Source of the DNA: an uncultured bacterium
Lineage (GTDB): Bacteria > Bacillota_I > Bacilli_A > RFN20 > CAG-826
Length of the DNA stretch: 64,000 bases
Assembly: GCA_949293175.1 (NCBI GenBank)
Contig: CASFCI010000002.1
Coordinates: 27,765 to 91,764 of the forward strand
Direction of reading: 5' to 3'
The notes beneath the pieces were generated by a model. It was not told where the DNA came from. It saw only the letters and a program-made list of their open reading frames with translations, and searched no databases. The position numbers were made by a program, and so were the translations under genes. Shown here piece by piece: positions 1 to 64,000 of this stretch; positions within the stretch are counted from its first letter, which is position 1, and every line of letters begins with the position of its first letter.

Positions 1-8640: not shown

Positions 8641-9966
8641 TTATTCGGCCTTAGCGGCGGCGCAAGGGGATGACATCTCCTTGAGGGCGCTTAGCTCGCC
8701 TAGCGGAGCGGGGATCTTGTCGACCTCGGCCCCGCGGGAGAGCACGGCGTAGTAGACCGCGGTGCCAAGCTCGTCATAGGGGAAGCACTGCTTCTCCTCG
8801 ACGAGGGTGAATTCCTGATGGTTCTGCAGGAAGGACTCCACCGCGAGGTGGCCCTCCTTCTTGGAGATGGTGAGGATGGCGTAGATGAGCTTGCCGCCGT
8901 CATCGACGTATTTGGCGCAGCCCTCCAAGGCCTTCTGCTCGCCCGAGATGATCCCGTCCATCGCGTCCTTGTCGAAATGAAGCAGGAAATCCGGGGATGT
9001 CGGGACCTGGTCAAAGGCGGTCGAGTCCGGCAGGCAGATGACCAACTGCTGCTTGCCTGGCACCGAGGCGTCCATCGCGGTCGGGTCGGTGGTCTGGAAT
9101 AGGTTGACGTTGTGCAGGCCCTTCTCGCGGATTAGGCGGGTGAGGGCGAGCTTCGAATCGAGCTCGGAGGTCGCGATGTTCATCGCGAGGGCATCCCCGT
9201 AATGCTCGACCAGCTCAAGCTCGGCGCCGCCGGAGGCCTTGCCGCAGTAAAGCAAAGCAGAGCTCGGGGCGGAGATGACGTGGCTATCAAGCAGCTCCTT
9301 GACGCGCGGGCGGATCTCGAAGATCTTGCCGCGGCGGTATTCCTCATAGACGCGGAGCGGCTTCTTGCCGGCGTAGAGATAGACGTCCTTTATCGAGGTG
9401 GCGGCGAAATCCGGCGAGGTGCGGAGCTCCTCGAGCTCGGGCAAATCGCGGAAGCGGACGTAGGTCACGTAGGGCCTGGCCCACTTCTTCAAGGTCTTGA
9501 AGGTATTCGAGTAGCCGAAATGGTGCAGTATCTTGCAAGCCCAGATCGGGGCATTGTAGCGAAGGCTCAGGTAATCGAGGCTAGAGTGGTCGACGTCATC
9601 GGGCATGTAGCGGTTCTCCTCGCCCTCTTTGTCGAGGATGGGGAGCGCGATGGCGGCCTTCTCCTCGCCAAGCAGGCCCTTGACGGCCTCGTCCATGTCC
9701 TTCTTCTCGTAGCGGCGGCAGAAGTAGTTGTTCGCCATGCCGATCATGACGATGCGCTTGTCCGCCTCCTCAAGCCCCTCGACCTTGTCGAGCAGCCTGC
9801 TGAAGAGGATGGAATGGCGCAGGGCGCAGCCGACTAGGCTCGCCACGTCGTGGCGCATCGGGCGGATCTCGACCTCCTTCTGGAACTTGTCCTTCAGGGC
9901 GGTGCCGAACTCGGTGCCGTCGAGCACGGCGTTGAGAATCTCAACCGACAAATCTAGTTCTTTCAT
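8641..9966 (-). CDS. RsmB/Sun-family homolog. It has a NusB-like N-terminal domain and an RNA m5C-methyltransferase-like C-terminal domain. Both catalytic Cys motifs appear substituted.
   Basis: The ATG at 9966 is preceded by AAGGAG. The C-terminal segment LPDSTAF...GGKLIYAILTISKKE aligns by eye to RsmB DAPCSATG...GGTLVYATCSVLPEE, giving PC to PD and TCS to TIS. Its position, between a conserved hypothetical and rlmN, matches rsmB in Bacillus. Confidence 0.55.
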   Translation of the reverse strand: MKELDLSVEILNAVLDGTEFGTALKDKFQKEVEIRPMRHDVASLVGCALRHSILFSRLLDKVEGLEEADKRIVMIGMANNYFCRRYEKKDMDEAVKGLLGEEKAAIALPILDKEGEENRYMPDDVDHSSLDYLSLRYNAPIWACKILHHFGYSNTFKTLKKWARPYVTYVRFRDLPELEELRTSPDFAATSIKDVYLYAGKKPLRVYEEYRRGKIFEIRPRVKELLDSHVISAPSSALLYCGKASGGAELELVEHYGDALAMNIATSELDSKLALTRLIREKGLHNVNLFQTTDPTAMDASVPGKQQLVICLPDSTAFDQVPTSPDFLLHFDKDAMDGIISGEQKALEGCAKYVDDGGKLIYAILTISKKEGHLAVESFLQNHQEFTLVEEKQCFPYDELGTAVYYAVLSRGAEVDKIPAPLGELSALKEMSSPCAAAKAE

Positions 9967-9976
9967 GTTTTTCTCC

Positions 9977-10537
9977 TTATTTCGCCCCGCCCTTCTTCTT
10001 GGCGACTTCCTCCTCGAAGGAGGCGAAGGCATCGCCTAGGAATATCTGATTGGGGTCGTTGTAATCCAAATCCGCCCTGTCGGCGGGATTGGGCAAAGAG
10101 GGGTCTTCCCCGTCCTCATCGTTGTCGTGGTGGCATTCGTCATGCTCATCCTCGCCATAGTCGATGCTGACGTCGGCTTCCTTGATGTTGTCCTCGCTCA
10201 GGTAGCGGGGATAGTCGTGGTTGATTCGCTCATGGTGGCGCCCGGGCTCGAAGTACTCGAACTCAAGCTCGACGTGGATGGAGAACTGGCTTAGCGTCTC
10301 CAGGATGTATTCGGCGGCCTTGTCCTCGCACTGCTCAAGCTGCCTGGGTGCGCGGACGACGACGATCGTGTTCCAGCTGGTCTGCTCCGCCCCGGAGTGG
10401 AACACCATTGAGTTGGGGGCGTAGAAATTGATGGCCTCCTCCGGAACGGCGAATATCGAGGCCAGGGCCTTGGTGTGGTCCTTCGAGTAGTGGCCGACCA
10501 CGAATTGGTCGAGGCCTAGGATGCAGATGGTTACCAT
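9977..10537 (-). CDS. Hypothetical protein with a strongly acidic His/Asp/Glu-rich C-terminus
   Basis: ORF of 186 aa. No domain was recognised. Confidence 0.4.
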   Translation of the reverse strand: MVTICILGLDQFVVGHYSKDHTKALASIFAVPEEAINFYAPNSMVFHSGAEQTSWNTIVVVRAPRQLEQCEDKAAEYILETLSQFSIHVELEFEYFEPGRHHERINHDYPRYLSEDNIKEADVSIDYGEDEHDECHHDNDEDGEDPSLPNPADRADLDYNDPNQIFLGDAFASFEEEVAKKKGGAK

Positions 10538-10730
10538 TGCAAAAAGTTACTTTCCTTACGTTACGTAAGTATACACCATGGAAGAGGCAAATAAACCATT
10601 TGGGGAGGCGAATTGAAAGGCAAAGACGGCTAAAAGCAGCCAATTGTTTGCCTACTAGATTAGAGATTAGGCAAGGCAGGTGAGCAAACGCGAATCCGCG
10701 AATAATACACCGGCTCTCCCTGATTCTTGT

Positions 10731-10759
10731 TGACAAAAGGCGAATAGAAAAAAATAATG
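10731..10759 (+). promoter_or_regulatory. Sigma-70-like promoter: -35 TTGACA, a 16-nt spacer, then -10 AATAAT. A TGTATAAAT element lies just downstream.
   Basis: TTGACA at 10731-10736 and AATAAT at 10753-10758 lie in an AT-rich intergenic region upstream of the small ORF and the 538-aa membrane gene. Confidence 0.35.
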
Positions 10760-10819
10760 TTTGTATAAATCCAACGCCAGCCAATCGTCACTAAATAATC
10801 GAACGAGGAGGGTCAAATC

Positions 10820-10915
10820 ATGAAAAGATTATTTCACGCATTTTTAGGGTTTTTGCCTTTCTTTGCCCTAATTGTTCCACTGAAACCTCAAAGCGAATCA
10901 GCCTCATCCAAATGA
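10820..10915 (+). CDS. Small hydrophobic peptide of 31 aa (MKRLFHAFLGFLPFFALIVPLKPQSESASSK)
   Basis: Not in the ORF track because it is below the size cutoff. The ATG at 10820 follows GAGGAGG by 7 nt. It contains a single TM-like helix. It lies 21 nt upstream of the 10937 gene. Confidence 0.35.
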   Translation: MKRLFHAFLGFLPFFALIVPLKPQSESASSK

Positions 10916-10936
10916 TGCTTATATAGAGGAAAAGCC

Positions 10937-12553
10937 ATGAAAATAGCCAAACCAAGTAAAACAGCGGTCAAGAACATCGTCGCCACCTCGCTCATGCTTG
11001 CCATCCTCGCCCCGCTCATATCGTCTTCGATATCCATCGCGGGGTTCGATGAGGAGAGGGCGCAGATCGAAGCGCTATTTAGGCCCGGCGACTCCTTTTC
11101 CTTCGATGGAGGCAAGCAGGGATTCGTCGACAGCATCGATGAGGAAGGCGACCGCCTCGCCTACATAGCCTACCCATACCGCTACCTGACCAATCGCTAC
11201 GCCTTGCCCTCCCTCGCCTCCGATTCGCTTGGGATCTCCTTTTCCTACGGGCGAGCGCCGCAGGATGATTTCGAGGTCGCCCTGCCCAAGCCGATGGCGG
11301 ACCGCATCTTTGACAAAGGGTATTATGGGCTGGGCGATCTGCCCGACCTCGAGTCGCTGATAGGATGCAATATGCCGTTGCAGGTACCGCTTCTAGAGGG
11401 GATCGACCTGACCATCTCCGGCATATTCGTTGCCCCTGAGCAGCCAGATGGGGATCATGCGAATGGCAGCTTGGACAACACGCTTTTGCTGGGGGAGCGG
11501 GCCTATGTGATATCGAAAGCCGCAAAGAACCGGATCCACTCCTTCTACTCCCAATACGTCGCGAGCATCGGCGAGGAGGATGAAGGCTGGCTTTACGCGC
11601 CCTATGGCGAGGGGCCGCTCATCGTCGGGGCCAGGGCGGCCGAGCGCGCTTGCCTTTTCGGCGACTACACCCCGGTCAGCGTGGAAATATCCTCCGCCAG
11701 CGGGTCGAAGACCATATCCTGCCAAAGGGATTCATTGATATCCGAGCTTGAGGACGCGGCCATCGCCGAGGCCCTTGGCGAGGGGTATTCGCCAGCGCGC
11801 CGCGAGGACATCGAGGCCCTATACGGTGGCATCAACGTCGCGGATTACTACGATTTGGCCGATATGGAGGTGGCCAGGGCCGCCGAGCGGCAATTCGTGT
11901 CCTTCCTGCAGCAGGCCATCGGCCAAGGCGCCCTCCCGGAGGGGATGAGCTACGAAGGGGTGCCGATCGGGGGCATCGCCCCGGAGTACGCCTTTGGGGT
12001 CTTCGAGGGACGGATCGATGAGGTGAATGGCCTCTCCCCCTCCATGATCACTCCGCTTCGTCTGGAGGGCTTCCCCACGCAGAAGCGCGCCGCGCTGAGA
12101 ATGCTTTCGATTTCCCGAAATAGCGGCCTCTACCTGGCCTCGCCCTACCCAAGCCTAGCGGATAAGGGCCGGAGCCAATTCATAATACTGGCCTTGGCGG
12201 TCCCCTTGGCGGTGGCCATCCTGGCCTTGAAGATCTTCTATTCGCGGAAGAAGGCTGGCGAAGGCGAGGGCATGGAGGCAAGTGATGCCGCATTGGAAGG
12301 CGTTTCCGCCGCCGCAGCGGCCTTGCCCTCGTTCCTGCTTTTCTTCCTGCTCGCGCGGTTTAGCCCATATGGGATCTCCGCCGCGGCGTCCGGATTGGCT
12401 TTCCCGAGCCTTCCCTTCTTCGGGATCCACCTTGGCGTATTCCTCACCGGGGTCGCCATTTGCCTATTCGCCGATCTGCTCTTCGGCTTGCTCAGGAGGC
12501 GAAGGCGGAAGAGGTTCAGCGAGGTCACCTGTCCGCCGACCAGCGGCCAGTGA
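10937..12553 (+). CDS. Membrane protein with a large extracytoplasmic domain and C-terminal TM helices, possibly FtsX-like. It is a paralog of 12..1676.
   Basis: It has an N-terminal signal/anchor, a conserved SFLQQAIGQGALPEGMS block and a C-terminal hydrophobic bundle followed by RRRRRKR. Confidence 0.55.
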   Translation: MKIAKPSKTAVKNIVATSLMLAILAPLISSSISIAGFDEERAQIEALFRPGDSFSFDGGKQGFVDSIDEEGDRLAYIAYPYRYLTNRYALPSLASDSLGISFSYGRAPQDDFEVALPKPMADRIFDKGYYGLGDLPDLESLIGCNMPLQVPLLEGIDLTISGIFVAPEQPDGDHANGSLDNTLLLGERAYVISKAAKNRIHSFYSQYVASIGEEDEGWLYAPYGEGPLIVGARAAERACLFGDYTPVSVEISSASGSKTISCQRDSLISELEDAAIAEALGEGYSPARREDIEALYGGINVADYYDLADMEVARAAERQFVSFLQQAIGQGALPEGMSYEGVPIGGIAPEYAFGVFEGRIDEVNGLSPSMITPLRLEGFPTQKRAALRMLSISRNSGLYLASPYPSLADKGRSQFIILALAVPLAVAILALKIFYSRKKAGEGEGMEASDAALEGVSAAAAALPSFLLFFLLARFSPYGISAAASGLAFPSLPFFGIHLGVFLTGVAICLFADLLFGLLRRRRRKRFSEVTCPPTSGQ

Positions 12554-12574
12554 TTGCCTTCGGCCTCATGAAAC

Positions 12575-12607
12575 CAAAACCGCCCTGGGGGGACCCAAGG
12601 CGGTTTT
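12575..12607. terminator. Bidirectional rho-independent terminator between convergent genes
   Basis: The hairpin AAAACCGCC-CTGGGGGGACCCAA-GGCGGTTTT is flanked by a T-run on the plus strand and an A-run on the other side. Confidence 0.5.
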
Positions 12608-12619
12608 TGCCATATGAAG

Positions 12620-15600
12620 CTATTGCAGGGGGTAGGAGGCTAGGGAGTTGGCGCCAACCGCGATCTCCTTGACCTGCCCGTCGACGTGGACCTTGACGGT
12701 CTTGGCAGCTCCGGGGTTATAGACGACCGCCGTCTTGACTCCGTCTTTGACGTAGACCGAGCCGGAGGCGAACTCGCCCTCGACGTAGGCGGCGCCGTCC
12801 TTGTGGCCGAGGCTCGCGAGGGCCTGCACCATCCAGTAGGAGCCGGACAGCTCGGAGGGGTAGTCGTCGGCGAGGATGGCGGAGGCATCGAAGTCCTCAA
12901 GCGCCCCCTCGGGGTCGTAGATGGCCTTGACCGCCCACATGTTGGACTGCCAGGTCCGCGGCGCCCCGCCGACGCGGCTCTCCATCTCCTCGTATATGTC
13001 CTGCAGCACGGCGAGCTCGCCGTCGTCTAAGGCATAGGATGAGACGTATTCGCCGGTCGGCAGCCAGTGGATGCCATAGATGAACTCGGGGTTGGAGCCG
13101 AACCAGGTCTGGTGGTCGTTCTTGGTACCCCAGACCATCCCGACCGCGTGCGCGGACTTGGCTAGGTCCTCGTTCCAGTTGTCGCCGTCGTAGTTGAACC
13201 AGTACTGCTTGACGGCCTCCAGCTCATTGACGAAGCCCCAGATGGCGGCGTCTTCCGACTGCTGGTCCTCGGAGACCAGCGATAGCAGGTAGGCCGCGAC
13301 CCAGGAGTTGAGCGCCTCGCCGGAGCTCTCCTGGTTGTTGCCGTCTCCGGTGTCGGCCTTGCCGTCGGCCCAGGAGTGGCCGGCGTAGGGGTCGAAGGTG
13401 CGGAAGGTCGGGAACATGGAGTCGGACTCGTCGGCATTCATGTACTCCTTCATCTGCAGCTCGGCCATGTCGAGGTATTCGTTCTTGAAGCCCTCGTCAT
13501 AGGTGGCGAGTATGGCCGAGGCGTAGACCAGGTAGCCGGCGGTGAAGTGATGGTCGGATAGCCGCGAGGCGGTGGAGAAGTCGTCGTTGCTCCAGATGAG
13601 CGACCCAGCCACCTCGTCGTAATAGAGGTAGCGGTCGTCGGAGGTCCCGTCGTAGGTATACCAGTCCTTCAGGTCGTCCTTTAGCAGGGAGATGAACTCC
13701 TGCTTGAGGTCGTCGGCCCCGATCTGGTCGGCGATGAGTAGCCCCTGTGAGAGCGGGTAGAGCGCCTTGGCGTTCCAATACGGCCCCGGGGCGTCGATGA
13801 AGTTCTTCTTGCTTTCGGAGAAGCCCTCTTCGCCCGGCTGGTTGCGGTCGAGTAGGTCCTCGAGGTAGCCGCGCATGGTCGCGTCGTCGTAGTCGCCGCC
13901 GGTGGGCTTGGCGAAGCTCGGCAGCAATCCGGCGAAGGATAGGTCATAGGTGAACGAATCGGTCTTGAACAGCTTGAGCTTGCCGCGCATCGTGGTCAAC
14001 TCGACATCGGAAGTTCCGTAGTCATCGGAGTTCTTCCACTGATGCGGGAGCAGCCCCAATAGCGGGTGGTATCCCTTCTCCTCCTCGAGCACATGGACCC
14101 GGTAGCCCATGGTGGTGTGGACGTTGGACGACTCGTGGTCGACCTCGTAGGAGTAATAGAAGGAATCGAGGACGCTGTAGGCGGATTCCTGATAGAAGGC
14201 GGCGTCATCCTTAGAGGAGAGCGAGGAGACGGTCAGGTAGTTCTTGCCGTTGAGATCGATCTCGATCGAGAGGGTCAGGGCCGCGTTGGCGGTGTTGCCC
14301 TGGCTCAACTTGAAGGTCGAGCCCTCGGGGGCAGAAAGCAGGAAGCTCTGCTCGCGGTATAGCGGGGCGCCTAGCCCGGCGTTTGGATAGTTGGAGCCGT
14401 AGCCGTAGTGGGATTTGGGATAGGTGACGATGATGGCGCTTCCGGTATAGGTCGACCGGTTATTGATCTCGTTGCCCTCCAGGTCGTAGAACTTCATCGG
14501 TTCGGCCACCCCGCCGTCGCGGAGGGTGACGGTCGCCTTCGAGGTCGAGAACTCGAAGAATGCCATTGGGCTGCCCTGCGACATGGTGACGACCTCCGCG
14601 ACCTCGTTGGTCGAGGGGTTAACCAAGGCGAGCTTGGCGGAATCCTCGGTGTAGCTGATTATGCGCGACTCCACCGACGAGGTGACCGCGCTGCCCTTGA
14701 CGGTGATGTCCTGGAAGCCGACCGAATGGTTTGAGGCGGTGGTCATGCTGGTTCCGGTGGTGTCTTCGACCTTGAACACCTCGAGGAAGCCATCCCCATA
14801 GTCGGATACCGAGATGCCGGCGGAGCTCGACTTTATCGCTAAGGGGTTGGTCGCGGCGGTGGTCAACCCGCCATGGTTGGCGTAGAAGAAGCCGGAATAC
14901 CAGGTGTTGGTCGGTATCGGCCCCTCGTTGAAGGCCGCGTTGCCAAGATACGGGGTGTCGCCCGGCCTGGCGATGGCGTTCTTCTGATCCTCGCCGGTCT
15001 CAGGGTTCTTGTAGTTGACCGTCGGCGCGCTCGCCCCGCCGCTGAGGTAGCTACCGGAGCCGACCTCATGGGTGGTGAGCCCGCCGTAGGAGCGGTTCCT
15101 GGCGACCTGGCCGGGGATGGTCCCGTTCTCGACGGTGATGGTCCTGGTGGTCGAGTACTTGTCCTCCCCCACCTGCACCTCGTATTTGATCTGGTAGCTG
15201 CCAGCGACGCCGTAGTTGACATTGCCGATTGCCCTCACCCGGTTGGTGAAGTCGACGTCATTGCTGTCTTTGGCGGTCACGCCCTCGAAGACGTCGAAAT
15301 ACTGCCCGACCTTGATGGTCTTGTTGGAAACGCCCTCGAATGTTATCTCTCCGACGACGACCGGGACGTCGGGCTCATCGGAGCTGCTGTCCTCGCCCTC
15401 ATCGGGATCGGTCGATGGGGTGGTGTCGGTGTCCTCCCCGCCATCGGGATCGGTCGAGGAATCGGTATCCTCGCCCCCGTCTGGCTCGGTTGAGGAGCTG
15501 GTGTCGGTGTCATGCCCTTCATCCGGATCGGTTACTGAGCTGGTGTCGGTGTCCTCTCCCCCATCGGGATCGGTGGAGGTATCGGTGACGTCCGGGGTTC

Positions 15601-15742
15601 CGGTGGAGGTCGAAGCTGAGGTCGACGACTCCTCGGTATCGGGTTTGCTCGTCGACTTCGAGGAGCTCGACTCGACCGTGTTGCAGGCGGCGAGGGCCAA
15701 AGCGCCTACGGCCATGGCCCAGAAGATGTGCTTTTTCTTCAT
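12620..15742 (-). CDS. Glycoside hydrolase family 81-like endo-beta-1,3-glucanase, lipoprotein, with an acidic Thr/Asp-rich tandem-repeat N-terminal linker
   Basis: Lipobox LAAC. The motifs SDHHFTAGY, FDPYAGHSWADG and QESSGEALN resemble the GH81 signatures DHHFHYGY, GHSWA and ESxSE as I recall them. Confidence 0.6.
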   Translation of the reverse strand: MKKKHIFWAMAVGALALAACNTVESSSSKSTSKPDTEESSTSASTSTGTPDVTDTSTDPDGGEDTDTSSVTDPDEGHDTDTSSSTEPDGGEDTDSSTDPDGGEDTDTTPSTDPDEGEDSSSDEPDVPVVVGEITFEGVSNKTIKVGQYFDVFEGVTAKDSNDVDFTNRVRAIGNVNYGVAGSYQIKYEVQVGEDKYSTTRTITVENGTIPGQVARNRSYGGLTTHEVGSGSYLSGGASAPTVNYKNPETGEDQKNAIARPGDTPYLGNAAFNEGPIPTNTWYSGFFYANHGGLTTAATNPLAIKSSSAGISVSDYGDGFLEVFKVEDTTGTSMTTASNHSVGFQDITVKGSAVTSSVESRIISYTEDSAKLALVNPSTNEVAEVVTMSQGSPMAFFEFSTSKATVTLRDGGVAEPMKFYDLEGNEINNRSTYTGSAIIVTYPKSHYGYGSNYPNAGLGAPLYREQSFLLSAPEGSTFKLSQGNTANAALTLSIEIDLNGKNYLTVSSLSSKDDAAFYQESAYSVLDSFYYSYEVDHESSNVHTTMGYRVHVLEEEKGYHPLLGLLPHQWKNSDDYGTSDVELTTMRGKLKLFKTDSFTYDLSFAGLLPSFAKPTGGDYDDATMRGYLEDLLDRNQPGEEGFSESKKNFIDAPGPYWNAKALYPLSQGLLIADQIGADDLKQEFISLLKDDLKDWYTYDGTSDDRYLYYDEVAGSLIWSNDDFSTASRLSDHHFTAGYLVYASAILATYDEGFKNEYLDMAELQMKEYMNADESDSMFPTFRTFDPYAGHSWADGKADTGDGNNQESSGEALNSWVAAYLLSLVSEDQQSEDAAIWGFVNELEAVKQYWFNYDGDNWNEDLAKSAHAVGMVWGTKNDHQTWFGSNPEFIYGIHWLPTGEYVSSYALDDGELAVLQDIYEEMESRVGGAPRTWQSNMWAVKAIYDPEGALEDFDASAILADDYPSELSGSYWMVQALASLGHKDGAAYVEGEFASGSVYVKDGVKTAVVYNPGAAKTVKVHVDGQVKEIAVGANSLASYPLQ
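15395..15625 (-). repeat. About five imperfect in-frame tandem repeats of 39-45 bp, encoding TDPDGGEDTDTSS-like units
   Basis: The DNA unit GGTGTCGGTGTCCTC..CCATCGGGATCGGTCGAGG recurs, and the protein repeat is visible in the ORF. Confidence 0.6.
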
Positions 15743-15887
15743 AAGTCTCCTATCTTATATGCGATTTCTATGAAACCGCTTTCACAAAGTATTTTATTTA
15801 TCCGATAAATGGCCGTCAATGGGTAATGAAATCGATTTCTTAGGAATCAATCGGGAAACAATAAAGAGGTTTCTTTCTTCCTAGGAA

Positions 15888-15920
15888 AGGCAAAAAGAAA
15901 GCCGCCGGTTTCGCGGCGGC
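15888..15920 (-). terminator. Rho-independent terminator downstream of the lipoprotein gene 15933..17450
   Basis: On the minus strand, the hairpin GCCGCCG-CGAAAC-CGGCGGC is followed by TTTCTTTTT. Confidence 0.55.
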
Positions 15921-15932
15921 CTGTCGCTAGCT

Positions 15933-17450
15933 TCAGCAAGAGAGCAAGGCGTAGGATGTGCCGGATGTCGTCGTAAGGCCGACGAACATGTGCGTTCCGT
16001 TGATGGTCGATATCCCGCCGGTGGAGGCCGTGGCGTTATCTAGCCCAAGGGTCAACAGCGTTTCGTCGGGGGTCATGATCTTGGCCTCGGAGGAGGTTAT
16101 GGCGCAGGCGACGCCCGAGCCGACGACCGGGTAGATCACGCCATCTATCTCCTGCAGCTTCATATCGGGCCCGTAGACGTAACCGGTGCCGGTCGAGTTG
16201 ATCAGAATCGCGTGGTCATAGCTATATTGCGATGCCAGCAGCGTGTAGTGTCCTTTGGAGATGAGCACTTCGCCCTCGGAGGAGAGGACGCTGGCGTATT
16301 CGCCATCCTTGGCATAGTAGCAATCCATGCCGTAGATCGGGGTGATTGAGTCGTAGGCGGAGAGGTCGGCGGTTAGGCGCATCGAGCGGTCGAAGGCCAT
16401 CTTCAGGGTCGAGGAATAGTAGCCCCCGTCGGTGGCGTATAGGCCGCTAAGCAGGCTGGGGTTCATCTCCTCGATGATCTTGCCAGAGGAGTTTATCAGG
16501 ACCTTCTTGCTCTCCATGACGGCCTTCGAGCCCCTTATCTCGTAGATCGAGACCCCGGCGAGGTCGGTTTTTCCCTTCCGGGAGGAGTAGGCCCCGATGT
16601 AGGTTCCCAATAGGTAATCGAGGTTTATGTCCTTCAGGTCGCCGGAAAGCAGGTCGAAGGAGAGCGACCTCAGGTCGTATTTGGTCCCGTTTTGGTAATA
16701 GGAGTATTCCTTGGCGTCGTCGGGGAGTGCGAACGACTCCTGGATGAGCAGCTTCCCGTCGACCACGACCGCCGTGTTGATGTTGAGGTCGAAGCTCGGG
16801 GCGGGATAGGAACTGTACACCTCGCCCCGCTCGTCGATTACGTAGACGAAGTAGTCGCCGACGCTTATGCGGTATCCATCTAGTCCCAGCAGCGCCCCAT
16901 CGATGGCGCTGGGCCAGCGCTCGGAGTCGAAGATGCTCTGATTCGAGATCGAGGGCGCATCCTTCCCTTTCTCATATCTGGCGTAGGTGAGCGATCCGGA
17001 GTCGGTGATGACGACCTCGTCGTGTCCGTTCTCCTCGAAGGTGAACCAAGAAGATGAGGAATGCAGCTTGTTCCCGAACCCATCGACCAGGGAATACCCG
17101 CCATTGGATTCCTGGAAATAGAGCAGGAACCCGCATAGGGGGCTCACCCTGACCTCATAGTTAGGCGTCTCCGAGAATGAGGCGATGTGCTCCCCGTTTA
17201 TTAGCGAATAGGCCAAGAGCCCATCGCCGCCGCGGGCGATCGCGCAGCCCTTGGCGAGCCCGTTGTCGACGACGTCGAGGTTGGAAAGCGAGGAGGGGGC
17301 GGAGGCGGTCCAATCGCCTTCCTCTGGCATGGCGGCGGCGTTGGCCTCGGCCAGATCCGATGGCAAAAGCGGCTTCTTCGCGCCTTGGCAGGAACATAGA
17401 AGCAAGGTGGCGGACAATACGACGATGGTAATGTTTTTCTTCATTTTCAC
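15933..17450 (-). CDS. Lipoprotein, hypothetical
   Basis: MKMKKNITIVVLSATLLLCSCQ shows a lipobox. No domain was recognised. Confidence 0.5.
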   Translation of the reverse strand: MKMKKNITIVVLSATLLLCSCQGAKKPLLPSDLAEANAAAMPEEGDWTASAPSSLSNLDVVDNGLAKGCAIARGGDGLLAYSLINGEHIASFSETPNYEVRVSPLCGFLLYFQESNGGYSLVDGFGNKLHSSSSWFTFEENGHDEVVITDSGSLTYARYEKGKDAPSISNQSIFDSERWPSAIDGALLGLDGYRISVGDYFVYVIDERGEVYSSYPAPSFDLNINTAVVVDGKLLIQESFALPDDAKEYSYYQNGTKYDLRSLSFDLLSGDLKDINLDYLLGTYIGAYSSRKGKTDLAGVSIYEIRGSKAVMESKKVLINSSGKIIEEMNPSLLSGLYATDGGYYSSTLKMAFDRSMRLTADLSAYDSITPIYGMDCYYAKDGEYASVLSSEGEVLISKGHYTLLASQYSYDHAILINSTGTGYVYGPDMKLQEIDGVIYPVVGSGVACAITSSEAKIMTPDETLLTLGLDNATASTGGISTINGTHMFVGLTTTSGTSYALLSC

Positions 17451-17521
17451 GCACCATTTGCGGGCTTATCGCCCGTCTTCCTTACCTAGATTATATAATC
17501 TATGCAAAAGCCGCGCAAAAA

Positions 17522-19723
17522 TCAGTAATCGAGCGGGTCGACGTCAAGGTAGACCCTGACCCCGCCTTTCCCGTCTATTCCCTTGGCGATCTTGGCTATC
17601 TCCGTTTTCGTGAGGTCGGAATCGCGGTATTTGACCAATAGCTCCCGGCGGTACATCTCCCCGTTTTTCTCGATGTATGGCACCAGCGGCCCGAGCGTCG
17701 AGGTGAACTCTATCTTGGCGGACTCGATCTCCTGCTTGGCGAGGTAGGCGGCCTCGATGGCGCGCTCCGCCTCCTTGGCGGCGAAGATCATGTTGCACAG
17801 ATGGGAGAAGGGCGGGTATTTGCCCGACCGCCTTATCTCCATCTCCGCCCGGTAGAACGCGTCGTAGTCCTGCTTGGCCCCGAGGGTAATGGCGTAGTTG
17901 GTCGGGTTGAAGGTCTGTATCAGAGCCTCGCCGGGCTTGCTCCCCCTGCCAGCCCGCCCCACGGCTTGCGCCAGCAAATCGAAGGTCGACTCCGAGGCCC
18001 GATACGAGGGTATGGAAAGCCCCACGTCGGCCAATATGACCCCGACCAGCGTCACCAGCGGGAAGTCGTGCCCCTTGGCGATCATCTGCGTCCCGACCAG
18101 TATGTCGAAGCCGCCCTCGTGGAAGGAGCTGGTTATCTCCTCGCCCCGCGTTTTGACTTTGGCGACGTCGGAGTCGAGCCTGCCGATGCGGGCTGTAGGG
18201 AATATCTCGGAAAGCACCTTGACGACCCTTTCGGTCCCAAACCCGGCCCGCTCGAGCCGGGCGGAGCCGCAGTTGGGGCAAGTCCCATCGTAGGGCTCGA
18301 GGTATCCGCAATGGTGGCACTTCCACATCATGTCGGTGGTGTGCAGCGTCAGATGGGCGCCGCATTCGGGGCAGACGAACAGGTGCCCGCAGTCAGGACA
18401 GGTCGAGTAGGAGCAATAGCCCCGCCGGTTCAATAGCAGCACGGTCTGCTCGTGATTGTCGAGCCGCTGCTGAATCTTTTCCAGCAAAAGCTTGGAGAAC
18501 ATCTTCCCCCGGGGGTCTAAGGCGCGGCGGCGTGAGAGGTCCACTATCGTGGTTTTTGGAAGCGGGAGGCTATTGACCCGCTTGTCGAGGCGGCATAATC
18601 CGTATATGCCCTTCTCGGCTTTGGCGCGGCTGACGATGCTCGGGGTGGCCGAGCCGAGCACGACCTTGCATTTGTTTTGCCTCCCGCGGAGCAGCGCCAC
18701 CTCGCGGGCGTGGTAATAAGGCGCGGCGTCCTGCTTGTAGGACTCCACATGCTCCTCATCGAGGATGATGAGGCCGATGTTCTCTAACGGGGCGAATACG
18801 GCGCTTCGGGCCCCCACCACCACCTTGGCCTTGCCCGAGGCGATGCGACGGTACTCATCGTATTTCTCCGCCGGGGTGAGCATGGAGTGGAGTATCGCCA
18901 CCTCCTCGCCGAAGCGCGAGATGAAGTAGCGGACCATGGCCGGGGTGAGGCTGATCTCGGGGACCAGCATCAGGATCGACTTGCCCTGCTGCAGGTAGTG
19001 GTCGCTTAGGTGGAGGTAGACCTCGGTCTTCCCCGACCCGGTCACGCCCTGCAGGAGATAGACTTCCTTATCGCCGTTGATTATCTGTTGGTAAACCTCG
19101 TCCTGCTCCAGCGTGAGGGGGAATGGATTGGTACGCGGGATCGAGGCGACCTCAAGCCGCCTCCGCTCGACCTTGACGACCTTGAAGCGGCCCTTATCGA
19201 TCAGGGCCTTCACCACCGCGGGGCTGCCGGCCTCACCCTTCTTGGCCCGCCCGGACTGCCTGACCAGCCGGAAGGCCTCCAATTGCTTTGGGGTGAGCCC
19301 CTCCTCGGAGTCCTCAGCCACCTCGACGAGCTGGTCGTAGGCGACCTTCGGGCCGTTTTTGTAGCTGCCCCGCGGCTTAAGCGAAGACGGCAGCATGGCC
19401 TGCAGCACCGATATCCGCGAGCAGAGGTAATAGGAGGCGATGGCGGAGCTTAGCTGCAGCAGTTCCTGACTTAGCAATGGCTTGTCGTCGATGAGACGGC
19501 TGATGAAGGAGACCTCGAAGCCGAGCCGCGCCTGTATTTGTTCCTTGCCCTCGTCGGTGTGGGATACGCGCAGCACGAAGCCGACGAGCGGCCTCGGCAT
19601 GGCGCCGAACCTGACCTCGACCCGCATGCCGGCGCAAACCGGGGTGTCGTCGGGGCAAAGGTAGGTGAACGGCCTATCCAAAGAGGAGGCGCCGTATTCT
19701 ATGAGGGTCTCTAGTATCTGCAT
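17522..19723 (-). CDS. priA: Primosomal protein N' (PriA helicase)
   Basis: Walker A GVTGSGKTEVYL, DEEH, and the zinc-binding cysteine cluster CPDCG...CPECG...CHHCG...CPNCG. Confidence 0.9.
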   Translation of the reverse strand: MQILETLIEYGASSLDRPFTYLCPDDTPVCAGMRVEVRFGAMPRPLVGFVLRVSHTDEGKEQIQARLGFEVSFISRLIDDKPLLSQELLQLSSAIASYYLCSRISVLQAMLPSSLKPRGSYKNGPKVAYDQLVEVAEDSEEGLTPKQLEAFRLVRQSGRAKKGEAGSPAVVKALIDKGRFKVVKVERRRLEVASIPRTNPFPLTLEQDEVYQQIINGDKEVYLLQGVTGSGKTEVYLHLSDHYLQQGKSILMLVPEISLTPAMVRYFISRFGEEVAILHSMLTPAEKYDEYRRIASGKAKVVVGARSAVFAPLENIGLIILDEEHVESYKQDAAPYYHAREVALLRGRQNKCKVVLGSATPSIVSRAKAEKGIYGLCRLDKRVNSLPLPKTTIVDLSRRRALDPRGKMFSKLLLEKIQQRLDNHEQTVLLLNRRGYCSYSTCPDCGHLFVCPECGAHLTLHTTDMMWKCHHCGYLEPYDGTCPNCGSARLERAGFGTERVVKVLSEIFPTARIGRLDSDVAKVKTRGEEITSSFHEGGFDILVGTQMIAKGHDFPLVTLVGVILADVGLSIPSYRASESTFDLLAQAVGRAGRGSKPGEALIQTFNPTNYAITLGAKQDYDAFYRAEMEIRRSGKYPPFSHLCNMIFAAKEAERAIEAAYLAKQEIESAKIEFTSTLGPLVPYIEKNGEMYRRELLVKYRDSDLTKTEIAKIAKGIDGKGGVRVYLDVDPLDY

Positions 19724-19774
19724 CGATAGGCAAATTATACCCGATGGGCAAAAGAAAAGAGCATCGGTCGATGC

Positions 19775-20347
19775 TCATCTTGCCTTTTCGGCTTCCCTTA
19801 TTATGGAGGCGATCTCCCCGGCGGCCCTAGAGACGGAATCGTTTAGGACCACGTGGGAATAGAGGTGGCTCATCGTGAGCTCGGTCCTGGCTTTGGCTAG
19901 ACGCTCCTCGATGACCTCCTCGGTCTCGGTCTTCCTTCCCCTTATCCGCTCCTCAAGCTCATGGATGGACGGCGGCATCAGGAAGATGGATATGGCGTCC
20001 TTGCACTTGGCGAGGACCTTCATCGTCCCGGAGACCTCGATCTCGAGCAGCACGTTCTTGCCTTCGCGGCGCATCTGCTCGACCTTGTCTAACGGGGTGC
20101 CGTAGTAGTTGCCGACGAACTCGGCATACTCCAGCAGGTTGCCCTGCTCTATGTTCTTCTCGAACTGCTCGCGGGTGACGAAGTAGTATTCCCTTCCGTC
20201 GACCTCGCCCTCCCGCCTTTGCCGGGTGGTCATGGAGATGGAATAGAAAAGGTTGAGGCTCTTGTCCTTCATCAGCTCCTGGCGCACAGTGCCCTTGCCG
20301 ACCCCGGATGGCCCGGACAGGTTTATGAGCAGCCCTTTCTTCTCCAT
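19775..20347 (-). CDS. gmk: Guanylate kinase
   Basis: GPSGVGKGTV P-loop and REGEVDGREYYFV. The start was chosen at MEKKGLL. Confidence 0.85.
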   Translation of the reverse strand: MEKKGLLINLSGPSGVGKGTVRQELMKDKSLNLFYSISMTTRQRREGEVDGREYYFVTREQFEKNIEQGNLLEYAEFVGNYYGTPLDKVEQMRREGKNVLLEIEVSGTMKVLAKCKDAISIFLMPPSIHELEERIRGRKTETEEVIEERLAKARTELTMSHLYSHVVLNDSVSRAAGEIASIIREAEKAR

Positions 20348-20437
20348 AAAAGTATATCGATAAATATACCGGCCACTAGGAGGCCATTTCAAGCCCGATA
20401 TCGGCTATCTGCTTACTTTTTCGATGGGTTTCCCCCC

Positions 20438-21097
20438 TTATAGGGGCTTATCCTCCCCCGGGCCAGGTTCTTGACGGGGGCTATCGGCTGGATGGGACTC
20501 GCCGCCAGTTGGCTGGTTGACGAATTTTGGCGAAGGGGAAAGCAGGTAAACGCAGCCTCCGATTAGGGCGGCGGCGCAGGACAATGAGAAGCCGATGGTT
20601 ATCCAAAGGCTGTTCGCGATGTATGAATAGAGGGCGAAGCAGGCGATAAGCAGCAAGAAGGGGACGAGGAGAAACCTCTTCAGCGCCTTCCTGCGGAAGA
20701 ATATCCCATATAGAAATAGATATGCGGCGGCCAAACCGATGAGGGCGTAGATGAGCGTAGGCGATATGCCCAATCGCCCATCCCCGGCGTTTATGGCGTA
20801 GATGATGGCGGAGGGCTCGATGATAACCGCCAGCCCGTTCAGGGCGTAGTCGCAGCCGGATTGCAGGATCAGGCCATCGTTTTTTGGGAACAGCCCAAAG
20901 CAGCCCAAGACGACCAATAGCCCCAGGCCCGCCATGACGATGAAGAGTATCTCCCCGACGTAATTGGCCCCCTCCGACCCGTGGCTAGCCAAACCGAGGG
21001 CGCTCCCGACGATGATGAAGCAGAAGGCGACGAGGATGATAGCGTTCTCCACCAAGACGATCCATTTCAAGGCTTTACGCGGCATACCCTTATCCAT
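20438..21097 (-). CDS. Integral membrane protein, hypothetical
   Basis: Multiple hydrophobic helices. The start was taken at MDKGMPRK. Confidence 0.4.
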   Translation of the reverse strand: MDKGMPRKALKWIVLVENAIILVAFCFIIVGSALGLASHGSEGANYVGEILFIVMAGLGLLVVLGCFGLFPKNDGLILQSGCDYALNGLAVIIEPSAIIYAINAGDGRLGISPTLIYALIGLAAAYLFLYGIFFRRKALKRFLLVPFLLLIACFALYSYIANSLWITIGFSLSCAAALIGGCVYLLSPSPKFVNQPTGGESHPADSPRQEPGPGEDKPL

Positions 21098-21180
21098 GCC
21101 AAAATTATAGCAAAGCAAGCCGTGCCTCTTTAAGTTTTATGGTCGGTTAGGCCGCCTAACCCCGTTCTTTAAAGCGGCTG

Positions 21181-22032
21181 CTACCCTCCGACCTCGACTT
21201 GGCAGAGGTGAGGGTAGACGGAGTCGTCGGTCTGTATCAGCTCGCCCAGCGACTTGCATGATATCTTCCCCTTATAGGGGTTCTTGATCGAGACGATGTG
21301 GGAGTCGACGTCGGCCTGCACCTCGGAATACTCGAACGCGAGGTCGGCGTCCTCCATCGTGCAGTCGATGAGGCGGAGGTTCTTGCAATAGCATAGCGGC
21401 TGGGTGCCCTTGATGTGGCAGCGGATGAGGGTGAGGCCCTCGGAGTACCAGCCGAGGTATTCCCCTTCTACCACGCTGTCCTCGACCACGCAGTCCTTGC
21501 TGTGCCAGAAGGCGTCCTTGGTCTTGAAATGGCAGTTGCGGATCCGGAGGTGCTCGGTGTATTGGAACGAGTATTTGCCCTCGAAATGCAGCCCCTCGGC
21601 CTCCAGGTTGGTGGCCTCAAGGAAGGCGTATTGGCTGTCGATTGAGCAGTCCTTGATGGCGATGTCATGCGACTTCCAGCCGAACTCGGGGGAGGATGAG
21701 GTTACGTTGTCTAGCTCGACGTGATGGCATTCCCTGATGGCCTTGATGCCGTCCATCTTGGTGTTGCTGATCTTTATGAAGTCGCCATACCAAAGCGCGG
21801 CCCGGCAGTTGGGGGTCATCTCGCAGCCGTCGATTATGGCGTTATGGACATGCCAAAGCGGGTAGCGGAGGTCGAGCAGGCAATCGCGCAGCTCGACGTT
21901 GCTCGACTCCTTCAAGGCCGACTCGCCATCCTCTTTCCCGGCGAAGCGGCAGTTCCTTAGCAGCAATGAGTCGGCGCGGTAGAGGTCGCGCTCATTGGGG
22001 AAGCTCTGCCCCTCGATTATCTTCTTTTCCAT
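21181..22032 (-). CDS. Right-handed parallel beta-helix repeat protein, DUF3737-like
   Basis: Periodic Asn/Cys/His-rich repeats (RNCRF, RDCLL, KDCSI, RNCHF, IRCHI, IDCTM). The start MEKKIIEG is preceded by GGAGGG. Confidence 0.45.
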   Translation of the reverse strand: MEKKIIEGQSFPNERDLYRADSLLLRNCRFAGKEDGESALKESSNVELRDCLLDLRYPLWHVHNAIIDGCEMTPNCRAALWYGDFIKISNTKMDGIKAIRECHHVELDNVTSSSPEFGWKSHDIAIKDCSIDSQYAFLEATNLEAEGLHFEGKYSFQYTEHLRIRNCHFKTKDAFWHSKDCVVEDSVVEGEYLGWYSEGLTLIRCHIKGTQPLCYCKNLRLIDCTMEDADLAFEYSEVQADVDSHIVSIKNPYKGKISCKSLGELIQTDDSVYPHLCQVEVGG

Positions 22033-22099
22033 TCTCGTCCCTCCATTGCAAACGGATAATAAACTTGGAGTGGCCTCCATGGTCAAGGGGGACGCTTGT

Positions 22100-22909
22100 C
22101 TACTTGACGTTGCCCGAGCCGATGCCCTGCTCGGATTGCCCTAGCGGAAGGGTATCGATGGCCTTTCCGATCTGCGAGCGCCAGAAATCCCAGTCGTGGC
22201 CGCCGTCCTCCTCGTCCCAAGTCAGCTCGGCATGGTGGGCCAAAAGGAAGTCGCGGAAGGATACGTTGGCCTCATATAGGCCATCCTGCCTCGCGCAGGA
22301 AAGGTAGATGTGCGGATATCTGGAGGCGTCGCCATGCAGCGACTTCTCCATCTTCAGGAAGCAGACGCGCGGGTTCATGTCGCTTTGCTTGGCTTTCTTT
22401 AAGTCGCCGAATAGGCTATGGAACTCGTTGCCGTTGTCCTGCCCCTCGAAGACGTGGACCGCGGAGGAGAAGGCCAGGATATGGGAGAAGGTCTTGTGGT
22501 ACTTCAGGCCAAGCCGCAAGGCGCCGTATCCGCCCATCGAGAGGCCGCCGATGAAGGTGTCCTCCCTTTTCCGCGATAACGGGAAGATCCTCCTGGTCAC
22601 CTCGATGAGCTCCTTGGCGATGAAATCCTCGTAGTCGGCGCCCGGATGCGGGAGGTTTAGATAGAACCCGTTCTCCCCCGAGGGGAGGATCACCGCGAGG
22701 TCCTTGCTCTCGGCTAATAGCCGGAGCGGGGTATTTAGCGCCCAATCGTTGCAATCCCCGAGCAAACCATGCAGGAGATAGAGGGTTTTGAACTCCTTTT
22801 TCTTGCCGAACCGCCCGAAGGTCATCGTCTTGTCCGCGGGGATGATCGCGTTAGCCGTGACGGTCCGCTTGAGGCAGGATGAGAAGTAATTGAAGGTAAT
22901 GAAGGCCAT
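22100..22909 (-). CDS. Putative esterase, alpha/beta-hydrolase fold (tributyrin esterase / S-formylglutathione hydrolase-like)
   Basis: GLSMGG is a GxSxG nucleophile elbow, and LLHGLLGDCNDW is present. The start MAFITF is preceded by AAAGGAG. The upstream part of the track ORF is likely untranslated. Confidence 0.6.
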   Translation of the reverse strand: MAFITFNYFSSCLKRTVTANAIIPADKTMTFGRFGKKKEFKTLYLLHGLLGDCNDWALNTPLRLLAESKDLAVILPSGENGFYLNLPHPGADYEDFIAKELIEVTRRIFPLSRKREDTFIGGLSMGGYGALRLGLKYHKTFSHILAFSSAVHVFEGQDNGNEFHSLFGDLKKAKQSDMNPRVCFLKMEKSLHGDASRYPHIYLSCARQDGLYEANVSFRDFLLAHHAELTWDEEDGGHDWDFWRSQIGKAIDTLPLGQSEQGIGSGNVK

Positions 22910-23005
22910 ATGCGCTCCTTTTGTTTCCATTATTGTAATAGGAAATAATCGGCTTTTATAAGCCTTTGCCCCACTTCGCCCCCTTTTGCTATATAATCCG
23001 GTGGC

Positions 23006-24364
23006 ATGGTCAAGCTCGGAAGATTCGGCGCATATTGCAAGGCGATGGATGCCTTGCTGACTGGGAGGAAGGTTCGGGCCTTCGCCTTTTTGGGCGGCAA
23101 CGCCTACGCCTGCTCGGTCGGAAGGTACGAGACTCTGCTTTTCCTTCTCGGGTCGACCCAATCGATATACGTCACCGACTCGGAGGTAAAAGGCGCCAAA
23201 TCCGACCAGTTCCTGTTCGCGCTGAAGAAGCACCTCTCGGAAGGGAGGATCAACCGCATTGCCCAGCTCGGCGGGGATAGGATAATGGACATCTCGCTAA
23301 CCGGGATGGACGAGGTATACCACGAATCCGACTACCACCTAATAGCCGAATGCCTGCCAGGGCATGGCAACCTCATACTGACCGACGACGGCTACTCGAT
23401 AATCTCGGCCAGCTCCTACCTCGCCGAGCGTCTAATCGCAAAGGGGGCGAAATACCTGCCCCCGGAAAGCCATCCGCAGGTGGAAATCGACGAATCGGAG
23501 TTCGATCTGCAGGATTTTTTCGACTCCGAGCGCGCGCAGGAGGAGAAAAGAAGGCAGGACGCGACCAAGAAGCTGCTATCGCCCCTTCTAAAGAAGTGCA
23601 AAACCCGGATAAAGACATTGGAAAGGAAGCTATTGATGCTATCCAAGGACCAGGAGGCCGCCACCGCCCACCTTTCCGACAAAGACAAGGCGGACTACCT
23701 CCTTACCAATTTGGATACCATCGCCGAGGGATCCGAGTCGTTCGACTACTTCGGCGAGGAGTGCCCGCTCGACCCCAAGCTGTCGATACCAAAGAACGCC
23801 GAGAGGCTATACAAATCGGCCAAGAAGGCCAAGAAGACGATCGAGGAGGCCAAGCTCAACCTGGATAAGGCCAAGCAGGAGCTAGAGGAGCAGCAATCGT
23901 TCCTGGCGCTGCTCCAATCGGTCTCCCGTCAGGGGGCGGAGGCCCTATTAAGCCAGCTAAGCGAATCGAAGAAGGAGCGGGTCTCGCCATCCATCTATCC
24001 CTATGCGGCCTATCGCGGCGAAACCTGCTACCTAATCGGCCACTCGGCCTCGAGCAACTCCTTTCTATCGTTCGTCTACGACACCGACCCGACCCATTAT
24101 TGGCTCCACGTCAAGGGGACCCACGGGTCGCACGTGATGATAAGGAAGTCCAATCCAAGCGATGAGGAGATCACCCTCGGATGCGAGTTGGCCCTGCTCT
24201 CGTCCAACCTATCCTCGGGCGAGGTGATATATTGCCCGCATAAGAACATAAGGCGCGGCAAGGCCAATGGGCAGGTGATACTCGGGGAGTACCGCTCGGC
24301 CTACATAAGGAAGGTCTCCGATGGGGCCAAGAGGATATACCAAAGCAGGGAGAAGGCGAAATGA
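23006..24364 (+). CDS. rqcH: NFACT-family RNA-binding protein (RqcH / fibronectin-binding protein A-like, Rqc2 homolog)
   Basis: N-terminal NFACT-N-like region, central coiled coil, and the C-terminal NFACT-R/DUF814 motif WLHVKGTHGSHVMIR. Confidence 0.65.
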   Translation: MVKLGRFGAYCKAMDALLTGRKVRAFAFLGGNAYACSVGRYETLLFLLGSTQSIYVTDSEVKGAKSDQFLFALKKHLSEGRINRIAQLGGDRIMDISLTGMDEVYHESDYHLIAECLPGHGNLILTDDGYSIISASSYLAERLIAKGAKYLPPESHPQVEIDESEFDLQDFFDSERAQEEKRRQDATKKLLSPLLKKCKTRIKTLERKLLMLSKDQEAATAHLSDKDKADYLLTNLDTIAEGSESFDYFGEECPLDPKLSIPKNAERLYKSAKKAKKTIEEAKLNLDKAKQELEEQQSFLALLQSVSRQGAEALLSQLSESKKERVSPSIYPYAAYRGETCYLIGHSASSNSFLSFVYDTDPTHYWLHVKGTHGSHVMIRKSNPSDEEITLGCELALLSSNLSSGEVIYCPHKNIRRGKANGQVILGEYRSAYIRKVSDGAKRIYQSREKAK

Positions 24365-25209
24365 CCGAGCTCGAGCAAGCCAGGCGGATCGCCGCAAAGA
24401 TAGGGGACGAGGTGGAGATTAAGCCCCTCTTTGGCGGCACGAGCAACGCCATCTTCGCCTCGGATGGTTTCGTTTACCGGATAAAGCGGCCCCATCAGGT
24501 CGATGAGATCGATTCGCCAGAGCGCGAGATGCTCGCGGTCGACCTCTCGATGGGCTGCCCCTGCCTGCCGGAGGTGGTTTACTTCGATGGGCGCGGGAAC
24601 AAGGCCGAAAGGCGCCTAAAGGGCATCACCGTGAGCCAGAAGGGCGTCGACGAGGCGGATTTCCCCGCGATAATCAAGGCCATCGAGCAATTGCACGCCA
24701 TGCCGGAATCCGAATACTCATTCAACCTCGTGGAGCGCTATCGGCAATACAAAGACCATTCCGGAATAAAGGGATGCATCTCCCCTTTCGAACGCAGCGT
24801 GATGGCCTACGCCTTCCGCCGGATCGAGCAGTTCCCCCGCCGCCTTTCGCACAATGACCTATGGGGCGGGAACATCCTAATCGACGGCGGGCAGGCCAAG
24901 CTCATCGACCTCGAGTTCGCCTCCACCGCCCCCGAGGTTTTCGACTACCTCTCCTTCGTTGAGGAGAACGACCTGCCGCTAGAAAAGGCCAGGCGGTTCT
25001 TTGAGCTCTCCGGACTCCAGATGGACTTCGACGATTTCGCGCTGCTCAGCTACTCGCTCGACATCATCTGGGCCTACTGGGCCCTATGCCGGGAGAAGGA
25101 AACGGGCAAAGGCAAAGACATCGCAAAGGCAAAACTAAGGCGGCTATATAGAGGGCGGGCCATCATAAAGGCCCGGCTCGGCTATTACGTCGACCTCATC
25201 GCCGACTGA
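24361..25209 (+). CDS. Phosphotransferase-family protein (APH / choline kinase-like fold)
   Basis: HNDLWGGNILID is the Brenner HxDxxxxN motif and IDLEFA is the DxE motif. The start overlaps the upstream stop as ATGA. Confidence 0.6.
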   Translation: MTELEQARRIAAKIGDEVEIKPLFGGTSNAIFASDGFVYRIKRPHQVDEIDSPEREMLAVDLSMGCPCLPEVVYFDGRGNKAERRLKGITVSQKGVDEADFPAIIKAIEQLHAMPESEYSFNLVERYRQYKDHSGIKGCISPFERSVMAYAFRRIEQFPRRLSHNDLWGGNILIDGGQAKLIDLEFASTAPEVFDYLSFVEENDLPLEKARRFFELSGLQMDFDDFALLSYSLDIIWAYWALCREKETGKGKDIAKAKLRRLYRGRAIIKARLGYYVDLIAD

Positions 25210-25732
25210 AGGTCTGGTCGTATTGGGATAGGCCATCCGAAATGGCCTGTTTGGCGGAGATGGCCCCCTCGTATCCTAGGACCTCGGTGTCCTTCCCCTC
25301 CTCAAGCTGCTTATACACCTTGAAGAAGTGGTCGATCTCCTTCGCGACGTGCTCTGGCAGATCGGACAAGGAACGGAAGGCGTTGTAGAAGGGGTCGTTG
25401 AAGGGTATGGCGATTATCTTGTAGTCCTTCCGCCCGCCGTCTTTCATGACCAGCATCCCGATTGGGTAGCACTTAACGAGCGCCAGCGGGATTATCGGGC
25501 CGGAGGAGAGTATCAACACGTCGAGAGGGTCCCCATCGTCGGCCCAGGTCTTGGGGATGAAGCCGTAGTTGTGCGGGTAATGGGTCGAGGTGAAGAGGAA
25601 CCGGTCGAGGATTAGGGCCCCCGACTCGTGGTCGATCTCGTATTTGGCCGAGCTTCCGGCGCTTATCTCGACGCAGGCGTAGAAGGCCTCCGGGGTCTGC
25701 GCGTCGCGCTTCACGGAATGTATTAGGTTCAT
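25196..25732 (-). CDS. ppa: Inorganic pyrophosphatase (family I)
   Basis: DGDPLDVLIL, the YPHNYGFIP motif, and a size of about 178 aa. Confidence 0.85.
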   Translation of the reverse strand: MNLIHSVKRDAQTPEAFYACVEISAGSSAKYEIDHESGALILDRFLFTSTHYPHNYGFIPKTWADDGDPLDVLILSSGPIIPLALVKCYPIGMLVMKDGGRKDYKIIAIPFNDPFYNAFRSLSDLPEHVAKEIDHFFKVYKQLEEGKDTEVLGYEGAISAKQAISDGLSQYDQTFSRR

Positions 25733-25906
25733 GTTTCAATTAAACCATGGCTATTGCTAGAAGCAAACAAGAACGCGGGGGCGGTTTTTACGATGACGTC
25801 GAAACAAGCGCGCACGCGAATACCGTTTTTGGGGTTTTTATGTAAAACGTAGGCAAAATACGATAGGCAAAATCGGCATTGGGCCTATGAAGACCGCAAT
25901 TGATTG

Positions 25907-25934
25907 TTGACGATTGGCAACCGACCACTAAAAT
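25907..25934 (+). promoter_or_regulatory. Sigma-70-like promoter: -35 TTGACG, a 16-nt spacer, then -10 TAAAAT. It ends 7 nt before the regulator ATG, implying a near-leaderless transcript. It overlaps the imperfect palindrome TTGACGATTGGCAA.
   Basis: Read directly from the sequence. Confidence 0.4.
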
Positions 25935-25940
25935 TTCTTC

Positions 25941-26876
25941 ATGGTTACTTTGCTAGACGTCGCCCGGAAGGCTAAGGTATCGGTTGCCACGGTTTCCCGG
26001 GTCATCAACGGAAAGCCTTTCGTCAAGCAGGAAGTGCGCGAGCGGGTGAACAAGGCCTGCGAAGAGCTGGGGTACATGAAGGACCTCAACGCCGAGCGGC
26101 TTCGGCGCGGCGTTCACTCAGACATCGGCATCATCGCCCCCTACCCGGATTGGCCGATAGCCACTTCAGTCTACAACGGCCTCTACCGCGCCTCGGCCAT
26201 CGCCGGGGCGTCCATCGTATTGACCTCATCCTTCTCCGATCCGGGGAAGGAAAGGGAATGCTTCGCCTCGCTTTTGGCATCTAAGGTAAAGGCGATAATC
26301 TTCTCGCCCTCGACCGCGGAAAACGCCGAGGCGGTCGCCCTTTGCCACCGCAATGGGGTCAAGGCGATACAGGCCATGCGGAAAGCCTACGACGACGTGC
26401 CGGCCGTCTGCTTCGACATCGACGCCGCGATCGACATGGCCTGCTCCTTGCTGAAGCAATCGGGGGTTAGGCGCCCGCTTTTCGTCTACCCATCGCCCAA
26501 GTTCCTCTCATGCGGCAACGCCTGCTCCCGCTTCTACCTGAATATGGGAGAGGAGGGCGCCCTTTGCATCGACGAGTGCAAGGTCAGCAATGAGCCGGAA
26601 TCCATCGGGAAGGCCATTGAGCTCTACTCCCCCGACGGCATAGTGTGCGGCTCCGACGCCTCCTGCGCCGCGGCCTACCATTACCTGATGTCGGCCAATA
26701 GGGAGGTTCCGCTGATCGGCTTTGGCAACGACGAGTGGAAGAAGACGCTCGGGATAACCGCGGTCGACTTCGAGAGCGAGGAATTCGCCCTGGCCCTGCT
26801 TGCGGCGCTGCAAGAGGAGGAGCCGACCGACAAGAAAGTCGCGCCGCTGTTGCACCGGCGGTCATTCGGCTTCTAG
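25941..26876 (+). CDS. LacI-family transcriptional regulator (CcpA-like candidate)
   Basis: N-terminal HTH LLDVARKAKVSVATVSRVING. The periplasmic-binding-protein-like core is 311 aa. Confidence 0.8.
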   Translation: MVTLLDVARKAKVSVATVSRVINGKPFVKQEVRERVNKACEELGYMKDLNAERLRRGVHSDIGIIAPYPDWPIATSVYNGLYRASAIAGASIVLTSSFSDPGKERECFASLLASKVKAIIFSPSTAENAEAVALCHRNGVKAIQAMRKAYDDVPAVCFDIDAAIDMACSLLKQSGVRRPLFVYPSPKFLSCGNACSRFYLNMGEEGALCIDECKVSNEPESIGKAIELYSPDGIVCGSDASCAAAYHYLMSANREVPLIGFGNDEWKKTLGITAVDFESEEFALALLAALQEEEPTDKKVAPLLHRRSFGF

Positions 26877-26895
26877 GTTTGATATAATCAAGGCG

Positions 26896-27666
26896 ATGAG
26901 GAAGATCGCCTTTTTTCTTGTATTGCCCCTATTGGCCGGTTGCGAGGCCAAGCCGCCTTTCGATATGTCCAAAGGCGACGGATACCCCTATTACCTAAGG
27001 TCAGCCGTCTCCGGGGATGGCTTTGATGATGCCCTGCTCGAATTCTCCTTCGAGCAGATCGACCCATTGCTGGAGGCGGGCGGGTCGGCCATCGTGCTAT
27101 TCCACACCTCGGCGTGCAGCCATTGCCAGGTCTTAGAGCCCAACCTATGCGAGGCGATGGAGGAGGCGCAGGCCGCCGTCTACTCCGCCGGCGACAATAA
27201 CATAATCCAGGTATACCAAGAGCTATGCGATAGATACCCTGGGCAGATCGATGATGTCTTCCCCGATGGCCTGGTGACCCCGATCCTGGTCTCGATCGAT
27301 AGCCCAAGCCGCATCTCCAAGATCGAGATAAGCGGCCTCTACCGCAACCCCGGAAGGCTCGCCCAGGCATTATCCCGGGCTGGCAACTACACCAACGTCT
27401 ACCTAGTGGATGGCTATGATGATTACAGCGGACTAAAGCCCGGCGGGCTGTCCTACCTATATGAGGGTGAGGCGATGCTAGATGGTTTTTATGATGCCAT
27501 ATTCCCTTTGGCGAAAACCTCGGAAAACACCACCTATCTGGTCGACGTTTCGCTCTGGGATGAGCAGGAAAGGCAATCCGCCGGATACAGCGAAGCAGCC
27601 CCGATAAGGCTGCAGAACTCAGCTTATCCGCTCGATTCCCCCGCAATAGGCGACTATTACGAATAG
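26896..27666 (+). CDS. Lipoprotein with a thioredoxin-like CxxC motif
   Basis: MRKIAFFLVLPLLAGC lipobox and AIVLFHTSACSHCQVLEP. The N-terminal part of the track ORF was discarded. Confidence 0.5.
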   Translation: MRKIAFFLVLPLLAGCEAKPPFDMSKGDGYPYYLRSAVSGDGFDDALLEFSFEQIDPLLEAGGSAIVLFHTSACSHCQVLEPNLCEAMEEAQAAVYSAGDNNIIQVYQELCDRYPGQIDDVFPDGLVTPILVSIDSPSRISKIEISGLYRNPGRLAQALSRAGNYTNVYLVDGYDDYSGLKPGGLSYLYEGEAMLDGFYDAIFPLAKTSENTTYLVDVSLWDEQERQSAGYSEAAPIRLQNSAYPLDSPAIGDYYE

Positions 27667-27705
27667 AAAAGGCCGAGTGCTCCCGGCCTTATCTCTTTCG
27701 CCGAT

Positions 27706-28971
27706 CTATTGGGCTATGCGGGCCTCGTCTTTGGGCTTATAGGCCACCTTGGCGAAGATCGATAGCCCAAGGGCCACCGCCCCGATGACGATGACCACTA
27801 TGGCGTTGGTGACCAAGATCTTCCCATCGGCGTTGCTCTGCCCGATATAAAGGCCGAGCACGACGTCCTGGATGAGCCGCAGCGCCCCGAATCCCACCGT
27901 TAGGCCGGATATCGCCAGGCAGATGTTCGGCAGCCGGTCGCGGGTTTTCTCGCTCTCGGAGAGGGCGCTATACGCGGCGTAGCCGACCAGCCCCATCGCC
28001 GATAGGGCCGCAAGCCACATGGCGATGGTCAGGATCAGGGAGACGTAGAAGTAGGTGTTGAACTCGGCGAACCGCTCGCTCGACAGGGAGTTGGTCACGG
28101 CCAGGCTATAAAGCACGTCGGTGAACAATCCGGTGATGCCGGTGTTGACGCTGCTGCCGAAGGTCCCTGAGGAGTCGCCGTAGGAGAAAACGCCGAGCGA
28201 CATCATGCCAGAGCAAAGCAGCAACAGCGAGAGCATCCCCAGCCCGACGAGTGAGAACTTGGCCCGTCTGGCGAGCTCCTCGCCGCCGAAGTTGGCCAAT
28301 AGGTCGAAGGCGAAGATGATCAATAGCAGCACCGCCCCGGTGGCGAGCATCGCGACGGTCGGCCCGTTGAGCGAGATGGCGATGGTCATCCGCTCGCTGG
28401 TGAGCCCCTGCCCGCCCATTAGCAGGAAGGCGCAGGCGAAAAGGGCGAAGGTGACGTAGCTTAGGGTGGCGGGCCCCAATAGGCGCAGCCGCTTCCCCTT
28501 TATGGCCTTGTAGGCGGAATAGGCGAAGTAGCCCGCAACCCCAGCGGAGGCCAAAAGGCCAACGATCATGGTGATGCTCGCCATGATGGGCCCGGCGAGC
28601 CCATAGCCCCGCACCTTTTCGACCGACAGCACGTCGTAAACGTCGCCTAGGAAATAGTAGAGGTCGTAGTACGCCGTTTGCCCCTCGGCGGATGCCTTCC
28701 CCCCGATTAGGAAAGCGAAGACGAACGACAGCAGAGCCAGCAAGCAGCTGAGGCCAAATCCAATGTAGGAGACGGTTTTCCGGGCCGATTCGCCTAGGCG
28801 ATGGTCCTCTTTCTTCCCGAGCTTCGCCCCGCAATAGGAGCAATAAGAAGAGCCTTCCTTCATAAGATGCCCGCATTTGGGGCAGTCGACGTTGCCGTCA
28901 AGCCGCTTCCCGCAGGCGCAGCAATAGACGGCGTCTTCGGCGTTTTCGGCTCCGCAGTGGATGCATTTCAT
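27706..28971 (-). CDS. Zinc-ribbon-domain membrane protein, hypothetical
   Basis: Two CxxC pairs at the N-terminus (CIHCGAE...CCACGKR, CPKCGH...CSYCGAK), then about 8 TM helices. Confidence 0.5.
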   Translation of the reverse strand: MKCIHCGAENAEDAVYCCACGKRLDGNVDCPKCGHLMKEGSSYCSYCGAKLGKKEDHRLGESARKTVSYIGFGLSCLLALLSFVFAFLIGGKASAEGQTAYYDLYYFLGDVYDVLSVEKVRGYGLAGPIMASITMIVGLLASAGVAGYFAYSAYKAIKGKRLRLLGPATLSYVTFALFACAFLLMGGQGLTSERMTIAISLNGPTVAMLATGAVLLLIIFAFDLLANFGGEELARRAKFSLVGLGMLSLLLLCSGMMSLGVFSYGDSSGTFGSSVNTGITGLFTDVLYSLAVTNSLSSERFAEFNTYFYVSLILTIAMWLAALSAMGLVGYAAYSALSESEKTRDRLPNICLAISGLTVGFGALRLIQDVVLGLYIGQSNADGKILVTNAIVVIVIGAVALGLSIFAKVAYKPKDEARIAQ

Positions 28972-29067
28972 GGGTTTTCCCTCCCTTTACATATTAGTAA
29001 GCCTTAGTTTGGGCCATACGTCAACCAAGCGAATGGAGGCGAAGAAAAAAGGGGCATAAGCCCCTTA

Positions 29068-30288
29068 TTATTTGGCTCTGGTCCTCACGAAGGCGTCGAA
29101 GCGCTGGCCTTCCTCGAAGGAATCGAACTTCGCGTAGTAGAAGCTATCCCCCATCGCCACCGCCATGTGGGCCGGGTAGCGGCCATGCAGGCAGAGGTTG
29201 TCGTGGTAGGAGGACAGTATCTCCTCCTCGGAATGGAGATAGGCTATTCCATCCCGCCTGGCCGAGGCGAAGGCGTAGTATTTCGGCAGCGACATGTCCT
29301 GCCGGTTCTCGTCGAAGCAGATAACGTCGGCGTAGATGTCGTAGACCGAAACCGAGTTGGCGAAGTCGATGAGGTCTGGCGTGTAGCCGCCGGCCGGGCG
29401 CATGTTGCATTCCAAGGCCACGAAATCGCCCTTCTTGGCTAATCCCGGCTTGTCCTTGGTAAGCACGAAGAACTCGATGTGGAAGAAGCGCTTCTTGATG
29501 CCGAACGACTTCACCACCGCGCGCCCCACCTTGCGGAACGCCTCCTTGTCGAGATCGAAGAAGGGGAGGTCGAAGGGGGCGTTGTAGTAATAGTAGTCCT
29601 CCTTCTGATTGACCACGTCGGCGATCGGGGTCAGGAAGTGGTCGGTGGTGTCGAAGACGACGTTGGAATGGGAGTCGCAGATGCCGTCGTAGCTAACTAT
29701 GAAGCCCTCGATGTACTCCTCCATGATGTAGGTCTCTGGGAGCTTGTGTGAGAAGAACTCGTCGAACTCCTTGTCGTCGTGGAGGGCATAGGAAGAGGCG
29801 GCCCCGACCCCGACGTTGGGCTTGACGAAGAGGGGATAGCCGACCTTGGCGCGGAACTCCTCGGCCTTCTTCTTGTCCTGCGGCCCATCGACCAGGATGT
29901 AGCGCATCGTCTTGGCCCCGCCGCGGTTGAAGTACTCCTTCATGGCGCTCTTGGCCTTGATCTTGTTCATCTCCTCGGGGTGGAAGCCGGTATTCACGCC
30001 GAACTTCTCGCGCAGCACGGCGTCAGAGTAGAGCCACCACTCGTTGTCGCTTTCGATGTAGTCGATCTTGCCGTACTTGTCCTGATAGTATTTGACCGCC
30101 TTGGTCAGCTCATCCATGTTGGATAGGTCGGTGCAGTAATACTCGGTCAGAGAGTCCTTCAGCCGCTGCTGCAGGTCCCAATAGGGGGAATCGCCGATCC
30201 CCAATACGTTGACCCCATGCCTTTTTAGGCCCTCTACCCAGAGGTAGTAGTTGGTCGGGAAATTAGGTGATATGAATACGAAGTTCAT
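29068..30288 (-). CDS. ATP-grasp domain protein
   Basis: The C-terminal E-C-N-M-R-P-A-G-G resembles the ATP-grasp E/N metal-binding motif. There is a pre-ATP-grasp N-domain. Confidence 0.55.
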   Translation of the reverse strand: MNFVFISPNFPTNYYLWVEGLKRHGVNVLGIGDSPYWDLQQRLKDSLTEYYCTDLSNMDELTKAVKYYQDKYGKIDYIESDNEWWLYSDAVLREKFGVNTGFHPEEMNKIKAKSAMKEYFNRGGAKTMRYILVDGPQDKKKAEEFRAKVGYPLFVKPNVGVGAASSYALHDDKEFDEFFSHKLPETYIMEEYIEGFIVSYDGICDSHSNVVFDTTDHFLTPIADVVNQKEDYYYYNAPFDLPFFDLDKEAFRKVGRAVVKSFGIKKRFFHIEFFVLTKDKPGLAKKGDFVALECNMRPAGGYTPDLIDFANSVSVYDIYADVICFDENRQDMSLPKYYAFASARRDGIAYLHSEEEILSSYHDNLCLHGRYPAHMAVAMGDSFYYAKFDSFEEGQRFDAFVRTRAK

Positions 30289-30371
30289 CGGAATTGCCTC
30301 AACGGAGTAAATTTTACACTTTTGGGCCGCATAAGTGCACAGATGGTTGAGGGAAGATTGACGACGAATCG

Positions 30372-30394
30372 AAAAAAGCCCTCTTTAGAGGGCG
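30372..30394 (-). terminator. Rho-independent terminator after the aldo-keto reductase gene
   Basis: On the minus strand, the hairpin GCCCTCT-AAA-GAGGGC is followed by TTTTTT. Confidence 0.5.
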
Positions 30395-30398
30395 CCTT

Positions 30399-31463
30399 CT
30401 ATTGCTTGTCCGCGAGCAGCTGCCTTATCGGCAGGTGCTGGGGGCACACCGATTCGCAAGCCCCGCAGCGGAGGCACTCATCGGCTTTGCTTAGCAGGGC
30501 TATGTCTTTCTCCCCCACGCCAGCCCGGTGGGCGTTGAGCATCTTGAAGATGTCGGGGATCGGCATCTTTACCGGGCAGAGGGGCGTGCAATAGGAGCAG
30601 CCGGTGCAGCCGATCAGGCCCTGTTTGCGAAGCAACGCGGCGAGCAGCTTGGCCTCTTTGCGGTATTCCTCGGGGAAGGATAGGTCATGGAGGGCGGCGC
30701 AGTTGTCCTCCATCTGCTCGAACGACCCCATGCCGGAGAGGACCATCTTGACGCCGGGCAGGCTCGCGGCGTACTTGATGGCGAAGGAGGCCGGGGAGCC
30801 ATTGTACACGCCCCGGAGCGAAGAAAGGGCTGCCGGGGTGAGGTTGGCTAGCCTTCCGCCCTTGACCGGCTCCATGACGATGACGTCTTTACCAAAGGAG
30901 TTGGCGACATCTAGGCAAGCTAGGCTCTGCACAACCTCGTCTTCGGCGTCAAGGTAATTTATCTGCAGCTGCACCGCCTCGACCTCGGGGTGTTCTTCAA
31001 GAATATGGCGCAGGAAGTCCGGCGAATCGTGGAAGGAGATGCCGATGTGGCGGATTAGCCCCATCGCCTGGAGCTCCTTGGCCTTCTCATAGGCCTGACA
31101 GCCCATGTAATGGTCGTAGTTGTTCCGCCCCTGGGCGTGCATGAGCAGGTAGTCGAAGTATTCGACGCCGCAGCACTCCAGTTCCTTCTTGACCATCGGG
31201 ATCACGTCCTCTGGTGAGTTGAAGTAGTTGGAGCTGAGCTTATCGGTGAGCACGTAGGCGTCGCGGGGGTAGCGCGAACTGAGGCATTTTCTCACCGCGA
31301 CCTCGCTTTGCTCGTTGAGGTAGCCATGGGCGGTGTCGAAGTAGTTGTAGCCCTCCTCTAGAAACCGGTCGACCATCTGGCTGACCAAGTCGAAGTCGAT
31401 CTGCCCGTCCTTATACGGCAGCCTCATCATCCCGAAGCCGAGTTTTCCCTTTGCGCGTTCCAT
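30399..31463 (-). CDS. Aldo/keto reductase fused to a C-terminal 2x[4Fe-4S] ferredoxin-like domain
   Basis: AKR-like N-terminal region (GYNYFDTAHGY) plus CTGCSYCTPLCP and CLRCGACESVCP. The start is preceded by AAAGGAG. Confidence 0.7.
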   Translation of the reverse strand: MERAKGKLGFGMMRLPYKDGQIDFDLVSQMVDRFLEEGYNYFDTAHGYLNEQSEVAVRKCLSSRYPRDAYVLTDKLSSNYFNSPEDVIPMVKKELECCGVEYFDYLLMHAQGRNNYDHYMGCQAYEKAKELQAMGLIRHIGISFHDSPDFLRHILEEHPEVEAVQLQINYLDAEDEVVQSLACLDVANSFGKDVIVMEPVKGGRLANLTPAALSSLRGVYNGSPASFAIKYAASLPGVKMVLSGMGSFEQMEDNCAALHDLSFPEEYRKEAKLLAALLRKQGLIGCTGCSYCTPLCPVKMPIPDIFKMLNAHRAGVGEKDIALLSKADECLRCGACESVCPQHLPIRQLLADKQ

Positions 31464-31479
31464 GTTTTTTCTCCTTTAT

Positions 31480-31507
31480 TCAATAAAAGCCCGCAAAAGC
31501 GGGCTTG
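31480..31507 (-). terminator. Rho-independent terminator after atpC, at the end of the atp operon
   Basis: On the minus strand, the hairpin AAGCCCGC-TTTT-GCGGGCTT is followed by TTATTGAAT. Confidence 0.5.
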
Positions 31508-31511
31508 TCGT

Positions 31512-33349
<1,838 letters not shown>

Positions 33350-34165
33350 CTATCTTGAGCCGGAGACGACTTCGGTTATCTCCTGGGTGATGGCGGCCTG
33401 GCGGGCCTTGTTGTACTCGATGTTGAGCTTCTCGAGCAGCTCGTCGGCGTTGGTGTTGGCGGCGTCCATGGCGTTGCGCCGGCTGGATTGCTCGCATAAC
33501 GAGCATTCCTCCTTCAGCTCCACTAGCCTAAGGCTAAGCCAGGTGGCGAGAGCCTCGTCGCGGGAGGCTTGCTCGCTGGGCTCGATTATCGGCTTGACCT
33601 CGAAGGGGGGCTCTAGCTTGGGAAGCGGGAGCAGCACCTCCTCCGCGGGGTCGAAGCGGAGCGAGTTGATGTATTTGGTGTAGATGACGCGAAGCGAGGA
33701 TATCCTCCCCTCTCTCTTCATCTGCAGTAGGCGCTTGGCGGACTCGAGCAGGCTCCGCGGCGAGTCGAACATGGATTGCTCGCCCTCTAATAGCGGATAA
33801 CCTCCCTTCCCATACCTGGCCTTGGCCTTGGCCCCGATGGGTATCAATAGGTCGCCTTCGCGGTATTTGGAGCTTAGCAGGCGGAACATGCCTTGGTTGT
33901 AGGCCCCGCAGAGGCCGAGGTCGCTAGAGAACACTATGTAGGCGCGCTTCCCCTCGCCCTCCTCTAGCAGCGGCTCGTCGAGGCTATATGCCCTCACGGC
34001 GTCTAGGAAAGCGCGGCTCTCCGCGGAGGCGAAGCGGGCGAACTCGATCGCCTTCTTCTCCCGGAGCAGCTTGACCGAGGCGATCATCCCCATCGCGGAG
34101 GTGATCTTCTTGGTCGCGGCGATCGAGGCGATCCGCCGCTTTGTCTTGACTAGGTTCCCGGCCAT
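33350..34165 (-). CDS. atpG: F1 ATP synthase gamma subunit
   Basis: [25 protein letters not shown] is the canonical gamma N-terminus. The ATG overlaps the atpA stop as TGATG. The long N-terminal extension in the track ORF is not coding. Confidence 0.8.
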   Translation of the reverse strand: MAGNLVKTKRRIASIAATKKITSAMGMIASVKLLREKKAIEFARFASAESRAFLDAVRAYSLDEPLLEEGEGKRAYIVFSSDLGLCGAYNQGMFRLLSSKYREGDLLIPIGAKAKARYGKGGYPLLEGEQSMFDSPRSLLESAKRLLQMKREGRISSLRVIYTKYINSLRFDPAEEVLLPLPKLEPPFEVKPIIEPSEQASRDEALATWLSLRLVELKEECSLCEQSSRRNAMDAANTNADELLEKLNIEYNKARQAAITQEITEVVSGSR

Positions 34166-35673
34166 CAATCGACCTTCATGGCGAGGAACTCGTCGAGGGA
34201 GGCGAGTATGGAGTCGCTGTCGTCTTTGGACAGGTCCTTGCTCGAGTCGATCCGCTCGATGACCTCTTTCTTGGATGAGAGCAATTTGGCGTAGAAGTCG
34301 GATAGGAACCCGCTTAGCTTCTCGACCGGGTAGGAGTCGAGCTTGCCGGATTTGACGGAAAGCAGCTCCACCACCTGGCGGGACAGACAATATGGGTTGT
34401 ACTGGGCCTGCTTGAGGGTCTCCATAAGCACGGCGCCGTGGGCGAGGATCTTCTTGGTCGACTCGTCGAGGTCGGAGCCGAACTGGGAGAAGGAAAGCAT
34501 CTCGCGGTAGTTGGCGAGCTCGATCTTGAGCGACCCCGCCACCTTCTTCATGGCCTTGAACTGGGCGCTGGAGCCGACGCGGGACACGGAGAAGCCCGAG
34601 TCGATGGCCGGGCGCTGGCCGGCGTTGAAGTAGTCGGTGAGGAGGAATATCTGCCCGTCGGTGATCGAGATGATGTTGGTCGGGATGTAGGCGGAGATGT
34701 CCCCGGCCTGCGTCTCGACGATCGGGAGGGCGGTGATCGAGCCCCCGCCGTATTCCTTGCTCAATCGGCACGCCCTTTCGAGCAATCTCGAATGCAAATA
34801 GAAGATGTCGCCCGGATAGGCCTCGCGGCCCGGCGAGCGCTTTAGAAGCAAGGAAAGGGTGCGGTAGGCGACCGCGTGCTTGGACAGGTCGTCGAAGACG
34901 ATGAGCACGTCCTGGCCTTGCTCCATCCATTCCTCGGCCATCGCCATGGCGGCGAAGGGGGCGATGTAAAGAAGGGGCGCCGGCTCGGCGGAGGAGGCGT
35001 TGACCACGGTCACGTAGTCCATGCACCCGAGCTGGTGGAGCCGCTCAACCAAAGCGGCCACCGAGGAGTTCTTCTGCCCGATGGCGCAGTAGACGCACTT
35101 CACGCCCTTGCCCTTCTGGTTGATTATGGCGTCTAAGGCGATGGCGGTCTTGCCGGTCTGCCTATCGCCGATGATGAGCTCGCGCTGACCGCGGCCGATC
35201 GGGATCATGGCGTCTATTGCCTTGATGCCGGTCTCAAGCGGGGTGTCGACCGATTTCCTGGTCATGACCCCCGGGGCGATGCGCTCTATGGGCCTAGTTT
35301 TCTCGGTCTTTATCGGCCCCTTCTCGTCGATGGGAAGCCCGAGCGCGTTGACCACGCGGCCGAGCAATTCGTCGCCGACCCCGACCTCGGCGACCTTGCC
35401 GGTGCGCCGCACCTCGTCGCCTTCCTTGATGAGGTCGTCCTCGCCAAGCAACACGGCCCCGACGTCGTCCTCGTTGAGGTTCATCGCGAGGCCATAGACC
35501 CCGTGCGGGAAAAGCAGCAGCTCGCCGAGCATGGCTTTCTCCAGGCCATAGACGGTGGCGATGCCATCGCCCACCGATACCACGGTCCCGACGTCGTCTT
35601 GCTCCAGTTTGCTTCCATAGCCCTCGATCTGCTTCCTAAGCAGTGCCGAGAGCCCTTCGGTGTCTATCTTCAT
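34165..35673 (-). CDS. atpA: F1 ATP synthase alpha subunit
   Basis: [12 protein letters not shown]-loop. Its position is between atpH and atpG. Confidence 0.9.
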
Positions 35674-36206
35674 TTGGCGATGCCTCCTTCAAGTTTGGCC
35701 CGCAGCGATTCAAGCTGCCGGGCGAGGGTGTAGTCGAAGGTCTTTCCGTCGATGGCGACCTTCGCTCCGCCTAATAAGCGCGAGTCGACGATGTTCTTGA
35801 GCTTCGCCTTATACCCGATCCGTCCCCCCACGGCTGCTTCGAGCCTAGTAAGCGATTCGGGGTCGAGCGGCCTCGCCGAATAGGCGATGCCCTCCTTGAC
35901 GCCGAGTCTTCCGCGGACTAGCGATAGCAGGGCCTGCAGGAAGAGGGATAGCTTCCCGCCATACCCCTTCTTGGCGAGCAGCTTGATGGCGATCTGCAGC
36001 CTTTCGGGCAAAAAGCCCAGGGCTTCGCCGATGGCCTTATCCTTCTTGGCGAAGGCGATGTTCGGCGACCCGAGGAAGACGGCGAACGAATCGTCGCTCC
36101 CAAGTGCGGACAGCAGCGCCTCCGACCCTTGCTCGGCCGAGGTCAGGCTATCCTTGGGCAGCGACTCAAACGCCGCCTGGGCGAAGGCGAAGCAGACGCT
36201 ATCCAT
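35670..36206 (-). CDS. atpH: F1 ATP synthase delta (OSCP) subunit
   Basis: 178 aa, in operon position between atpF and atpA. Confidence 0.7.
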
Positions 36207-36777
36207 TGTGGTCTCCGAGCTTGTCGATCATCTCATCGAGCAGCTTCTGCTGGTCGACGTCGGTCACCTGCCGGCCGAGGATGGCGCTGCTGGCGGCGAT
36301 GGCGAGGTCGATGGCCTTCTGCCCGACCTCCTTCTCGGCCTGGCGCTTGCTCTCCTCTATCTCGGCGTCGGCGTCCTTCTTGGCCTTCTCGATGGCCTCC
36401 GCGGTGGCCTGCTTGCTGGCTATGGCCTCCCGGTTGGCCTGCTCCCTGGCCTCCGCGACGATGCGGGCGGCCTCCTTCTTGCCCTGCAGGATGGTCTCCT
36501 CCTTGTGGCTTTCGGCCTCCTTGGCCCTCGCTAGCGAGGCCTCCGACTCCCGGAGGTTGCCCTCGATGTAGTCGCGACGCCTTTTGATGAGGTTATGGAC
36601 CGGCTTGTAGGCGATGAAGAAGACGATGAGCAAAAGCACGACGAAGCCGAGCAGCTGGATCACGAAGTCGATCATCCCGTTGGGGAAGATCTTCGAGATG
36701 AAGTCGTCTTTGTCGAAGGGGGTTGAGTCCACCCCGGAGTCGCTCAATATGGCAAGGGATGCGAAAAGAAGTCTCAT
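36199..36777 (-). CDS. atpF: Fo ATP synthase b subunit, with a 34-aa hydrophobic N-terminal extension
   Basis: TM helix IDFVIQLLGFVVLLLIVFF, then a long charged coiled coil. The start at 36777 is preceded by AAAGGAG. Confidence 0.7.
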   Translation of the reverse strand: MRLLFASLAILSDSGVDSTPFDKDDFISKIFPNGMIDFVIQLLGFVVLLLIVFFIAYKPVHNLIKRRRDYIEGNLRESEASLARAKEAESHKEETILQGKKEAARIVAEAREQANREAIASKQATAEAIEKAKKDADAEIEESKRQAEKEVGQKAIDLAIAASSAILGRQVTDVDQQKLLDEMIDKLGDHNG

Positions 36778-36787
36778 CTTCGCTCCT

Positions 36788-37069
36788 TTAGAACATGCTG
36801 GGCAGGACGAAGATGATCAATATGGCGACGATCAAGGCGTAGATGGCGGTCGACTCGTCGAGGGCGACGGCCAATATCATGGTCGAGCGCAGCTTGCCGT
36901 ACATCTCCGGGTTGCGGGCGATCCCATCGATCGCGTGCGAGCAGATCCAGGCCTCGCCGATCGCGGAGAAGGTGCCGGTGCAGCAGCAGATGCCGGCCGC
37001 GAGGGCGACCAGCCCCATCTGGCTCGGGTCAGCGGCCAGGATGGACACCATGTTTGCTAGAAATCCCAT
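36788..37069 (-). CDS. atpE: Fo ATP synthase c subunit
   Basis: It has two TM helices, a GIARNPE loop, and an essential acidic residue in helix 2 (LDESTAI). It is preceded by AGGAGG. Confidence 0.85.
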   Translation of the reverse strand: MGFLANMVSILAADPSQMGLVALAAGICCCTGTFSAIGEAWICSHAIDGIARNPEMYGKLRSTMILAVALDESTAIYALIVAILIIFVLPSMF

Positions 37070-37080
37070 TTTCTTTCCTC

Positions 37081-37890
37081 CTATTGGGCTATGGGCGCTT
37101 CGCTATTCCCGCGGGCAAGCTGCCCAGAGGTCCCCATTATGTCCTCGTCCTCGGGCATCTCGGCGCCGATCCAAACGGCGTTGAGCGAGGCGAAGACCAG
37201 GGTCTGGACGAACCCGGAGAATAGGCTGAAGTAAAGGTTTAGGACCCCGATCGCGAACGGGGCGAGGAATATCTGGCCCCAGGGGCCGATGGCGCCGAAG
37301 ATGGCCATCGAGGCCGACTTGAGGGCCCAGTTGACGATGCCGATGATGACCGATCCGGAGATGCAGTTGCCGAACATACGCAGCGACGTGGAAACAATCG
37401 GCGTCCACATGGTCACCAGATTGATCGGCAGCCAGATCTTGAGCGGCTCGATGTAGCGATGGAAGTATCCGAGGTGCTGGTAGCGGAGCGCCGTGACCTG
37501 GATCAGGACGAACATCACCAAGGAAAGGGTGAAGGGAACGAGCAGGTAGTCGATGATCGAGGGCAACCCGAGCAGCGACCAGTTGAACGAGATGAATAGG
37601 TATACCCAAAGCCCGGCGAAGTAGCCCGGCCAGTTGCCGACGTTGCGGTGCCCCATCATCTCCGAGGTCCAATTGTCGAGGGAGGAGACGCCCATCTCGG
37701 CGAGCAGCAATATCCCCCGCGGCGCGACCTTGGGGTCGGCGCGCCTTGCCTTGATGCCGATCACTATGGCCAAGATGGCGATGATGGCCATCACCATCGC
37801 CGACGATATCACAGCGCCGGAGACGTCTAAGTCCCACCAGCGGTCGATCATCTGCGAGATCGGCGAGGAGGAATCAAGCAGCATGTTCAT
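37081..37890 (-). CDS. atpB: Fo ATP synthase a subunit
   Basis: Polytopic. It contains the conserved Arg-containing helix (...LALRLF-like region LRYQHLGYF / NLVTMW). Confidence 0.8.
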   Translation of the reverse strand: MNMLLDSSSPISQMIDRWWDLDVSGAVISSAMVMAIIAILAIVIGIKARRADPKVAPRGILLLAEMGVSSLDNWTSEMMGHRNVGNWPGYFAGLWVYLFISFNWSLLGLPSIIDYLLVPFTLSLVMFVLIQVTALRYQHLGYFHRYIEPLKIWLPINLVTMWTPIVSTSLRMFGNCISGSVIIGIVNWALKSASMAIFGAIGPWGQIFLAPFAIGVLNLYFSLFSGFVQTLVFASLNAVWIGAEMPEDEDIMGTSGQLARGNSEAPIAQ

Positions 37891-38326
37891 CGTCTTCGCC
37901 TTCTTTCCTAGATGGCTTTATCTTCCTGAAAAGCCCAATGGCGGATGAGGCCAAAGGCAGCGGGAGGTATCCCCCGATGACGCCCCAGACGTTGAGGTAA
38001 GGCCATTCGTATATGTAGGTAAGCAAAGCCGCCACGACGACCGCGGCGACCAGCAATAGGAAGCGCAATACGACGAAGACGACGGATAAGACCATCTTCC
38101 CCGCCTTCTGCTCCCCGGGCTTAAGCAAGGCCGAGGACGTAACCACTATCGACCAGTAGGTGAAGATGGCGACGGCGATGCCCAATAGCCATCCAAGCGG
38201 GACGCCGGGGTTGCCCAGGAAGAAGAAGCAGGAAAGCGCGAGAAAACCCACGATCCCGATTCCGGCAATGCAGAGCCCGGTCATCCAGTACTCGCTCTTC
38301 CTTATCTTCTGCAGCGCCTTTCCCAT
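37874..38326 (-). CDS. atpI: AtpI-like small membrane protein
   Basis: 150 aa with 4 TM helices, located immediately upstream of atpB. Confidence 0.45.
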   Translation of the reverse strand: MGKALQKIRKSEYWMTGLCIAGIGIVGFLALSCFFFLGNPGVPLGWLLGIAVAIFTYWSIVVTSSALLKPGEQKAGKMVLSVVFVVLRFLLLVAAVVVAALLTYIYEWPYLNVWGVIGGYLPLPLASSAIGLFRKIKPSRKEGEDDEHAA

Positions 38327-38335
38327 AACGGGGAT

Positions 38336-38365
38336 ATGTTAGGCACAGCGTGAGCAAAAAAGCAA
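38336..38365 (-). promoter_or_regulatory. Candidate atp-operon promoter: -35 TTGCTT, an 18-nt spacer, then -10 TAACAT
   Basis: Read on the minus strand between the pfk stop and atpI. Tentative. Confidence 0.3.
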
Positions 38366-38393
38366 ACAAAACGGGAGGCTTACCTTATAGGTA

Positions 38394-39593
38394 CTAGTCG
38401 CGTAGAAGCCTAAGCGATGCGACTTTGTAGATGCCCTCTTCGTAGGCGACGTCGACCTCGCCCTGGATCAGGGGGCGGAGGTAATCGCGGAAGCATTGAC
38501 TGAGCCCGTGGACGTTATGCAGGAACTCGGGCGGGATCTTCTTCTCGACGTTGGCGATGCCCTCGACCGATTTGAGCTCATATTCGACCTGGTACGGCTG
38601 ACTGCTGATCCTCCTGATGGCCACCATCTTGCCCGACTCCCCCGCGACTGCCGCCTTGCAGGCCACCCGGGCGCACTCCACGGCCTCATCGCGGTCGACC
38701 TTGGAGACCAGTATCGGGAAGGCGCGCTGCGGGAGGGAGAGCTCGATCGAGCGGGTCGGGAGCCCGAGGTTCTGCTCCACCCGGCGGGAAAGCGCGTCGG
38801 CCGCACCGCCGAGCTGGATGTGGCCGAAGGCGTCGACCCGGGCCGAGGAGGTGTCGCGGGGGAAGACGATGCCCTCGCTTATGGCGACCACGCAGTGCCC
38901 CTTGGCGTCGTGGACCTTCTTGACCTCCTTGTAGAACTCATCGAGGTCGAAGGCGTCCTCCGGCAGGTATATGAGGTCGGGGCGGTAAGGCGCGGGGAGG
39001 AGGTCGACCGAGGCGGTCAGCCAGCCGGCGTTGCGCCCCATCACCTCGACGACGAACACCTTGCCCTTCTTGTAGCAGGAGGCGTCGACGCAGACCGACT
39101 TGACGGTGTTTATGACGTATTTGGCGGCCGAACCGTAGCCGATGCAGTGGTCGGTCGCGGAGAGGTCGTTGTCGACCGTCTTGGGGACCCCGATGACCTT
39201 GACGTCCATGCCCTTGGAGGCGAATAGGCGCGAGAGCTTGGAGCAGGTGTCCATCGAGTCGTTGCCCCCGTTGACGAGGATGTAGCCTATGTCGTGCTTC
39301 CTAACGGTCTTGATTATCGATTGGTAGCGCTCGTCCTCGAGATCGGAGGGCAGTTTGTAGCGGGTAGAGCCCAGGGCCGCCCCCGGGGTCTGCAGCAGCA
39401 ATTCGATCTGCTCGGGGTCCTCCTTGCTTAGATCGGCGAGGTCGTCGTAAAGCAGTCCCTCGATGCCGTGCAGGCTCCCGAGGACCTTGCTTACCTCCTT
39501 ATGCTCCCCCGCTTCCTTTATCGCCCCGTATAGGGACGAGTTGATGACCGCGGTCGGTCCGCCCGACTGCAGGTACGCCAATGCTTTAGCCAT
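38394..39593 (-). CDS. pfk: 6-phosphofructokinase, long form, with a PPi-type active-site signature
   Basis: PFK fold (GGPTAVIN...GGNDS...PKTVDNDL). Asp at the Gly104-equivalent and Lys at the Gly124-equivalent positions are the residues reported to specify PPi use. The start MAKALAY is preceded by AAGGAG. Confidence 0.8.
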   Translation of the reverse strand: MAKALAYLQSGGPTAVINSSLYGAIKEAGEHKEVSKVLGSLHGIEGLLYDDLADLSKEDPEQIELLLQTPGAALGSTRYKLPSDLEDERYQSIIKTVRKHDIGYILVNGGNDSMDTCSKLSRLFASKGMDVKVIGVPKTVDNDLSATDHCIGYGSAAKYVINTVKSVCVDASCYKKGKVFVVEVMGRNAGWLTASVDLLPAPYRPDLIYLPEDAFDLDEFYKEVKKVHDAKGHCVVAISEGIVFPRDTSSARVDAFGHIQLGGAADALSRRVEQNLGLPTRSIELSLPQRAFPILVSKVDRDEAVECARVACKAAVAGESGKMVAIRRISSQPYQVEYELKSVEGIANVEKKIPPEFLHNVHGLSQCFRDYLRPLIQGEVDVAYEEGIYKVASLRLLRD

Positions 39594-39654
39594 GTCTGAC
39601 TCCTTATCTAGTAAAGCAGTATACACTAGAAGCAAGTCCGATGAACGCTAGATT

Positions 39655-39668
39655 TGTAAGCGGTTACA
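39655..39668. promoter_or_regulatory. cre (CcpA-binding catabolite responsive element) TGTAAGCGGTTACA
   Basis: Perfect match to the consensus TGWAANCGNTNWCA. It sits within a duplicated block of about 25 nt, AACGCT.G.TTTGTAAGCGGTTACA. Confidence 0.5.
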
Positions 39669-39791
39669 CAATCGGCTGGCAAATCAAAGAGAAAACCTCG
39701 CGCGCCATACTTAATTGGGCTCCATGTAGGGTAGAATAATGGCGTACCCGAATATCGGCCACTATGGCCGGTTCCGGGGAGGAGGTAGAAA

Positions 39792-39995
39792 ATGGAACAT
39801 TTCTTCATGCCGGTAATGAAAATGCAGGAAAGGCATCAGCAGGCGATCGGGCAGCCGGTGCCCGACGACGTCATGAAAGCCGCCAAGAAGGACCCGGAGA
39901 ACTGGTACGTCGAATGGTATAAAGGCCGGGAACCCCACTATTTCATCAACCTCAACGCGATCGACTACGTCCACGCCCTCATAATAGAAGACTAG
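39792..39995 (+). CDS. Small hypothetical protein (67 aa)
   Basis: The ATG is preceded by GGGAGGAGG. It lies between two cre copies. Confidence 0.4.
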   Translation: MEHFFMPVMKMQERHQQAIGQPVPDDVMKAAKKDPENWYVEWYKGREPHYFINLNAIDYVHALIIED

Positions 39996-40033
39996 TCTCC
40001 GTCTCAGCCGAGAAGTTCGATAAACGCTTGCTT

Positions 40034-40047
40034 TGTAAGCGGTTACA
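40034..40047. promoter_or_regulatory. cre TGTAAGCGGTTACA, second copy, 37 nt upstream of the udk-like ATG
   Basis: Identical 14-mer and flanks to the 39655 copy. Confidence 0.5.
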
Positions 40048-40083
40048 TATTAAGATAGTCGGCCAGGGGTCATAGGAGGTCCT

Positions 40084-41733
40084 ATGCCATTTTCCGTCAC
40101 CATCGGCAACAACACGACAACGTATCAGAAGAAGATGAGCCTGCTTGAGATACTAAACGGCTCCAACGAAGACAAATCGATCATCGCCGCCCGGGTCAAC
40201 AACCGGGTCAGGGAATTGACCTATGAGGTCAACTACGACTGCGAGATACAGTGGCTCACCGTCAAGGACGGCGACGCCACCAAGACCTACGAGGCGTCGC
40301 TGCGCTTCATCACCGCGATGGCCTTCCGCCGCGCCTACCCCGATCTGAAGATAAGGTTCGCCTACAACGTCTCCCGCTGCGTCTCGATCCACCTGCTCAC
40401 CCCGGGCTACACCGCCAACACGGCGATGCTGCTCAAGGTCAGCCACGAGATGGAGCGCATCATCGCCTCCGACTACCCCCTCAAGCGGATGGTCGTCCCC
40501 ATTGAGAAGGCCCGCGAGGTATATGAGCAGCTCGGCTACGAGGACAAGCTCGCCCTTTTGCCCTACCGCCCGGAGAAGACCGCCCACCTCTATGAGTGCG
40601 ACGGCTTCTACGACTACATGTACTCCCACATGGTCCCCTCGACCGGCTACATCAAGAAGTACAAGCTCCGCCTCTACGCGCCGAGCTTCCTATTGCAGTA
40701 CCCGCGCGCCGAGGCTGGCGGCGAGATCCCGCCCTTCCAGGACGCCCCGACCTTCGGCAGGGTCCTCAAGGAATCCCACGACTGGGCCAAGATCGTCGGC
40801 TCCGACACGGTCGCCGGCATCAACAAGTCCATCGAGCGCCGCGGGCCAATCGAGTTCATCAACCTCTGCGAGGCGCGCCACAACCGGATGCTTTGCGAGC
40901 TCGGACAGATGATCGAGGACTCCATCGACGAGGTGAGCCTGATCTGCATCGCCGGGCCCTCAAGCTCAGGCAAGACCACCTTCGCCAACCGCCTCCGCAT
41001 CGAATTGCTCGCCCGCGGAATCAACCCGATCCGCATCTCGATCGACGACTATTACCTCGAGAAGGACAAGATCCCGAAGGGGGAGAACGGGGAGATCGAC
41101 CTCGAGTCCATCGAGGCGCTCAACATCCCGCTTTTCAACCAGAACATGGTCGACCTCATCGCCGGGGAGACCGTCACATTGCCGAAGTTCGACTTCCAGT
41201 CCGGCAAGTCGGTCCCGGGCAGGACGCTCCACGTCGAGCGCGGCCAGCCCATCATCATCGAGGGCATCCACGCTCTCAACGACCGGATGACCGTCGACAT
41301 CCCGAAGTCGGCCAAGTTCAAGATCTTCATCGCCCCCCAGGCCCAGATCAACCTCGACGACCACACCCCGCTCTCGCTCACCGACCTGCGCCTCATCCGC
41401 CGGATCGTGCGCGACTACAAGTTCCGCAACGCCTCGGCCGAGGAGACCATCGGCATGTGGCCTAGCGTCCGGGCGGGCGAGTTCAAGTGGATCTACGACA
41501 CCCAGGAGGGCTCCGACTACGTCTACAACTCGATGCTCAGCTACGAGCTCCCGGTCATGAAGAAATACGCCTTGCCGCTGCTTAAGGGGATCGAGGAGAC
41601 ATCTCCATGCTTCCCCACCGCCATGCGGCTGGTGAGGATGCTCAAGTTCTTCGTCGACATGGACGACCAATGGGTACCATCGAACTCGCTGATGAGGGAA
41701 TTCATCGGCGGCTCGTGCTACGAGGACGTGTGA
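40084..41733 (+). CDS. Uridine/cytidine kinase-like P-loop kinase fused to an N-terminal TGS (ThrRS/GTPase/SpoT-like) domain
   Basis: GPSSSGKTTFANRL P-loop, the IIIEGIHAL motif and a beta-grasp-like N-terminus. Preceded by GGAGG. Confidence 0.6.
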   Translation: MPFSVTIGNNTTTYQKKMSLLEILNGSNEDKSIIAARVNNRVRELTYEVNYDCEIQWLTVKDGDATKTYEASLRFITAMAFRRAYPDLKIRFAYNVSRCVSIHLLTPGYTANTAMLLKVSHEMERIIASDYPLKRMVVPIEKAREVYEQLGYEDKLALLPYRPEKTAHLYECDGFYDYMYSHMVPSTGYIKKYKLRLYAPSFLLQYPRAEAGGEIPPFQDAPTFGRVLKESHDWAKIVGSDTVAGINKSIERRGPIEFINLCEARHNRMLCELGQMIEDSIDEVSLICIAGPSSSGKTTFANRLRIELLARGINPIRISIDDYYLEKDKIPKGENGEIDLESIEALNIPLFNQNMVDLIAGETVTLPKFDFQSGKSVPGRTLHVERGQPIIIEGIHALNDRMTVDIPKSAKFKIFIAPQAQINLDDHTPLSLTDLRLIRRIVRDYKFRNASAEETIGMWPSVRAGEFKWIYDTQEGSDYVYNSMLSYELPVMKKYALPLLKGIEETSPCFPTAMRLVRMLKFFVDMDDQWVPSNSLMREFIGGSCYEDV

Positions 41734-41754
41734 TTTAGCGCAGGTCCAAAGACA

Positions 41755-41786
41755 AAAGCGGGGATCTAGCCCCGCTTTTCTTTTGC
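41755..41786 (+). terminator. Rho-independent terminator after the udk-like gene
   Basis: The hairpin AAAAGCGGGG-ATCTA-GCCCCGCTTTT is followed by CTTTTG. Confidence 0.55.
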
Positions 41787-41841
41787 CCGCAAAAAGCGCA
41801 TATCCGCCAATTTAACTTCAAAGATATCGGCTTTCTGCACG

Positions 41842-41872
41842 AAAAAAGGCCTTCCCCGAAGGGAGGCCTTTT
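41842..41872 (-). terminator. Rho-independent terminator after the lipoprotein operon
   Basis: On the minus strand, the hairpin GGCCTCCC-TTCG-GGGAAGGCC is followed by TTTTTT. Confidence 0.5.
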
Positions 41873-41880
41873 GGCTTAGT

Positions 41881-43332
41881 TTACTCGGCGGCGTAGCTCG
41901 GCAAAGTCGTCGAGTTAATGTCGGAGAGGGTGAAGCGGAGGTAGTAATCGACACCTTGGATCGAGAAGGAGGCCAATACGGTCTCGATCGCGGTCTTATC
42001 CTCGTTGAGGGTGACGACCAGGCGGTCGGTCGAGCCCTCTAGGGCGCCCGACTGCACGCCGAGCATCCCGTTATCGAAGTAGGAGCCGAGTCCGCTGACG
42101 ACCAACTCCTCGGCTTCGTAGGTCCTATCGCCGGTCTTCTTGAACAAGGCCGGGTTGATGGAGGAGAAGTCGGGGCCGAGGCCCTCGAAGGAATCGATGG
42201 TGTAGACCGCGGAGCTCGACAGGGTCACGACGTGCCAATCCCATCCGAGGTCGCCGTAGTCGTACTGATAGACGTGGTAGAGCTTGTCGGAGGGGTCATA
42301 GACCGCCTTGTAATCGTAGTCGTCGCCACCCTGGTAGGGATGTTCGTCCCCGGGGGCGGAGCGCTGGGCGTAATAGGCCATGTCGTCGCGGATGAAGTAG
42401 CCGGTGGTCCAGGTGGTGCGCTCGCCATCCCAAGAGGAGAGGAACTCCTTGTTGTAGGTGTAGGAGTCGACGCCGTCGAGGCACTTGAGGGCCGCGGCTA
42501 GGTCGGGGTTGTCGTTGGCGTAGGGCTGCAGATGGGGGACCGGCTGCTCGCCTAGGCTCCGGTCGTAGGTGACGGTGAACTCATTCGTCCTGGTGAAGCG
42601 GCCCTCCTCGCGGAGCTCCGAGATCTCGAAGGCCAATGAGTCGATCCCGCCGTCCTCGCCGAGGTTGAGGGCGATGTCGTCGACGTAGTTGATCGAGGTC
42701 CCGCCATAGCAGGTGACCACGAACTGCGCCTTGGCGCCCTGCAGGTGCAGGCTGCCGTCTTCTTCCTCGATGATGTCGCTGGCCCTGATGTAGTCCCAGG
42801 GGTTGCGGAATAGCGAGTCGAAGGCATACGGGAGGTAGACCCCGGTGGTGTCGTTGTAGTCGGAGAGGTAGGAGCTATTGACCTCGTTGTCGATGGTGAT
42901 CGACTCCTTGATCGCGAGCCCGGTCTCCTCGTCGCGGAAGTAATAGGCCTTCGGGTCGGAGTAGCCCCACTCGGTCGATTCGACCTTGTCGGTGAGCTTG
43001 TAGTCGTAGGCATTGTAGCTGTACTTCTCGGTGTAGGCCCGCACCGCGCCGTATTGGTGGACGATGTCGTAGGTCTTTCCCTGATGGATGCCGACCTCAA
43101 GCGGGTCGTCGCGGTAGACGTCGGTGGCCATCTCGATGTGGGCCCCGTGGGTCTGATGCTGGAGCGAGGCGAGGGCCTTCTGGGCCTTCTGGGTGCCAAC
43201 CGGCAGCTCCGGGAGGGTCACTTCGCCGCCGTCCTCGGAGGAAGATCCCGGCGTCGAGGAGGAACCATTACCCCCGCAGGCGACGAGGGAGAGGGCCATC
43301 AAAGGGGCCAATATGAGCAATTTAGCGTTCAT
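41881..43332 (-). CDS. Lipoprotein, hypothetical. Paralogous to 43345..44604.
   Basis: Lipobox LVACGG. The shared block DNPDLAAALKCL matches DNPELKSALQGL. Confidence 0.5.
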   Translation of the reverse strand: MNAKLLILAPLMALSLVACGGNGSSSTPGSSSEDGGEVTLPELPVGTQKAQKALASLQHQTHGAHIEMATDVYRDDPLEVGIHQGKTYDIVHQYGAVRAYTEKYSYNAYDYKLTDKVESTEWGYSDPKAYYFRDEETGLAIKESITIDNEVNSSYLSDYNDTTGVYLPYAFDSLFRNPWDYIRASDIIEEEDGSLHLQGAKAQFVVTCYGGTSINYVDDIALNLGEDGGIDSLAFEISELREEGRFTRTNEFTVTYDRSLGEQPVPHLQPYANDNPDLAAALKCLDGVDSYTYNKEFLSSWDGERTTWTTGYFIRDDMAYYAQRSAPGDEHPYQGGDDYDYKAVYDPSDKLYHVYQYDYGDLGWDWHVVTLSSSAVYTIDSFEGLGPDFSSINPALFKKTGDRTYEAEELVVSGLGSYFDNGMLGVQSGALEGSTDRLVVTLNEDKTAIETVLASFSIQGVDYYLRFTLSDINSTTLPSYAAE

Positions 43333-43344
43333 TTTCTTTCCTCC

Positions 43345-44604
43345 TTATTCAGCGAAGCTGGTATCGAGCCAGCTCGGCATCGCGGTCGAGCCGACCTCGG
43401 AGAAGCTCGCGGTGATCGAATACGGGCCGTACTGGAAGTCGTAGTAGCCGAGGCTCACCTCGGACATGGTCTCGCCATCTAGGCTCACGTAGGCATAGAA
43501 GGGCTCGATCGCAGAGACCGAGAAGGCGGATGGCACGAGGTCGCGGCTTAATAGCGGCACGGCGTCGGGCAGGAAGGCGTAGACGCCCTCGGACTGCTTC
43601 TGCAGCACCTCCGGCGCGATCTTGGAGTAGTTCGGCAGGTAGTTGGCGATCTGGTAGTTGATGCCTATGGTCGACCAAGAGGAGGTCGAGGCGGAGTAGC
43701 GGTAGCCGGTCGCCCTGCCGCCGGCGCCCTGGACGTAGTAGGTATCGCCGTCCACCGGGTAGGGGAGGCTCGGGTCGCCGTGGATGTAGAGGCTATCGCC
43801 GGAATAGTAATAGGTGTAGCCGAGGCGGATGTCGTTCTCCGCGATGGTCACGGTGTAGTTGGTGCCAAGCCCCTGCAAGGCGGACTTCAGCTCGGGGTTG
43901 TCCTGCGTGCCGACCGAGATGCGGCCGAAGCTCTCCTTGAGGATCTCGAAGGAGAGGTCGACGGTCAGGGTGGACTCGCCGATGAACATGCCCGAGGTGC
44001 TCTCGATGGCGTCGGGGCGGATTGGGCAGGTGAACTCCAGGGTGACCTTGGAATCGACCGGGTTCTCCAGGTCGTAGCCGGAGAAGGTGGCCGAGGTGAC
44101 CGGGAAGTCGAGCCCGAAGTAGGCGTTGAGCATCAGCTCGGCCTTCTGGCTCGAGAGGGCGGATCCCTGTATGTCGGAGGGGCTGATGTAGTCGAAGGGG
44201 TCGTAATAGGTCGAGGCGTAGACCAGGTCCATGCCGAAGGTCTTGTCGACGACCGACTCGAGCTGGTTCTGGTAGTTGAGGGTGTCGTGGTAGGAATACC
44301 CGTCGCTCCCCTCGTAGTGGATGGTGTCGGAGGCCAGCCCATGGTCGCGGATGGCCTCGCGGTCCTCGCCGTCGAAGCTCACCGTGCCGTAGTCGCGGTC
44401 GACGGAGTAGGTGGCGACGCTATTAAGCGACTCCAGACCCTCGCCGTAGTCGGTGGTGAGGACGGCGCTGCCCTTCACGTTATAAGGCAGCTGGAACAGC
44501 CGCAGGTACTCCGGCCCTTCCTCGGCGGAGGAGGGGAGGGCGGCGGAGGTCGCGGCTAGGGGCAATAGAAGCGGCAGCCCCAATGCCAGATATGTCTTTC
44601 TCAT
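43345..44604 (-). CDS. Secreted protein, hypothetical, of the same family
   Basis: SPase I-type signal peptide MRKTYLALGLPLLLPLAATSAA. Confidence 0.5.
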   Translation of the reverse strand: MRKTYLALGLPLLLPLAATSAALPSSAEEGPEYLRLFQLPYNVKGSAVLTTDYGEGLESLNSVATYSVDRDYGTVSFDGEDREAIRDHGLASDTIHYEGSDGYSYHDTLNYQNQLESVVDKTFGMDLVYASTYYDPFDYISPSDIQGSALSSQKAELMLNAYFGLDFPVTSATFSGYDLENPVDSKVTLEFTCPIRPDAIESTSGMFIGESTLTVDLSFEILKESFGRISVGTQDNPELKSALQGLGTNYTVTIAENDIRLGYTYYYSGDSLYIHGDPSLPYPVDGDTYYVQGAGGRATGYRYSASTSSWSTIGINYQIANYLPNYSKIAPEVLQKQSEGVYAFLPDAVPLLSRDLVPSAFSVSAIEPFYAYVSLDGETMSEVSLGYYDFQYGPYSITASFSEVGSTAMPSWLDTSFAE

Positions 44605-46100
44605 CCTTGGTAGCTCCCTAGATATAGATCGAAGGTGTCGAGGACGCCATCGAGGTTGTGGGCGGTGAGGTCGGTGGTCCCGAAGTCGGAGTAGGACACG
44701 GTGCTCACGCAGTCGCCGCCGAAGGCCTCGGAGGCGAAGTATAGCTTGAAGACCGGGTATCCCGCCTCATCGATGCTGACCTCAAGCCGGTCGAAGCCGA
44801 AGGCAAGGGTGGCCGTCGATTCGACGTACCAGCTGCTCATGCGGGTCGGGTAGTCGCCGACGCCGAAGACGGCGGCCATGATGTCGAAGCAGAAGTAGTG
44901 GTCGATGTACGGGAAATCGGCCAGATCGAACACGTAGCCCTCATCGGCCTTCTCGAAGAAGGCGGTCGAAAGCGACTGGATGAAGGGGACGGCTCCGTTG
45001 TCGACGGTGTAGGCGTCGGCCGATAGCGTCGCGGCGTAGCCAGTCCCGCCGTTGGTGCCCGGGGTCACGCCGATCTGGTAGTATCCGTCGGCCCCCGCCG
45101 CTTCCGCGGTGAAGTAGGCCAGTCCGGTGTAGGTCGTGCCATAGGAGGCATCGGTCAAGGGCAGGTCGGTGATCATGAGCTTGCGCCCGCCGAACTTGCC
45201 GGCCAGGTCGTAGTATGACTTGTACTCGCCGCGGTTATCGATCTCGGTCCCATCGACCAAGGTCGTCTTGACGTTGGTGGTGAAGTTCAGCCCCTGGACG
45301 CCATCGCGGAGCTTCTCGAAGGAAGCGGTGAGCGTGGAGAGGTCCTCCTCGCCAAGCGAGGGGGTATACGGGGTGAGCGGGGTCACCGCGTCGATGGCGG
45401 AGAGCTCGACGAGGTAGTCCTCGGCCATGTAGCCGTAGGCGTCGGCGAGGACGTTGGCGAACTTCGCCTGCTTCGGGGTGCCGTTGGCGTCAACGGTCAG
45501 TTCGAAGCCCTCGATCAGCTGACGCGAGGTGAGGTAGTCGAAGCTGTACGGGTTAATGGTATATAGGAATTTCGACATCCCCGGGGAGATGAGGGCGGTC
45601 AATAGCTCGGTCCCCTTCAGGGTGTAGCCATCCTCGGCGGTCTCCACGGTGAAGTAGCGCGAGAAGTTGGAGGCGGTTATGCCGGCGAGGGCCTTGTAGC
45701 CGGAATCGTAGTTGCCGGCGAAGGCGACCGGGAGGTTGGAGTCGTCGGTGACCTCGGTCGACTTGACGACGTTGTCGAGCCCAAGGGCGTTGAGCATGAC
45801 GTAGCCCTCGGGGGAGGAGGTGACGTCGGACTGCAATAGCGGCATCTTGGTGCCGGTGAGGCAGAGGTCGCTGTGCCTGGCGGTGGAGCTGACCTCATCG
45901 GTGGCGGTGAAGGTCGCGCCCCCGAAGGCGGCGTAGCGCGGGGTGATGGTCGCCACCGACTTGATCGGGGCGGCGAAGAAGGAGGCGATGCTGCTTATCT
46001 GCGCATCGGTCAGCCCCACTTCCTCGGCTGTCGCGCCGGTGGCGGAGCAGCCGCAAAGGGCGAGCCCGCAAAGGGCAATGGCGGAATTTATCTTCTTCAT
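44601..46100 (-). CDS. Lipoprotein, hypothetical
   Basis: Lipobox LALCGCS. ATGA overlap with the downstream gene. Confidence 0.5.
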   Translation of the reverse strand: MKKINSAIALCGLALCGCSATGATAEEVGLTDAQISSIASFFAAPIKSVATITPRYAAFGGATFTATDEVSSTARHSDLCLTGTKMPLLQSDVTSSPEGYVMLNALGLDNVVKSTEVTDDSNLPVAFAGNYDSGYKALAGITASNFSRYFTVETAEDGYTLKGTELLTALISPGMSKFLYTINPYSFDYLTSRQLIEGFELTVDANGTPKQAKFANVLADAYGYMAEDYLVELSAIDAVTPLTPYTPSLGEEDLSTLTASFEKLRDGVQGLNFTTNVKTTLVDGTEIDNRGEYKSYYDLAGKFGGRKLMITDLPLTDASYGTTYTGLAYFTAEAAGADGYYQIGVTPGTNGGTGYAATLSADAYTVDNGAVPFIQSLSTAFFEKADEGYVFDLADFPYIDHYFCFDIMAAVFGVGDYPTRMSSWYVESTATLAFGFDRLEVSIDEAGYPVFKLYFASEAFGGDCVSTVSYSDFGTTDLTAHNLDGVLDTFDLYLGSYQG

Positions 46101-47575
46101 CAGTTGGCCCTCCTTACGGTGATGGTGGCGCCTTCGCTATTGAGCGCGCCGACCTCGAAGGTCAGCCCGAGCTCAGGGCGGACGGCCCCATTGCCGTCGA
46201 AGTGGAAGTCGTGGTAGAAGCCATCGACCAGCGATTCCTCACCGAAGACGTCGCCCTCATGCCAGAGGTTGTCGTCGGTGATGTACATCGAGTTGGTCAT
46301 CTGGCGGTTGGCGCCGGTGCTGTCGAGCAGCTGGACGAGCGCGTAGTTGCCGGCGATGCCGTAGACCGCGTTGGTGTTGCGGCCGGAGTTGGTGTAGGCG
46401 AAGTCGTAGGCCAGGTCGGAGTTGAAATCCGGCTCGCCATAATATGGGTAGAACCCGTCTTCTCCGCCGGCGACTAGGCGGGAATCAACCTTGTAGACCC
46501 TGATGGCCGGCTCGGTCAAAGAGGAGCCGGAGTTAAGCCCGGTCGGGGTGAAGTAATCGATGAGCAGGTACTCGCCGAAGACGCCGGTGTCCTCGTTGGA
46601 GAGCAATAGGCTCTCGCCCGGGGCGAGGGTGTAGGTCGCCTCGGTTTCAAGCGAGGAGGCGATGATCTTGGTCGGCTCGGTCCATCCGAGCAGGTACTTG
46701 GTGAACGGGTTGTGGTCGGAGATGCCCTCCTCGGTGACGTCGGTGTAGCCAAGCGGGGCGCGGAGGTTGCCCTGCAGGTCGCCGGTCTGGTCGGAGTATT
46801 CCGGCACGCCGAGCAGGTCGGCGATGGCCTTGATGAAGCGGACGTTCATCGGGTCCTGGGTGCCGAAGCTGGCCCCGAGCGACCCGCACATCCACTCGGC
46901 GGCGTTGGCCTTCTCGGTCGAGACGAGCTGATCGTACATGAAGGAGGCGACCAGCTGGTCCATGGTCTCGTCGCCATAGGTCCAGGTGCCGTTATAGGCC
47001 GGGAAGGGGTTGGCGACGATGAGGTTGTCGATCTTCCCGTCGCCGTCGGAATCGTAGTCGGCGATGGAGTTCCCTTCCTCTACCCAGGCGTCGATCGCCT
47101 CATCCAATGTGGAGGCGATGACCGGGGAGGAGCCGGTGCTGTATAGGTTGTTGAGGAAGTCCTCGAAGCTGGTCGAGAGGGTGACCGGGGCCTCAACCGA
47201 GCCGGAGAGGTTGAGCTTGCCGCCGCTAGATTGCTGATAGTAGCTCAGGGCGGTGTAGCCAACGGGGCTCGACTCGAAGCCGGAGTCGAGGGCCAGTATG
47301 TCCGAGGCGGTAATCTTGAAGACGTCATCGCTGAAGCTGAAGGGGATGACCAATACCTTCTGGTCGCCCTCGCTTTCCATTGCCCCATTGCCCTGCGATT
47401 GGCGCAGCAGCGAAGCCGGCGATCCCTGCTTCTCTTCCTGGCTGGTGCCGGAGGAGTCGCTTCCCTCGCCATCCCCCAGGGACGAGGTCCCTGCGGGCTC
47501 GCAAGCGGCCAATAGGAGGGCGGATAGGGCCAGCGGGAAGATGGCCCGCGTTAACCTTTCCTTTTTCTTTGACAT
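46100..47575 (-). CDS. Lipoprotein, hypothetical. Its N-terminus is reminiscent of M6/InhA-like proteases but has no HExxH.
   Basis: Lipobox LLAACE, plus KVLVIPFSFSDD and a DYDSDGDGKIDN calcium-loop-like motif. Confidence 0.45.
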   Translation of the reverse strand: MSKKKERLTRAIFPLALSALLLAACEPAGTSSLGDGEGSDSSGTSQEEKQGSPASLLRQSQGNGAMESEGDQKVLVIPFSFSDDVFKITASDILALDSGFESSPVGYTALSYYQQSSGGKLNLSGSVEAPVTLSTSFEDFLNNLYSTGSSPVIASTLDEAIDAWVEEGNSIADYDSDGDGKIDNLIVANPFPAYNGTWTYGDETMDQLVASFMYDQLVSTEKANAAEWMCGSLGASFGTQDPMNVRFIKAIADLLGVPEYSDQTGDLQGNLRAPLGYTDVTEEGISDHNPFTKYLLGWTEPTKIIASSLETEATYTLAPGESLLLSNEDTGVFGEYLLIDYFTPTGLNSGSSLTEPAIRVYKVDSRLVAGGEDGFYPYYGEPDFNSDLAYDFAYTNSGRNTNAVYGIAGNYALVQLLDSTGANRQMTNSMYITDDNLWHEGDVFGEESLVDGFYHDFHFDGNGAVRPELGLTFEVGALNSEGATITVRRAN

Positions 47576-47652
47576 GTGTTTCTCCTGTTAGCTTTCTTCA
47601 AAAAAGCATAATAAAGATATAACAAAGCGAAAAAATGTGTATCCCCAAATTT

Positions 47653-47666
47653 TGTAAGCGCTTACA
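47653..47666. promoter_or_regulatory. cre-like perfect palindrome TGTAAGCGCTTACA in a divergent promoter region
   Basis: Matches TGWAANCGNTNWCA. It is flanked by A7 and T7 homopolymer runs. A -35-like TTGCAC lies 11 nt downstream. Confidence 0.45.
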
Positions 47667-47712
47667 CAAAAAAATCTTGCACTTTTTTTAAATTAATCTT
47701 TAATAGTCCTGC

Positions 47713-49350
47713 TTGAAAGGAACTAGCAAAATAATGAAAAACAAAGGAAAAATCCTGCTGGTAGCGGTCCTAGGCGGCGCCCTTATGTCGGGCTGCGGTG
47801 GGAACGTGTCCAGCAGCGAGTCCACCGACGGCGGAGGAACCGCTTCATCGACTGAATCTTCCACCGCCACATCGACCTCGGAAACCTCTTCCGAGGATTT
47901 GGCCGAGGAGCTTTCGGACTCGACCAAGCTAAAGGAGCGGCTGCTGCTTTCCGCCGACCGTATCGTCACCTCGCGCCGGCTCTCGATCGACCTCTCAGGG
48001 ACCATCTACGACGATGGGAAGACCGAGTCGGTCTCCTTGGCCACCGAGCATGAGGGCCTCCGCACCTACACCGAGACCCCAACCGGCGGGACAGCGCGCA
48101 CCTACGTCAGCTACGCCGGCATCCTCGGAAGCGACTACTACAGCGTCGATTCGGACACATACGGCTATTCTATTCGGTATAAAGTCGCCGAAGGCGGGAC
48201 CTACGATCAGGAAGGCGCCGACGGCACCATCGAGCTCGTGCACCAGGAGACCGGTTTGAAAGGCACCCTGGCCTACGACGAAGCCCTGCTCGGGATGAGG
48301 TTCCTCCAAGGAGGGGACGTCGAGGCGACAGACCCCTGCCTGCACGAGGTGGAGTACACCGTCACCGCCACCGATGGCGGCTACGAGGCGGTCTGGGAGT
48401 CCTACTACGAGAACACCGAGACCAGCTCCGAGTACTACTACAACGCCAACTTCCTCATCATCGCCTCCTTCGATGAAGAGCTCAACCTCCTGTCGCTGCA
48501 GTCCGACGTCACCGCCGCCTTCCCCAACGAGTGGGACGCCTCGATCCACGCGCCGCTACCCACCGCCACCCCGATACACCGCCTATATGAGCTAAGCGAC
48601 ATCGTCTACGCCGAATCCTACCCGGCGACCGATCCCGCCCACCCGATACTAGCCAACCTGAATGACTACTTCGTCAGCGAGGTCACCTCGGCCTCGCTGG
48701 TCAGCTGGAACGCCTCCGGCCCCGGCGGAGCCTTCCAGGTCGGCGACACCATCCAGCTCGACGACTCGAGCATCGAATACGCCCCCTCGACCGCGCTAAA
48801 CGCCAGCTATCTAACCATCACCGGTGCCTCTGAGGATGGGGTCCTGGTCGAAACCGAGAAGATGGGCATGACCGCCACCGTCTTCGGCAAGGCCGGCACC
48901 TTCGACCTATACATCGGCGACGAGGTCAGCCCGAGGCTCGGCACCATCACCGTCACCGTCTCCGAGGTCGACACCTCCGGCGGCTCCAACGTCTCCTCGA
49001 TCGATTGGACCGGATTCGAGAGTTCCGAGGATGCCACCTCGACCGAGACCAACCCGGTTTACAACGTCACCGTCCCCTTCAACTTCAACTGGAACCAGGC
49101 TTGGGTGCGCGTCGACGACGGGACCCAGGCGATGCTAGACAAGATAATCCCGTCCTTCACCGACTCCAACGTGATGATGGTCAACTTCACGGAGGATCCT
49201 TCCATGGCCTCGGCCGGATATGCCATCATGGAGTTCTACCCGCTCATGAACAACACCACCACTACCATGACCATCACCAACCCCGATCCCAGCCAGGCCT
49301 GGGGCGTCGAGACCATCACGGTCAACTTCACCGTCGTCCCCAACGCCTAA
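47713..49350 (+). CDS. Lipoprotein, hypothetical, Thr/Ser-rich
   Basis: MKNKGKILLVAVLGGALMSGCGG lipobox. Preceded by an AT-rich promoter region. Confidence 0.5.
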   Translation: MKGTSKIMKNKGKILLVAVLGGALMSGCGGNVSSSESTDGGGTASSTESSTATSTSETSSEDLAEELSDSTKLKERLLLSADRIVTSRRLSIDLSGTIYDDGKTESVSLATEHEGLRTYTETPTGGTARTYVSYAGILGSDYYSVDSDTYGYSIRYKVAEGGTYDQEGADGTIELVHQETGLKGTLAYDEALLGMRFLQGGDVEATDPCLHEVEYTVTATDGGYEAVWESYYENTETSSEYYYNANFLIIASFDEELNLLSLQSDVTAAFPNEWDASIHAPLPTATPIHRLYELSDIVYAESYPATDPAHPILANLNDYFVSEVTSASLVSWNASGPGGAFQVGDTIQLDDSSIEYAPSTALNASYLTITGASEDGVLVETEKMGMTATVFGKAGTFDLYIGDEVSPRLGTITVTVSEVDTSGGSNVSSIDWTGFESSEDATSTETNPVYNVTVPFNFNWNQAWVRVDDGTQAMLDKIIPSFTDSNVMMVNFTEDPSMASAGYAIMEFYPLMNNTTTTMTITNPDPSQAWGVETITVNFTVVPNA

Positions 49351-49370
49351 AGCGCGAAAGGCAAAACGAA

Positions 49371-49400
49371 AACCCAGGAGCGATCCTGGGTTTTATTGTT
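49371..49400. terminator. Bidirectional rho-independent terminator
   Basis: The hairpin CCCAGGA-GCGAT-CCTGGG is followed by TTTTATTGTT. It is also preceded by an A-rich run on the opposite strand. Confidence 0.55.
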
Positions 49401-50283
49401 GCCTTAGGAAGCTAAGCGCCTCATCAAGCCACCCCTCGGCTGAGGTCCCCTTGCCAATCCCCCATCCATGCCCATCTCCGGGATAGACGCGGTAGAGGTG
49501 CCTCACCCCGCGCGATGACAACGCCCTATCGAAGGCGTCGGAGTTTATCGGCGGCACGACGTCGTCGGTTTCGGCCCGCCAGAGGAAGGTCGGCGGGTAG
49601 CCCGGGTCGACGTGCCCCTCATCGGACAGGAAGCCGGATAGGTCGTCCCGCCCCCCGGTGAACCACCGCTTGCTCGGCTCATGGGTCGGGAGGGAGAAGC
49701 TTATCACCGGATAGCCGAGTATCAGGGCTTGCGGCCTGGGGTAATCGAAGGCCTCGGCCATGTCCTTGCGGCAAATCATCGCCGACAGGTGCCCTCCGGC
49801 GGAGAAGCCTAAAAGCAAAGTCGGCAGCTTGCCGGCCTCCCGGAGGCATTCCGCCACCTGGATGACCGGCTTGGGGAAGCAGGCGTCGCCCCGGATGCCG
49901 TACCCGGCGATGTAGACGGAATAGCCCGCCTCCTGCAGCGGCCTCACGAAATCGAACCCCTCGTTGACCGAGGCGATCATCTCATATCCCCCGCCGGGGA
50001 CCACCACGGCGTTGGCCTTCGGGTTGGCTATCGGGAAATGGAGATAGCCATACTCGGTCGATTCTCGGTAGGGATGGAAGCAGCCCGGGTTTTCCTCTAT
50101 AAGGGAAACCAGGCCGGAGAATGACGGGTAGCATTCGCCCAGGCAGAAATCGGTGGCCTCGCGCAGGGTGACGCTCGGCCGGGCCGCGTAATAGGCGTCC
50201 TCCAGCGGGAGCAGCATCTTCCTCGCCCCGCGGACGTCTTCGTTCTGGAAAAGGCGCAGGACCGGGGTCTTTTCAATTCCCAT
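49393..50283 (-). CDS. Alpha/beta hydrolase (esterase/lipase-like)
   Basis: GFSAGGHLS is a GxSxG motif, with a downstream Asp and His. The start MGIEKTP is preceded by AGGAG. It overlaps the upstream gene by 11 nt. Confidence 0.6.
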   Translation of the reverse strand: MGIEKTPVLRLFQNEDVRGARKMLLPLEDAYYAARPSVTLREATDFCLGECYPSFSGLVSLIEENPGCFHPYRESTEYGYLHFPIANPKANAVVVPGGGYEMIASVNEGFDFVRPLQEAGYSVYIAGYGIRGDACFPKPVIQVAECLREAGKLPTLLLGFSAGGHLSAMICRKDMAEAFDYPRPQALILGYPVISFSLPTHEPSKRWFTGGRDDLSGFLSDEGHVDPGYPPTFLWRAETDDVVPPINSDAFDRALSSRGVRHLYRVYPGDGHGWGIGKGTSAEGWLDEALSFLRQQ

Positions 50284-51403
50284 TGGCCTGCTCCTGCTTC
50301 TTCGAGGCTGTGGCGAATCGCTGCTTCTGCAGGCCATAGGCCTCAAGCAGCTGGTGGTAATAAAGCTTGCGCATCGTGACGTAGCGGTCCCGCTCCTGCT
50401 CGGAGACGGTCGACATGTAGAGGCTGGTGAACACCTTCTCCAGCCGGAAGAAGGACTCGTAAAGCGAAAGCAGGGTCAGCGAGAAGAAGTAGTTCTTGCT
50501 CGAGTAGATCAGAAGCGGCGAGGAATGGGCGATCTCCGAGCTCATCTCGTAGACCTTGGAGTAGGAGGAAAGCCCCGCCATCCGCTGGACACCATCGCGG
50601 AAGTTCAGCTTGAACCCATCCTGCTTCTCGACGCCCTCGATGGCGTAAAGCCAGCCGTATTCGATGAAGCGCTTCATGTCCTTGCTCTTGAGGTCGTGGC
50701 CTCTCATCTCGGACTTGATCTTGACGAACTCCTCGTCGGTCTCCTCCTTGGTCTTTAGCCCCCCGCGGAAGGCGAGGGCGTAGCGCATGTGGACCAGGTA
50801 GCGCTCGATTATCGGCTTGCCGTACTTGAGCAGGCAATGGAGGATGCACTCGTTCTCGTGCAGCGTCCTCCAGGTCGAGAAGGCCTCGGTCTCGAAGCCG
50901 TTCTCCAATAGCGAGGTGACGCATTTGGCCATCTGGAAGCCCTTGTTCATGACGTCGATGACCAAGGTCTGCTGGGGATCGTTCTTCTTGTAGCGCGAAA
51001 GCATCCCCAGGATGAAGTTCAGATAGAGGTCGAGGGTCGACATCATCGGCGAGAACCGGGAGGTCAAAGACCCCATCCGGTAGGCCAGATGCTCATTGGT
51101 GAAGTACTTGTCCAGCGACACCGAGGCGAGGAACCCGATGTACTCCTGATTTCCCTTAAGCGCCTCCATCTTGGTGTTGGCGTGGGTCGCGAGGTAGAAG
51201 GAGTGCTCCGAGCAGATGTAAAGCGTGAGGGAGGCGAAGTTGATGCCGAACCTCGATATTATCGGGCTCTCCTCGCGCAGCTCGGTGGTGGCATCGAGGG
51301 CCGCCTCAAAAGCCTCCTGGATCAATCCGTAGTCGAGCGAATCCGGGACCTTGAGGGCCGAAAGGAACGCCTGATAGTCTTTTATCGGGTTTTGAATCGC
51401 CAT
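50273..51403 (-). CDS. Hypothetical protein of 376 aa, predicted largely alpha-helical. It is co-transcribed downstream of addA.
   Basis: ORF with an 18-nt gap after addA. No motif was recognised. Confidence 0.4.
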   Translation of the reverse strand: MAIQNPIKDYQAFLSALKVPDSLDYGLIQEAFEAALDATTELREESPIISRFGINFASLTLYICSEHSFYLATHANTKMEALKGNQEYIGFLASVSLDKYFTNEHLAYRMGSLTSRFSPMMSTLDLYLNFILGMLSRYKKNDPQQTLVIDVMNKGFQMAKCVTSLLENGFETEAFSTWRTLHENECILHCLLKYGKPIIERYLVHMRYALAFRGGLKTKEETDEEFVKIKSEMRGHDLKSKDMKRFIEYGWLYAIEGVEKQDGFKLNFRDGVQRMAGLSSYSKVYEMSSEIAHSSPLLIYSSKNYFFSLTLLSLYESFFRLEKVFTSLYMSTVSEQERDRYVTMRKLYYHQLLEAYGLQKQRFATASKKQEQANGN

Positions 51404-51421
51404 AGGGGCATTTTACCCCCT

Positions 51422-54400
51422 TTATGAGACCTTTTTCACTACCCCGCGCTGCACCGAGAGCAGATAGGCCTCAACTTTCTTGCCGAAAATGCGCTCGATC
51501 GACTTCTTGTAGCCGAGCACTTGGGCGATGTAGGCCTCGTCGTCGAGGCTATAGGACTTGAAGTCGAACAGGTCGATATGGTCGGGGTAGGACAAGAACA
51601 TGTCCACCACGCCACAGTTGCCGTCTTGATCCTTGAAGCGGTATTCGTGGTATTCCTCCGCTTCGCTTGAGCAATCGAAGATGGGCAGGCGAAGCACGGT
51701 TTCTATCTTCCGCCTCATGGACTCGGATATCCCTTCCGCGGGGACCTTATGGGTGAAGCTGGTGAGCTCAAGCGCCTTGTGCAGATCGGTGCCGGAAAGC
51801 AAGGTGGCGAAGCCCTTCCCAGCCTGACCGCGGGAATAGGAAAGATGGGAATCAGATACCTTCATGTTGAGTTTGGGCGGCTTTCGGAAGAAACCCTTCG
51901 GCTCGATCCGCTTGGCCAGCGCGGCATCGGCTTCCCCCTTGGCCTTCGGGAAAGGTGGCAGGAAACCAAGCTTTGCCGACATCAGGTCGACGATGTCGGC
52001 ATCGGACTTGGCGAAGCGGGCTAAACCGGTATAGGGGCCTTTGCCATCCTTCGGCTTGGCCCTTACGAAGGTGAGCCGCTCCTTGGCCCTGGTTATGGCG
52101 ACGTAAAGGAGCCTTATCTTCTCCGAGATGGCCTTTTTCCTCTCTGTGTCCTCGGTCAGGGTCTGCAGGAACGTCGAGGAGCCGAAGGGTTTCGAGGGCA
52201 ATAGGCCGTATTCCTCGCAGGAGACGATCTTCGCCCCGCCGCCGCCTTTGGTGTAGCTCCGCTCGAGGTCGGCGAGATAGACGTAGGTAAACTCAAGGCC
52301 CTTCGAGGCGTGGACCGACATCCCCTTGACGCAGGGGAATAGCTTCTCCGAAGGCGATGAGACCTTTACCTTGGCCTCTGACTTGTCGGAGCGGCGAAGG
52401 AACTCGGCGAACTCGGAGAAGCCTTGCAATGAGGAGTCGAACGAGGAGGCGAGGCTCAATAGGAAGCTGAGGGCCTGCAGGTTCTCCCGGCGCTTTTCGA
52501 CGTAGGCGAGGTTATCGTAGAATCCAAGCTCGTCGAAGGCCTTCTGCAGCGCATCCTGGACCGGCAAACCCCGCAAAGCGGGCATTATCGATTCGATTTT
52601 GGCGACGATCGGAAGCGATTTCAGGTCGTTTTTGCGGGCTAGCTCGTGGATGGCCTCGTCATCGAAGTCGGGGCAGAGGTAGCTCCGCTGCAGTCCCAAG
52701 GCGCTACAGACGAAGGCGAATGATGACTCGTCGCCGCGGGCTAGGCAATCAAGCATCTCGACCAAGCTGCAGGCGGTGAGGAACGACTCCGTGCGGCTGG
52801 TGGAGCTATCGATGGTCGGGGAGAAGGGGATGTGCATCTTGGAGAACACCTTCATGATGACCGGCAGCGAGTTCTTCCGGCTGACCAATATGGCGAAGTC
52901 GGAGTAGTCGGCGTCCCTGATGACGGGCTCCCCGTCCTTGAAGAAGACGGCCTGGGTCTTGGAGGCGACGATGCTCTTTATGTCCTCCCCGATGGCGCGC
53001 GCCATCTCCTCGAATTGGTTCCCAATCTTTGGGTCGTACTCCATCAAGGCAAACCCATGGATTGGGGAAGAGGAGGCGTCGTAACCTTTCGCCCCGGGGT
53101 TGAGGGCTTGGCCATTGGAGTAGTCCACCCCGCCGAAGTCCTTGCTCATGAAGGAGGAGAACATGGCGTTAAGCCCATCGATTATCTGCCGTCTGGAGCG
53201 GAAGTTGTCGTCTAGCGAGATGAGCTTCCCCTTGCCATGCTCGCAATCCGCCATCATCGAGAGGAACAGGTCGGGGTTGGCGTTGCGGAAACGGTAAATC
53301 GACTGCTTGATGTCGCCGACGCAGAATAGGTTGTCGTTGGCGATCTGCCTAAGCAATTCCATCTGAAGGTTTGAGGTGTCCTGGAACTCGTCGACCATGA
53401 TGAAGCGGTATTTGTCCTGCAGCTGCTTCTTTACTTCGGGGAGGCTCGCGACCTTCCTCGCGAAATAGGCGATGTCGGAGAAGGTGAAGGCGGAGTTCTC
53501 CCGCTTGTAGGAGTCGACGCGATCATTGAGTTCCTTGGTGAGCTCAAGCACCGGGCGCATCAGCCTAAGCGCCTCAAGCTGCTGCTTGACGAGGTCCTCG
53601 TCGGAACCGGAAAGCATGGCGCAGGCCTGCTTGTACTCGGCGCTGACCACGGAGCGGATGGCCTTGTCCTCGGGGCTAAGCTCATTGGCGGTCGCCCGCC
53701 TTAATCCCTTCGAGAACCCGACCGACTCGCCCGGCTTTAGCGATTCATAGGTTTCCAAAACCTTCTGAATGTTTTCTACGTCGCGGTCGGAGGTAGAGGA
53801 GCCGTTCATGTTGGCGTATAGCGGCGCGAGGCTAAGGCAGTCGCGGAGCAGCGACTTCCCGTATTCGCGGTAGTCCTTGACCTTCGAAGCCACGAAGGCC
53901 TCGCTAAGATATTTTTCCCCGTAGGTTGATAGGAAGGCGTCCTTGTCGCCCGAAAGCTCGCCGAGGGAAAGCAATGCATTTACGTAGCGGTATAGGGTGT
54001 CGAAGCTGCTCCGGCAATAGATCGAGCAGAAGTCGCGGAATCCATCCGCCTCAGCGCCGAGGGCCTTCTTCGACCATCGCTCCACGAGCTCGTCGAATAT
54101 CCGTCGCTGCTCTGTCTTGAACAGGAACTCGTCCTGGATGGAGGGCGGCAAAGGCAGCCCCACATCCTCATAATGCTCCATGAGCAAGGAGTTGGCGAAG
54201 GAGTCGAAGGTGCAGATAGAGGCCTGCTCGACCTCATCGGCCATGGCCCGAACCTCGGGATGGGAAGAGGAGGCGATTTTGCGGCGGATGCGCTCCTTCA
54301 TCTCGGCGGCGGCCTTCTCGGTGAAGGTGAGCACCAAAAGCTGCTTGGGGGTGCAGTGCTTCCCCTCGACTAGGTGCAATGCCCGCTCGGAAAGGGTCTC

Positions 54401-54493
54401 GGTCTTCCCGCTGCCGGCCCCGGCGGAAACCAGGCAATTGCCATAGACGAAATCTATGGCTTCCTGCTGCTTGCTAGTCGGCTTCATCCTCAT
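51422..54493 (-). CDS. addA: ATP-dependent helicase/nuclease subunit A
   Basis: UvrD-like helicase motifs (AGAGSGKT, DEFQDTS) and the C-terminal RecB-family nuclease motif DLFDFKSY. Confidence 0.85.
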   Translation of the reverse strand: MRMKPTSKQQEAIDFVYGNCLVSAGAGSGKTETLSERALHLVEGKHCTPKQLLVLTFTEKAAAEMKERIRRKIASSSHPEVRAMADEVEQASICTFDSFANSLLMEHYEDVGLPLPPSIQDEFLFKTEQRRIFDELVERWSKKALGAEADGFRDFCSIYCRSSFDTLYRYVNALLSLGELSGDKDAFLSTYGEKYLSEAFVASKVKDYREYGKSLLRDCLSLAPLYANMNGSSTSDRDVENIQKVLETYESLKPGESVGFSKGLRRATANELSPEDKAIRSVVSAEYKQACAMLSGSDEDLVKQQLEALRLMRPVLELTKELNDRVDSYKRENSAFTFSDIAYFARKVASLPEVKKQLQDKYRFIMVDEFQDTSNLQMELLRQIANDNLFCVGDIKQSIYRFRNANPDLFLSMMADCEHGKGKLISLDDNFRSRRQIIDGLNAMFSSFMSKDFGGVDYSNGQALNPGAKGYDASSSPIHGFALMEYDPKIGNQFEEMARAIGEDIKSIVASKTQAVFFKDGEPVIRDADYSDFAILVSRKNSLPVIMKVFSKMHIPFSPTIDSSTSRTESFLTACSLVEMLDCLARGDESSFAFVCSALGLQRSYLCPDFDDEAIHELARKNDLKSLPIVAKIESIMPALRGLPVQDALQKAFDELGFYDNLAYVEKRRENLQALSFLLSLASSFDSSLQGFSEFAEFLRRSDKSEAKVKVSSPSEKLFPCVKGMSVHASKGLEFTYVYLADLERSYTKGGGGAKIVSCEEYGLLPSKPFGSSTFLQTLTEDTERKKAISEKIRLLYVAITRAKERLTFVRAKPKDGKGPYTGLARFAKSDADIVDLMSAKLGFLPPFPKAKGEADAALAKRIEPKGFFRKPPKLNMKVSDSHLSYSRGQAGKGFATLLSGTDLHKALELTSFTHKVPAEGISESMRRKIETVLRLPIFDCSSEAEEYHEYRFKDQDGNCGVVDMFLSYPDHIDLFDFKSYSLDDEAYIAQVLGYKKSIERIFGKKVEAYLLSVQRGVVKKVS

Positions 54494-56894
54494 CGTCCTC
54501 CTCGTATTCGAATTTCCCAATCTGCTCGTATGAGACGGCGCCGTCCTCGCCCTCGCGCTTCCTATAGTAGCGGGCGAAGTCCGGGTCGGCGTGGCAGATG
54601 GCGGAGAAGCTGCAGTATTTGCAGCCGTCATCCCCGTTTTTGACCTTGATAGGCGAGATCGGGAACTTCGATTCCTCTATGGCATCCATCTCCTGCTCCG
54701 CCTTTCCCTTGGCCTGCTCGATTATCCGCTTGAGGGATTCGGCGTCGAAGGCGCCTTTCACTTCGCCTTTGGCGGAGTGGCTTATTATCTCCAGGTCCGG
54801 ATCGAACTTCTCCAGCAACGAGGGATCGGCCTTAACGAACCCCTCCAGCGCGGCGGGGGAATCCGCTACCTCGGCGTGGTTCTCGATGTTGCATTTGATC
54901 GAGGCGATGAAGGCCCCATAGACCTCTTTGCCCAAGGTGGAGGAGGCCATGAGGCTATATAGCGGCAGCTGCATCGATAGGCCTAGCGGTATCTTGGGCA
55001 GCTCGAACCGGTGGTTCCAGCCGCTCGTCTTGTAGTCGACGACGAACACCTCATCGCCGACTTCGCCGACGAGGTCGCTCCGGCCATATAGCTTCCGCCC
55101 GCCCAGATCGGCCTGTAGCTCGATCTCGGGGCGCAGCTCGAAAAGACGGAGCCGCTTGGCGTAGTTGTCCGCGCTCACCCGCGCCTCCTCCTCGGTGAAG
55201 GAAAGCAGCAGCTGCTCCGAATAGGAGAACGACTCCCCGGCTTCCCCTATTATCCTCTCGGCCTCCTGCTTGCCAGATTTGAAGAAGGAGGTGTCGTAGC
55301 CATGACGGCCGATCTCCTCGAAGATCGCGTGGAAATAGGTCCCCTGCAAGGACGGGAAGGAATGGGAATCGTCGCGCAGCCCCAGGATGTACTGCAGATA
55401 GTACCTATATGGGCATTTTGCGTAGGTTTCCAGCGCGGAAAAGGATGCCTTAGATAGCTTTTCGGCCGCAAAGGCCCGGTTGTTTTTGTCAAACCGCGGA
55501 TCGTAAAGGGCAAAGCCCGGCAGCATCTCGGCCAAGGCGTCCTGCCGAGGCGATTTGCTTAGGAACTTCTTCTCCGACTCGAGGTCGTCGCCATACTCGA
55601 TGCGGGCGAACCCCTTGGAGTATTCGCAGTTTAGCGGCCCCTCGTCGTGGGCGATGGAAACGCGATGGGAGCGGGCTTTCTCCATCTCGTCGGCCAAAAG
55701 GAACGACTCGTGGCGCGGCCTATCGTCGGTCCCCTGCATGTAGAAGAAGGCGTCCTTGATGTATCCATGGCGCAACGCGGAAAGCAAATCGCAGGCGTCT
55801 AGGTGCCCCGCTTCCTGCGGGGTCATTAGCCCCGCGGCCTCGTAGTCTTCCTCTTCCAATAGGAATGGGTTGTCCGCCCCGGGCTTTGGGGCGTGGGAGC
55901 TGGAGAAGTCGAGCAAGATGCCATATTGGCCGCTCTCGCAGAAATAACCCCGCGCGACGTTGATGCCCTCTTCGTAAGTCACCCCGCCGGTCAATTTCTC
56001 CTTCAGGCAGAGGTAGCAGGCCTGCTTTATATCGCTTAGCTTGGAGTTAAGGCAAAGGGGCGACAGAGCCTCAAGGATCATATCGATCTTGTCGGACTCC
56101 GGGAATTCGCTCTTCAGCTTTTCCTCTAACGAAAGCAGCCCTTCCCTACCGGATAGAGAGCAAGCGGCGATGAACTTTAGCGCGGCCTTGCCTTCGTCTA
56201 GATAGGCTAGCGGAATCGAGGCTGGCAGATTTATCGGGAGGCCATATAGGCGCGAGATCTCGAGCAGGGCGCGGTGGTCGCCATCCTCGTAGTTGCATAG
56301 GCAGATGTCGCTCGGCTTGACTCCATGCTTGTCGATAAGATGGCAAAGCAGGTTGCCAAGGTAATGAAACCCCTCGATGTAGGTCGGGAAACGGTGCAGC
56401 GAATAGCCGAATGCCGCCTTGGGATCTTGAAGATCGTCCCCCAGCCCCTCGCCGAGGTCGAAGCCCATCGCGATGTTGGGGAGCTCTTTGACTAGGCTCG
56501 CCACCCGCTTCCCCGAGCCATAGCCGGCGATGATGATGTTCCTTCCCTTCAGCCTGGCCCCAGGCAGGAAGGGCTCATGGATGTAGCCTTCGCTTTTCAG
56601 CAGGTCGAACAATCGGCAGACCTCATTTAGGCTCTGCGCTTTCCTGGCCTTCTTCTCGTCCAATAAGGGGAGGCAATCAAGCAGGGCTTTCGCCTTTCTA
56701 TAGGATATTCCGTCGTCCAAAAGCCGCCCGATCGCGCTTGGGTCTATCCGGCGGGAAAACTCATCCTCCAGCGAGGATAGGTCGAATAGCTTGATGTCTA
56801 GGCCCGGCTGGCTCGCCATCATGTCGAGGTAGCGCCCCCAAAGGGCGCGCGGGGCGATGATGGCGGAGTTGGAATAGAGGGTGTCTTTTTGCAT
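54474..56894 (-). CDS. addB: ATP-dependent helicase/nuclease subunit B, short form (806 aa)
   Basis: The C-terminal nuclease domain has an Fe-S cysteine cluster (CPYRYY...DGCKYCSFSAICH) and DYKTS. It overlaps addA. There is no canonical N-terminal Walker A. Confidence 0.7.
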   Translation of the reverse strand: MQKDTLYSNSAIIAPRALWGRYLDMMASQPGLDIKLFDLSSLEDEFSRRIDPSAIGRLLDDGISYRKAKALLDCLPLLDEKKARKAQSLNEVCRLFDLLKSEGYIHEPFLPGARLKGRNIIIAGYGSGKRVASLVKELPNIAMGFDLGEGLGDDLQDPKAAFGYSLHRFPTYIEGFHYLGNLLCHLIDKHGVKPSDICLCNYEDGDHRALLEISRLYGLPINLPASIPLAYLDEGKAALKFIAACSLSGREGLLSLEEKLKSEFPESDKIDMILEALSPLCLNSKLSDIKQACYLCLKEKLTGGVTYEEGINVARGYFCESGQYGILLDFSSSHAPKPGADNPFLLEEEDYEAAGLMTPQEAGHLDACDLLSALRHGYIKDAFFYMQGTDDRPRHESFLLADEMEKARSHRVSIAHDEGPLNCEYSKGFARIEYGDDLESEKKFLSKSPRQDALAEMLPGFALYDPRFDKNNRAFAAEKLSKASFSALETYAKCPYRYYLQYILGLRDDSHSFPSLQGTYFHAIFEEIGRHGYDTSFFKSGKQEAERIIGEAGESFSYSEQLLLSFTEEEARVSADNYAKRLRLFELRPEIELQADLGGRKLYGRSDLVGEVGDEVFVVDYKTSGWNHRFELPKIPLGLSMQLPLYSLMASSTLGKEVYGAFIASIKCNIENHAEVADSPAALEGFVKADPSLLEKFDPDLEIISHSAKGEVKGAFDAESLKRIIEQAKGKAEQEMDAIEESKFPISPIKVKNGDDGCKYCSFSAICHADPDFARYYRKREGEDGAVSYEQIGKFEYEEDDEDEAD

Positions 56895-56978
56895 AGATTG
56901 ATTCTATACCCGCGCAGGGGGCCGACTCTAGAAGCGGCTGAAGAGAATACCGGACGGACATTGTGCTTTAATATTCTC

Positions 56979-57926
56979 ATGGCAAGGCAGAAGCGGACAT
57001 TGATCGAGATGATAACCTTAGAGGCCCACTCGCTTTTGCTGCGGATTGCCAAAAGGGCATCGGGCAGCGAATACGACGAGGAGCTCCGCGCGATCGCCAA
57101 GGCCATCGAGGGCGAGTCTGGCAAGCTGACCGACCTCGACCTCGCCGAGGCCTTGCTTTACTTCGGAAGGGCTTTGACTGCCCGGCCAGCCGATGAGGAT
57201 GGCTTCTACGAAGGCGCCGCCTCGATCGCCTACGCCTATCGCCTAAGCGAGGGGATGGCCGATAGGGAACATCAGAGGGAGCAATCGAAGATCCACGCGA
57301 TATGCGCCCTCCACCTTGGGTTTCTATCGCTATTCAAAAAGGATGGGGAGGAGCTGCTCTTCGGCGCCTCGCCCTACGCCAACATGGCGGTCAAATACGG
57401 GTTGGAGGCCGACATCGACCAAGGCCTGGCCTTCCTAGAGGAATGCCGCGGCGAAAGGATGCTGTGTAACGACGCCAACTCGCTGCTGGGACTATATTAC
57501 AGCCACCGCGGTGGCGAGCAATCCATCGCCAAAGACGACCTCAAGCGGGCGGTATACCATTTCATGCTGCTGAAGGCCCCGAGCCGGAAAAGGGAGGGGG
57601 CCTCCTGCTGCCGCTATATCCCGTTTTTCGCCTCCTCGCTGGCCTTCGAGGCCAAGCGGCTCATCGATTTCGGCTACCTGAAGCCGGGTTTTGCGCTGCT
57701 TTCGCACTCCCTCGATCTCGAGAAGGGGCTAAAAGACGAGCAGAGGAATCCCTATATACCATTCAATTTGGCGTTATGCTGCCTATATGGGGTCGGGACC
57801 CCGATCGACCGGGTCAAGGCCAACGAATACAAAAGCATCCTCGAGGGGCTTGCCGATAAGCTCCCCCTCGCCGAGAAGCTTTGCATCTCCCTTTCCAGGG
57901 CCGACTTCTCGTTGCCTAGGGCTTAG
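56979..57926 (+). CDS. Hypothetical protein with Sel1/TPR-like repeats
   Basis: Repeats such as ALCCLYGVGTPIDRVKANEY. The start is uncertain. The track ORF begins with TTG at 56889. Confidence 0.35.
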   Translation: MARQKRTLIEMITLEAHSLLLRIAKRASGSEYDEELRAIAKAIEGESGKLTDLDLAEALLYFGRALTARPADEDGFYEGAASIAYAYRLSEGMADREHQREQSKIHAICALHLGFLSLFKKDGEELLFGASPYANMAVKYGLEADIDQGLAFLEECRGERMLCNDANSLLGLYYSHRGGEQSIAKDDLKRAVYHFMLLKAPSRKREGASCCRYIPFFASSLAFEAKRLIDFGYLKPGFALLSHSLDLEKGLKDEQRNPYIPFNLALCCLYGVGTPIDRVKANEYKSILEGLADKLPLAEKLCISLSRADFSLPRA

Positions 57927-59398
57927 GGCTTGAAGGCCATCGCCGCCTTGACCGCGGATAGCCATCCGCCATATAGGCGGTCGGCCTCTTCTTTGTCCAT
58001 GCTTGGCTGGTAGCAGCGCCCCTTCCTGATGCACCGCTTGACGTCTTCCTTGCCTTTCATTATGCCCGCGCCGATCAATGCCATATAGCCCGCCCCGATG
58101 GCGGTGGTCTCCAGCTCGCATGGCAGGCAGACCGGGATGCCGAGTATATCGGATTGGAACTGCATCAATAGGCCGTTGGCCGAGGCGCCGCCATCGACTT
58201 TGAGCATCTTTAGCTCCAGCCCGGTGTCGCGCTTCATGGTCTCGATTACGTCCTTGGACTGGTAGGCGATTGAATATAGGCCCGCCCGGACGATGTTGTG
58301 TCGATCCGCCCCGCGGGTGAGCCCGAATATCGCGCCCCGGGCCTCGTCGTCCCACCATGGGGTGCCCAGCCCCACGAAGGCCGGGACGAAGTATATCCCG
58401 GCGGTGTCGGGCTTCCGCTTGGCGTATTCCTCGGATTCGGAGGAGCTATGGAACCACCTGGTCTGGTCGCGGAGCCACTGGACGATCGCCCCGCCTATGA
58501 ACACGGACCCCTCCAAGGCGTAGGTTGGCTTGCCGTTCTCGGTCCAGGCAATGGTGGTCAGCAACCCGTTTTTGCTCTCTATGGGTTTATCCCCGGTGTT
58601 CATGAGCATGAAGCAGCCGGTGCCGTAGGTGTTCTTCGAATCCCCCTCATCGAAGCAGCCCTGGCCGAAGAGCGAGGCCTGCTGGTCGCCGGCGACCCCG
58701 TAGATGTGGACGTGGCCGGGGAGGTAGCTCGCCTCGCCGAAGTCGGAGCAGTTGTCCTGCACCTTGGGCAGCATCGCCATCGGGATGTTCCATATATCGC
58801 ATAGCTCCTTGTCAAAGCGGAGGCTGTGGATGTCGAATAGCAAGGTGCGGCTCGCGTTGGAAGGGTCGGTGAGGTGGCTCTTCCCGCGGGTGAGCATGTA
58901 GATGAGGTAGGTGTCGATGGTGCCAAAGAGCAGCTCGCCCCGCTCCGCCCTTAGCTGCGCGCCTGGCACCGCGTCGAGGATGTAGCGCACCTTCGAGGCC
59001 GAGAAGTAAGGGTTCATCCTAAGGCCGGTCTTGGCCTTGATGAAGTCGCTTAGCCCCTGGCGCTCGTCGCACAGGGCCTGGGTCTGCTTGGATTGCCAGA
59101 CGATGGCGTTGTATATGGGCTTGCCGTCGCGCTCGAAGACGACCGCGGTCTCGCGCTGATTGGTTATCCCGATCCCGGCGACCTCGTCCATGCTGGCCAT
59201 CGAGACGACCAGCAGCTCGTTGATGACGTCGATGACCGAGATGAATATCCTCTCGGCGCTTTGCTCGACGTACCCCGGCTTGGGGAAGAGGCACTCGACC
59301 TCCCGCTGCGCCTTGTATAGCGGCTTGCCCTGCAGATCAAGCAGCAAAGCCCGGGTGGAGGTCGTCCCCTGATCGATCGAGATTATGTATTTCTTCAT
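57923..59398 (-). CDS. glpK: Glycerol kinase
   Basis: MKKYIISIDQGTTSTRALL. It conforms to the FGGY family throughout. Confidence 0.9.
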   Translation of the reverse strand: MKKYIISIDQGTTSTRALLLDLQGKPLYKAQREVECLFPKPGYVEQSAERIFISVIDVINELLVVSMASMDEVAGIGITNQRETAVVFERDGKPIYNAIVWQSKQTQALCDERQGLSDFIKAKTGLRMNPYFSASKVRYILDAVPGAQLRAERGELLFGTIDTYLIYMLTRGKSHLTDPSNASRTLLFDIHSLRFDKELCDIWNIPMAMLPKVQDNCSDFGEASYLPGHVHIYGVAGDQQASLFGQGCFDEGDSKNTYGTGCFMLMNTGDKPIESKNGLLTTIAWTENGKPTYALEGSVFIGGAIVQWLRDQTRWFHSSSESEEYAKRKPDTAGIYFVPAFVGLGTPWWDDEARGAIFGLTRGADRHNIVRAGLYSIAYQSKDVIETMKRDTGLELKMLKVDGGASANGLLMQFQSDILGIPVCLPCELETTAIGAGYMALIGAGIMKGKEDVKRCIRKGRCYQPSMDKEEADRLYGGWLSAVKAAMAFKP

Positions 59399-59410
59399 GC
59401 TTAGATAGTA

Positions 59411-59441
59411 AACGAAAAAAGGGATGGTGGCTAGCCATCCC
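59411..59441 (-). terminator. Rho-independent terminator between the permease gene and glpK
   Basis: On the minus strand, the hairpin GGGATGG-CTAGCCA-CCATCCC is followed by TTTTTTCGTTT. Its T-tract ends about 13 nt before the glpK ATG. Confidence 0.5.
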
Positions 59442-59458
59442 AATAGATAGTGGACAGT

Positions 59459-60568
59459 TCAGTCGGCGATGTCGTTGGACAATGAGAAATCGCCCTTCTT
59501 TATCCAGCCGAGCTTCCGGAAGAGGAAGTCGATGGCCATGGTAAGCGCGATGGGCGCCAGAACGCAGATGCCGATTATCCACAGGGCCAGCTGCCATGAA
59601 TACCCGGTGGCCCCGAGGAAGTTCAGCGGCCCGACCAAGCCGCTCGTCCCCATGCCGGCGCCGACGCTGAGCAGGCTCTCGCTAAGCTCGCCCGTAAGCG
59701 GGAAGAGCATGGCGAAGGGGCCCAATATGGCCGAGGAGATGCAGGTCGGCAGCCAGATCAGCGGCTTCCTGACAATGTTCTTGAACTCGAGCATCGAGGT
59801 CCCGATGCCGATGGCAATGACCGAGCCCCACTTGTTGTCGTAGGCGGCCTCGGCGGCGAAGCCCACCATCTGGGTGCAGCAGCCAATCAATGCGGCCGCG
59901 GCGGCCATCGGGACGTTGCCGATGGAGATGGCGACGCAAAGGGCCACCGAGGATATCGGGGCGGTGAGGACCATCCCGACTATGACCGAGACGAAGATGC
60001 ACATGAAGAAGCTGACGACGACGTTTCTGAAGCATAGCTCTACCAGTAGCCCGAGCCCGACGGTGATGTAGTGCACATAGGCGGCGAGCAGGAAGGAGTA
60101 AAGCACCGAGGCCCCGATGCCAACAAGCGGAATCAATATGAGATCCACCGGGGTTTTGCGCTTATTCCAGAATTTGAGCACCAATAGGCAGATGATGACG
60201 GCGACGTAGCAGGAAAGCGGGTCGGAGATGAGGTTGACCGCCCCACAGGAGAAGTCGAAGGCGTAGTTCCCGATGGCGCCCGCCACCAGGCAGGCGACCA
60301 ATGAGACGCCCTGCTTCTTCTTCGACAGTCCGACCCCGAGGCCAATGCCGGCCCCCATCAGCCCCTTGATGGTGTCGGCCCACTCGCCGATCGCCTCCAT
60401 GTGGGGAATCTGGGCGAACAGCCCGAGTATCGTCCCGATGATCAATGTCCCGAAAAGCCCAATGGCCATCCCGTTGGTGGTTACCATCAGGTTGTTCTGG
60501 ATGTATTTCAGCGCTTTCTTAAATCTGCCAGGCTCTTTCCTTGGCTCTTCGATTTGTTCAATGTCCAT
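59459..60568 (-). CDS. Polytopic membrane permease, possibly a PTS EIIC-like / EIIC_2-type transporter
   Basis: About 10 TM helices with Gly-rich helices. It is not MIP/GlpF-like, as it has no NPA motifs. Confidence 0.35.
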   Translation of the reverse strand: MDIEQIEEPRKEPGRFKKALKYIQNNLMVTTNGMAIGLFGTLIIGTILGLFAQIPHMEAIGEWADTIKGLMGAGIGLGVGLSKKKQGVSLVACLVAGAIGNYAFDFSCGAVNLISDPLSCYVAVIICLLVLKFWNKRKTPVDLILIPLVGIGASVLYSFLLAAYVHYITVGLGLLVELCFRNVVVSFFMCIFVSVIVGMVLTAPISSVALCVAISIGNVPMAAAAALIGCCTQMVGFAAEAAYDNKWGSVIAIGIGTSMLEFKNIVRKPLIWLPTCISSAILGPFAMLFPLTGELSESLLSVGAGMGTSGLVGPLNFLGATGYSWQLALWIIGICVLAPIALTMAIDFLFRKLGWIKKGDFSLSNDIAD

Positions 60569-61837
60569 TTATCTCCCCGCGGCGAAGTAATGCTCTATCT
60601 CCTCGATTTCCTTCGGTATGAACGACGACAGGTTCTTGGCCCCGCGATCGGTGATGAGGAGGTCGTCCTCGATGCGGATCCCGATGCCCTCCTCCTTTAT
60701 GTAGAGGCCGGGCTCGTCCGATATGACGTTGCCCTCCTCTAGCGGCTTGTCGCGGTCCATCGGGTCGTGGTCGTCGAGCCCGATGTGGTGGCTCACCGAA
60801 TGGAAGTATATCCGGTCGATGTCGTCGTAGGTCGATATGACCTTTTCCTGCAGGCAGCGCTTGGCCAGGTAGTCCCGGGCGAAGGCGTTGAGCTCGCGCA
60901 GCGTGATGCCCGGCTTGGCATACCCTATGACCGCCTTGTTGCAGCCGAGGACGATCTCGTAAAGCTGCCTTTGGCGAGGCGAGTAGACGCCGTCGACGGG
61001 GATGGTGCGGGAGATGTCGCCGCAATATCCTTCCTCCTTCGCGCCGACGTCGAACAGCACCAGCGTCCCCTCCTTCAGCTTGCTCTGCGGGTTGGGGTAA
61101 TGCAGCGTCGTCCCGTTCTCGCCCGAGGCGACGATCGAGGGGAAGCTAAGCCCCCCTAGGGCATTGGACGACTGCGAGGCCTGGAAGAAACCGAGCGAGA
61201 GCTCATACTCATAGGCCCCGGGGGCGATGAGGCTGTAGGCCCGCAGCAGCCCGGCCTTGGTGTGCTCGATGGCCTTCTTTAGGCAATTCACCTCGGCCTC
61301 GGACTTCTTCGCGCGCAGGGCAAAGACCATCGGGGCGAGGTCGATGACCTTGAGGGAGGGGTAGATCGCATGCAGCGACCCCACGAAGCCCTTGACGTCG
61401 AGCTCCTCCTCGATCTTGAGCTCCGGGGAGAGGTCGAAGTACCCGAGCCCCAGCGGCGCCTCCTCGTCTATCCCCTGGCGCAGGAGGCGGTCAAGCCTCG
61501 AGGTCAGATAGGGGGTTAGCAGCACGTTGTTGACCCCGGAGATGAGCTTCGCCTCCTCGGGGGTGAGCTTCTTGCCGTACCACTTCTCCTTGGTCTCGTC
61601 GTAGGGCGAGATGAAGAGGAACTCCCGGCATTCGGCGCCCCGCTTGATCAATAGCAGCGACGACCCCTCCTGGTTTATGCCGGTGAGGTAGAAGAAGTTG
61701 CGGTTGGATTCGAAAGGGTAGTCCTGATCGGCCGAGAGGCATTTGGGCTTGCCGGCGAAAATGAGGGCGAAGCTCTCGTCCTCCATCTTGTCGAATAGTG
61801 CGGCGCGGCGCGACTGCAGTTCATTGATGTGCATCAT
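60569..61837 (-). CDS. pepP: Xaa-Pro aminopeptidase (M24B)
   Basis: Creatinase N-domain plus the M24 motifs HSVSHHIGLDDHD and EPGLY, with metal ligands. Confidence 0.8.
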   Translation of the reverse strand: MMHINELQSRRAALFDKMEDESFALIFAGKPKCLSADQDYPFESNRNFFYLTGINQEGSSLLLIKRGAECREFLFISPYDETKEKWYGKKLTPEEAKLISGVNNVLLTPYLTSRLDRLLRQGIDEEAPLGLGYFDLSPELKIEEELDVKGFVGSLHAIYPSLKVIDLAPMVFALRAKKSEAEVNCLKKAIEHTKAGLLRAYSLIAPGAYEYELSLGFFQASQSSNALGGLSFPSIVASGENGTTLHYPNPQSKLKEGTLVLFDVGAKEEGYCGDISRTIPVDGVYSPRQRQLYEIVLGCNKAVIGYAKPGITLRELNAFARDYLAKRCLQEKVISTYDDIDRIYFHSVSHHIGLDDHDPMDRDKPLEEGNVISDEPGLYIKEEGIGIRIEDDLLITDRGAKNLSSFIPKEIEEIEHYFAAGR

Positions 61838-62435
61838 CGACCTCCTCTAGGATGCTTCTCTGCTCCTTCTCGCCCAGCCTCCCCCTAAGCGGGGGGAAGG
61901 CGATGGCTGGGTCTATCATACCATCGCTTATAAGACGGAAGGAAACCTCTTCCCCATAGGTAGCGCTTTCTATGCCAAGCCCTAGCCTAGACGCCAGCCG
62001 GGAAAGCTGCTCGAACTCGGAGTATGGCAGGCTGCAGGACTGGGAATAGCGGACCCTCATCACGGCGTAGCGGCAGCTTTTCAAGGCGGCTTTGGCCGCC
62101 TCCACCACCTTCCGGCGGAGGTTGCCGACCCCGAGCTTCCTCCCGCCAAAATACCTAGCCACGGCCAATAGTCCGCATATGCCCTCGCCCCGAAGCAGGT
62201 CGAGCAGGGGGCGGCCGCTAGAATTGGCAGGCTCGCCATCCTCCGAATAGGCCTCCTTGTCAGGGCCGAGGTAGCCATATGGGATGTGGGCGGCCTTCTT
62301 GTTGGCCTCCCCCACCTCCTCCAGAAGCCCCTTGGCTTCCTCAAAGGACTGGCAGGGGAAGGCGTAGGCGAGAAACCTCGAGCCGAGCATCTCCGATTCC
62401 CCGTTTGAGGTGGAATAGATATAGCGCTCGCTCAT
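61821..62435 (-). CDS. yigZ: IMPACT/YigZ-family protein
   Basis: GSRFLAYAFP...YSEDGEP...GRP motifs. Confidence 0.6.
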   Translation of the reverse strand: MSERYIYSTSNGESEMLGSRFLAYAFPCQSFEEAKGLLEEVGEANKKAAHIPYGYLGPDKEAYSEDGEPANSSGRPLLDLLRGEGICGLLAVARYFGGRKLGVGNLRRKVVEAAKAALKSCRYAVMRVRYSQSCSLPYSEFEQLSRLASRLGLGIESATYGEEVSFRLISDGMIDPAIAFPPLRGRLGEKEQRSILEEVDDAHQ

Positions 62436-63961
62436 ATTAGCAATCCCGCGGCCGCCTCGTAGGAGAATAGCGCCGGCATCCCGCCGATGGCGTTACGCAT
62501 GTCGCTGCCCTCAAGATTGGTGACGTAGGCCATGAAGTCGTCCTGATCATGGACGGTGGAGTCGTAGACCAAGCCGAGGTAGAGCATGTCGGCGAGGATC
62601 TTCTGCTCGCCGGCGTAGTCGCCGAAGGACCTTAGGGCGTCTTGGCGCGAGGGTAGCGGGTTGCCCTCGCTCTTCCCATAGGCCAGGCAGGCCTTGTAGA
62701 AGGGCTCGGCGTAGGTTCCGTCGATGACTTTTCCCAGGTCGTCGATCGCGGTGAGGAAGGACGCGTCTTGCCCCCCGAAGGCCTGCATTCTATAGGGGCC
62801 GCTGGGCATCTCGACCCCGCCAACCGAGGTCATGAACAGCTGCGAGCAATCCAGGTAGGAGAGCATGTTCGCGGCGATCGACTCGATCTCCCCGGCGAGG
62901 ATGTAGTGGAAGAAGGCCGGCTTTCGCTCCGCCCAAACCGAGGAGACGTCGAAGGAGGAGGCGACGGTGGTGAAGCCGACGTTTTGCCCCGCGACCTCAA
63001 CGCTAGGCGACTGGAAGGAGTAGTTGATGGCCTTTATCGCGGCGGCCGCGGCGAGGTGCCCGGAGGAGGCGGAGAGCACGGTTGACACCGCCTTGGCGTA
63101 CCCCTCGAGGGCTATGATCGACACCAGATTGCCATCAAGGTAAGCGGCATCGCCGGATAGGTCGGGGTAGCTGCCGTCGCCCCTACGCCCGATGAGGCCA
63201 TGTAGCGTCACCAATGATCCAGCCATCCCGCTGCCATCGAGGTCGAGGTGGGAGAAAAGCGACATCTGGACCGGGATCAGCATCCCGGATCCAAAGTCGA
63301 TGCTCTGGTTGACGGTGAAGATGCTGTAGAGCGCGTATTCACGGGCCTGTATTGGGGAAGAAGGGTCGATCTCGGATGGCAGCAGCCCGGAGGCGGAGTA
63401 TTCCTTATCGAAGATGGTCGACTGCTGGTAGAACTCTAACAGCGAGATGCTTTCCAGCCCGGCGTCAAGCAGGTTCTTTAGCGGGGTGTCGCCCTCGAAG
63501 CTTATGTAGGCGCCCTTCTGCTCGTCGTAGATGGAGTATAGGAGGTTCCTGATCAGGTCGAGGTCGACCTCGCGGAGGTCCACTTGGGAGAAGTGGTAGT
63601 CGGAGAGGTCGTAAGCCAAGGTGAGCTCCTCGTTCGGGGATAGCTTTATCCTGCAGGGCGAGGCGAAGGCGGAAAGATCCGCCGCGCTGCCCTCGACCAG
63701 TCCCTGCTCGAAGAGGTCGATCGGCTCATCGAGCCCCTCGACGTAAAGCAATGGCGCGGTCTGGCCTATCGAATCGGCGGTTAGGCTTATCGCCCTTCCG
63801 CCACCGGTGAGGAACGGCGTCAGGTCGAAATAGCCTTCCTCGTCCGCGACGAAATCGCCGGTCACGGTCGTGAACTTGCCGAGGTCGACCTGCTCGAACA
63901 CCTGCCCGAGCTTGTTCGGCAGCAGGTTGGGGACGACCTCAAGCCGGGCCGCCCTTTCCAT
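62432..63961 (-). CDS. Hypothetical protein. It may extend beyond the window end.
   Basis: Long ORF in a coding-like high-GC frame. It is translationally coupled to yigZ. Confidence 0.4.
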   Translation of the reverse strand: MERAARLEVVPNLLPNKLGQVFEQVDLGKFTTVTGDFVADEEGYFDLTPFLTGGGRAISLTADSIGQTAPLLYVEGLDEPIDLFEQGLVEGSAADLSAFASPCRIKLSPNEELTLAYDLSDYHFSQVDLREVDLDLIRNLLYSIYDEQKGAYISFEGDTPLKNLLDAGLESISLLEFYQQSTIFDKEYSASGLLPSEIDPSSPIQAREYALYSIFTVNQSIDFGSGMLIPVQMSLFSHLDLDGSGMAGSLVTLHGLIGRRGDGSYPDLSGDAAYLDGNLVSIIALEGYAKAVSTVLSASSGHLAAAAAIKAINYSFQSPSVEVAGQNVGFTTVASSFDVSSVWAERKPAFFHYILAGEIESIAANMLSYLDCSQLFMTSVGGVEMPSGPYRMQAFGGQDASFLTAIDDLGKVIDGTYAEPFYKACLAYGKSEGNPLPSRQDALRSFGDYAGEQKILADMLYLGLVYDSTVHDQDDFMAYVTNLEGSDMRNAIGGMPALFSYEAAAGLLI

Positions 63962-64000
63962 GAAGCTCGAAAGCGTGTCGGGATCGATGGAGGTTAGGCT

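Follow-up and report, generated by a model that had tools for sequence, protein, structure and literature searches.

The window (the whole stretch of DNA analyzed, 64 kb in length) comes from a lineage of uncultured gut bacteria including Ca. Enteromonas and Alloenteromonas, and carries on its minus strand an operon harboring an RsmB-like gene (Table 1). The coordinates and strand of this gene given in the original prediction proved to be correct. Its open reading frame spans positions 8641–10032 (−), with the true start at the ATG at 9966, matching the MKE or MQE with which all homologs begin. The longer variant starting at 10032 was ruled out by the beginnings of the homologs (at 9966), by the position of the Shine–Dalgarno sequence (9973–9978), and by the overlap with the upstream gene.

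Table 1. Features of the RsmB-like gene and its operon (positions are those of the window; residue numbers refer to the start at 9966)
Feature	Position	Strand	Evidence
Upstream gene, 186 aa; DUF1904/tautomerase-superfamily (MIF-like) N-domain and acidic Cys/His-rich tail; candidate partner	9977..10537	(−)	
Shine–Dalgarno sequence AAGGAG (strong), 6 nt 5′ of ATG 9966, overlapping the TAA of the upstream gene (9977–9979)	9973..9978	(−)	
RsmB-like gene, 441 aa + stop; catalytically degenerate rsmB ortholog	8641..9966	(−)	alignments, AF2, Foldseek
NusB-like N-domain, all-helical, aa 1–112, family motif LVGC(E/A)LRH, pI 4.9	9631..9966	(−)	AF2 (helices at residues 2–111), Foldseek
Central domain, aa 126–232, canonical SLRYNxPxW motif kept (E. 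coli P146, W148)	9271..9591	(−)	alignments
Rossmann-type methyltransferase-like domain, aa 233–416; fold preserved without the catalytic and SAM motifs	8719..9270	(−)	AF2, Foldseek, alignments
SAM motif I remnant: LLYCGKASGG vs. ILDLCAAPGG(KT); family consensus LLYNGNxDSS	9226..9255	(−)	hhalign, MAFFT
Motif IV remnant: L312-P313-D314-S315-T316 vs. E. coli D322-A-P-C325-S	9019..9033	(−)	concordant alignments
Motif VI remnant: GGKLIYAILTISKKEG vs. GGTLVYATC375SVLPEEN; nucleophile column = L365	8851..8898	(−)	concordant alignments
C-terminal tail, aa 417–441, weakly conserved, pLDDT < 50, missing in distant family members	8644..8718	(−)	
rlmN, radical-SAM rRNA/tRNA methyltransferase, apparently intact; begins 11 nt past the stop of the RsmB-like gene	7574..8629	(−)	
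PP2C phosphatase (prpC-like), same operon	6837..7577	(−)	Pfam labels in related loci
Ser/Thr kinase (prkC-like, 291 aa); ATG 6840 overlaps the PP2C stop	5965..6840	(−)	
Ribulose-phosphate 3-epimerase (rpe), final conserved member of the syntenic block	5324..5968	(−)	

Operon Position and Orthology

The gene order (DUF1904-like gene, RsmB-like gene, rlmN, PP2C, kinase, rpe) is highly stable: the RsmB-like gene lies directly 5′ of rlmN–PP2C–kinase–rpe in all 81 loci, the DUF1904-like gene adjoins it in 79 of them, and the synteny is unchanged across 80 species-level loci. The kinase homologs in the related loci are devoid of a PASTA domain. In the window, priA and gmk are found upstream of the RsmB-like gene, beyond a three-gene insertion. 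This slot corresponds to the position of rsmB in Bacillota (priA/def/fmt–rsmB–rlmN–prpC–prkC–rpe); it is also occupied by distant degenerate members of the family and by a canonical RsmB, P0213 (with the motifs DAPCLGLG and YSTCSLNKKEN), in the arrangement priA–rsmB–rlmN–PP2C–kinase–rpe. Since the closest canonical RsmBs share the operon slot, the gene is seemingly an rsmB ortholog which degenerated in place, and its assignment to the Firmicute rsmB position in the original prediction is borne out by the 81 loci together with P0213.

When the 64-kb window and the 80 related loci with their ±10 kb surroundings (ca. 1.4 Mb in total, ORFs of 60 aa or longer) were screened with a profile of eight canonical RsmBs, the family gene itself was the only match, with no second RsmB/RsmF-type gene; the absence of another intact rsmB, a check proposed initially, applies to these stretches. 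Queries with E. coli RsmB, Def, and Fmt retrieved nothing further within the window and the related loci. No Rfam match to 16S rRNA was obtained in the window, and no rRNA probe matched any related locus examined.

The DUF1904-like gene is found directly upstream in two distant loci as well; the canonical rsmB locus of P0213 lacks it. It is also missing in at least one degenerate lineage (L085/L086), so this partner is not obligatory. The structure of its product was predicted from database homologs; the DUF1904/MIF-like fold ruled out a degenerate Def or Fmt, located in its usual slot, as the identity of the 186-aa protein.

Homology, Fold, and Remnants of the Active Site

Curated models score the RsmB-like protein far below their family thresholds, i.e., 17.7 bits vs. 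a cut-off of 27 for Pfam PF01189, 40.3 vs. 319 for the NCBIfam RsmB model PRK14902, and 17.3 vs. 269 for TIGR00563. The profile of eight canonical RsmBs yields 49.9 bits (531–688 for the canonical members) with a match spanning aa 126–433 in the numbering of the long ORF, and hhalign aligns the family profile to E. coli RsmB over aa 135–412 with a probability of 96.3%. In the AF2 model (pLDDT 88.9, pTM 0.83), a NusB-like N-domain leads into a class I Rossmann methyltransferase domain. Foldseek ranks 2yxl and E. coli Fmu (1sqf/1sqg) first among the PDB matches of the model, aligned over the full length (440 columns) with a TM of 0.68–0.76 (best 0.73–0.76), E of about 1e-18 to 1e-19, and an identity of 14%; Nop2 bound to pre-60S and NSUN4 bound to the mitoribosome are matched as well. 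Taken together, four independent alignments and the AlphaFold model identify the protein as a full-length RsmB homolog.

A non-methyltransferase family, named as the counter-case to the original prediction, is at odds with this confident RsmB/Fmu fold. The homology, for which an alignment to PF01189 had been advised, is real and extends over the full length, albeit with a score below the Pfam cut-off. The NusB-like N-domain expected at the same time is retained according to the structural match to Fmu, although NusB (PF01029) was not detected in the Pfam scan.

The full set of motifs was mapped with hhalign, MAFFT L-INS-i together with seven canonical RsmBs, and hmmsearch, all of which agree; phmmer against 2yxl gives an identical register at both cysteine positions. 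In motif IV, where DAPC325S is aligned with residues 312–316, PC has become DS and the Asp (E. coli D322) is replaced by L312; in motif VI, TC375S is aligned with I364-L365-T366. Both catalytic cysteines are hence missing, as claimed initially, and the early reading of motif I (DxCAAPGGKT vs. LLYCGKASGG) is identical to that of hhalign. The exact substitutions proposed (PC to PD and TCS to TIS) were out of register by one to two residues and are to be read as DS and ILT, respectively. The alignments differ in putting either A265 or T266 in the place of the motif II Asp, and the QD motif is absent. The motif III Asp is partly kept (D294; Asp in 51 and Glu in 11 of the 82 close-relative sequences).

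The losses are family-wide. Among 82 sequences from the close (RF39-type) relatives, column 315 is occupied by Ser in 80 and by Ala and Cys in one each, and column 365 by Tyr (61), Phe (10), Leu (7), Asn (2), Ser (1), and Pro (1). In the broader set of 160 full-length representatives, there is neither a Cys at column 365 nor a genuine PGGK loop, while the motif IV Cys (column 315) is kept in nine distant ones. The motif VI Cys and the SAM loop were apparently lost before the motif IV Cys. The profile search for the family yielded 6,165 hits. A cysteine at the motif VI position, which had been regarded as an argument against the original prediction, is present neither in this protein (L365) nor in any sequence of the two sets (0/82 and 0/160). 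The nucleophile column is unconstrained across the family (P, N, Y, D, F, S, or L), with the near-invariant G358, Y362, T366, K370, and E371 flanking it, and no conserved alternative Cys was found in the methyltransferase-like domain across the family. By the established mechanism, reportedly worked out by Liu and Santi (2000) and King and Redman (2002), m5C chemistry needs the thiolate of motif VI. From the sequence, we infer that both SAM binding and cytosine methylation would be impossible for the RsmB-like protein.

Conservation and the Probable Role of the Protein

The RsmB-like gene is represented by one intact ORF in all 81 related loci; a relative is encoded by no fewer than 135 species representatives of GTDB, and it is intact in the best 150 representatives of the 50%-identity clusters. 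The dN/dS ratio amounts to 0.01–0.11 in more than 30 close pairs (0.089 for the window vs. L002), and the median identity of the protein (43.5%) indicates a divergence comparable with that of rpe (47.9%) and PP2C (53%) from the same genomes. The family-wide motif loss, the kept fold, the purifying selection, and the orthologous slot lend strong support to the initial notion of a pseudo-methyltransferase residing at the rsmB locus: the locus is shown to encode a conserved pseudo-methyltransferase under strong purifying selection rather than a decaying gene. By its homology, the loss of catalytic and cofactor residues, and the purifying selection, the whole family is to be classified, as far as sequences can tell, as pseudoenzymes. 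No description of a degenerate or pseudo RsmB family was found in the literature. Annotation pipelines label its members either as “hypothetical” or, wrongly, as active 16S rRNA (cytosine967-C5)-methyltransferase; as a result of such mislabelling, modification inventories based on gene content would be wrong in this clade.

Since selection preserves the gene despite the loss of the residues for methylation, its product likely fulfills a role other than methylation. The reading preferred here, which we hold to be true with a probability of roughly 55%, is that a descendant of rsmB (encoding the 16S rRNA m5C967 methyltransferase) turned into a pseudoenzyme in place and performs a methylation-independent role, most likely binding to the pre-30S particle or the 16S head. 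The ancestral RsmB may already have possessed a methylation-independent function, for which the RsmB-like protein would have been kept. The protein would then most likely attach to the pre-30S particle, or to the h31 region of the 16S head, and serve in biogenesis or quality control, possibly acting jointly with the co-transcribed DUF1904-like protein; the catalysis-independent roles of Nop2, NSUN4, and KsgA would be analogous. Barring a further enzyme, C967 of the 16S rRNA would be expected to carry no methyl group. Still, RsmB has been lost in several groups of Mollicutes (PMC4014445) and rsmB of E. coli is non-essential, so strong selection for a non-catalytic role would not readily be expected.

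The charge of the protein speaks against this reading. With a pI of 5.3 and a net charge of −15, the RsmB-like protein is acidic; its N-domain has a pI of 4.9 as compared with 9.7 in E. coli RsmB, and the central domain (pI 9.5) is its sole basic part. Basic residues conserved in the canonical motifs (Lys of PGGK and RRxP after motif IV) are lost in this protein, although most relatives retain an Arg at column 322. The suggestion that the protein is probably an RNA-binding assembly or antitermination-like factor is therefore weakened, since the acidity and the loss of the basic motif residues and of the QD motif point the other way. The same features favor an alternative according to which the RsmB fold has been neofunctionalized as a scaffold or regulator operating off the rRNA and binding a protein or a small ligand, with the DUF1904-like protein, RlmN, or PrpC/PrkC as possible partners. 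It also agrees with the family-specific, near-invariant residues located where the active site used to be (S315, F318, D319, T366, and K370) and elsewhere in the protein (H51, N138, and D337), as well as with the adjacency of the DUF1904-like gene in 79 of the 81 loci and the two distant ones and its absence at the canonical locus. At the same time, this gene is missing in the L085/L086 lineage, and most of the residues that the broad family conserves are structural ones likewise conserved in canonical RsmB; we consider such a scaffold possible rather than probable.

There is very little room for the gene being a decaying relic or a functionless paralog redundant with an intact rsmB elsewhere. 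The very low scores against the curated RsmB models and the dispensability of RsmB, repeatedly lost in Mollicutes, would fit it, but the intactness of the gene in all the loci and representatives surveyed, the low dN/dS, the strong Shine–Dalgarno sequence, the tight operon coupling, and the ancestral rather than secondary locus oppose it; the relic version is essentially refuted by the dN/dS and the family-wide conservation. A still-active methyltransferase (m5C or other) that works through another nucleophile and an unusual SAM site is hardly credible. In its favor are the intact Rossmann fold, the partly kept motif III Asp (D294), and the motif IV Cys of nine distant members; against it are the loss of the Gly loop in motif I, of the acidic residue in motif II, and of the motif IV Asp and motif VI Cys, as well as the unconstrained nucleophile column, the lack of a conserved Cys in the domain, and the reported need of m5C chemistry for the motif VI thiolate.

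The preferred reading, a pseudoenzyme retained for binding, is of broader significance. The view that rRNA methyltransferases persist as assembly or quality-control factors, and not for the methyl group itself, is an old one that draws mainly on engineered mutants (Nop2, Dim1/KsgA, NSUN4). In this genome-reduced lineage of gut Bacilli, evolution appears to have run the test of binding vs. methylation itself, stripping RsmB of its catalytic machinery and keeping the protein. If the binding to pre-30S is true, the family would allow the effects of binding and of catalysis to be told apart cleanly, and an unmethylated C967 would be present at the P site with possible effects on initiator-tRNA selection (PMC3439901, PMC3643588). 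A bolder and rather doubtful proposition is that the pseudoenzyme and the DUF1904-like protein constitute a new two-protein module, replacing m5C967 methylation in genome-reduced gut Bacilli with a structural, possibly metal-dependent step of small-subunit maturation or initiation control. If true, such a module would prove, by an example from nature, that selection can maintain a bacterial rRNA methyltransferase for its binding instead of its chemistry.

Comparison with Known Systems

The full-length architecture is common to the RsmB-like protein, E. coli RsmB/Fmu (1SQF/1SQG), and PH0851 of P. horikoshii (2YXL), the latter two being 16S rRNA m5C967 methyltransferases, with a TM of 0.73–0.76. 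The structural motifs in common are, in E. coli numbering, PxW (P146/W148), P335-D, G368, Y372, E381, and F389-L390. The differences comprise the low identity (14%), the replacement of C325 by Ser and of C375 by Leu, the loss of AAPGGK, the motif II and motif IV Asp residues, and QD, and the acidic rather than neutral or basic character of the protein.

The closest intact proteins are the canonical P0212 and P0213 from metagenomes of low-GC Bacilli/Mollicutes-like organisms, which are 26–30% identical to P0143, a distant member of the family. Shared features are an NKKE segment that follows motif VI and a C-terminal EEK-Q-x-FPY; unlike the RsmB-like protein, P0212 and P0213 keep LD(x)C(A/G)APG(S/G)K, A(L/V)D, DAPC, and STCS, and they match the Pfam families NusB, Methyltr_RsmB-F, and Methyltransf_31. 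The helical N-domain resembles NusB, as in all RsmBs, but the likeness to NusB-type antitermination factors is limited to the fold: there is no PF01029 match, the domain is acidic (pI 4.9), and nothing links the protein to antitermination.

A methyltransferase fold with degenerate motifs which is selected for a non-catalytic role is known from METTL14, DNMT3L, and Trm6/Gcd10, all of them obligate partners of active paralogs. In contrast, no active paralog was found beside the RsmB-like gene or in the window.

Yeast Nop2, human NSUN1 (p120), and NSUN4–MTERF4 belong, like the RsmB-like protein, to the NOL1/NOP2/Sun superfamily. In the case of Nop2, it is the presence of the protein, not m5C, that is needed in pre-rRNA processing (PMC4510066). 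Still, Nop2/NSUN1 and NSUN4 keep both cysteines and SAM binding, methylate their targets, and act on large-subunit rRNA in eukaryotes and organelles, whereas the RsmB-like protein represents a natural loss of the catalytic apparatus in a bacterial small-subunit enzyme.

The RsmB-like gene and its motifs

The mechanical open reading frame reaches 10032 on the minus strand, and the actual start is the ATG at 9966; all homologs of the protein begin with MKE or MQE, and AAGGAG is found 6 nt 5' of this ATG, overlapping the TAA of the upstream gene. The start of rlmN lies 11 nt past the stop of the RsmB-like gene. Given this tight spacing on both sides, the gene stands second in a compact minus-strand operon.

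Features of the window discussed in the text
Feature	Position	Strand	Remark
933-aa ORF	1688..4489	-	signal-peptide-like N-terminus; no Pfam match
rpe	5324..5968	-	operon
Ser/Thr kinase	5965..6840	-	operon; 291 aa (short)
PP2C	6837..7577	-	operon
rlmN	7574..8629	-	operon
RsmB-like	8641..9966	-	operon, second cistron; 441 aa
DUF1904-like	9977..10537	-	operon, first cistron; 186 aa
Three-gene block	10937..17450		between priA and operon
priA	17522..19723		upstream of operon
gmk	19775..20392	-	upstream of operon
NFACT_N (RqcH-like) and APH/choline-kinase-like genes	23006..25209	+

The stretch of the 933-aa ORF, especially 2001-4000, has 41% GC vs about 60% in the rest of the window and may represent horizontally acquired surface-protein DNA.

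Both cysteine positions were located by phmmer against 2yxl, and the full motif register was obtained from three alignments: hhalign, MAFFT L-INS-i (with E. coli RsmB plus six canonical RsmBs from metagenomes, i.e., those with intact catalytic and SAM motifs) and hmmsearch with a canonical profile. Motif I is ILDLCAAPGGKT in E. coli RsmB and ALLYCGKASGGA in the window protein; Asp277 of motif II corresponds to A265 or T266, D322-A-P-C325-S of motif IV to L312-P313-D314-S315-T316, T-C375-S of motif VI to I364-L365-T366, and the following PEEN to KKEG. The window protein also lacks the QD motif further upstream and the basic pair of RRxP. Hence, the original prediction was right that both catalytic cysteines are gone (C325 to S315, C375 to L365) and that the SAM loop is degraded, although its register (PC to PD, TCS to TIS) was shifted by one and two residues; with the register corrected the observation stands, and its interpretation is supported in part. 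No conserved cysteine was found across the MTase-like domain, the sole conserved one in the family being C47 of the N-domain.

Family membership, conservation and motif loss

Curated sequence models barely recognize the protein as a member of the RsmB family: PF01189 reaches 17.7 bits (cut-off 27) in a match confined to aa 342-392, the NCBIfam RsmB model PRK14902 reaches 40 bits (cut-off 319), and NusB PF01029 gives no match. By more sensitive methods the membership is unambiguous. The family profile aligns with E. coli RsmB in hhalign at 96.3% probability (aa 135-412 vs 141-429), and a profile of 8 canonical RsmBs gives 49.9 bits vs 531-688 for canonical members. The AlphaFold model, built with 27 homologs, is confident (pLDDT 88.9, pTM 0.83); the closest PDB structures are full-length RsmB (2yxl, 1sqf/1sqg; TM 0.73-0.76 over ~440 columns at 14% identity), followed by RsmF, Nop2, NSUN4 and NSUN6.

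A word-indexed search returned 28 homolog clusters, and 192 were retrieved at E <= 1e-30 when 1.84 billion representatives were searched exhaustively with a profile. In GTDB species genomes, 135 stretches encoding a relative were found, the best 80 of which were examined as related loci. The nearest relative (98% identity) is from Candidatus Alloenteromonas pullicola; the others are Ca. Enteromonas and 'Bacilli/Mollicutes bacterium' MAGs. We take the lineage to be GTDB order RF39; NCBI places it in Bacillota incertae sedis. Its synteny also occurs in GTDB representatives ('cleanbin' MAGs; L021, L029, L036, L047, L052, L062, L068, L077 and others) titled Escherichia coli, Prevotella sp., Faecalibacterium prausnitzii, Roseburia hominis, Lachnospiraceae, etc., evidently mislabelled records.

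A decaying gene is essentially ruled out by exactly one intact copy per locus and invariant synteny (80 loci plus the window) together with a dN/dS of 0.01-0.11 in more than 30 closely related pairs (Nei-Gojobori); for the window vs L002, a related locus, it is 0.089 (14 non-synonymous, 44 synonymous differences). The protein has diverged (median identity to the window protein 43.5%) about as much as rpe (47.9%) and PP2C (53.0%) have between the same genomes. An alignment of 82 sequences has S80/A1/C1 at the motif IV position and Y61/F10/L7/N2/S1/P1 at that of motif VI; the flanking residues F318, D319, P325, D326, G358, Y362, T366, K370 and E371 are near-invariant.

The degenerate pattern is present in all 160 full-length sequences compiled from the listed exhaustive-search representatives and the word-indexed search. 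In none of them is the nucleophile a Cys; this column shows no constraint (P46, N23, Y22, D20 and others). T366, K370 and E371 are kept in 145-157. Nine distant members with neither a SAM loop nor the nucleophile of motif VI (P0027, P0054, P0055, P0068, P0098, P0105, P0115, P0128 and P0137) retain the motif IV Cys as P-x-C-S (e.g., PDCSKFD, PHCTRFD), which independently validates the motif register and suggests a stepwise, ordered decay in which the motif IV Cys outlasted the nucleophile and the SAM loop. In P0143, P0151 and similar proteins, LG..RKRP(D/E) is still present after motif IV, so this subgroup bridges the degenerate family to canonical RsmB.

Orthology and the surrounding locus

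Searching from the remotest family members led to the canonical RsmBs P0212 and P0213, with the motifs LD(x)C(A/G)APG(S/G)K, DAPCLGLG and YSTCS(I/L)NKKEN. The P0213 locus reads priA-rsmB-rlmN-PP2C-kinase(PASTA)-rpe-TPK; the degenerate gene (X) stands in gmk-priA-DUF1904-X-rlmN-PP2C-kinase-rsgA-rpe-TPK (P0143), gmk-priA-(169 aa DUF1904-like)-X-rlmN-PP2C-kinase (P0027) and gmk-priA-X-rlmN-PP2C-kinase-rpe (P0155). This shared order places it in the ancestral rsmB slot; the gene is the rsmB ortholog, degenerated in place, rather than a stray paralog. No second rsmB was found in the window and ~1.4 Mb of related loci, nor did these contain a 16S rRNA in which C967 could be inspected.

Three inserted genes separate gmk/priA from the operon in the window, encoding a 538-aa membrane protein (plus strand), a 1040-aa GH81-family glucanase with an Ig-like domain and a 505-aa protein without a Pfam match. 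The block looks like a lineage-specific insertion; in the distant relatives L082 and L084, a DUF1904-like gene directly follows priA. The NFACT_N, APH/choline-kinase-like and gmk genes flank priA as in L084, so the synteny extends well past the operon. The kinase has 290-296 aa without a PASTA domain in the degenerate-family loci L082 and L084-L086, and 548 aa with this domain at the canonical locus. L084 has the 30S GTPase gene rsgA in its usual prkC-rpe interval; the window, L083 and L085-L086 lack it there. None of the loci examined has def or fmt between priA and rsmB.

Possible function and annotation

The RsmB-like protein is a conserved pseudo-methyltransferase. Methylation is implausible, since every SAM-contacting motif and the thiolate are lost, and the strong selection that keeps its RsmB fold intact points to a methylation-independent function. 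The modification that RsmB normally makes, m5C967, is located in the P site, where it tunes initiation (PMC3439901, PMC3643588), hence the preferred model, in which the protein would act without catalysis in 30S biogenesis or quality control. Caution comes from its acidity (pI 5.3, net -15; N-domain pI 4.9 vs 9.7 in E. coli RsmB), the central PxW-containing domain being the only basic part, from the lack of several conserved basic motif residues, and from several Mollicutes lineages having simply dropped RsmB (PMC4014445).

The 30S model has a serious competitor, in which the protein would act as a scaffold or regulator together with another protein. The translationally coupled DUF1904-like gene directly adjoins the RsmB-like gene in 79 of 81 loci and is the better conserved of the two; it is missing at the canonical rsmB locus and in one degenerate lineage. 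Its product (734 homolog clusters, all annotated 'hypothetical') combines an N-domain of the DUF1904/MIF-tautomerase fold (4m1a, TMt 0.79) without the N-terminal proline (Pro1), a variable acidic Cys/His-rich segment (DEHDECHHDNDEDGED in the window) and the conserved C-terminal motif PxDRADLDxNDPxQIYLGNAFEGFEE, and is possibly a metal-binding partner.

Database labels of family members are 'hypothetical protein' (NCBI) or, wrongly, '16S rRNA (cytosine967-C5)-methyltransferase' (IMG, for the degenerate P0166), so modification inventories compiled automatically will be unreliable in this clade. No account of a degenerate RsmB from bacteria turned up in literature searches; the protein is a natural pseudoenzyme within a well-known family.

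What the first reader, a model, noticed from the sequence alone, without database searches (positions are those of the whole stretch)
38394..39593. Phosphofructokinase carries the Asp/Lys pair diagnostic of PPi-dependence, despite a family-I pyrophosphatase in the same window
The active-site loop reads GGNDS instead of GGDGS, and the downstream loop reads PKTVDNDL instead of PGTIDNDI. Asp at the Gly104-equivalent and Lys at the Gly124-equivalent are the residues reported to switch PFK from ATP to PPi use. Asn at the Asp103-equivalent is additionally unusual. This suggests PPi-based glycolysis, which fits a reduced, fermentative lifestyle. The co-occurrence with Ppa (25196..25732) raises a PPi-budget question.
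Basis: established knowledge. Interest (0 to 1): 0.5.

Follow-up and report, generated by a model that had tools for sequence, protein, structure and literature searches.

The report
Ordinary pyrophosphate-type phosphofructokinase gene
This gene from an uncultured gut Bacillota bacterium encodes a phosphofructokinase whose active-site residues match enzymes shown to use pyrophosphate instead of ATP; it belongs to a large, already named family, so it is a routine prediction and not a discovery.

Summary
The gene lies on the minus strand at 38394..39593 and encodes 399 aa. NGGNDSMDT and PKTVDNDL are present. Alignments to the Geobacillus and Borrelia enzymes place N111, D112, T116 and K138 at E. 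coli positions 103, 104, 108 and 124.

Asp104, a non-glycine at 108 and Lys124 are the three published PPi-donor signatures. The protein scores 446 bits on NCBIfam NF010675 (PPi-PFK, cutoff 273). It is closest in sequence and predicted fold to the PPi-PFK structures 3K2Q and 3HNO. It is 44% identical to Clostridium thermocellum Pfp, a biochemically proven PPi-PFK with the same GGNDSMDT/PKT motifs. A 97% identical MAG protein is already named PPi-PFK in UniRef.

Asn103 is not unusual here: 143 of 148 unbiased family representatives have it.

The family-I pyrophosphatase (25196..25732, minus strand) is intact. A homologue lies near the same gene in four relatives, so the co-occurrence is real. 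It touches a known open issue, the source of PPi for PPi-driven glycolysis, but this cannot be resolved from one window. An ATP-PFK elsewhere in the genome is not excluded.

Verdict: a new member of a known kind, of low interest. No enzymology was done.

The parts
38394..39593 (-). pfp: predicted PPi-dependent 6-phosphofructokinase, 399 aa, stop codon included
   Evidence: ORF and translation. PF00365 E=6e-57. NF010675/PRK14072 at 445.9 bits against a cutoff of 273. 3K2Q and 3HNO at E~1e-80. AF2 model pLDDT 91 with TM 0.85-0.87 to 3K2Q/3HNO.
39246..39269 (-). Codons for GGNDSMDT (residues 109-116). N111, D112 and T116 correspond to E. coli positions 103, 104 and 108.
   Evidence: Alignments to 3PFK and 1KZH. 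Signature positions from PMC12203962 Table S3. Invariant in 39 homologues.
39162..39185 (-). Codons for PKTVDNDL (residues 137-144). K138=124, T139=125, D141=127 (catalytic base), D143=129.
   Evidence: Alignments. The role of Asp127 is from PMC12203962.
39600..39605 (-). Shine-Dalgarno sequence AAGGAG, six nt upstream of ATG 39593
   Evidence: Read directly from the sequence.
39655..39668 (.). Palindromic cre-type (CcpA/LacI-family) operator consensus TGTAACCGCTTACA, 62 nt upstream of the pfp start
   Evidence: Exact match to TGWAANCGNTNWCA. Four sites in the window against 0.01 expected, all in intergenic upstream regions. Function is inferred, not shown.
40034..40047 (.). Second identical cre-type palindrome, 37 nt upstream of the divergent udk/PRK-like gene
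40084..41733 (+). Divergent neighbour: 549-aa protein with a C-terminal uridine-kinase/PRK-family domain. It is syntenic with pfp in the Bacilli relatives.
   Evidence: PF00485. Weak udk matches below cutoff. Synteny in L003-L012, L014-L017, L022 and L025.
31512..38326 (-). F1Fo ATP synthase operon directly downstream of pfp on the same strand (atpI-like, atpB, E, F, H, A, G, D, C). The gap between pfp and the atpI-like gene is 67 nt, and no terminator-like site was found.
   Evidence: Pfam families of the called genes on the identical contig L001. No terminator in 37800..40200. Synteny is conserved.
25196..25732 (-). ppa: family-I soluble inorganic pyrophosphatase, 178 aa
   Evidence: PF00719 E=3e-56. 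Best PDB match is 1UDE, a Pyrococcus PPase, at E=2e-50 over the full length. The residues equivalent to the E. coli active site are all present by inspection of that alignment: E22, K30, E32, R44, Y56, D66, D68, D71, D98, D103, K105, Y140, K141. It falls below the NF002317 equivalog cutoff (178.9 against 200).

Best explanation
The gene encodes a pyrophosphate-dependent 6-phosphofructokinase (Pfp, EC 2.7.1.90) of the roughly 400-aa PRK14072 / 3HNO-3K2Q / C. thermocellum-Pfp type.

Mechanism, inferred by homology:
- Asp141 (=Asp127) acts as the general base on the 1-OH of fructose 6-phosphate.
- Asp112 (=104) occupies the place where the alpha-phosphate of ATP would sit, and Thr116 (=108) fills the ribose/adenine cleft. 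Nucleotides are therefore excluded and PPi binds in the beta/gamma-phosphate register.
- Lys138 (=124) salt-bridges the PPi.

The reaction F6P + PPi <-> FBP + Pi is readily reversible, so the enzyme can serve both glycolysis and gluconeogenesis. Like its clostridial relative, it probably also phosphorylates sedoheptulose 7-phosphate. Asn111 (=103) is a family-wide substitution that is compatible with PPi-dependent activity.

Shown here: sequence, residue equivalences, family membership, fold, conservation and gene context. Inferred: donor specificity, reversibility, S7P activity and the physiological role.
For: Residue equivalences come from two independent alignments and match the published signatures: D104/K124/non-Gly108 (PMC12203962 section 9 and Table S3; PMC11609450; PMC10339645).

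NF010675 'diphosphate--fructose-6-phosphate 1-phosphotransferase' scores 445.9 bits against a cutoff of 273. Every other PFK model falls below its cutoff.

The best solved structures are the PPi-PFKs 3K2Q and 3HNO, by sequence (E 1e-80) and by predicted fold (TM 0.85-0.87, against about 0.66 for ATP-PFKs).

A metagenome ORF (L086) matches both published cloning primers of C. thermocellum Clo1313_1876 at 19/19 nt each. It is 44% identical to the window protein over its full length and carries NGGNDSMDTC and PKTIDNDL. That enzyme is experimentally PPi-dependent and also uses S7P.

The catalytic and F6P-site residues are kept: T139, D141, D143, R78, M185-G186-R187, E240, R252 and H258.

In 12 relatives the same gene type sits beside a paralogue. 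Eleven carry GGDG[ST]xxG and ten of those also PGTIDND (the 12th reads GGGGSLAG). This fits donor specialisation between the two genes.

A 97% identical MAG protein (HIU45335.1) is already named PPi-PFK in UniRef.
Against: There is no enzymology for this protein or for any close (>50% identical) relative.

The published PPi consensus GG(D/E)D(S/T) is not met at position 103, where this protein has Asn.

The family HMM does not by itself discriminate the donor. 23 of 148 representatives have Gly at 104, and NCBI still names at least two of them PPi-PFK.

An intact soluble PPase in the same genome argues against PPi as a major energy currency (PMC8085960).

Of the residues in the Borrelia beta-hairpin that help bind PPi, only a few are conserved even in C. 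thermocellum Pfp. They were not examined here.
Confidence: 0.85

Rival explanations
1. The enzyme is PPi-dependent, but carrying glycolytic flux is not its main job. An ATP-PFK elsewhere in the genome would do that. This enzyme would then work mainly in the sedoheptulose-1,7-bisphosphate variant of the pentose phosphate pathway, in gluconeogenesis (FBP -> F6P), and/or as a PPi buffer alongside Ppa.
For: These four roles are documented for PPi-PFKs (PMC12203962). C. thermocellum Pfp uses S7P. T. gondii PPi-PFK is essential for PPi homeostasis rather than for flux. An intact Ppa is present and is retained near pfp in four relatives. An ATP-signature pfkA lies adjacent to this gene type in 12 more distant relatives. 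Ribulose-phosphate 3-epimerase is present in the window.
Against: No second PFK lies within the 64-kb window, nor within 10 kb of pfp in any Bacilli relative. A cre-type operator upstream of pfp fits a sugar-catabolic gene. The genome-wide content of pfkA, tal and fbp is unknown.
Confidence: 0.35
2. Despite the D/K signature, the enzyme uses a nucleotide (ATP, GTP or ADP) or polyphosphate as donor. Asn103 would mark a changed metal or donor site.
For: Donor specificity has changed repeatedly in PFK-A, and ADP-dependent members were recognised only in 2024. Position 103 departs from the published PPi consensus. Position 104 flips between D and G many times within this family.
Against: The characterised C. 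thermocellum Pfp has the identical GGNDSMDT motif and is PPi-dependent. Asp at 104 blocks the alpha-phosphate site both sterically and electrostatically. Thr at 108 blocks the adenine/ribose cleft.
Confidence: 0.05
3. The gene is a decaying or catalytically dead PFK homologue. Loss of Asp103, a residue at the Mg-phosphate site in E. coli PFK according to my own knowledge of the 1PFK structure, would have inactivated it.
For: Only the Asp-to-Asn change at position 103.
Against: The ORF is intact and has a good SD sequence. The protein is 97% identical in other MAGs, and its 90% cluster has 61 members. Catalytic residues are invariant. Asn103 is shared by 143 of 148 family representatives, including an active characterised enzyme.
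Confidence: 0.02

Closest known systems
Clostridium (Acetivibrio) thermocellum Pfp, Cthe_0347 / Clo1313_1876 (PPi-PFK, 415 aa)
   Same: It has the same length class and is 44% identical over the full length. The donor-site motifs are identical: NGGNDSMDT, and PKT(I/V)DNDL, which differs at a single residue (I for V). Both have GH(I/A)QLGG, with Leu in place of E. coli Arg252. It is experimentally PPi-dependent and also phosphorylates S7P.
   Different: The C. thermocellum genome lacks a soluble PPase and has an H+-PPase, whereas this organism encodes a family-I Ppa. The gene neighbourhoods differ: here pfp sits directly upstream of the atp operon. The window protein is 16 aa shorter, from a mesophilic gut organism, and uncharacterised.
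PPi-PFK crystal structures 3HNO (Nitrosospira multiformis) and 3K2Q (Marinobacter aquaeolei)
   Same: They are the best sequence matches (E 1e-79 to 1e-80) and the best fold matches (TM 0.85-0.87, 37% identity). They share D at 104, T at 108, K at 124 and PKTVDNDL.
   Different: They have Gly, not Asn, at position 103 (GGGDS). They come from Proteobacteria. Both are apo structures without an associated publication.
Borrelia burgdorferi PPi-PFK (1KZH/2F48), the 'long' 555-aa type
   Same: It has the same donor-site logic. D177, N181 and K203 align without gaps to D112, T116 and K138.
   Different: It has GGDD (Asp at 103), N- and C-terminal extensions and an 83-residue helical insertion. The match is only E 5e-14 and limited to the N-terminal domain. 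It belongs to a different NCBIfam model: the long-type PPi-PFK models score only 74-81 bits here.
E. coli PfkA / G. stearothermophilus PFK (canonical ATP-PFK)
   Same: Same PFK-A fold and catalytic residues: D127, D129, T125, R72, R171, E222, R243 and H249.
   Different: They have GGDGSxxG and PGTIDND, with Gly at 104, 108 and 124. They are about 320 aa, allosteric and ATP-dependent. Identity is about 23-28%.
Trypanosoma brucei PFK (ATP-dependent, 'PPi-like')
   Same: It has Lys at the 124-equivalent position (K226) in PKTIDNDL.
   Different: It has Gly at 104 and at 108 (GGDGTQRG) and uses ATP. This shows that Lys124 alone does not predict PPi use.

Membership tests
PFK-A (phosphofructokinase) superfamily, Pfam PF00365 | Significant match to the PFK domain model over its full length | tested here: met
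   193.6 bits against a cutoff of 30.9; residues 5-278 match profile positions 2-271 of 277.
PFK-A superfamily | Catalytic base Asp127, plus Asp129, Thr125 and the MGR (Arg171) and GH (His249) F6P-site motifs | tested here: met
   D141, D143, T139, M185-G186-R187 and H258 align to these positions. All are invariant in 39 homologues.
PFK-A superfamily | Two-Rossmann PFK fold | tested here: met
   AF2 model with pLDDT 91 and pTM 0.90. Foldseek probability is 1.00 to many PFK structures.
PPi-PFK subfamily NCBIfam NF010675 (PRK14072) | Whole-protein score above the curated cutoff | tested here: met
   445.9 bits against 273, covering profile positions 3-405 of 416. The next best model (TIGR02483) scores 167.8 against a cutoff of 430.
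PPi-dependent PFK (donor signature) | Asp at the E. coli Gly104 position | tested here: met
   D112 aligns to G104 of 3PFK and to D177 of 1KZH.
PPi-dependent PFK (donor signature) | Lys at the E. coli Gly124 position (PKTIDxD) | tested here: met
   K138 aligns to G124 and to K203. Caveat: it is not diagnostic on its own, because of T. brucei.
PPi-dependent PFK (donor signature) | A residue larger than Gly at the E. coli Gly108 position | tested here: met
   T116 aligns to N181 of 1KZH and equals T119 of 3HNO/3K2Q.
PPi-dependent PFK (donor signature) | Published consensus GG(D/E)D(S/T): an acidic residue at position 103 | tested here: not met
   The residue is Asn111. The same departure occurs in the characterised C. 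thermocellum Pfp and in 143 of 148 family representatives. 3HNO and 3K2Q have Gly there. The consensus is therefore too narrow and does not exclude this protein.
PPi-dependent PFK | PPi-dependent, nucleotide-independent phosphorylation of F6P in vitro | not testable with these tools
   Requires expression and an enzyme assay.
Family-I soluble inorganic pyrophosphatase (the Ppa at 25196..25732) | PF00719 domain match and conserved acidic/Lys/Tyr active-site residues | tested here: met
   189.7 bits against 23.5. Full-length alignment to 1UDE at E 2e-50, with all E. coli active-site equivalents present by inspection.
NCBIfam NF002317 inorganic diphosphatase equivalog | Score above the curated cutoff | tested here: not met
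   178.9 bits against a cutoff of 200. It is a diverged member closest to archaeal (Pyrococcus/Thermococcus) PPases.

The most novel reading that the evidence does not exclude
In this small-genome gut Bacillota lineage (Ca. Alloenteromonas and relatives), the PPi-type enzyme may be the only phosphofructokinase even though the cell keeps an active soluble pyrophosphatase. Glycolysis would then depend on a strong PPi-generating cycle that has not been identified, or on tight control of Ppa. That would make these organisms a natural test case for the unsolved question of where PPi for PPi-driven glycolysis comes from.
Probability: 0.15. Interest if true: 0.45.

Novelty: new member of a known kind. 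Interest (0 to 1): 0.15.

Why it matters
It matters little for enzymology. The prediction follows rules that are already published and already built into curated annotation models, and a 97% identical database entry already carries the PPi-PFK name.

It has modest value for gut-microbiome metabolic reconstruction. These uncultured Bacilli should be modelled with a reversible PPi-linked PFK step, which could save up to one ATP per hexose if PPi comes free, and possibly with a transaldolase-independent pentose phosphate pathway.

The conserved co-occurrence with a soluble PPase is a reminder that finding a PPi-PFK gene does not by itself establish PPi-driven glycolysis. The source of PPi is unresolved even in the model organism C. 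thermocellum (PMC8863071).

Tried and rejected
- Full-text search for 'GGNDS' together with phosphofructokinase gave 0 papers. A search for Gly104/Gly124 gave only irrelevant papers. A search for Asp103 with PFK found nothing usable, so the role of Asp103 in E. coli PFK rests on my own knowledge. A search for RFN20/Enteromonas metabolism found nothing.
- The count of GGNDSMDT in 82 of 82 related loci was rejected as evidence. The search for related loci had used NGGNDSMD as one of its search patterns, so the count is circular. It was replaced by the word-free representative search.
- My first regular expression picked up the N-terminal SGGPTSVIN loop instead of the active-site motif. This was corrected.
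- The promoter/terminator scan of 37800..40200 found nothing. Rfam found nothing in the whole window.
- Pfam scans of 37 further window ORFs found no PPDK, H+-PPase, transaldolase, FBPase or second PFK.
- The strict cre motif was found upstream of pfp only in L005 and L025, among the 28 related loci examined. No cre-like site lies upstream of ppa.
- The taxonomy lookup of 'Candidatus Enteromonas' failed. NCBI lists the genus as Candidatus Alloenteromonas, under Bacillota incertae sedis.
- The alternative TTG start at 39635 was rejected.

Full report
OBSERVATION. The stated coordinates hold an intact gene, but it lies on the minus strand. Translating the plus strand gives stop codons. The minus strand gives a 399-aa protein beginning MAKALAYLQSGGPTAVIN. 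The start at ATG 39593 is preceded by AAGGAG at a spacing of six nt, and the resulting length matches homologues that are mostly 396-402 aa.

The two motifs are present as NGGNDSMDT (residues 108-116) and PKTVDNDL (137-144). The phmmer alignment to G. stearothermophilus PFK, whose numbering equals that of E. coli at these sites (Table S3 of PMC12203962), places N111 at D103, D112 at G104 and K138 at G124. A gapless alignment to Borrelia burgdorferi PPi-PFK places N111, D112, T116 and K138 on D176, D177, N181 and K203. D177, N181 and K203 are the three residues that the structural literature names as donor determinants. The refutation condition 'positions are offset' is therefore not met. All four residues are invariant in an alignment of 39 homologues of 58-79% identity.

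FAMILY PLACEMENT. Pfam sees a full-length PFK domain. Among NCBIfam models only NF010675 (PRK14072, 'diphosphate--fructose-6-phosphate 1-phosphotransferase') is passed, at 445.9 bits against a cutoff of 273. The ATP-PFK models, the mixed-substrate group III model, the long PPi-PFK models and the Thermotogales PPi-PFK model all fall far below their cutoffs.

The best solved relatives are the two structural-genomics PPi-PFKs, 3K2Q and 3HNO (E about 1e-80). An AlphaFold2 model (pLDDT 91, pTM 0.90) superposes on them with TM 0.85-0.87. ATP-PFKs give a query-normalised TM of about 0.66.

The exact sequence is already in public collections. [quoted passage not shown] NCBI taxonomy lists a genus Candidatus Alloenteromonas under Bacillota incertae sedis. 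The closest species-representative genomes are an unnamed uncultured-bacterium bin (CASFTG010000001.1) and Ca. Alloenteromonas pullistercoris, both at 78%. The window has 58.8% G+C.

LINK TO A CHARACTERISED ENZYME. The JBC paper on clostridial PFKs prints the cloning primers for C. thermocellum Clo1313_1876. An exact scan of metagenome contigs with the gene-specific part of the forward primer returned seven loci. In L086 the ORF that starts at that primer is 415 aa and ends exactly at the gene-specific part of the reverse primer, 19/19 nt each. I take it to be C. thermocellum pfp or a near-identical allele.

It is 44% identical to the window protein over the full length. It carries NGGNDSMDTC and PKTIDNDL, and GHAQLGG where the window protein has GHIQLGG. 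That enzyme is experimentally PPi-dependent, with a Km for F6P of 0.075 mM. It also phosphorylates sedoheptulose 7-phosphate. The authors explicitly attribute nucleotide exclusion to Asp at 104 and Thr at 108. The window protein thus shares its complete donor-site signature with a proven PPi-PFK.

IS ASN103 UNUSUAL? Against the published consensus it is: ATP GGDGSxxG, ADP GGDGSxxI and PPi GG(D/E)D(S/T) (PMC11609450). Within the family it is not. 119 of the 120 closest homologues have GGNDS.

An apparent 82 of 82 in related genome loci had to be discarded, because the locus search itself used NGGNDSMD as a pattern. The word-free HMMER search of 1.84 billion cluster representatives is unbiased. 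Among its 150 best hits (33-61% identity, most below 50%), 143 of the 148 sequences with a residue at that position have Asn at 103. 3HNO and 3K2Q have Gly there. So an acidic residue at 103 is dispensable in this branch of PPi-PFKs, and the published consensus is too narrow.

The same sample shows that position 104 does vary: Asp in 122 and Gly in 23 (GGNG[ST], with Lys124 kept and position 108 not Gly). In a rough neighbour-joining tree the Gly104 forms fall in about ten small groups. Two of them (Moorella WP_258359502.1 and Acutalibacter WP_322200919.1) are nevertheless named PPi-PFK by NCBI. Family membership alone therefore does not settle the donor, and the residue check is needed. The window protein passes it.

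CONTEXT. pfp is followed after 67 nt, on the same strand, by an atpI-like gene and the complete F1Fo ATP synthase operon. No terminator-like site lies between them. Upstream and divergent are a 67-aa ORF and a 549-aa protein with a uridine-kinase/PRK-family domain. The arrangement udk-like <-> pfp -> atp is conserved in more than a dozen Bacilli relatives.

A perfect cre-type palindrome, TGTAACCGCTTACA, lies 62 nt upstream of the pfp start. An identical one lies 37 nt upstream of the udk-like gene. Four such sites occur in the window, all upstream of genes, against 0.01 expected by chance. This suggests CcpA/LacI-type carbon control of pfp, but that is inference. The strict motif recurs upstream of pfp in only two related loci.

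The window holds no second PFK, PPDK, membrane PPase, transaldolase or FBPase. In 12 more distant relatives (Christensenellales, other Clostridia, Acholeplasmataceae and other Mycoplasmatota), an ATP-type pfkA paralogue lies directly next to the GGNDSMDT/PKT gene. Eleven of these carry GGDG[ST]xxG, and ten of those also carry PGTIDND; the twelfth reads GGGGSLAG. Two paralogues side by side with opposite signatures is good comparative support for donor specialisation. It also warns that an ATP-PFK may exist elsewhere in this genome.

PPA AND THE PPi BUDGET. The gene at 25196..25732 (minus strand) is a full-length family-I pyrophosphatase (PF00719 E 3e-56). It is closest to the Pyrococcus and Thermococcus enzymes (E 2e-50). 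All active-site equivalents are present by inspection: E22, K30, E32, R44, Y56, D66, D68, D71, D98, D103, K105, Y140 and K141. It falls just below the NCBIfam equivalog cutoff.

Homologues of 53-60% identity lie within 10 kb of pfp in four related loci: L010, L011, L015 and L022. The co-occurrence is therefore old and retained. No cre-like site precedes ppa.

The literature frames the issue. PPi-linked energy conservation needs soluble PPase activity to be low or absent (PMC8085960). C. thermocellum lacks a soluble PPase. Its PPi source remains unidentified after a quadruple knockout (PMC8863071). On the other hand most organisms have a PPase. PPi-PFKs also serve gluconeogenesis, the SBP pathway and PPi homeostasis (PMC12203962; T. 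gondii).

MECHANISM. By homology:
- Asp141 is the general base.
- Asp143, Thr139, Arg78, Arg187, Glu240, Arg252 and His258 form the conserved phosphoryl-transfer and F6P site.
- Asp112 blocks the alpha-phosphate position and sets the register of PPi.
- Thr116 fills the ribose/adenine cleft.
- Lys138 binds PPi.

The Arg252-to-Leu replacement (L261), shared with C. thermocellum Pfp, lies in the sugar 6-phosphate site. It may relate to acceptance of S7P, but the authors of that work consider this inconclusive.

I put 0.85 on PPi as the donor. I put about 0.5 on this being the main glycolytic PFK, and about 0.35 on a mainly non-glycolytic role. These are not exclusive at the enzyme level.

VERDICT. 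The 'unusual Asn' is a family trait, and the pathway-level claim remains open. This is an uncharacterised but routine member of a curated, structurally and biochemically known family. Interest is low (0.15).

Noticed in passing
P0166, P0205, P0215, P0216, P0218, P0229 and 17 more (representatives): 23 of 148 family representatives have Gly instead of Asp at position 104 (GGNG[ST]). They keep Lys124 and a non-Gly residue at 108. They scatter over about ten small groups in a rough NJ tree. At least two (Moorella WP_258359502.1 and Acutalibacter WP_322200919.1) are still named PPi-PFK by NCBI. Their donor is unknown, and these names may be over-propagated.
   Followed up: partly
L027, L028, L031, L035, L038-L041, L045, L047, L051, L072 (within about 250 nt of the pfp homologue): In Christensenellales, other Clostridia, Acholeplasmataceae and other Mycoplasmatota MAGs, an ATP-type pfkA paralogue (48-54% identical to the G. 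stearothermophilus PFK) lies directly beside the GGNDSMDT/PKT-type gene. Eleven carry GGDG[ST]xxG and ten of those also PGTIDND. This pairing is absent in the window and in its Bacilli relatives.
   Followed up: partly
window 15771-15784, 39655-39668, 40034-40047, 47653-47666: There are four perfect palindromic matches to the cre/CcpA operator consensus TGWAANCGNTNWCA, against 0.01 expected. All are intergenic and upstream of genes: the GH81 surface glycosidase, pfp, the udk-like gene, and the divergent promoter region of a cluster of unknown genes. A LacI-family regulator gene lies at 25941-26876.
   Followed up: partly
window 1688-4489 (-): A 933-aa ORF has third-position G+C of 0.38, against 0.72-0.92 for every other gene in the window. 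It has no Pfam or NCBIfam match. It is compositionally foreign and probably recently acquired.
   Followed up: no
window 41881-47575 (-) and 47713-49350 (+): Four consecutive ORFs of 483, 419, 499 and 491 aa, plus a divergent 545-aa ORF, have no Pfam match. One has a weak, below-cutoff match to an M6 metalloprotease domain. The cluster has a cre-type site in its promoter region. Other ORFs without a Pfam family: 12-1676, 4633-5331, 8641-10032, 9977-10537, 10937-12553, 15933-17450, 20438-21118, 29068-30288, 56889-57926 and 62432-63961. Of these only 29068-30288 was also scanned with NCBIfam, giving faint ATP-grasp matches.
   Followed up: no
window 37874-38326 (-): The 150-aa membrane protein between pfp and atpB has a faint, below-cutoff similarity to the MG406 family (E 9.5e-4). 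It has no Pfam match.
   Followed up: no
window 40084-41733 (+): A 549-aa protein has a uridine-kinase/PRK-family domain only in residues 280-480 and an unassigned N-terminal region of about 280 aa. It is divergently paired with pfp in 17 related loci, mostly Bacilli (57-85% identity), which suggests a functional link.
   Followed up: no
window 54632-56888, 49351-50272, 26877-27705: These stretches of 0.8-2.3 kb have no ORF with the genome's typical codon-position G+C pattern, and no Rfam match at gathering threshold anywhere in the window.
   Followed up: no
window 25196-25209: The 3' end of ppa overlaps by 14 nt the 3' end of a convergent APH-family phosphotransferase gene (24361-25209, +). 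ppa is divergent from the LacI-family regulator gene.
   Followed up: no

Follow-up and report, generated by a model that had tools for sequence, protein, structure and literature searches.

The CcpA-cre system of the Bacillota is the closest described counterpart of the sites considered here. Its 14-nt cre consensus has conserved G2, C7 and G8 positions, and the central CG is nearly invariant among the cre sites of Bacillus subtilis (PMC3463425). Operators of the LacI family in general are even palindromes with a central CG pair and are located 30-140 bp 5' of the start codon (PMC4052901). Central carbon control through a family-typical palindrome has also been described for LacI-family proteins other than CcpA, such as GluR, GapR and PckR, which are proteobacterial and form clear orthologous groups (Ravcheev et al. 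2014). Activation by CcpA, with the operator upstream of the -35 element, is known from ackA/pta in B. subtilis and from the las operon (pfk-pyk-ldh) of Lactococcus lactis; the precedent for a pfk operon is Luesink 1998, as cited in PMC4155825. Finally, unusually long target duplications of 8-514 bp, which differ in length by site, are produced by the insertion sequences IS1634 and IS1549 (PMC2266710).

The DNA analysed here is a stretch of 64 kb, referred to as the window, from an uncultured Bacilli lineage; the nearest named genome is Candidatus Alloenteromonas. The sequence TGTAAGCGGTTACA was found at positions 39655-39668 (cre1) and 40034-40047 (cre2) and the perfect palindrome TGTAAGCGCTTACA at 47653-47666, as reported in the original prediction, and all three fit the consensus TGWAANCGNTNWCA. 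That prediction had overlooked two further sites: another exact match, TGAAACCGCTTTCA at 15771-15784, and TGAAATCGATTTCT at 15827-15840, which has one mismatch. The four exact matches to TGWAANCGNTNWCA in the window (15771, 39655, 40034 and 47653) compare with an expectation of 0.01 from 100 dinucleotide shuffles of the window. A search with the stricter pattern TGTAAGNNCTTACA, allowing up to 3 mismatches, gave five matches in the 64 kb, of which four were the exact cre sites. Only about 4% of the window is intergenic and every cre-type site falls in this fraction. The original observation of the boxes is confirmed. A further ~10 kb to the left of the window in the same species (L097; rpmB, glgCDA, leuS, coaX) contained no site with one mismatch or less.

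Like the cre sites of B. subtilis (TGWAANCGNTNWCA or WTGNNARCGNWWWCAW), the window sites are 14-nt pseudo-palindromes, and the central CG and the conserved G2, C7 and G8 are present in all four exact matches. They are located in the promoter or 5' regions of several unlinked operons that include carbohydrate and central metabolism, namely those for a GH81 glucanase, a PPi-dependent phosphofructokinase, a uridine kinase (udk) and a set of lipoproteins and proteases. The distances to the start codons are 37-62 nt for cre2 and cre1, 29 nt for the 15771 site and 68-78 nt for the 47653 site, which, together with the even palindrome and the central CG, agrees with LacI-family operators in general; the operator motif can be written as TGTAAGCGSTTACA. 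On these grounds the boxes appear to be cre-type (LacI-family) operators in promoter regions rather than chance matches.

Two of the operators, cre1 and cre2, lie between divergent genes. On one side is pfk (38394-39593, minus strand), which encodes the PPi-dependent 6-phosphofructokinase (NF010675, 1e-133; the same call is given in ENA) and has its true ATG at 39593, preceded by the SD sequence AAGGAG. No terminator was found at 37800-38500 between pfk and the downstream atp operon, and transcription of pfk probably continues into that operon. On the other side is udk (40084-41733, plus strand), the predicted target of cre2, which encodes a protein of 549 aa. The C-terminal kinase domain of this protein, which the original prediction had named TGS-uridine kinase, matches PF00485 and NF004018, while the N-terminal half matched no family in this analysis. 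Orthologues of udk are divergent to pfk in 17 loci, and in about 10 related genomes of uncultured Bacilli the two neighbours have one palindrome in common, TGTAAG-SS-CTTACA. Among the genomes with this footprint, the identity of the PFK proteins goes down to 47-78%. The layout TTGAnn + TGTAAG-SS-CTTACA + 3 nt + TAnnAT is found at udk in L003-L008, L025 and the window; in L009 and L010 the palindrome is degenerate and the TTGAnn -35 element is missing. The centre of the udk site is CG in the window, L005, L009, L010 and L025 but GG or CC in five relatives (L003, L004, L006, L007 and L008), so that the central CpG is not kept among the orthologous sites, unlike the near-invariant CG of B. subtilis. 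The GG-centred variant reads TGTAAGGGCTTACA.

In the window, cre2 and the following 3 nt make up the whole 17-nt spacer of the predicted udk promoter (-35 TTGCTT at 40028-40033, -10 TAAGAT at 40051-40056), whose hexamers match the consensus at only 7 of 12 positions. The predicted -10 element of pfk is TATACT within the motif TGTATACT (39618-39623, minus strand) and is kept as GTATAC(A/T) in L005, L006, L007 and the window. It is separated by 31 nt from cre1 and by 32 nt from the operator in L005 and L007, where a single site serves both genes in spacers of 143 and 136 nt, respectively. The centre of cre1 is thereby placed at about -50 relative to the predicted transcription start of pfk, and cre1 appears to belong to the pfk promoter on the other strand. 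This promoter was absent from the original prediction as the owner of cre1. Strict sigma-70 and terminator scans gave nothing at 39500-40200 or 47500-47800, for which reason the udk and pfk promoters, assigned by hand, and that of the 47653 region were placed only by conservation across genomes. An Rfam search of the whole window at the gathering threshold, and of 39550-40150 with E values up to 5, identified no riboswitch, leader or sRNA and gave only two sub-threshold chance matches. A LacI-family gene adjoining pfk in a Mycoplasmatota MAG (L032) was also considered and rejected; the spacer there has no cre-like site.

The operator at 47653-47666 is located between an operon for lipoproteins and an M6-metalloprotease-like protein (47575..41881, minus strand) and a divergent gene for an uncharacterised protein of 538 aa (47734..49350). 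Orthologous sites are present in L003 (TGTAAGCGCTTTCA) and L004 (TGAAAGCGCTTTCA), in which the rest of the spacer has diverged. The claim of a cre site 5' of the lipoprotein genes is therefore upheld in related genomes. The 15771 site covers positions of about +1 to +14 of the predicted promoter of the GH81 glucanase gene (TTGACG-17-TAAAAT, 15819..15791, minus strand) and thus overlaps the predicted start as in repression by CcpA (PMC3463425), and the one-mismatch site at 15827-15840 is directly upstream of the -35 element. The glucanase gene is a target additional to those named before. As to position, the window sites follow the rules for CcpA (PMC3463425): at udk and GH81 they overlap the promoter or the start, and at pfk the site is upstream of the -35 element. 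The suggestion that udk and the surface lipoproteins are under catabolite control is supported in part, by the conserved operators; it had missed pfk and GH81. PADLOC gave no matches for a low-GC gene of 933 aa or for other unannotated genes.

Repeat searches and blastn showed that cre1 and cre2 are contained in a direct repeat of 35 nt, with a pfk-proximal copy at 39634-39668, of which cre1 is the last 14 nt, and a udk-proximal copy at 40013-40047, which holds the predicted udk -35 element and cre2. The duplication had been described before as a 25-nt block, which underestimated its length. The copies are identical at 31 of 35 positions and at all 14 operator positions and are 379 nt apart from start to start; of the four differences, two abolish the -35 element of udk in copy 1 (TAGATT vs TTGCTT), where it is no longer needed. 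Between them is a segment of 344 bp (39669-40012, plus strand) that is absent from all related genomes compared; no strain of the host species with an empty site was found. When the segment and one repeat copy are removed from the window, a colinear region of 111 nt is obtained. Among five strains, 52 of 360 columns are variable in the insert vs 0 of 175 in the flanking operator and promoter blocks (Fisher p = 3.6e-10), and the variation begins 5 nt past cre1 and ends 1 nt ahead of the second repeat. From these comparisons the two boxes would represent one ancestral operator, present as two identical copies because an insertion of ~344 bp into the shared region copied 35 bp of the target. With the segment placed between two copies of the operator block, each promoter would consequently have kept its own operator, and both copies seem to be under selection, in contrast to the decaying insert and ORF.

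We consider it probable that the sites are operators of a global, CcpA-like regulator of the LacI family, and that the shared udk-pfk operator was duplicated by the insertion of a phage fragment of ~344 bp, with both copies being kept. In the ancestral state, one operator would have been located in a region of ~110-140 nt common to the divergent udk and pfk genes, filling the spacer of the udk promoter in a geometry of repression and lying ~50 nt upstream of the pfk start in the geometry of CcpA-activated promoters. A fragment of phage origin with an ORF of 67 aa would then have been inserted into this region in the host species, duplicating 35 bp of the target with the operator included. Owing to this duplication, pfk (probably with the atp operon) would retain cre1 at the old distance and udk would retain cre2 in its promoter. 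Selection would preserve both operator copies while the insert and the ORF decay, and the same regulon would include the GH81 operator and the one that separates the lipoprotein/protease operon from the gene divergent to it. Of this reading, the sites, their conservation, the insertion and the loss of the ORF frame are seen in the sequences, whereas the positions of the promoters, the direction of regulation and the nature of the regulator and its signal are inferred. Activation of pfk, which is suggested by the geometry only, would be similar to that of the las operon and ackA/pta in the position of the operator upstream of -35 (cre1 at about -50), but unlike in the las operon the enzyme encoded by pfk here depends on PPi, and its gene apparently stands at the head of the atp operon. 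Our literature search gave no report of udk as a target of CcpA.

These results give a first outline, amenable to testing, of the global control of carbon metabolism in an uncultured lineage of gut Bacilli. It consists of a single conserved operator, four or more promoter regions (those for the glucanase, PPi-PFK/ATP synthase, the uridine kinase and the surface lipoproteins and protease) and a candidate regulator that is CcpA-like at the head that reads the DNA and not at the face that binds HPr. Since the sites are of a well-known kind, the regulatory finding will not surprise specialists; the kind of regulation is ordinary and the origin of the second site unusual. The locus is a clean natural case of a bidirectional-promoter operator that was duplicated by an insertion, with both copies apparently selected and the inserted gene decaying. 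Only the insertion of phage fragments with long target duplications, which was seen repeatedly, might be new.

The only LacI-family gene in the window is located at 25941-26876 (plus strand) and encodes a protein with a LacI-type HTH and a periplasmic-binding-protein-like core (PF00356, 2e-18; PF00532, 6e-9), which had been suggested as the possible regulator. A tentative reading, which we hold to be possible though short of probable, is that it is the cognate regulator and a fast-evolving derivative of CcpA that acts independently of HPr-Ser-P by sensing a small molecule. The six best matches in a PDB search were all CcpA (2.4e-18, vs 3.4e-10 for the best other protein), aligned over residues 2-306. 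Its recognition helix is VSVATVSRVING vs VSMATVSRVVNG in CcpA, and residues 1-58, the DNA-binding head, are almost invariant among strains with overall identities of 89-96%. The gene adjoins a pyrophosphatase gene, and one of the targets is a PPi-dependent PFK. There is no operator upstream of the gene itself, and a lack of autoregulation is common for global LacI-family regulators (PMC4052901). If it does regulate these genes, it would resemble GluR, GapR and PckR as a non-CcpA member of the family that is unlinked to its targets and has no autoregulation (PMC4052901). It differs from them in lacking detectable orthologues outside one species: all relatives above 37% identity are at least 89% identical, while the operator is conserved far more widely, in sister genera without a detectable orthologue of the 25941 gene and where the PFK is only 47-78% identical. 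The best non-self homologue (P0009, 37%) was rejected as an orthologue; it is a local regulator adjoining a GH32 gene on an unrelated, acetogen-like contig with CODH/ACS genes.

The hinge helix of the 25941 protein (AERL vs ARGL in CcpA) and the effector domain have diverged strongly. With the CcpA equivalog model TIGR01481 (cutoff 442.35 bits) the score was 66.1 bits, slightly below the 75.9 bits of the MalI model and about equal to the score of the UriR model. R303 and K307 of CcpA (B. subtilis/B. megaterium numbering) are basic residues that reportedly contact the phosphate of HPr-Ser46-P (Schumacher et al. 2004). Both positions are Ala in the 25941 protein, as judged from a HMMER alignment to 3oqo (AMRLLTKLM vs ALALLAALQ) with moderate to high posterior values in this segment. 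The proposal that this protein is the regulator is thus sustained with respect to the CcpA-like DNA-reading head and fails with respect to CcpA orthology. By its sequence it is not a CcpA orthologue, and we treat it as a candidate operator-binding protein only.

Classical control, in which a true CcpA encoded elsewhere binds the sites with HPr-Ser46-P in the presence of a preferred sugar and the 25941 protein is an unrelated paralogue, is in our judgement rather unlikely, even though the sites fit the cre consensus exactly, the host belongs to the Bacillota, genes for a polysaccharide hydrolase and a glycolytic enzyme are among the targets, and the operator, unlike the 25941 protein, is shared between genera. 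In the ~74 kb of the species examined there is no gene for CcpA, HPr or HPrK, the only LacI-family protein within reach is the one without R303 and K307, and the sole PTS-like gene is an EIIC_2 permease adjoining a sugar kinase. The loss of the central CG at udk in five relatives also fits poorly with a canonical CcpA (PMC3463425).

The original prediction had drawn attention to the small ORF at 39792-39995 (plus strand) between the two boxes. The ORF of 67 aa is present, with the SD sequence GGGAGGAGG at 39777-39785 and a coding-like composition (GC1/2/3 of 0.57/0.24/0.78). Homologues (P0040, P0042, P0043 and P0044) are located in phage packaging modules, in which a gene for a zeta-toxin-like kinase (Zeta_toxin domain) is followed by the ORF and then by the large terminase. 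No matches were found in Pfam, NCBIfam, PHROGs or PADLOC, nor in INPHARED phage genomes, IMG/VR or JGI metagenomes. The ORF is frameshifted in two of five strains (L088 and L089). Of 14 substitutions among strains, 3, 9 and 2 are at codon positions 1, 2 and 3, respectively, so that 12 of 14 are at the first two positions. Compared with L001, the ORF has 6 nonsynonymous changes and no synonymous ones, vs 0 and 4, respectively, in pfk and 3 and 33 in udk. Purifying selection and a consistently intact frame are thus lacking. That the ORF encodes a functional, cre-controlled small protein seems doubtful in view of these changes and of the lack of a convincing promoter between cre1 and the ORF, despite its strong SD, its base composition, a frame that is intact in most of the sequences on record (cluster P0001, 51 members) and a family length held at 67-71 aa in other contexts. 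It appears instead to be part of a phage-derived, decaying insert and not a regulated target of interest. The case for a phage origin of the whole insert depends on the ORF, since the ~123 nt upstream of it have no detectable similarity to phage sequence; a possible derivation of these nt from the zeta-like phage gene was examined by tblastn and by global and local alignment against shuffles and was dropped as unsupported.

A local nucleoside-responsive repressor of the CytR/UriR type that acts on udk only, with the remaining matches being incidental, is very unlikely. The site at udk has the widest conservation, LacI-family nucleoside regulators exist (PMC4052901) and the UriR model does score about as well as the CcpA model, but three further promoter regions, with unrelated functions, contain sites of equal quality, and one of these sites is conserved across genera, against ~0.01 sites expected by chance.

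A second insertion was identified in another species, where a phage piece of 346 nt with a homologue of the ORF is located between an S4-domain gene and tilS (L090-L093). By eye it is a close match to the phage contig L095, with sharp ends; the L091 insert is colinear with this contig, and its ends are arbitrary and fall inside two genes. It is flanked by a target duplication of 77 nt, consisting of the 3' end of the S4-domain gene and the 5' end of tilS, which is perfect in L091 and L092; L090 and L093 are truncated by the end of the contig. Although the window repeats flank a foreign segment and the homologous ORF is also repeat-flanked, the explanation that they are the termini of a mobile element which carried cre boxes of its own into the locus is scarcely credible, since the repeat is homologous to the single-copy udk promoter and operator of relatives, each copy is contiguous with the ancestral flank at the ancestral spacing, and the repeat in the other species is a different sequence.

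Insertion with target duplication therefore describes both loci, and the varying length of the duplications (35 nt with 31 of 35 identical in the window, and 77 nt) is similar to IS1634 and IS1549. Unlike these, the inserts have neither a transposase nor shared terminal sequences: the window insert contains no transposase and shows, near its two ends, no more than a weak inverted match of 7 nt; these ends bear no relation to those of the L091 insert, which is simply a piece of phage genome. It is conceivable, if improbable, that short (~345-bp) pieces of phage packaging modules enter chromosomes just 5' of genes and duplicate tens of bp of the target, including the expression signals of the gene downstream, through an unrecognised mini-element or a pathway of repair or insertion. 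The inserts are almost alike in their architecture, the ORF being preceded and followed by 123 and 17 nt in the window insert and by 122 and 20 nt in that of the other species.

The sequence TGTAAGCGGTTACA was found at both 39655-39668 (cre1) and 40034-40047 (cre2), and a perfect palindrome, TGTAAGCGCTTACA, at 47653-47666. These three cre boxes of the original prediction were borne out as exact sites, and a scan of the window with TGWAANCGNTNWCA completed the list with a fourth exact site at 15771-15784, TGAAACCGCTTTCA, and one with a single mismatch at 15827-15840, TGAAATCGATTTCT. The mean number of exact sites expected by chance was 0.01 in dinucleotide-preserving shuffles, and none of the 100 shuffles contained as many as observed. 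The narrower pattern TGTAAGNNCTTACA, with up to three mismatches allowed, matched five places in the 64 kb, four of which were these sites. Within the window the motif was thus present far beyond chance, and as to promoter association, all four sites were located in the approximately 4% of the DNA outside ORFs. LacI-family operators are generally even palindromes with a central CG, situated some tens of bases before start codons (PMC4052901), and the sites, all of which have the central CG in the window, match this form.

The gene to the left of cre1 encodes a PPi-dependent phosphofructokinase (pfk, minus strand; NF010675, 1e-133), the start ATG of which at 39593 is preceded by AAGGAG, while the gene to the right of cre2 encodes a 549-aa protein with a C-terminal uridine kinase domain (udk). 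We therefore grouped cre1 with pfk and cre2 with udk. The atp operon follows pfk with neither a terminator nor a promoter-like site between them; as a predicted operator, cre1 serves pfk and probably the atp operon too. The site at 15771 covers about +1 to +14 of a predicted promoter, TTGACG-17-TAAAAT, which was the sole strict promoter match in this region and lies ahead of a GH81 glucanase gene. The -35 of this promoter is closely preceded by the one-mismatch site, and the glucanase gene is also part of the predicted regulon. The site at 47653 is located between a four-gene lipoprotein operon, the first gene of which encodes an M6-metalloprotease-like domain, and a divergent gene of unknown function. 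No promoter was called by the strict scan in the udk/pfk or 47653 regions, for which we infer the promoter positions from conservation. The general idea of sites for a catabolite-type regulator holds, although the pfk side, probably including atp, and the glucanase gene had been missed. Four hand-predicted promoters each have an operator-like site centred at about -50: that of GH81 (distal site, 15827-15840), that of pfk (39655-39668) and both divergent ones at 47653 (47653-47666). Provided that the starts are correct, this recurring geometry is a hint of activation or cooperative binding.

The host is an uncultured member of Bacillota, for which the nearest genomes were a MAG and Candidatus Alloenteromonas pullistercoris (PFK identity 78%), and strain variants of the window were present among ENA and Logan metagenome contigs. 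Divergent udk-pfk neighbours were identified in 17 related loci, 10 of which contained TGTAAG-SS-CTTACA or a close variant upstream of udk. In 8 loci (the window, L003-L008 and L025), the palindrome directly abutted an upstream TTGAnn (in the window, TTGCTT), and TAnnAT began 3 nt after it, so that the palindrome plus 3 nt make up exactly the 17-nt spacer of a predicted udk promoter; L009 and L010 had a degenerate palindrome only, without the TTGAnn -35. Such a placement of the predicted udk operator is classic for repression by occlusion. L005 and L007 have udk-pfk spacers of just 143 and 136 nt in total, with one site each and, on the pfk side, a conserved TGTATACT (-10 TATACT) 32 nt from the site. 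The operator would hence lie some 50 nt ahead of the predicted pfk start. The cre sites of B. subtilis ackA, pta and ilvB activate from that upstream position (PMC3463425), and activation by CcpA of the pfk-containing las operon in Lactococcus is referenced in PMC4155825. The 47653 site was kept in L003 and L004, within spacers that had otherwise diverged. Judged from these sequences, the sites appear to be genuine conserved operators of a global, CcpA-like regulator of the LacI family, an instance of a well-known kind of regulation.

The duplicated block around cre1 and cre2 is real, with a length not of 25 nt, as first described, but of 35 nt: the direct repeat covers 39634-39668 and 40013-40047 (31/35 identical, 379 nt apart). 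Neither two sites nor the small ORF between them was present in any of the related genomes compared; L005, L006, L007, L009 and L025 have plain udk-pfk spacers. Removal of one repeat and the inter-repeat DNA from the window left a 111-nt region colinear with L005 and L007. Cre1 is located 31 nt from the pfk -10, the ancestral distance thus being kept, and cre2 is still in its place within the predicted udk promoter. The colinearity and the retained spacings indicate that the repeat represents duplicated target DNA and that the intervening 344 bp (39669-40012) were inserted. The operator sequence is the same in both copies, and two of the four differences between them hit the udk -35, TAGATT in the pfk-side copy versus TTGCTT; the pfk-side copy no longer needs a udk -35. 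For the pair of boxes around the small ORF, we propose one ancestral shared operator that was duplicated when a phage-derived fragment inserted, after which the left copy would serve pfk and the right copy udk. L003 and L004, which represent the two closest genera, have a gene of the isochorismatase family, co-oriented with pfk (L003:9393-10001, L004:9355-9984), between the shared operator and pfk, meaning that independent remodelling of the udk-pfk control region took place more than once.

An alignment of five strain variants (the window, L001, L087, L088 and L089) contained no variable columns in the pfk-side block (39581-39672; 0/92) or the udk-side block (40013-40095; 0/83), whereas 52 of 360 columns varied in the insert (39673-40012), including an 18-nt indel (Fisher p = 3.6e-10, insert versus both blocks combined). 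Variation starts 5 nt past cre1 and stops 1 nt short of the second repeat. This contrast argues that both operator copies are under constraint and that the insert is not. The 67-aa ORF (39792..39995) and its SD, GGGAGGAGG at 39777-39785, are both present as predicted, and its base composition is coding-like. L088 and L089 each have a 1-nt deletion in the ORF, and of its 14 substitutions, 3, 9 and 2 affect codon positions 1, 2 and 3, respectively. Relative to L001 there were 6 nonsynonymous and 0 synonymous changes, as compared with 0/4 for pfk and 3/33 for udk. The ORF is thus not maintained as a protein within the species and is decaying.

When 5.8 billion proteins were screened with the 67-aa ORF by a word-indexed search, same-species copies only were recovered, while exhaustive HMMER and profile searches identified four further, more distant homologues (67-71 aa, 41-64% identity). 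Three of these directly follow a gene for a Zeta_toxin-domain P-loop kinase, with overlapping stop and start codons, and two of the three directly precede a large terminase gene, which points to a phage packaging module. The fourth, P0040, is chromosomal and present in four independent assemblies. In these contigs from another species (L090-L093), an S4-domain gene and tilS are separated by an inserted 346-nt piece, flanked by a perfect 77-nt target duplication (L091:492-991). The piece aligns closely, with sharp ends, to a phage contig (L095), and extends from 122 nt before the end of the kinase gene to about 18 nt into the terminase gene. The layout of the window insert (123 nt, ORF, 17 nt) is similar, its part upstream of the ORF has no detectable similarity to phage sequence, and its putative phage origin is documented by the ORF alone. 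Long target duplications of variable length (35-77 nt here) are known from IS1634 and IS1549 (PMC2266710), the sole parallel found, but these inserts have no other resemblance to insertion sequences. The recurring insertion of phage fragments with long target duplications is the one feature that may be new; more examples are needed before it is called a mechanism. In L091, the first 5 tilS codons are fused in frame to the last 41 phage-kinase codons in a 46-aa ORF, the stop of which overlaps the ATG of the 67-aa ORF homologue.

The LacI-family protein suggested as the regulator (25941-26876, plus strand) is intact, with hardly any variation among strains in residues 1-58. The sequence of its recognition helix, VSVATVSRVING, resembles that in CcpA, VSMATVSRVVNG, and its six best solved-structure matches were all CcpA (2.4e-18; best non-CcpA 3.4e-10). 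We rejected it as a CcpA orthologue for three reasons: it scored 66 bits against TIGR01481, with a cutoff of 442 bits; the positions aligned to CcpA R303 and K307, which we take to be the residues holding the phosphate of HPr-Ser46-P, are both alanine; and relatives of >37% identity were confined to the same species, the 37% match being a local regulator in an unrelated organism. The protein is thus a candidate only, of the proposed family and with a CcpA-like helix. As the operator extends to genera in which PFK identity is down to 47-78%, conservation of the cognate factor would be expected in those genera as well. The 25941 protein may be evolving very rapidly except in its DNA-binding head; otherwise, the gene for the true regulator must be located elsewhere. 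Genes for CcpA, HPr and HPrK were not seen in the approximately 74 kb of this species examined, which is far from a whole genome. The central CG is nearly invariant in B. subtilis cre, whereas the udk site of five related genomes has GG or CC instead, a further departure from the canonical cre. The regulator gene is divergent from an inorganic pyrophosphatase gene (25196-25732, minus strand), with no operator-like site in the 208-nt spacer; among the predicted operator targets is pfk, the product of which depends on PPi.

The lipoprotein genes of the operon at 47653 are the most divergent between the window and the close strain L001 (p499: 6.8% nucleotide difference, 37 nonsynonymous and 46 synonymous codon changes), and the palindrome has a point change in L001 (1923-1936, TGTAAGCGCTTCCA). 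A strong bidirectional terminator-like hairpin with a 12-bp stem (41844-41872) separates the last lipoprotein gene from the convergent udk. At 57923-60568 (minus strand), a PTS_EIIC_2-type permease gene adjoins FGGY sugar kinase and aminopeptidase P genes; the window yielded no further PTS components, and the combination suggests that sugar is taken up and then phosphorylated by the kinase, as opposed to transport by a complete PTS. Pfam and PADLOC gave no match for a 933-aa ORF (1688-4489, minus strand; 40.6% GC) with a GC3 of 0.38 among genes with GC3 of about 0.85, which is probably foreign and of recent acquisition; its counterpart in strain L097 is 926 aa long. A 538-aa gene without a family match (10937-12553, plus strand) is strain-variable, since it is missing between the GH81 and 186-aa genes in L097. 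Finally, genes for a MutH-like nuclease and a DNA methylase, likely a strain-variable restriction-modification module, are located between the esterase and NFACT genes in L084 (4215-7004) and L085, and are absent from L086 and the window (near 22100-23000).

Follow-up and report, generated by a model that had tools for sequence, protein, structure and literature searches.

What does a block of five genes for secreted and lipid-anchored proteins do at the surface of an uncultured gut bacterium, and does the promoter region that these genes share switch them on and off? Members of RFN20 are common, uncultured, genome-reduced inhabitants of animal and human guts, and to our knowledge almost nothing is known about their cell surface. 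The locus was analyzed in a 64-kb stretch of DNA, referred to as the window, from contig CASFCI010000002.1 of GenBank assembly GCA_949293175.1 (lineage RFN20, CAG-826).

The host is a strain of Candidatus (Allo)Enteromonas pullicola of the order RFN20, family CAG-826. Candidatus Enteromonas corresponds to the GTDB genus UBA733 in RFN20/CAG-826 and has a genome of 1.2 Mb (PMC8035907), and peptidoglycan deficiency has been predicted for the family CAG-826 (PMC10868615). The first-pass annotation, made from the sequence alone, had described the organism as Mollicute-like, and the description is correct because the host family is predicted to be peptidoglycan-deficient; the genome is likewise reduced. 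In a cell predicted to be wall-less, lipoproteins would therefore form the exposed surface and scavenging is to be expected. The genes lgt and lsp were not seen within the 64-kb window.

Organization and conservation of the five-gene module

The genes were designated A to E and their positions are given in Table 1. All ORFs of the translationally coupled minus-strand operon A-B-C-D were confirmed, as were its overlaps of 1 and 4 nt, its 12-nt gap, its clean terminator and the divergent fifth lipoprotein gene, E, beside it. The 1-nt overlap joins A and B (cTGATGaag, with AGGAGG 8 nt upstream), the 4-nt overlap joins B and C (ggATGAgaa), and the gap between C and D holds a ribosome-binding site (TAAggaggaaagaaaATG). 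The terminator downstream of D is palindromic and can therefore be used by the convergent udk-like gene, too.

Table 1. Coordinates of the module genes and regulatory features in the window
Feature	Position	Strand	Description
Gene A	46100..47575	-	491 aa
Gene B	44601..46100	-	499 aa
Gene C	43345..44604	-	419 aa
Gene D	41881..43332	-	483 aa
Gene E	47734..49350	+	538 aa, divergent from A
Hairpin terminator	41844..41872	-	12-bp GC-rich stem and T-run, 9 nt 3' of D; ends the A-B-C-D operon
Hairpin terminator	49369..49394	+	3' of E; common to a convergent alpha/beta-hydrolase gene
cre-type palindrome	47653..47666		TGTAAGCGCTTACA; perfect palindrome in the A/E intergenic region
A7 run	47668..47674	+	1 nt after cre, on the E side
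T7 run	47683..47689	+	directly 3' of the conserved TTGCAC (47677-47682)

The description of the products as a secreted or lipoprotein set holds for A (lipobox LAAC, lipidated Cys25 predicted), D (LVAC, Cys19, predicted to be lipidated in all orthologues) and E (MSGC, Cys21, with a Ser/Thr-rich stalk). B is a probable lipoprotein (LCGC, Cys18) with an atypical residue at position -2, and the cysteine is missing in one B orthologue. C is secreted by a type-I signal peptide without a lipobox cysteine, and the N-terminal cysteine was absent in all four orthologues examined; the module therefore consists of four lipoproteins and one secreted protein. Searches of all five proteins against Pfam and NCBIfam gave nothing above the curated cutoffs, the only sub-threshold match being that of A to peptidase family M6.

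The order A-B-C-D was identical in all 13 of the species-level genomes retrieved and in additional contigs from metagenomes, with differing flanking contexts, and spacing of ≤17 nt between the operon genes was maintained in diverged orthologous loci. Gene E lies divergently upstream of the operon in most of these 13 genomes and was not detected in three. Each module gene has a 1:1 orthologue across the 13 species, with orthology spanning genera, and the dN/dS values of all five genes (0.09 to 0.37) correspond to purifying selection. No further member of the module families was found elsewhere in the 64-kb window, no recombinase or invertase gene adjoins the locus, and no membrane transporter, including sugar transporters, is linked to it. 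Together, the five genes form one conserved, lineage-specific surface module, which was encountered nowhere but in a small set of uncultured gut bacteria that are probably wall-less.

Gene A and the M6 metallopeptidases

The product of gene A aligned with the M6 domain model TIGR03296 of NCBIfam (E = 3e-12) over profile positions 5-275 of 286, scoring 47 bits against a curated cutoff of 110.8. The A-family profile matched InhA in the PDB (4yu5, E = 2.7e-9), and distant matches of A carry PF05547. Homology to the catalytic domain of family M6 is thus accompanied by loss of its zinc motif, HExxHxxGxxD, which reads KAIADLLGVPE in A (aa 249-259, nt 46799-46831). HExxH was absent and replaced by non-ligand residues in all 12 readable A orthologues; true M6 members and neighboring M6 paralogues in other genomes retain HE..H (IHE[QT]GH..G..DYY in the paralogues). 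With all three zinc ligands gone, canonical cleavage is impossible. Judged by these alignments, A is a predicted membrane-anchored homologue of M6 (immune inhibitor A-type) metallopeptidases, namely, a pseudopeptidase.

Paralogy and fold of B, C, and D

At least two of the proteins had been proposed as paralogs on the likeness of DNPDLAAALKCL (D, aa 274-285) to DNPELKSALQGL (C, aa 235-246), and the proposal proved right. The two motifs align within a full-length profile-profile match of C and D (hhalign probability 99.9%, E = 4e-31, 377 columns). Direct comparison of the five window proteins by BLASTP yielded no more than a marginal match of C and D (E = 0.003), and the paralogy became evident through orthologues and profiles. 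On this basis C and D are full-length paralogues, and B is a probable distant third. Mutual identity of B, C, and D is 18 to 26%, pointing to ancient, highly diverged paralogues. In the all-versus-all comparison of the five proteins, kinship stood for C and D and failed for E, which showed no relationship to A-D once the signal peptides were trimmed.

The structure prediction suggested with the first annotation gave a confident model for D, whose best structural matches by two methods were LprF, LprG, and LppX together with LolA and LolB. The match spans approximately 130 to 160 of approximately 440 folded residues, with a target-normalized TM-score of 0.35 to 0.5. The weak model of B matched the same structural families. 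In the model, D is beta-rich and contains a LolA/LprG/LppX-type half-barrel, that is, the open beta half-barrel with helices on the concave side that is typical of the LolA and LppX_LprAFG families. At the sequence level, 17 D-family members matched no Pfam family at E ≤ 1, LolA and LppX_LprAFG included, PDB searches with sequence profiles of B, D, and E gave nothing meaningful, and the DUF576 sequence model was not matched. A description of D as tandem LolA domains was dropped because its N- and C-terminal halves share no detectable sequence repeat (hhalign 5.8%). The UniRef label "DUF3298 domain-containing", attached to a 98%-identical copy of C, was not reproduced in a Pfam scan at E ≤ 1.

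A LolA fold does not by itself indicate lipid carriage, as GerS of Clostridioides difficile has the fold and activates an amidase instead (bioRxiv 10.1101/2025.01.13.632879). The invariant residues of the D family are mostly polar or aromatic (N149, N177, D180, N215, R248, N275, D340, D420, and several Y, W, and F), which suits a ligand that contains sugar or is a protein no less than one that is purely lipid.

Polar conserved surface residues of this kind, the M6 homologue at the head of the operon and the Firmicutes precedent of a LolA-like lipoprotein activating a hydrolase would all suit a complex in which B, C, and D, as protein-binding subunits of the LolA fold, hold M6-type peptidases in position or regulate them allosterically, much as GerS acts on the amidase CwlD. 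Such a complex would serve the capture and degradation of extracellular proteins or peptides, with A serving active M6 paralogues as a substrate-binding decoy or an adaptor. Paralogous M6 lipoproteins that retain HExxH are encoded directly next to the module in the related loci L003 (two copies), L017, L018, L022, and L024, and another M6-like gene is found next to the module in L023 and 3' of E in L074. However, no active M6 gene adjoins the module in the window genome or its closest relatives, and three paralogous LolA-fold subunits exceed the need of a single activator. Control of peptidases by the module is a conceivable but somewhat unlikely reading.

The shared promoter region

The operator pattern TGWAANCGNTNWCA occurs at four palindromic sites in the window against 0.01 expected, and all four are intergenic. 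Besides the site between A and E, they precede the gene for a GH81 (beta-1,3-glucanase) lipoprotein, pfk, and the udk-like gene, a distribution that would be expected of a regulon responding to carbon status. The related loci W, L001, L003, and L005-L016 retain the cre 5' of A, at positions -91 to -134. With regard to membership in a CcpA/cre regulon, an operator, as a predicted site, is present in the promoter region, and the LacI-family gene at 25941-26876 scores 66 bits against the CcpA equivalog cutoff of 442 and does not qualify as a CcpA equivalog.

The conserved cre, together with the window sites before the GH81 lipoprotein gene and pfk, could also belong to a surface complex with which a saccharolytic, wall-less cell harvests carbohydrates. 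This complex would resemble surface glycan-binding lipoproteins in function and be repressed or activated through CcpA by sugar supply. Capture of a glycan or glycolipid is in keeping with the invariant Asn, Asp, Arg, and aromatic residues of the D family and with the glycolipid binding of LprG (PDB 3mha, 'LprG bound to PIM'), one of the best structural matches. It is opposed by the lack of any carbohydrate-binding or glycoside-hydrolase domain in the five proteins and of a linked sugar transporter, and by fold matches that are to lipid and lipoprotein carriers. A dedicated glycan-harvesting role is therefore considered doubtful.

The cre had been described as flanked by the A7 and T7 runs. 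The perfect palindrome stands, but both runs lie on its E side, and the A side carries two A6 runs instead. The conserved TTGCAC between the two runs may be the -35 element of the E promoter; the promoter elements are only conjectured, because the region gave no promoter in a sigma-70 consensus scan.

Phase-variable lipoprotein families are well known from Mollicutes, e.g., Vlp, Vsa, and Vsp of Mycoplasma, and the module had been likened to such a surface-lipoprotein multigene family, in which slippage at the A7 and T7 promoter tracts would turn expression ON and OFF. The host is Mollicute-like, and the T7 run lies immediately after a possible -35 element, so a change in its length would alter the promoter spacing. 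Both tracts are short, however. Comparison of six strain haplotypes revealed only base substitutions in them, with constant spacing of cre, TTGCAC, and tract, and the T7 run was interrupted or extended solely by substitution in L011, L010, and L012. A6 and T6 runs at the same position in related species suggest an AT-rich promoter architecture, which likewise speaks against a switch. A metagenome-wide pattern scan for the cre-TTGCAC-tract region retrieved 49 unrelated contigs, none with the operon.

Neither a length-variable tract, in the six haplotypes, nor an array of close, repetitive paralogues was found, and there is neither multigene expansion nor a repeat in the coding regions. The module consists of 1:1 orthologues in fixed order under purifying selection, and the further family members that a multigene family would contain are missing from the window, with a single module per species in the 13 species. 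The phase-variable family was not borne out, and switching by tract slippage is most improbable.

Divergence of the lipoprotein E

The ATG at 47734, which gives the form of E found in the public collection, is more likely to be its start codon than the TTG at 47713. The E family is small, with only 11 representatives among 1.84 billion proteins searched. E is also the module member most divergent between strains, with 72.8% identity to strain L010 compared to 94.5% for A; its N-terminal part is conserved and its C-terminal part exchanged. Positive selection on E was considered and rejected (dN/dS of 0.14 to 0.37); recombination and segment replacement account better for how far E has diverged. 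E is an orphan lipoprotein with a replaceable C terminus.

The module could be viewed as a host-interaction or antigenic surface coat without a role in transport, comparable to the S. aureus Lpl/Csa proteins (DUF576), in which E would be the immunodominant variable component. With their strict 1:1 orthology, fixed order, and purifying selection, however, the genes look like carriers of a conserved molecular function and not like antigens of an expanding family. LprG and LolA are also better matches than the staphylococcal proteins, and a coat would leave both the non-lipidated member and the dead peptidase unexplained. This makes a purely antigenic coat quite improbable.

Proposed function of the module

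Of the readings considered, we favor a surface complex of near-stoichiometric proteins under LacI/CcpA-type regulation that captures a hydrophobic or amphipathic nutrient, with a probability of roughly 40%; its mechanism is inferred. From the divergent promoter region with its LacI/CcpA-type operator (cre), E would be expressed in one direction and the coupled genes A-B-C-D in the other, so that expression would be tied to carbon status. The coupled genes would yield proteins in near-equal amounts that assemble on the naked membrane. There, cargo would be bound and passed on by C, a soluble protein of the LolA fold, together with the membrane-anchored paralogues D and B, and the dead peptidase A would serve for binding or as a scaffold. 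The cargo would be a hydrophobic or amphipathic molecule from the gut, such as a lipid, a glycolipid, or an acylated compound. By analogy, a soluble carrier working with an anchored paralogue may resemble LolA/LolB, and the type of cargo may resemble that of LprG/LppX. A functional precedent is P116 of Mycoplasma, a surface protein that takes essential lipids from the host (PMC10023570).

A narrower version is a hitherto undescribed machine for acquiring nutrient lipids or glycolipids, in which the secreted shuttle C would load cargo in the environment and hand it to the anchored D and B on the dead-peptidase scaffold A. We consider this version unlikely; if it were true, the machine would have evolved independently of P116 of Mycoplasma, and a hand-over similar to that of LolA/LolB would take place outside a single-membrane cell.

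The module is one of few multi-gene surface systems conserved across the RFN20 group, and it joins a conserved pseudo-enzyme to three copies of a carrier fold, that of B being probable. If the carrier reading holds, the module would show how a wall-less commensal obtains membrane components or hydrophobic nutrients and would widen the LolA superfamily to proteins that work outside a cell with one membrane. With respect to annotation, four new protein families were defined and the label "phase-variable antigen" was corrected as unsupported.

Comparison with known systems

With the Vlp/Vsa/Vsp systems the module shares surface lipoproteins, a wall-less Bacillota relative as host, and homopolymer runs in the promoter region, but it has no multigene array, repetitive coding regions, inter-strain tract length polymorphism, or recombinase. 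The tandem lipoproteins Lpl/Csa1 of S. aureus (DUF576) are likewise encoded by tandem paralogous genes, and D and B match their fold weakly (4big, 4eg9/4egd; PMC5020093). Their clusters hold expanding, near-identical proteins of approximately 30 kDa on a genomic island, in contrast to three ancient, diverged paralogues in fixed order with unrelated partners. P116 of Mycoplasma pneumoniae is a single homodimeric protein, unrelated to the module in sequence and fold, and the analogy is purely inferential.

Like InhA and other M6 peptidases (4yu5, PF05547, TIGR03296), A has the catalytic-domain sequence, including a DxDxDG calcium-type loop and the motif glycine. In contrast to these enzymes, the His, Glu, His, and Asp of its zinc site are all substituted in every orthologue, and unlike InhA, A falls below the family cutoff, is lipid-anchored, and is without the extra InhA domains. 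The pair GerS-CwlD of C. difficile also combines a Bacillota LolA-fold lipoprotein with a hydrolase-family protein, a pairing paralleled here by LolA-fold genes coupled to that of the M6 homologue. Here, the putative partner is a dead peptidase-family protein instead of an amidase, and the context is not sporulation.

The fold superfamily is shared with LolA/LolB of Gram-negative bacteria, which likewise comprise one soluble and one lipid-anchored relative, as C and D do. The module differs in its much larger proteins, which have no sequence relationship to LolA/LolB, and in the absence of an outer membrane and of LolCDE. The best fold matches of D, the mycobacterial LppX, LprG, and LprF (Pfam LppX_LprAFG; PDB 2byo, 3mh9/3mha, 4qa8), show no sequence similarity to it; D is approximately twice as large and only approximately 160 of its residues are matched. 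In mycobacteria, the lipoprotein is paired with an MFS pump in a mycomembrane-bearing actinobacterium, whereas here three paralogues are combined with a pseudopeptidase in a wall-less member of the Bacillota.

Gene organization of the locus

Genes A to E constitute a conserved, coupled and cre-bearing module. In a host predicted to be wall-less, it encodes a dead M6 peptidase homologue, three predicted LolA-fold paralogues and a variable lipoprotein of an orphan family. The four minus-strand ORFs of the first-pass annotation, with overlaps of 1 nt and 4 nt and a gap of 12 nt, were reproduced exactly in the ORF list, and the terminator placed after the operon was recovered as a hairpin 3' of D (see the table). 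The A/B junction is TGATG with AGGAGG upstream, the B/C junction is ATGA, and the C/D junction is TAA-GGAGGAAAGAAA-ATG with the RBS inside the gap. Canonical lipoboxes were found in A, D and E and an atypical one (LCGC) in B; C is of the secreted type, its signal peptide having no lipobox cysteine. For E, the ATG is the more likely start because public collections contain the 538-aa form.

Features of the module and its surroundings (window coordinates; L003 and L074 are orthologous loci elsewhere)
Feature	Position	Strand	Remark
Gene A	46100–47575	minus	491 aa; ORF list
Gene B	44601–46100	minus	499 aa; ORF list
Gene C	43345–44604	minus	419 aa; ORF list
Gene D	41881–43332	minus	483 aa; ORF list
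Gene E	TTG 47713 or ATG 47734 to 49350	plus	divergent
12-bp hairpin with T-run	41844–41872		3' of D
Hairpin	49369–49394		3' of E
cre, TGTAAGCGCTTACA	47653–47666		perfect palindrome, A/E intergenic region
A7	47668–47674		E side of cre
T7	47683–47689		E side of cre
cre	15771–15784		perfect palindrome, upstream of GH81 beta-1,3-glucanase-like lipoprotein gene (12620–15742)
cre	39655–39668		perfect palindrome, upstream of phosphofructokinase gene pfk (38394–39635)
cre	40034–40047		perfect palindrome, upstream of TGS/uridine-kinase-like (udk-like) gene (40084–41733)
LacI-family regulator gene	25941–26876		311 aa
Further lipobox-bearing ORFs	12–1676; 12620–15742; 15933–17450		
Secreted ORF	1688–4489		933 aa, in 40.6% GC block (composition block 2001–4000)
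Alpha/beta-hydrolase ORF (Peptidase_S9/BD-FAE)	49393–50346		317 aa, mechanical call
M6 paralogues	L003 2645–5125 and 14140–16704		HExxH intact, two copies
M6-like gene	L074 1–1748		downstream of E; motif not read

The mechanical alpha/beta-hydrolase ORF runs into the upstream DUF5677 gene, and this form of it is absent from the public collection; since a 296-aa product is called in other strains, the real start probably lies further downstream, near 50283.

Host organism

All five proteins were found verbatim in public assemblies, and a MAG of Candidatus Enteromonas (Alloenteromonas) pullicola is the source of their named relatives, which are at least 98% identical. Candidatus Enteromonas corresponds to GTDB UBA733 (order RFN20, family CAG-826); its genome measures ~1.2 Mb at 57% GC (PMC8035907). 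The GC content here is ~60%, and TGA is a stop codon. Despite this GC content, the earlier description of the host as Mollicute-like is sound, because peptidoglycan deficiency is predicted for CAG-826 (PMC10868615). The additional lipobox-bearing ORFs in the window are unrelated to A to E, and ORFs 12–1676 and 15933–17450 matched no Pfam family; a window rich in orphan lipoproteins is what would be expected of a wall-less cell. The 933-aa ORF had no Pfam match either, and its low-GC block may be recently acquired DNA.

Conservation and selection

The families are very small, with 9 (A), 8 (B) and 16 (D) clusters among 5.8 billion proteins. In a profile-guided scan of one genome per species (185,579 species), D was present in 13 genomes, all uncultured Bacilli/Firmicutes MAGs, the named ones belonging to the RFN20 genera Alloenteromonas and Enterosoma. 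The A-B-C-D order with spacers of at most 17 nt was kept in 13 of 13 genomes and in further metagenome contigs, mostly with E divergent upstream. The flanking genes differ between lineages, and the module is therefore the conserved unit. In one distant lineage (L004, 7934–10421), genes for a TetR regulator and for MCRA, a fatty-acid hydratase, come after the module; the latter, a lipid-related neighbor, may be there by coincidence.

Between strains, purifying selection acts on each of the five genes (dN/dS 0.09 to 0.37, and 0.08 to 0.09 for the neighboring udk-like gene). Relative to the window, strain locus L010 showed a dS mosaic (~1.0 to 1.4 in E, D and the hydrolase gene, 0.18 in A), indicating that diverged lineages of this species have undergone homologous recombination. 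Relatives of E numbered only 11 among 1.84 billion representatives in an exhaustive HMMER scan. In two strains of another species, otherwise 98% identical (L001 and L014), its C-terminal ~1.1 kb is replaced: the L001 DNA for the last ~350 aa (5199–6328) has no detectable similarity to L014, as if the distal part were exchanged as a cassette.

Paralogy and fold of B, C and D

None of the five proteins reached a Pfam threshold. The prediction of at least two paralogues was confirmed for C and D. Direct BLASTP similarity was weak (E = 0.003), orthologues cross-matched down to E = 1e-11, and profile-profile comparison gave 99.9% probability (E = 4e-31, 377 columns) and paired both motifs quoted in the first-pass annotation. 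B matched D at 97% (E = 1e-10) and the combined C and D profile at 95.8% (E = 7e-9, 321 collinear columns). These profile links suggest three ancient paralogues in the operon, B probably being the third. Kinship did not extend to E, which was unrelated to A to D once signal peptides were removed.

The D structure was predicted confidently (pLDDT 87.3, pTM 0.78), and Foldseek agreed with matches of LprG, LppX and LolA type; the B model was poor (pLDDT 49), yet it retrieved the structural families of D. No sequence repeat was detected between the N- and C-terminal halves of D. From these models and profiles, B, C and D are shown as predicted LolA-fold paralogues, two anchored and one soluble.

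An M6 pseudopeptidase and its active relatives

Protein A gave a sub-threshold match to the NCBIfam M6-peptidase domain (E = 3e-12), and its family profile retrieved immune inhibitor A (4yu5, E = 2.7e-9). True M6 relatives carry YIHEMGHVFGLQDYYDY, whereas A has FIKAIADLLGVPEYSD at the same position, the His, Glu, His and downstream Asp all being replaced in the alignment. The motif was lost, with differing replacement residues, in all 12 readable orthologues and kept as IHE[QT]GH..G..DYY in larger M6 paralogues adjoining the module in several other genomes, so A is, by alignment, a conserved pseudopeptidase. These paralogues are lipoproteins of 700 to 900 aa, some with Big_2 Ig-like domains. 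An HExxH-intact copy lies directly downstream of D in five orthologous loci (L003, L017, L018, L022 and L024), and the second L003 copy is on the E side; L023 has an M6-like gene beside the module, its motif not read. No M6 paralogue adjoins the module in the window genome. That active M6 paralogues so often adjoin the module favors the main alternative, in which the LolA-fold proteins would be protein partners of M6 peptidases, by analogy with GerS and CwlD; we consider it rather unlikely.

Promoter region and regulation

The cre palindrome reported in the divergent promoter is perfect. It had been described as flanked by A7 and T7 runs; both exist, and both lie on its E side. The locus had been likened to the surface-lipoprotein multigene families of Mollicute-like organisms, in which such runs often make expression phase-variable. 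Among six distinct intergenic haplotypes (the window, the mutually identical L005 to L008, L009, L010, L011 and the type MAG L012), the runs changed by base substitution only (A6+T, A8, T8, T5AT), and the distance from cre to a conserved TTGCAC, and onward, was constant. Sister species carry A6/T6 runs at this place. The sole indel polymorphism is in the A 5' leader (~47590–47606), some 20 to 30 nt ahead of the start codon, where the window reads GAA----GAAAG, L005 reads GAA--AGGAAAG, and L009 and L012 have an A6/A7 run. The 64-kb window holds no additional copy of any member. Substitution-only tracts, constant spacing and, unlike Vlp/Vsa-type systems, a locus without gene array, coding repeats or recombinase argue against such a model, and phase variation is very improbable.

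Four palindromic cre sites, all intergenic, were found in the window against 0.01 expected, which suggests a compact carbon-status regulon. Related loci whose proteins are no more than ~40% identical keep a cre at the equivalent position (−91 to −134 relative to the start of A), and more distant genera lack it. We infer that a CcpA-like regulator controls the module. The LacI-family regulator encoded in the window had a score well short of the cutoff for CcpA equivalogs. It is one candidate for binding the cre-type palindromes.

Proposed function

No account of the module or its B/C/D and E families was found; a literature search on the genus, the order and lipoproteins yielded nothing beyond microbiome surveys and the paper that describes the genus taxonomically. 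The ingredients have precedents in lipoprotein operons, LolA-fold lipoproteins of Gram-positives and pseudopeptidases. Capture of a glycan or glycolipid is an improbable role, and a coat that serves only as antigen or adhesin is slightly less likely still. Our tentative preference, at a probability of roughly 0.4, is a stoichiometric complex of the gene products at the cell surface, within which B, C and D would bind a nutrient of hydrophobic or amphipathic character and pass it on, and A would serve as a binding or scaffold subunit without catalysis. Such a complex would resemble LolA/LolB in having a soluble carrier (C) and anchored receivers (D and B), and LprG/LppX in the type of cargo proposed for these three proteins.

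Follow-up and report, generated by a model that had tools for sequence, protein, structure and literature searches.

The window, by which we mean the whole stretch of 64,000 nucleotides analysed here, carries an addB-addA pair followed on the same strand by two further genes and a terminator-like hairpin. The features needed below, including two genes that serve as synteny anchors, are as follows.

40084-41733, plus strand: PRK-family gene (uridine kinase/phosphoribulokinase-like), 549 aa, Pfam PRK E 1.1e-14; downstream synteny anchor
49369-49394, no strand assigned: terminator-like hairpin, an 11-pair stem followed by CGTTTTGCCT, with A-run and T-run flanks (terminator scan)
49393-50283, minus strand: alpha/beta hydrolase, 296 aa, acetyl-esterase-like, of the BD-FAE/Peptidase_S9 C-terminal type
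50273-51403, minus strand: DUF5677 gene, 376 aa, all-helical product; lineage core gene
51422-54493, minus strand: addA, 1023 aa from the ATG at 54493; SF1A UvrD-like helicase with a C-terminal RecB-type nuclease
54474-56894, minus strand: addB, 806 aa, AddB-type subunit (Pfam and NCBIfam profiles, lineage alignment)
57923-59443, minus strand: glpK (glycerol kinase), NCBIfam GlpK 672 bits; upstream synteny anchor

The lengths given for addB and addA in the preliminary description of this DNA, and the ATG assigned to addA, were reproduced by open reading frames on the minus strand. The two genes overlap by 20 nt at the addB end, and addA stops with a TAA codon at 51424-51422. The addA frame at its longest encodes 1069 aa, and the gene call in the near-identical contig L001 encodes 1021 aa. 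AddA matched Pfam UvrD-helicase (E 2.1e-59) and UvrD_C (E 4.3e-20). Among 31 lineage homologs, the SF1A motif set is complete, Walker A included (AGAGSGKT, DExQDTS, VGDxKQSIYrFRnA, NFRS, HaSKGLe, YVAxTRA), and the last ~130 residues conserve G..lH, hEY, G..D, D.K, and Q...Y; the D.K motif of the window protein reads DLFDFKS. Despite these conserved RecB-family nuclease motifs, Pfam PDDEXK_1 gave no match in AddA itself. The best-scoring NCBIfam family was addA_Gpos (337.2 bits), under its equivalog cut-off of 707.65 bits.

In AddB, a Pfam PDDEXK_1 domain occupies the C-terminal residues 483-768 (106.7 bits, E 2.4e-30). The four-cysteine Fe-S signature (C...CxxCx5C) corresponds to C494, C758, C761, and C767, each retained in at least 90% of 20 lineage AddBs, and the GrxD, DYKt, and QLPxY motifs are conserved in the same set. 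The domain match and the four cysteines bear out the C-terminal Fe-S nuclease domain noted earlier. A GxxxxGK[ST] Walker A motif was looked for at the N-terminus and not found, also in agreement with the preliminary description; the sole Walker-like string, AGYGSGK at residue 123, is unconserved among the 20 lineage AddBs. The best NCBIfam matches were weak and below the equivalog cut-offs (addB_Gpos, 43.8 vs 903.7 bits; rexB, 33.3 vs 718.35 bits). AddB had been called unusually short, but all AddBs found across the lineage are of similar length (756-894 aa, most of them under 810). A Walker A motif is a feature of only a subset of AddB proteins (PMC3064778). The short, Walker-A-less AddB is thus the norm throughout this lineage and an already known AddB variant.

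In Bacillus subtilis, AddA has 1232 aa and AddB has 1166 aa, and the operon is laid out as addBA-sbcDC. The window shares with it the two-gene addB-addA unit, the full SF1A motor and C-terminal RecB-type nuclease of AddA, and the C-terminal RecB-type nuclease and four-cysteine Fe-S signature of AddB. In contrast, both window subunits are shorter, AddB by ~360 aa, the window AddB has no N-terminal Walker A, and no sbcDC genes follow addBA. The earlier expectation of sbcCD at this place fits the B. subtilis layout and does not amount to a general rule. In being short and in retaining a nuclease without an ATP-binding motif, the window AddB resembles Walker-A-less AddAB enzymes; the AddB of Helicobacter pylori has ~780 aa. 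Further short addB-addA pairs were found in metagenomes (for example L110, with a 790-aa AddB), and the window pair shares only ~25-29% sequence identity with such pairs from other lineages. As predicted from its domains and motifs, addB-addA encodes an intact, streamlined AddAB-type helicase-nuclease, in which AddA would provide the single motor and a nuclease, and AddB an Fe-S nuclease lacking Walker A.

The ATG of the 376-aa gene lies 18 nt past the addA stop codon, the spacing originally reported. Its product had been described as all-helical, and the AlphaFold model is indeed all-helical (pLDDT 86). It had also been described as having no recognisable motif, which can be corrected: the protein belongs to Pfam DUF5677 (PF18928), with 47.9 bits against a gathering threshold of 27.1 and residues 152-299 aligned to model positions 8-155 of 166. 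The same family was matched by all 31 sequences of alignment A1 and by 38 of the 39 in alignment A2. Within the lineage, the invariant residues are W178-R179-x-x-H-E183-x-E185, G250-W251, Y285, and H293. R179, E183, G250, and H293 are invariant family-wide, down to members with 15% identity, and W178, E185, and Y285 are nearly so. The window branch therefore shares its invariant R/E/H residues with the wider DUF5677 family, which is uncharacterised, and differs from it by a conserved N-terminal helical region of ~140 residues. Clustering of 1.84 billion proteins at 50% identity gave 283 clusters with this ~375-aa architecture, a narrow distribution. Gut Bacilli metagenome-assembled genomes that together form a group of order rank encode proteins 54-68% identical to the window protein. 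The 376-aa gene is a strongly conserved, slowly evolving core gene of this uncultured gut Bacilli lineage.

In the AlphaFold model, the core (residues ~140-330) would form an up-down helical bundle with a HEPN-like shape that carries the Arg179/Glu183/His293 set. The modelled fold resembles HEPN weakly: neither Foldseek nor sequence-profile searches returned a HEPN match, and generic helical bundles scored nearly as well as HEPN. No Rx4-6H catalytic motif on one helix is conserved in the DUF5677 family, and the residues leading to H293 read [AS]-S-[EK]-x-x-H. Unlike HEPN proteins (AF0298/2hsb, HEPN-MNT toxins, Csm6), the invariant Arg and His are ~114 residues apart, on separate helices. Tentatively, the protein might have a housekeeping role, whether catalytic or in binding, with nucleic acid and most likely RNA as its target.

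An 11-nt overlap joins the hydrolase gene to the DUF5677 gene, and the gene calls in L001 are identical. The open reading frame coordinates and the Pfam matches (Peptidase_S9, 38.0 bits vs a threshold of 22.6; BD-FAE, 32.0 vs 26.8) agree with its earlier description as an overlapping, esterase-like hydrolase. The translation contains a GxSxG nucleophile elbow (GFSAGG). With this motif and both domain matches the protein resembles AxeA1- and lp_1002-type esterases, but all NCBIfam scores fall far under the equivalog cut-offs (66.7 vs 700 bits), with an acetylxylan esterase (AxeA1) and an arylesterase (lp_1002) as the best hits. An Enteromonas homolog closes an rpiR-ROK-nagA-nagB cluster, whereas the window hydrolase has no nagA or nagB neighbours. 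It may be an unrelated, putative sugar acetyl-esterase that became a neighbour once Enteromonas-type amino-sugar genes were lost, or because they never inserted. The hairpin lies 19 nt past the convergent gene at 47713-49350 and is shared with it, and its A-run and T-run flanks support the bidirectional terminator proposed before.

To place the DUF5677 gene in context, we compared 78 informative genomes or loci, in all of which it occupies one backbone; 83 loci share the order pepP-glpK-[X]-DUF5677-PRK. In most relatives, the PRK anchor and the DUF5677 gene converge; the cluster of the former (cluster 2) was found in 67 loci. Position X holds addB-addA in 35 of the 78, with addA directly upstream of DUF5677 in 31 and small inserts in the other four. 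The gap from addA to DUF5677 in the 31 ranges from -25 to +49 nt and is most commonly 4 nt. In 41 of the 78 loci, addAB is absent at X: 27 have remnant open reading frames that match the N-terminal part of AddB only (E 1e-54 to 1e-6), and 14 are empty, with glpK directly upstream. The three states of X (addBA, remnant, empty) intermingle across the DUF5677 tree, a pattern that indicates repeated addAB losses at this site. The addB-addA-DUF5677 string also recurs in L095, from a lineage in which identity of the DUF5677 protein drops to 40%. Co-occurrence with addAB, which the preliminary description had suggested checking through gene neighbourhoods, is therefore real, in part of the loci and in this more distant relative.

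The conservation of the DUF5677 protein does not follow the presence of addAB. Mean pairwise identity is 60% among proteins with addA upstream vs 62% among those without, and neither group shows any variation at twelve key residues. In the same loci, identity to the window is 54-68% for DUF5677, 59-75% for glpK, 27-39% for AddA, and 22-30% for AddB; DUF5677 thus evolves far more slowly than either helicase-nuclease subunit. The whole neighbourhood retains its gene order throughout the lineage, so adjacency to addA says little by itself. Since DUF5677 is equally conserved with or without addA upstream, the link to addA is an ancient common gene order, probably with co-transcription. Because the gene is kept where addAB was eroded or deleted in place, its function does not appear to depend on AddAB; this independence, read from the gene content of the loci, holds assuming that addAB has not relocated elsewhere in those genomes. 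The ancestral DUF5677 gene was probably the last in an addBA transcription unit, and in many descendant lineages addAB would have been lost from precisely this site, by erosion or deletion, while the constraint on DUF5677 stayed as strong. Wherever addA precedes DUF5677, their coupling is very tight (gaps of 4 nt, or overlaps) and old, as expected for functionally linked genes, so a facultative link between DUF5677 and AddAB could exist.

These comparisons bear on the suggestion that AddAB is assisted or modulated by the 376-aa protein, which might for instance replace the missing part of AddB in Chi handling or the control of RecA loading. The location directly 3' of addA, the mostly 4-nt gap, the persistence of the order at the divergence of L095, and an AddB that lacks Walker A and is ~360 aa under the B. 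subtilis protein all favour such a role. The full conservation of DUF5677 in the 41 loci that have lost addAB in place, by erosion or deletion, counts against it, as do a rate of evolution very unlike that of AddA or AddB and the high background synteny of the lineage. No DUF5677 relative was found near seven short addB-addA pairs of other lineages, and relatives with 29-36% identity reside, free of addAB, in unrelated housekeeping operons near pepP, ATP synthase, or tRNA U5-methyltransferase genes. Of the earlier claim, the tight coupling to addAB stands as an old, packed gene order; the accessory role does not, with the constraint being the same where addAB is missing from this site. We regard an accessory role of the 376-aa protein as improbable. 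Still less credible, to the point of being very improbable, is a hitch-hiker with a role in phage defence or anti-defence, such as an abortive-infection HEPN RNase or a guard of AddAB. The HEPN-like fold, a PHROG match (phrog_27456, E 1.3e-7), and the occurrence of distant DUF5677 members in prophages and defence islands speak for it; the neighbours of such members include AbiTii with Viral_Rep, an ADP-ribosyl toxin, and Nmad3/HNH/type I RM at a prophage end. In defence contigs, moreover, DUF5677 is reported to be enriched beside serine recombinases (bioRxiv 10.1101/2025.10.07.681051). However, the one DUF5677 open reading frame assayed for phage defence in E. faecalis in that study is absent from the five reported active (bioRxiv 10.1101/2025.10.07.681051). 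The lineage gene, in contrast to those distant members, belongs to the fixed core genome of a single lineage: its chromosomal position is constant in at least 80 species-level genomes, its conservation is at about the level of glpK, and the lineage loci have neither patchiness nor flanking mobility genes. The PADLOC-DB defence models returned only a spurious Cas8e match to the 376-aa protein (E 0.0039, 13.9 bits). A guard of AddAB is further contradicted by the persistence of DUF5677 at loci without AddAB. The defence proposal thus lacks support for this fixed, slowly evolving core gene, although distant family members do occupy prophage and defence islands.

A third reading dispenses with nucleic acid altogether: DUF5677 would be a housekeeping helical-bundle protein (a di-iron or hemerythrin-like metal enzyme, a scaffold, or a regulator), and its adjacency to addA would be pure synteny. 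The candidate metal ligands H182, H205, E286, and E290 are mostly unconserved in the wider family, and an invariant Arg would be more at home in chemistry on phosphate or nucleic acid than in a di-iron site, although neither point settles the matter. We consider this reading unlikely, though less so than an AddAB accessory.

The interpretation that we favour, with somewhat better than even confidence, is an inherited gene string that comprises a streamlined AddAB, an AddAB-independent DUF5677 protein that might act as a HEPN-like nucleic-acid factor, and an unrelated hydrolase. The string would be chromosomal and belong to an uncultured gut Bacillota lineage related to Candidatus Alloenteromonas pullicola. 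The locus is, on the whole, a fairly ordinary one. We infer a conflict-system ancestry for this DUF5677 branch, which would derive from a family whose other branches occupy prophage and defence islands. A bolder proposal, which we rate as doubtful, is that a conflict-linked branch was domesticated as a core gene of this reduced-genome gut Bacilli order and ancestrally co-transcribed with AddAB. If so, DUF5677 could be a housekeeping factor for RNA or DNA processing that has so far escaped notice; it would once have linked break resection with a further process and grown indispensable enough to outlast AddAB.

These results remove a tempting but weakly founded candidate for a new AddAB accessory or defence gene. 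They also reveal multiple independent erosions of addAB at this site among reduced-genome gut Bacilli, with AddB N-terminal remnants left behind; whether this meant a total loss of recombinational repair hinges on any second addAB copy elsewhere. The DUF5677 core branch, with its R/E/H signature, is a reasonable first target for the function of the family.

Four co-directional genes, addB, addA, a 376-aa gene and a hydrolase gene, occupy the minus strand, as the preliminary description had proposed; the ORF map and the sequence agree on the following features:

54474-56894, minus strand: addB, 806 aa
51422-54493, minus strand: addA, 1023 aa from the ATG at 54493
50273-51403, minus strand: the 376-aa gene (DUF5677)
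49393-50283, minus strand: alpha/beta hydrolase gene, 296 aa
49394-49369: stem-loop with a T-run and a preceding A-run, at the end of the addB-addA-DUF5677-hydrolase unit

The addA and addB genes overlap by 20 nt, 18 nt separate the addA stop codon from the start of the 376-aa gene, and the hydrolase gene overlaps the latter by 11 nt. On the near-identical contig L001, addA was independently called at 1021 aa, versus 1023 aa in the window. The stem-loop also serves the convergent gene 47713-49350, in agreement with the bidirectional terminator suggested earlier. In Bacillus subtilis, addA is followed by sbcCD, whereas in the window the DUF5677 gene and then the hydrolase gene follow; the earlier expectation of sbcCD at this position thus reflects a trait of B. 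subtilis. Horizontal transfer of the operon was rejected in view of the mild dip in GC content (0.56-0.60, versus 0.61-0.64 in the flanks) and the syntenic site in all relatives. Divergent from addB, a 345-aa ORF (56889-57926, plus strand) showed only a weak Sel1-repeat match (E 0.0022); counterparts turned up in L001 and the relative's locus L003 only, and other relatives carry different small genes between glpK and addB.

AddA contains the full SF1A helicase motif set and C-terminal RecB-type nuclease motifs, which are kept across 31 lineage homologs. In AddB, residues 483-768 match Pfam PDDEXK_1, and C494, C758, C761, and C767 are retained with the nuclease motifs in 20 homologs. No Walker A motif was detected in AddB, and the Walker-like AGYGSGK (residue 123) was not conserved among the 20 lineage homologs. 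The Pfam match and this conservation corroborate the description of a short AddB with a C-terminal Fe-S nuclease domain, lacking Walker A. In NCBIfam, the AddA and AddB families were the best matches for the two proteins, yet the scores fell far below the equivalog cut-offs. The claim that AddB is unusually short did not hold, as every relative found has an AddB of 756-894 aa, mostly below 810 aa. Given these lengths and the short pairs of comparable size in other lineages (e.g., locus L110, AddB 790 aa), a short AddB without Walker A is typical of the lineage and a variant of a kind already known. From its motifs, the window AddAB is best read as a streamlined yet putatively intact end-resection enzyme.

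The remote-homology check of the 376-aa protein assigned it to the Pfam family DUF5677 (47.9 bits, cut-off 27.1); Foldseek against PDB and BFVD returned no match below E 0.2. Sequence searches of solved structures with two family profiles (31 and 39 sequences) gave chance matches only (alpha-SNAP, E 0.015; FliG, E 8), and low-threshold scans of the same members revealed no second Pfam family. The protein had no match in NCBIfam and no matching model in PADLOC, apart from one weak spurious match, and it matched a single, unannotated PHROGs family. A search of 5.8 billion proteins yielded 1921 matches, the best 120 of which share 57-99% identity, are nearly all ~346-397 aa long, and bear names no more specific than 'Bacilli bacterium' or Candidatus Enteromonas MAG proteins. 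The nearest genome, that of Candidatus Alloenteromonas pullicola, has a DUF5677 at 94% identity. Only 283 clusters emerged when 1.84 billion representative proteins were scanned exhaustively with HMMER, with most complete matches at 345-415 aa. Down to 15% identity, R179, E183, G250, and H293 are invariant, and variation at W178, E185, W251, and Y285 is rare; in the close subfamily, many further His, Glu, and Asp residues are invariant.

We clustered the ORFs of 80 species-level loci from genomes, taken with 10-kb flanks, plus six from assemblies, and observed one conserved backbone: a ~2000-aa gene, ORF cluster c7, pepP, glpK, a variable position, DUF5677, an opposite-strand PRK-family gene, and clusters c6-c5-c8-c9-c1-c11. 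Among the 78 informative loci, DUF5677 is directly preceded by addA in 31 (spaced by -25 to +49 nt, 4 nt being the commonest value), by a short ORF in 27, and by glpK in 14; addA lies close by, with small genes inserted between, in four, and two have a remaining arrangement. The addB-addA-DUF5677 order persists in locus L095, at 40% DUF5677 identity. Adjacency to addA is frequent and the order old, but addAB is eroded or absent at the site in the 27 and 14 loci, respectively. In Enteromonas loci (L085/L086, 8097-9829; L010-L012; L017), three Pfam-less genes (216, ~147, and 151 aa) interrupt the tight addA-DUF5677 coupling found elsewhere.

The short ORFs between glpK and DUF5677 (91-298 aa) matched the lineage AddB profile in its N-terminal part only (E 2.5e-54 to 3e-6), at approximately positions 4-197 with or without 294-371 of 788, some with an internal deletion. 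They fall into clusters c26 (L019, L038, L040, L047, L054, L074, L075, L078), c19 (L050-L070), and c30 (L026-L033, L052), and look like addB remnants decaying in place, at different stages of erosion. A 219-aa gene 5' of DUF5677 in locus L088, from a distant lineage, was tested and is not an AddB remnant. Some loci with the Bacilli-type block (L034-L036, L043, L051, L055, L061, L063, L065, L067, L068, L070) come from bins named Parasutterella, Bacteroides uniformis, Escherichia coli, Faecalibacterium, Prevotella, and others; these bins are probably mislabelled or contaminated in the assemblies of origin.

The states with and without addAB are interleaved on the DUF5677 neighbor-joining tree, indicating several independent addAB losses. 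The mean pairwise identity of DUF5677 is 60% with addA versus 62% without, and neither group shows any variation at W178, R179, H182, E183, E185, H205, G250, W251, Y285, E286, E290, or H293. In the best-supported reading, which we hold with moderate confidence, addB-addA-DUF5677 is an old transcription unit of the lineage with a streamlined, intact AddAB, and DUF5677 is an AddAB-independent core gene. AddAB would have been lost repeatedly in place while DUF5677 stayed without relaxed constraint; its function would thus not need AddAB. Loss was judged at the DUF5677 locus, within 10-kb flanks, and addAB copies elsewhere in those genomes would alter this reading.

The preliminary description had instead regarded the 376-aa protein as a candidate accessory or modulator of AddAB, or as a hitch-hiking defense or anti-defense gene. 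That interpretation is supported in part, as the coupling to addA is real. The tight and old coupling to addA would suit a facultative accessory, but DUF5677 is kept in loci without addAB, and its rate of evolution does not match that of AddA and AddB: at the same loci, identity to the window is 54-68% for DUF5677 and 59-75% for glpK, versus 27-39% for AddA and 22-30% for AddB. Relatives at 29-36% identity have no addAB alongside; their neighbors are pepP, genes for ATP synthase, or a gene for a tRNA U5-methyltransferase. Other short-AddAB lineages also lack the partner: an AddA-profile scan of metagenome contigs gave 80 AddA-like loci, mostly generic UvrD-like helicases, and no DUF5677 relative lay within 6 kb of the seven short addB-addA pairs among them. 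An accessory role thus appears doubtful.

A defense function might be suspected from the most divergent family members (20-24% identity), which occur in mobile or conflict contexts:

a member adjoining an ADP-ribosyl-toxin-like gene
a member in an island with AbiTii, Viral_Rep, Y1 transposase, and integrase genes
a member at 23% identity in locus L177, 7052-9868 (GCA_031556235.1), closing a prophage tail module and flanked by Nmad3-domain and HNH genes

Next in L177 come the methylase and specificity genes of a type I RM system, and the site looks like a prophage-end defense or moron hotspot. A search with the distant members alone returned 10 proteins and no domain fusions. DUF5677 is reported to be enriched beside serine recombinases in Bacillota defense contigs, in a screen where five ORFs reportedly lowered plaque counts and the DUF5677 ORF assayed was not one of them (preprint 10.1101/2025.10.07.681051). 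Besides this serine-recombinase defense screen, the literature searched on DUF5677/PF18928 offered only a Salmonella machine-learning feature list as relevant. The fixed chromosomal position and slow evolution of the window gene make a defense gene highly improbable here. The core-genome branch may be a domesticated offshoot of a family that is otherwise tied to conflict systems.

As for its role, we infer with low confidence that DUF5677 binds or cleaves nucleic acid, probably RNA, through a HEPN-like bundle with the invariant Arg/Glu/His set; a metal-binding or structural helical protein is an unlikely but credible alternative. The branch is worth retaining as well defined and strongly constrained, with a distinct residue signature, and the site as a tidy case of repeated addAB erosion in reduced-genome gut Bacilli.

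The family matches of the hydrolase are Peptidase_S9 (C-terminal) and BD-FAE, and its nucleophile motif reads GFSAGG. In NCBIfam, an acetylxylan esterase and an arylesterase come closest, both well under cut-off. The hydrolase gene adjoins DUF5677 in the closest relatives only (L001, L003-L007); in Enteromonas, an rpiR-ROK-nagA-nagB cluster is inserted between DUF5677 and the PRK gene, and the hydrolase homolog is its final gene. The simplest reading is an acetyl-esterase that acts on carbohydrates and has no connection with DNA repair. Five successive Pfam-less genes (41881-49350; four on the minus strand, of 483, 419, 499, and 491 aa, and a plus-strand one of 545 aa) separate the hydrolase gene from the conserved PRK-family gene and are likewise seen in L001 and L003-L007 only. 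All five encode an N-terminal signal peptide, with a lipoprotein-type Cys lipobox in four of them (LAAC, LCGC, LVAC, MSGC).
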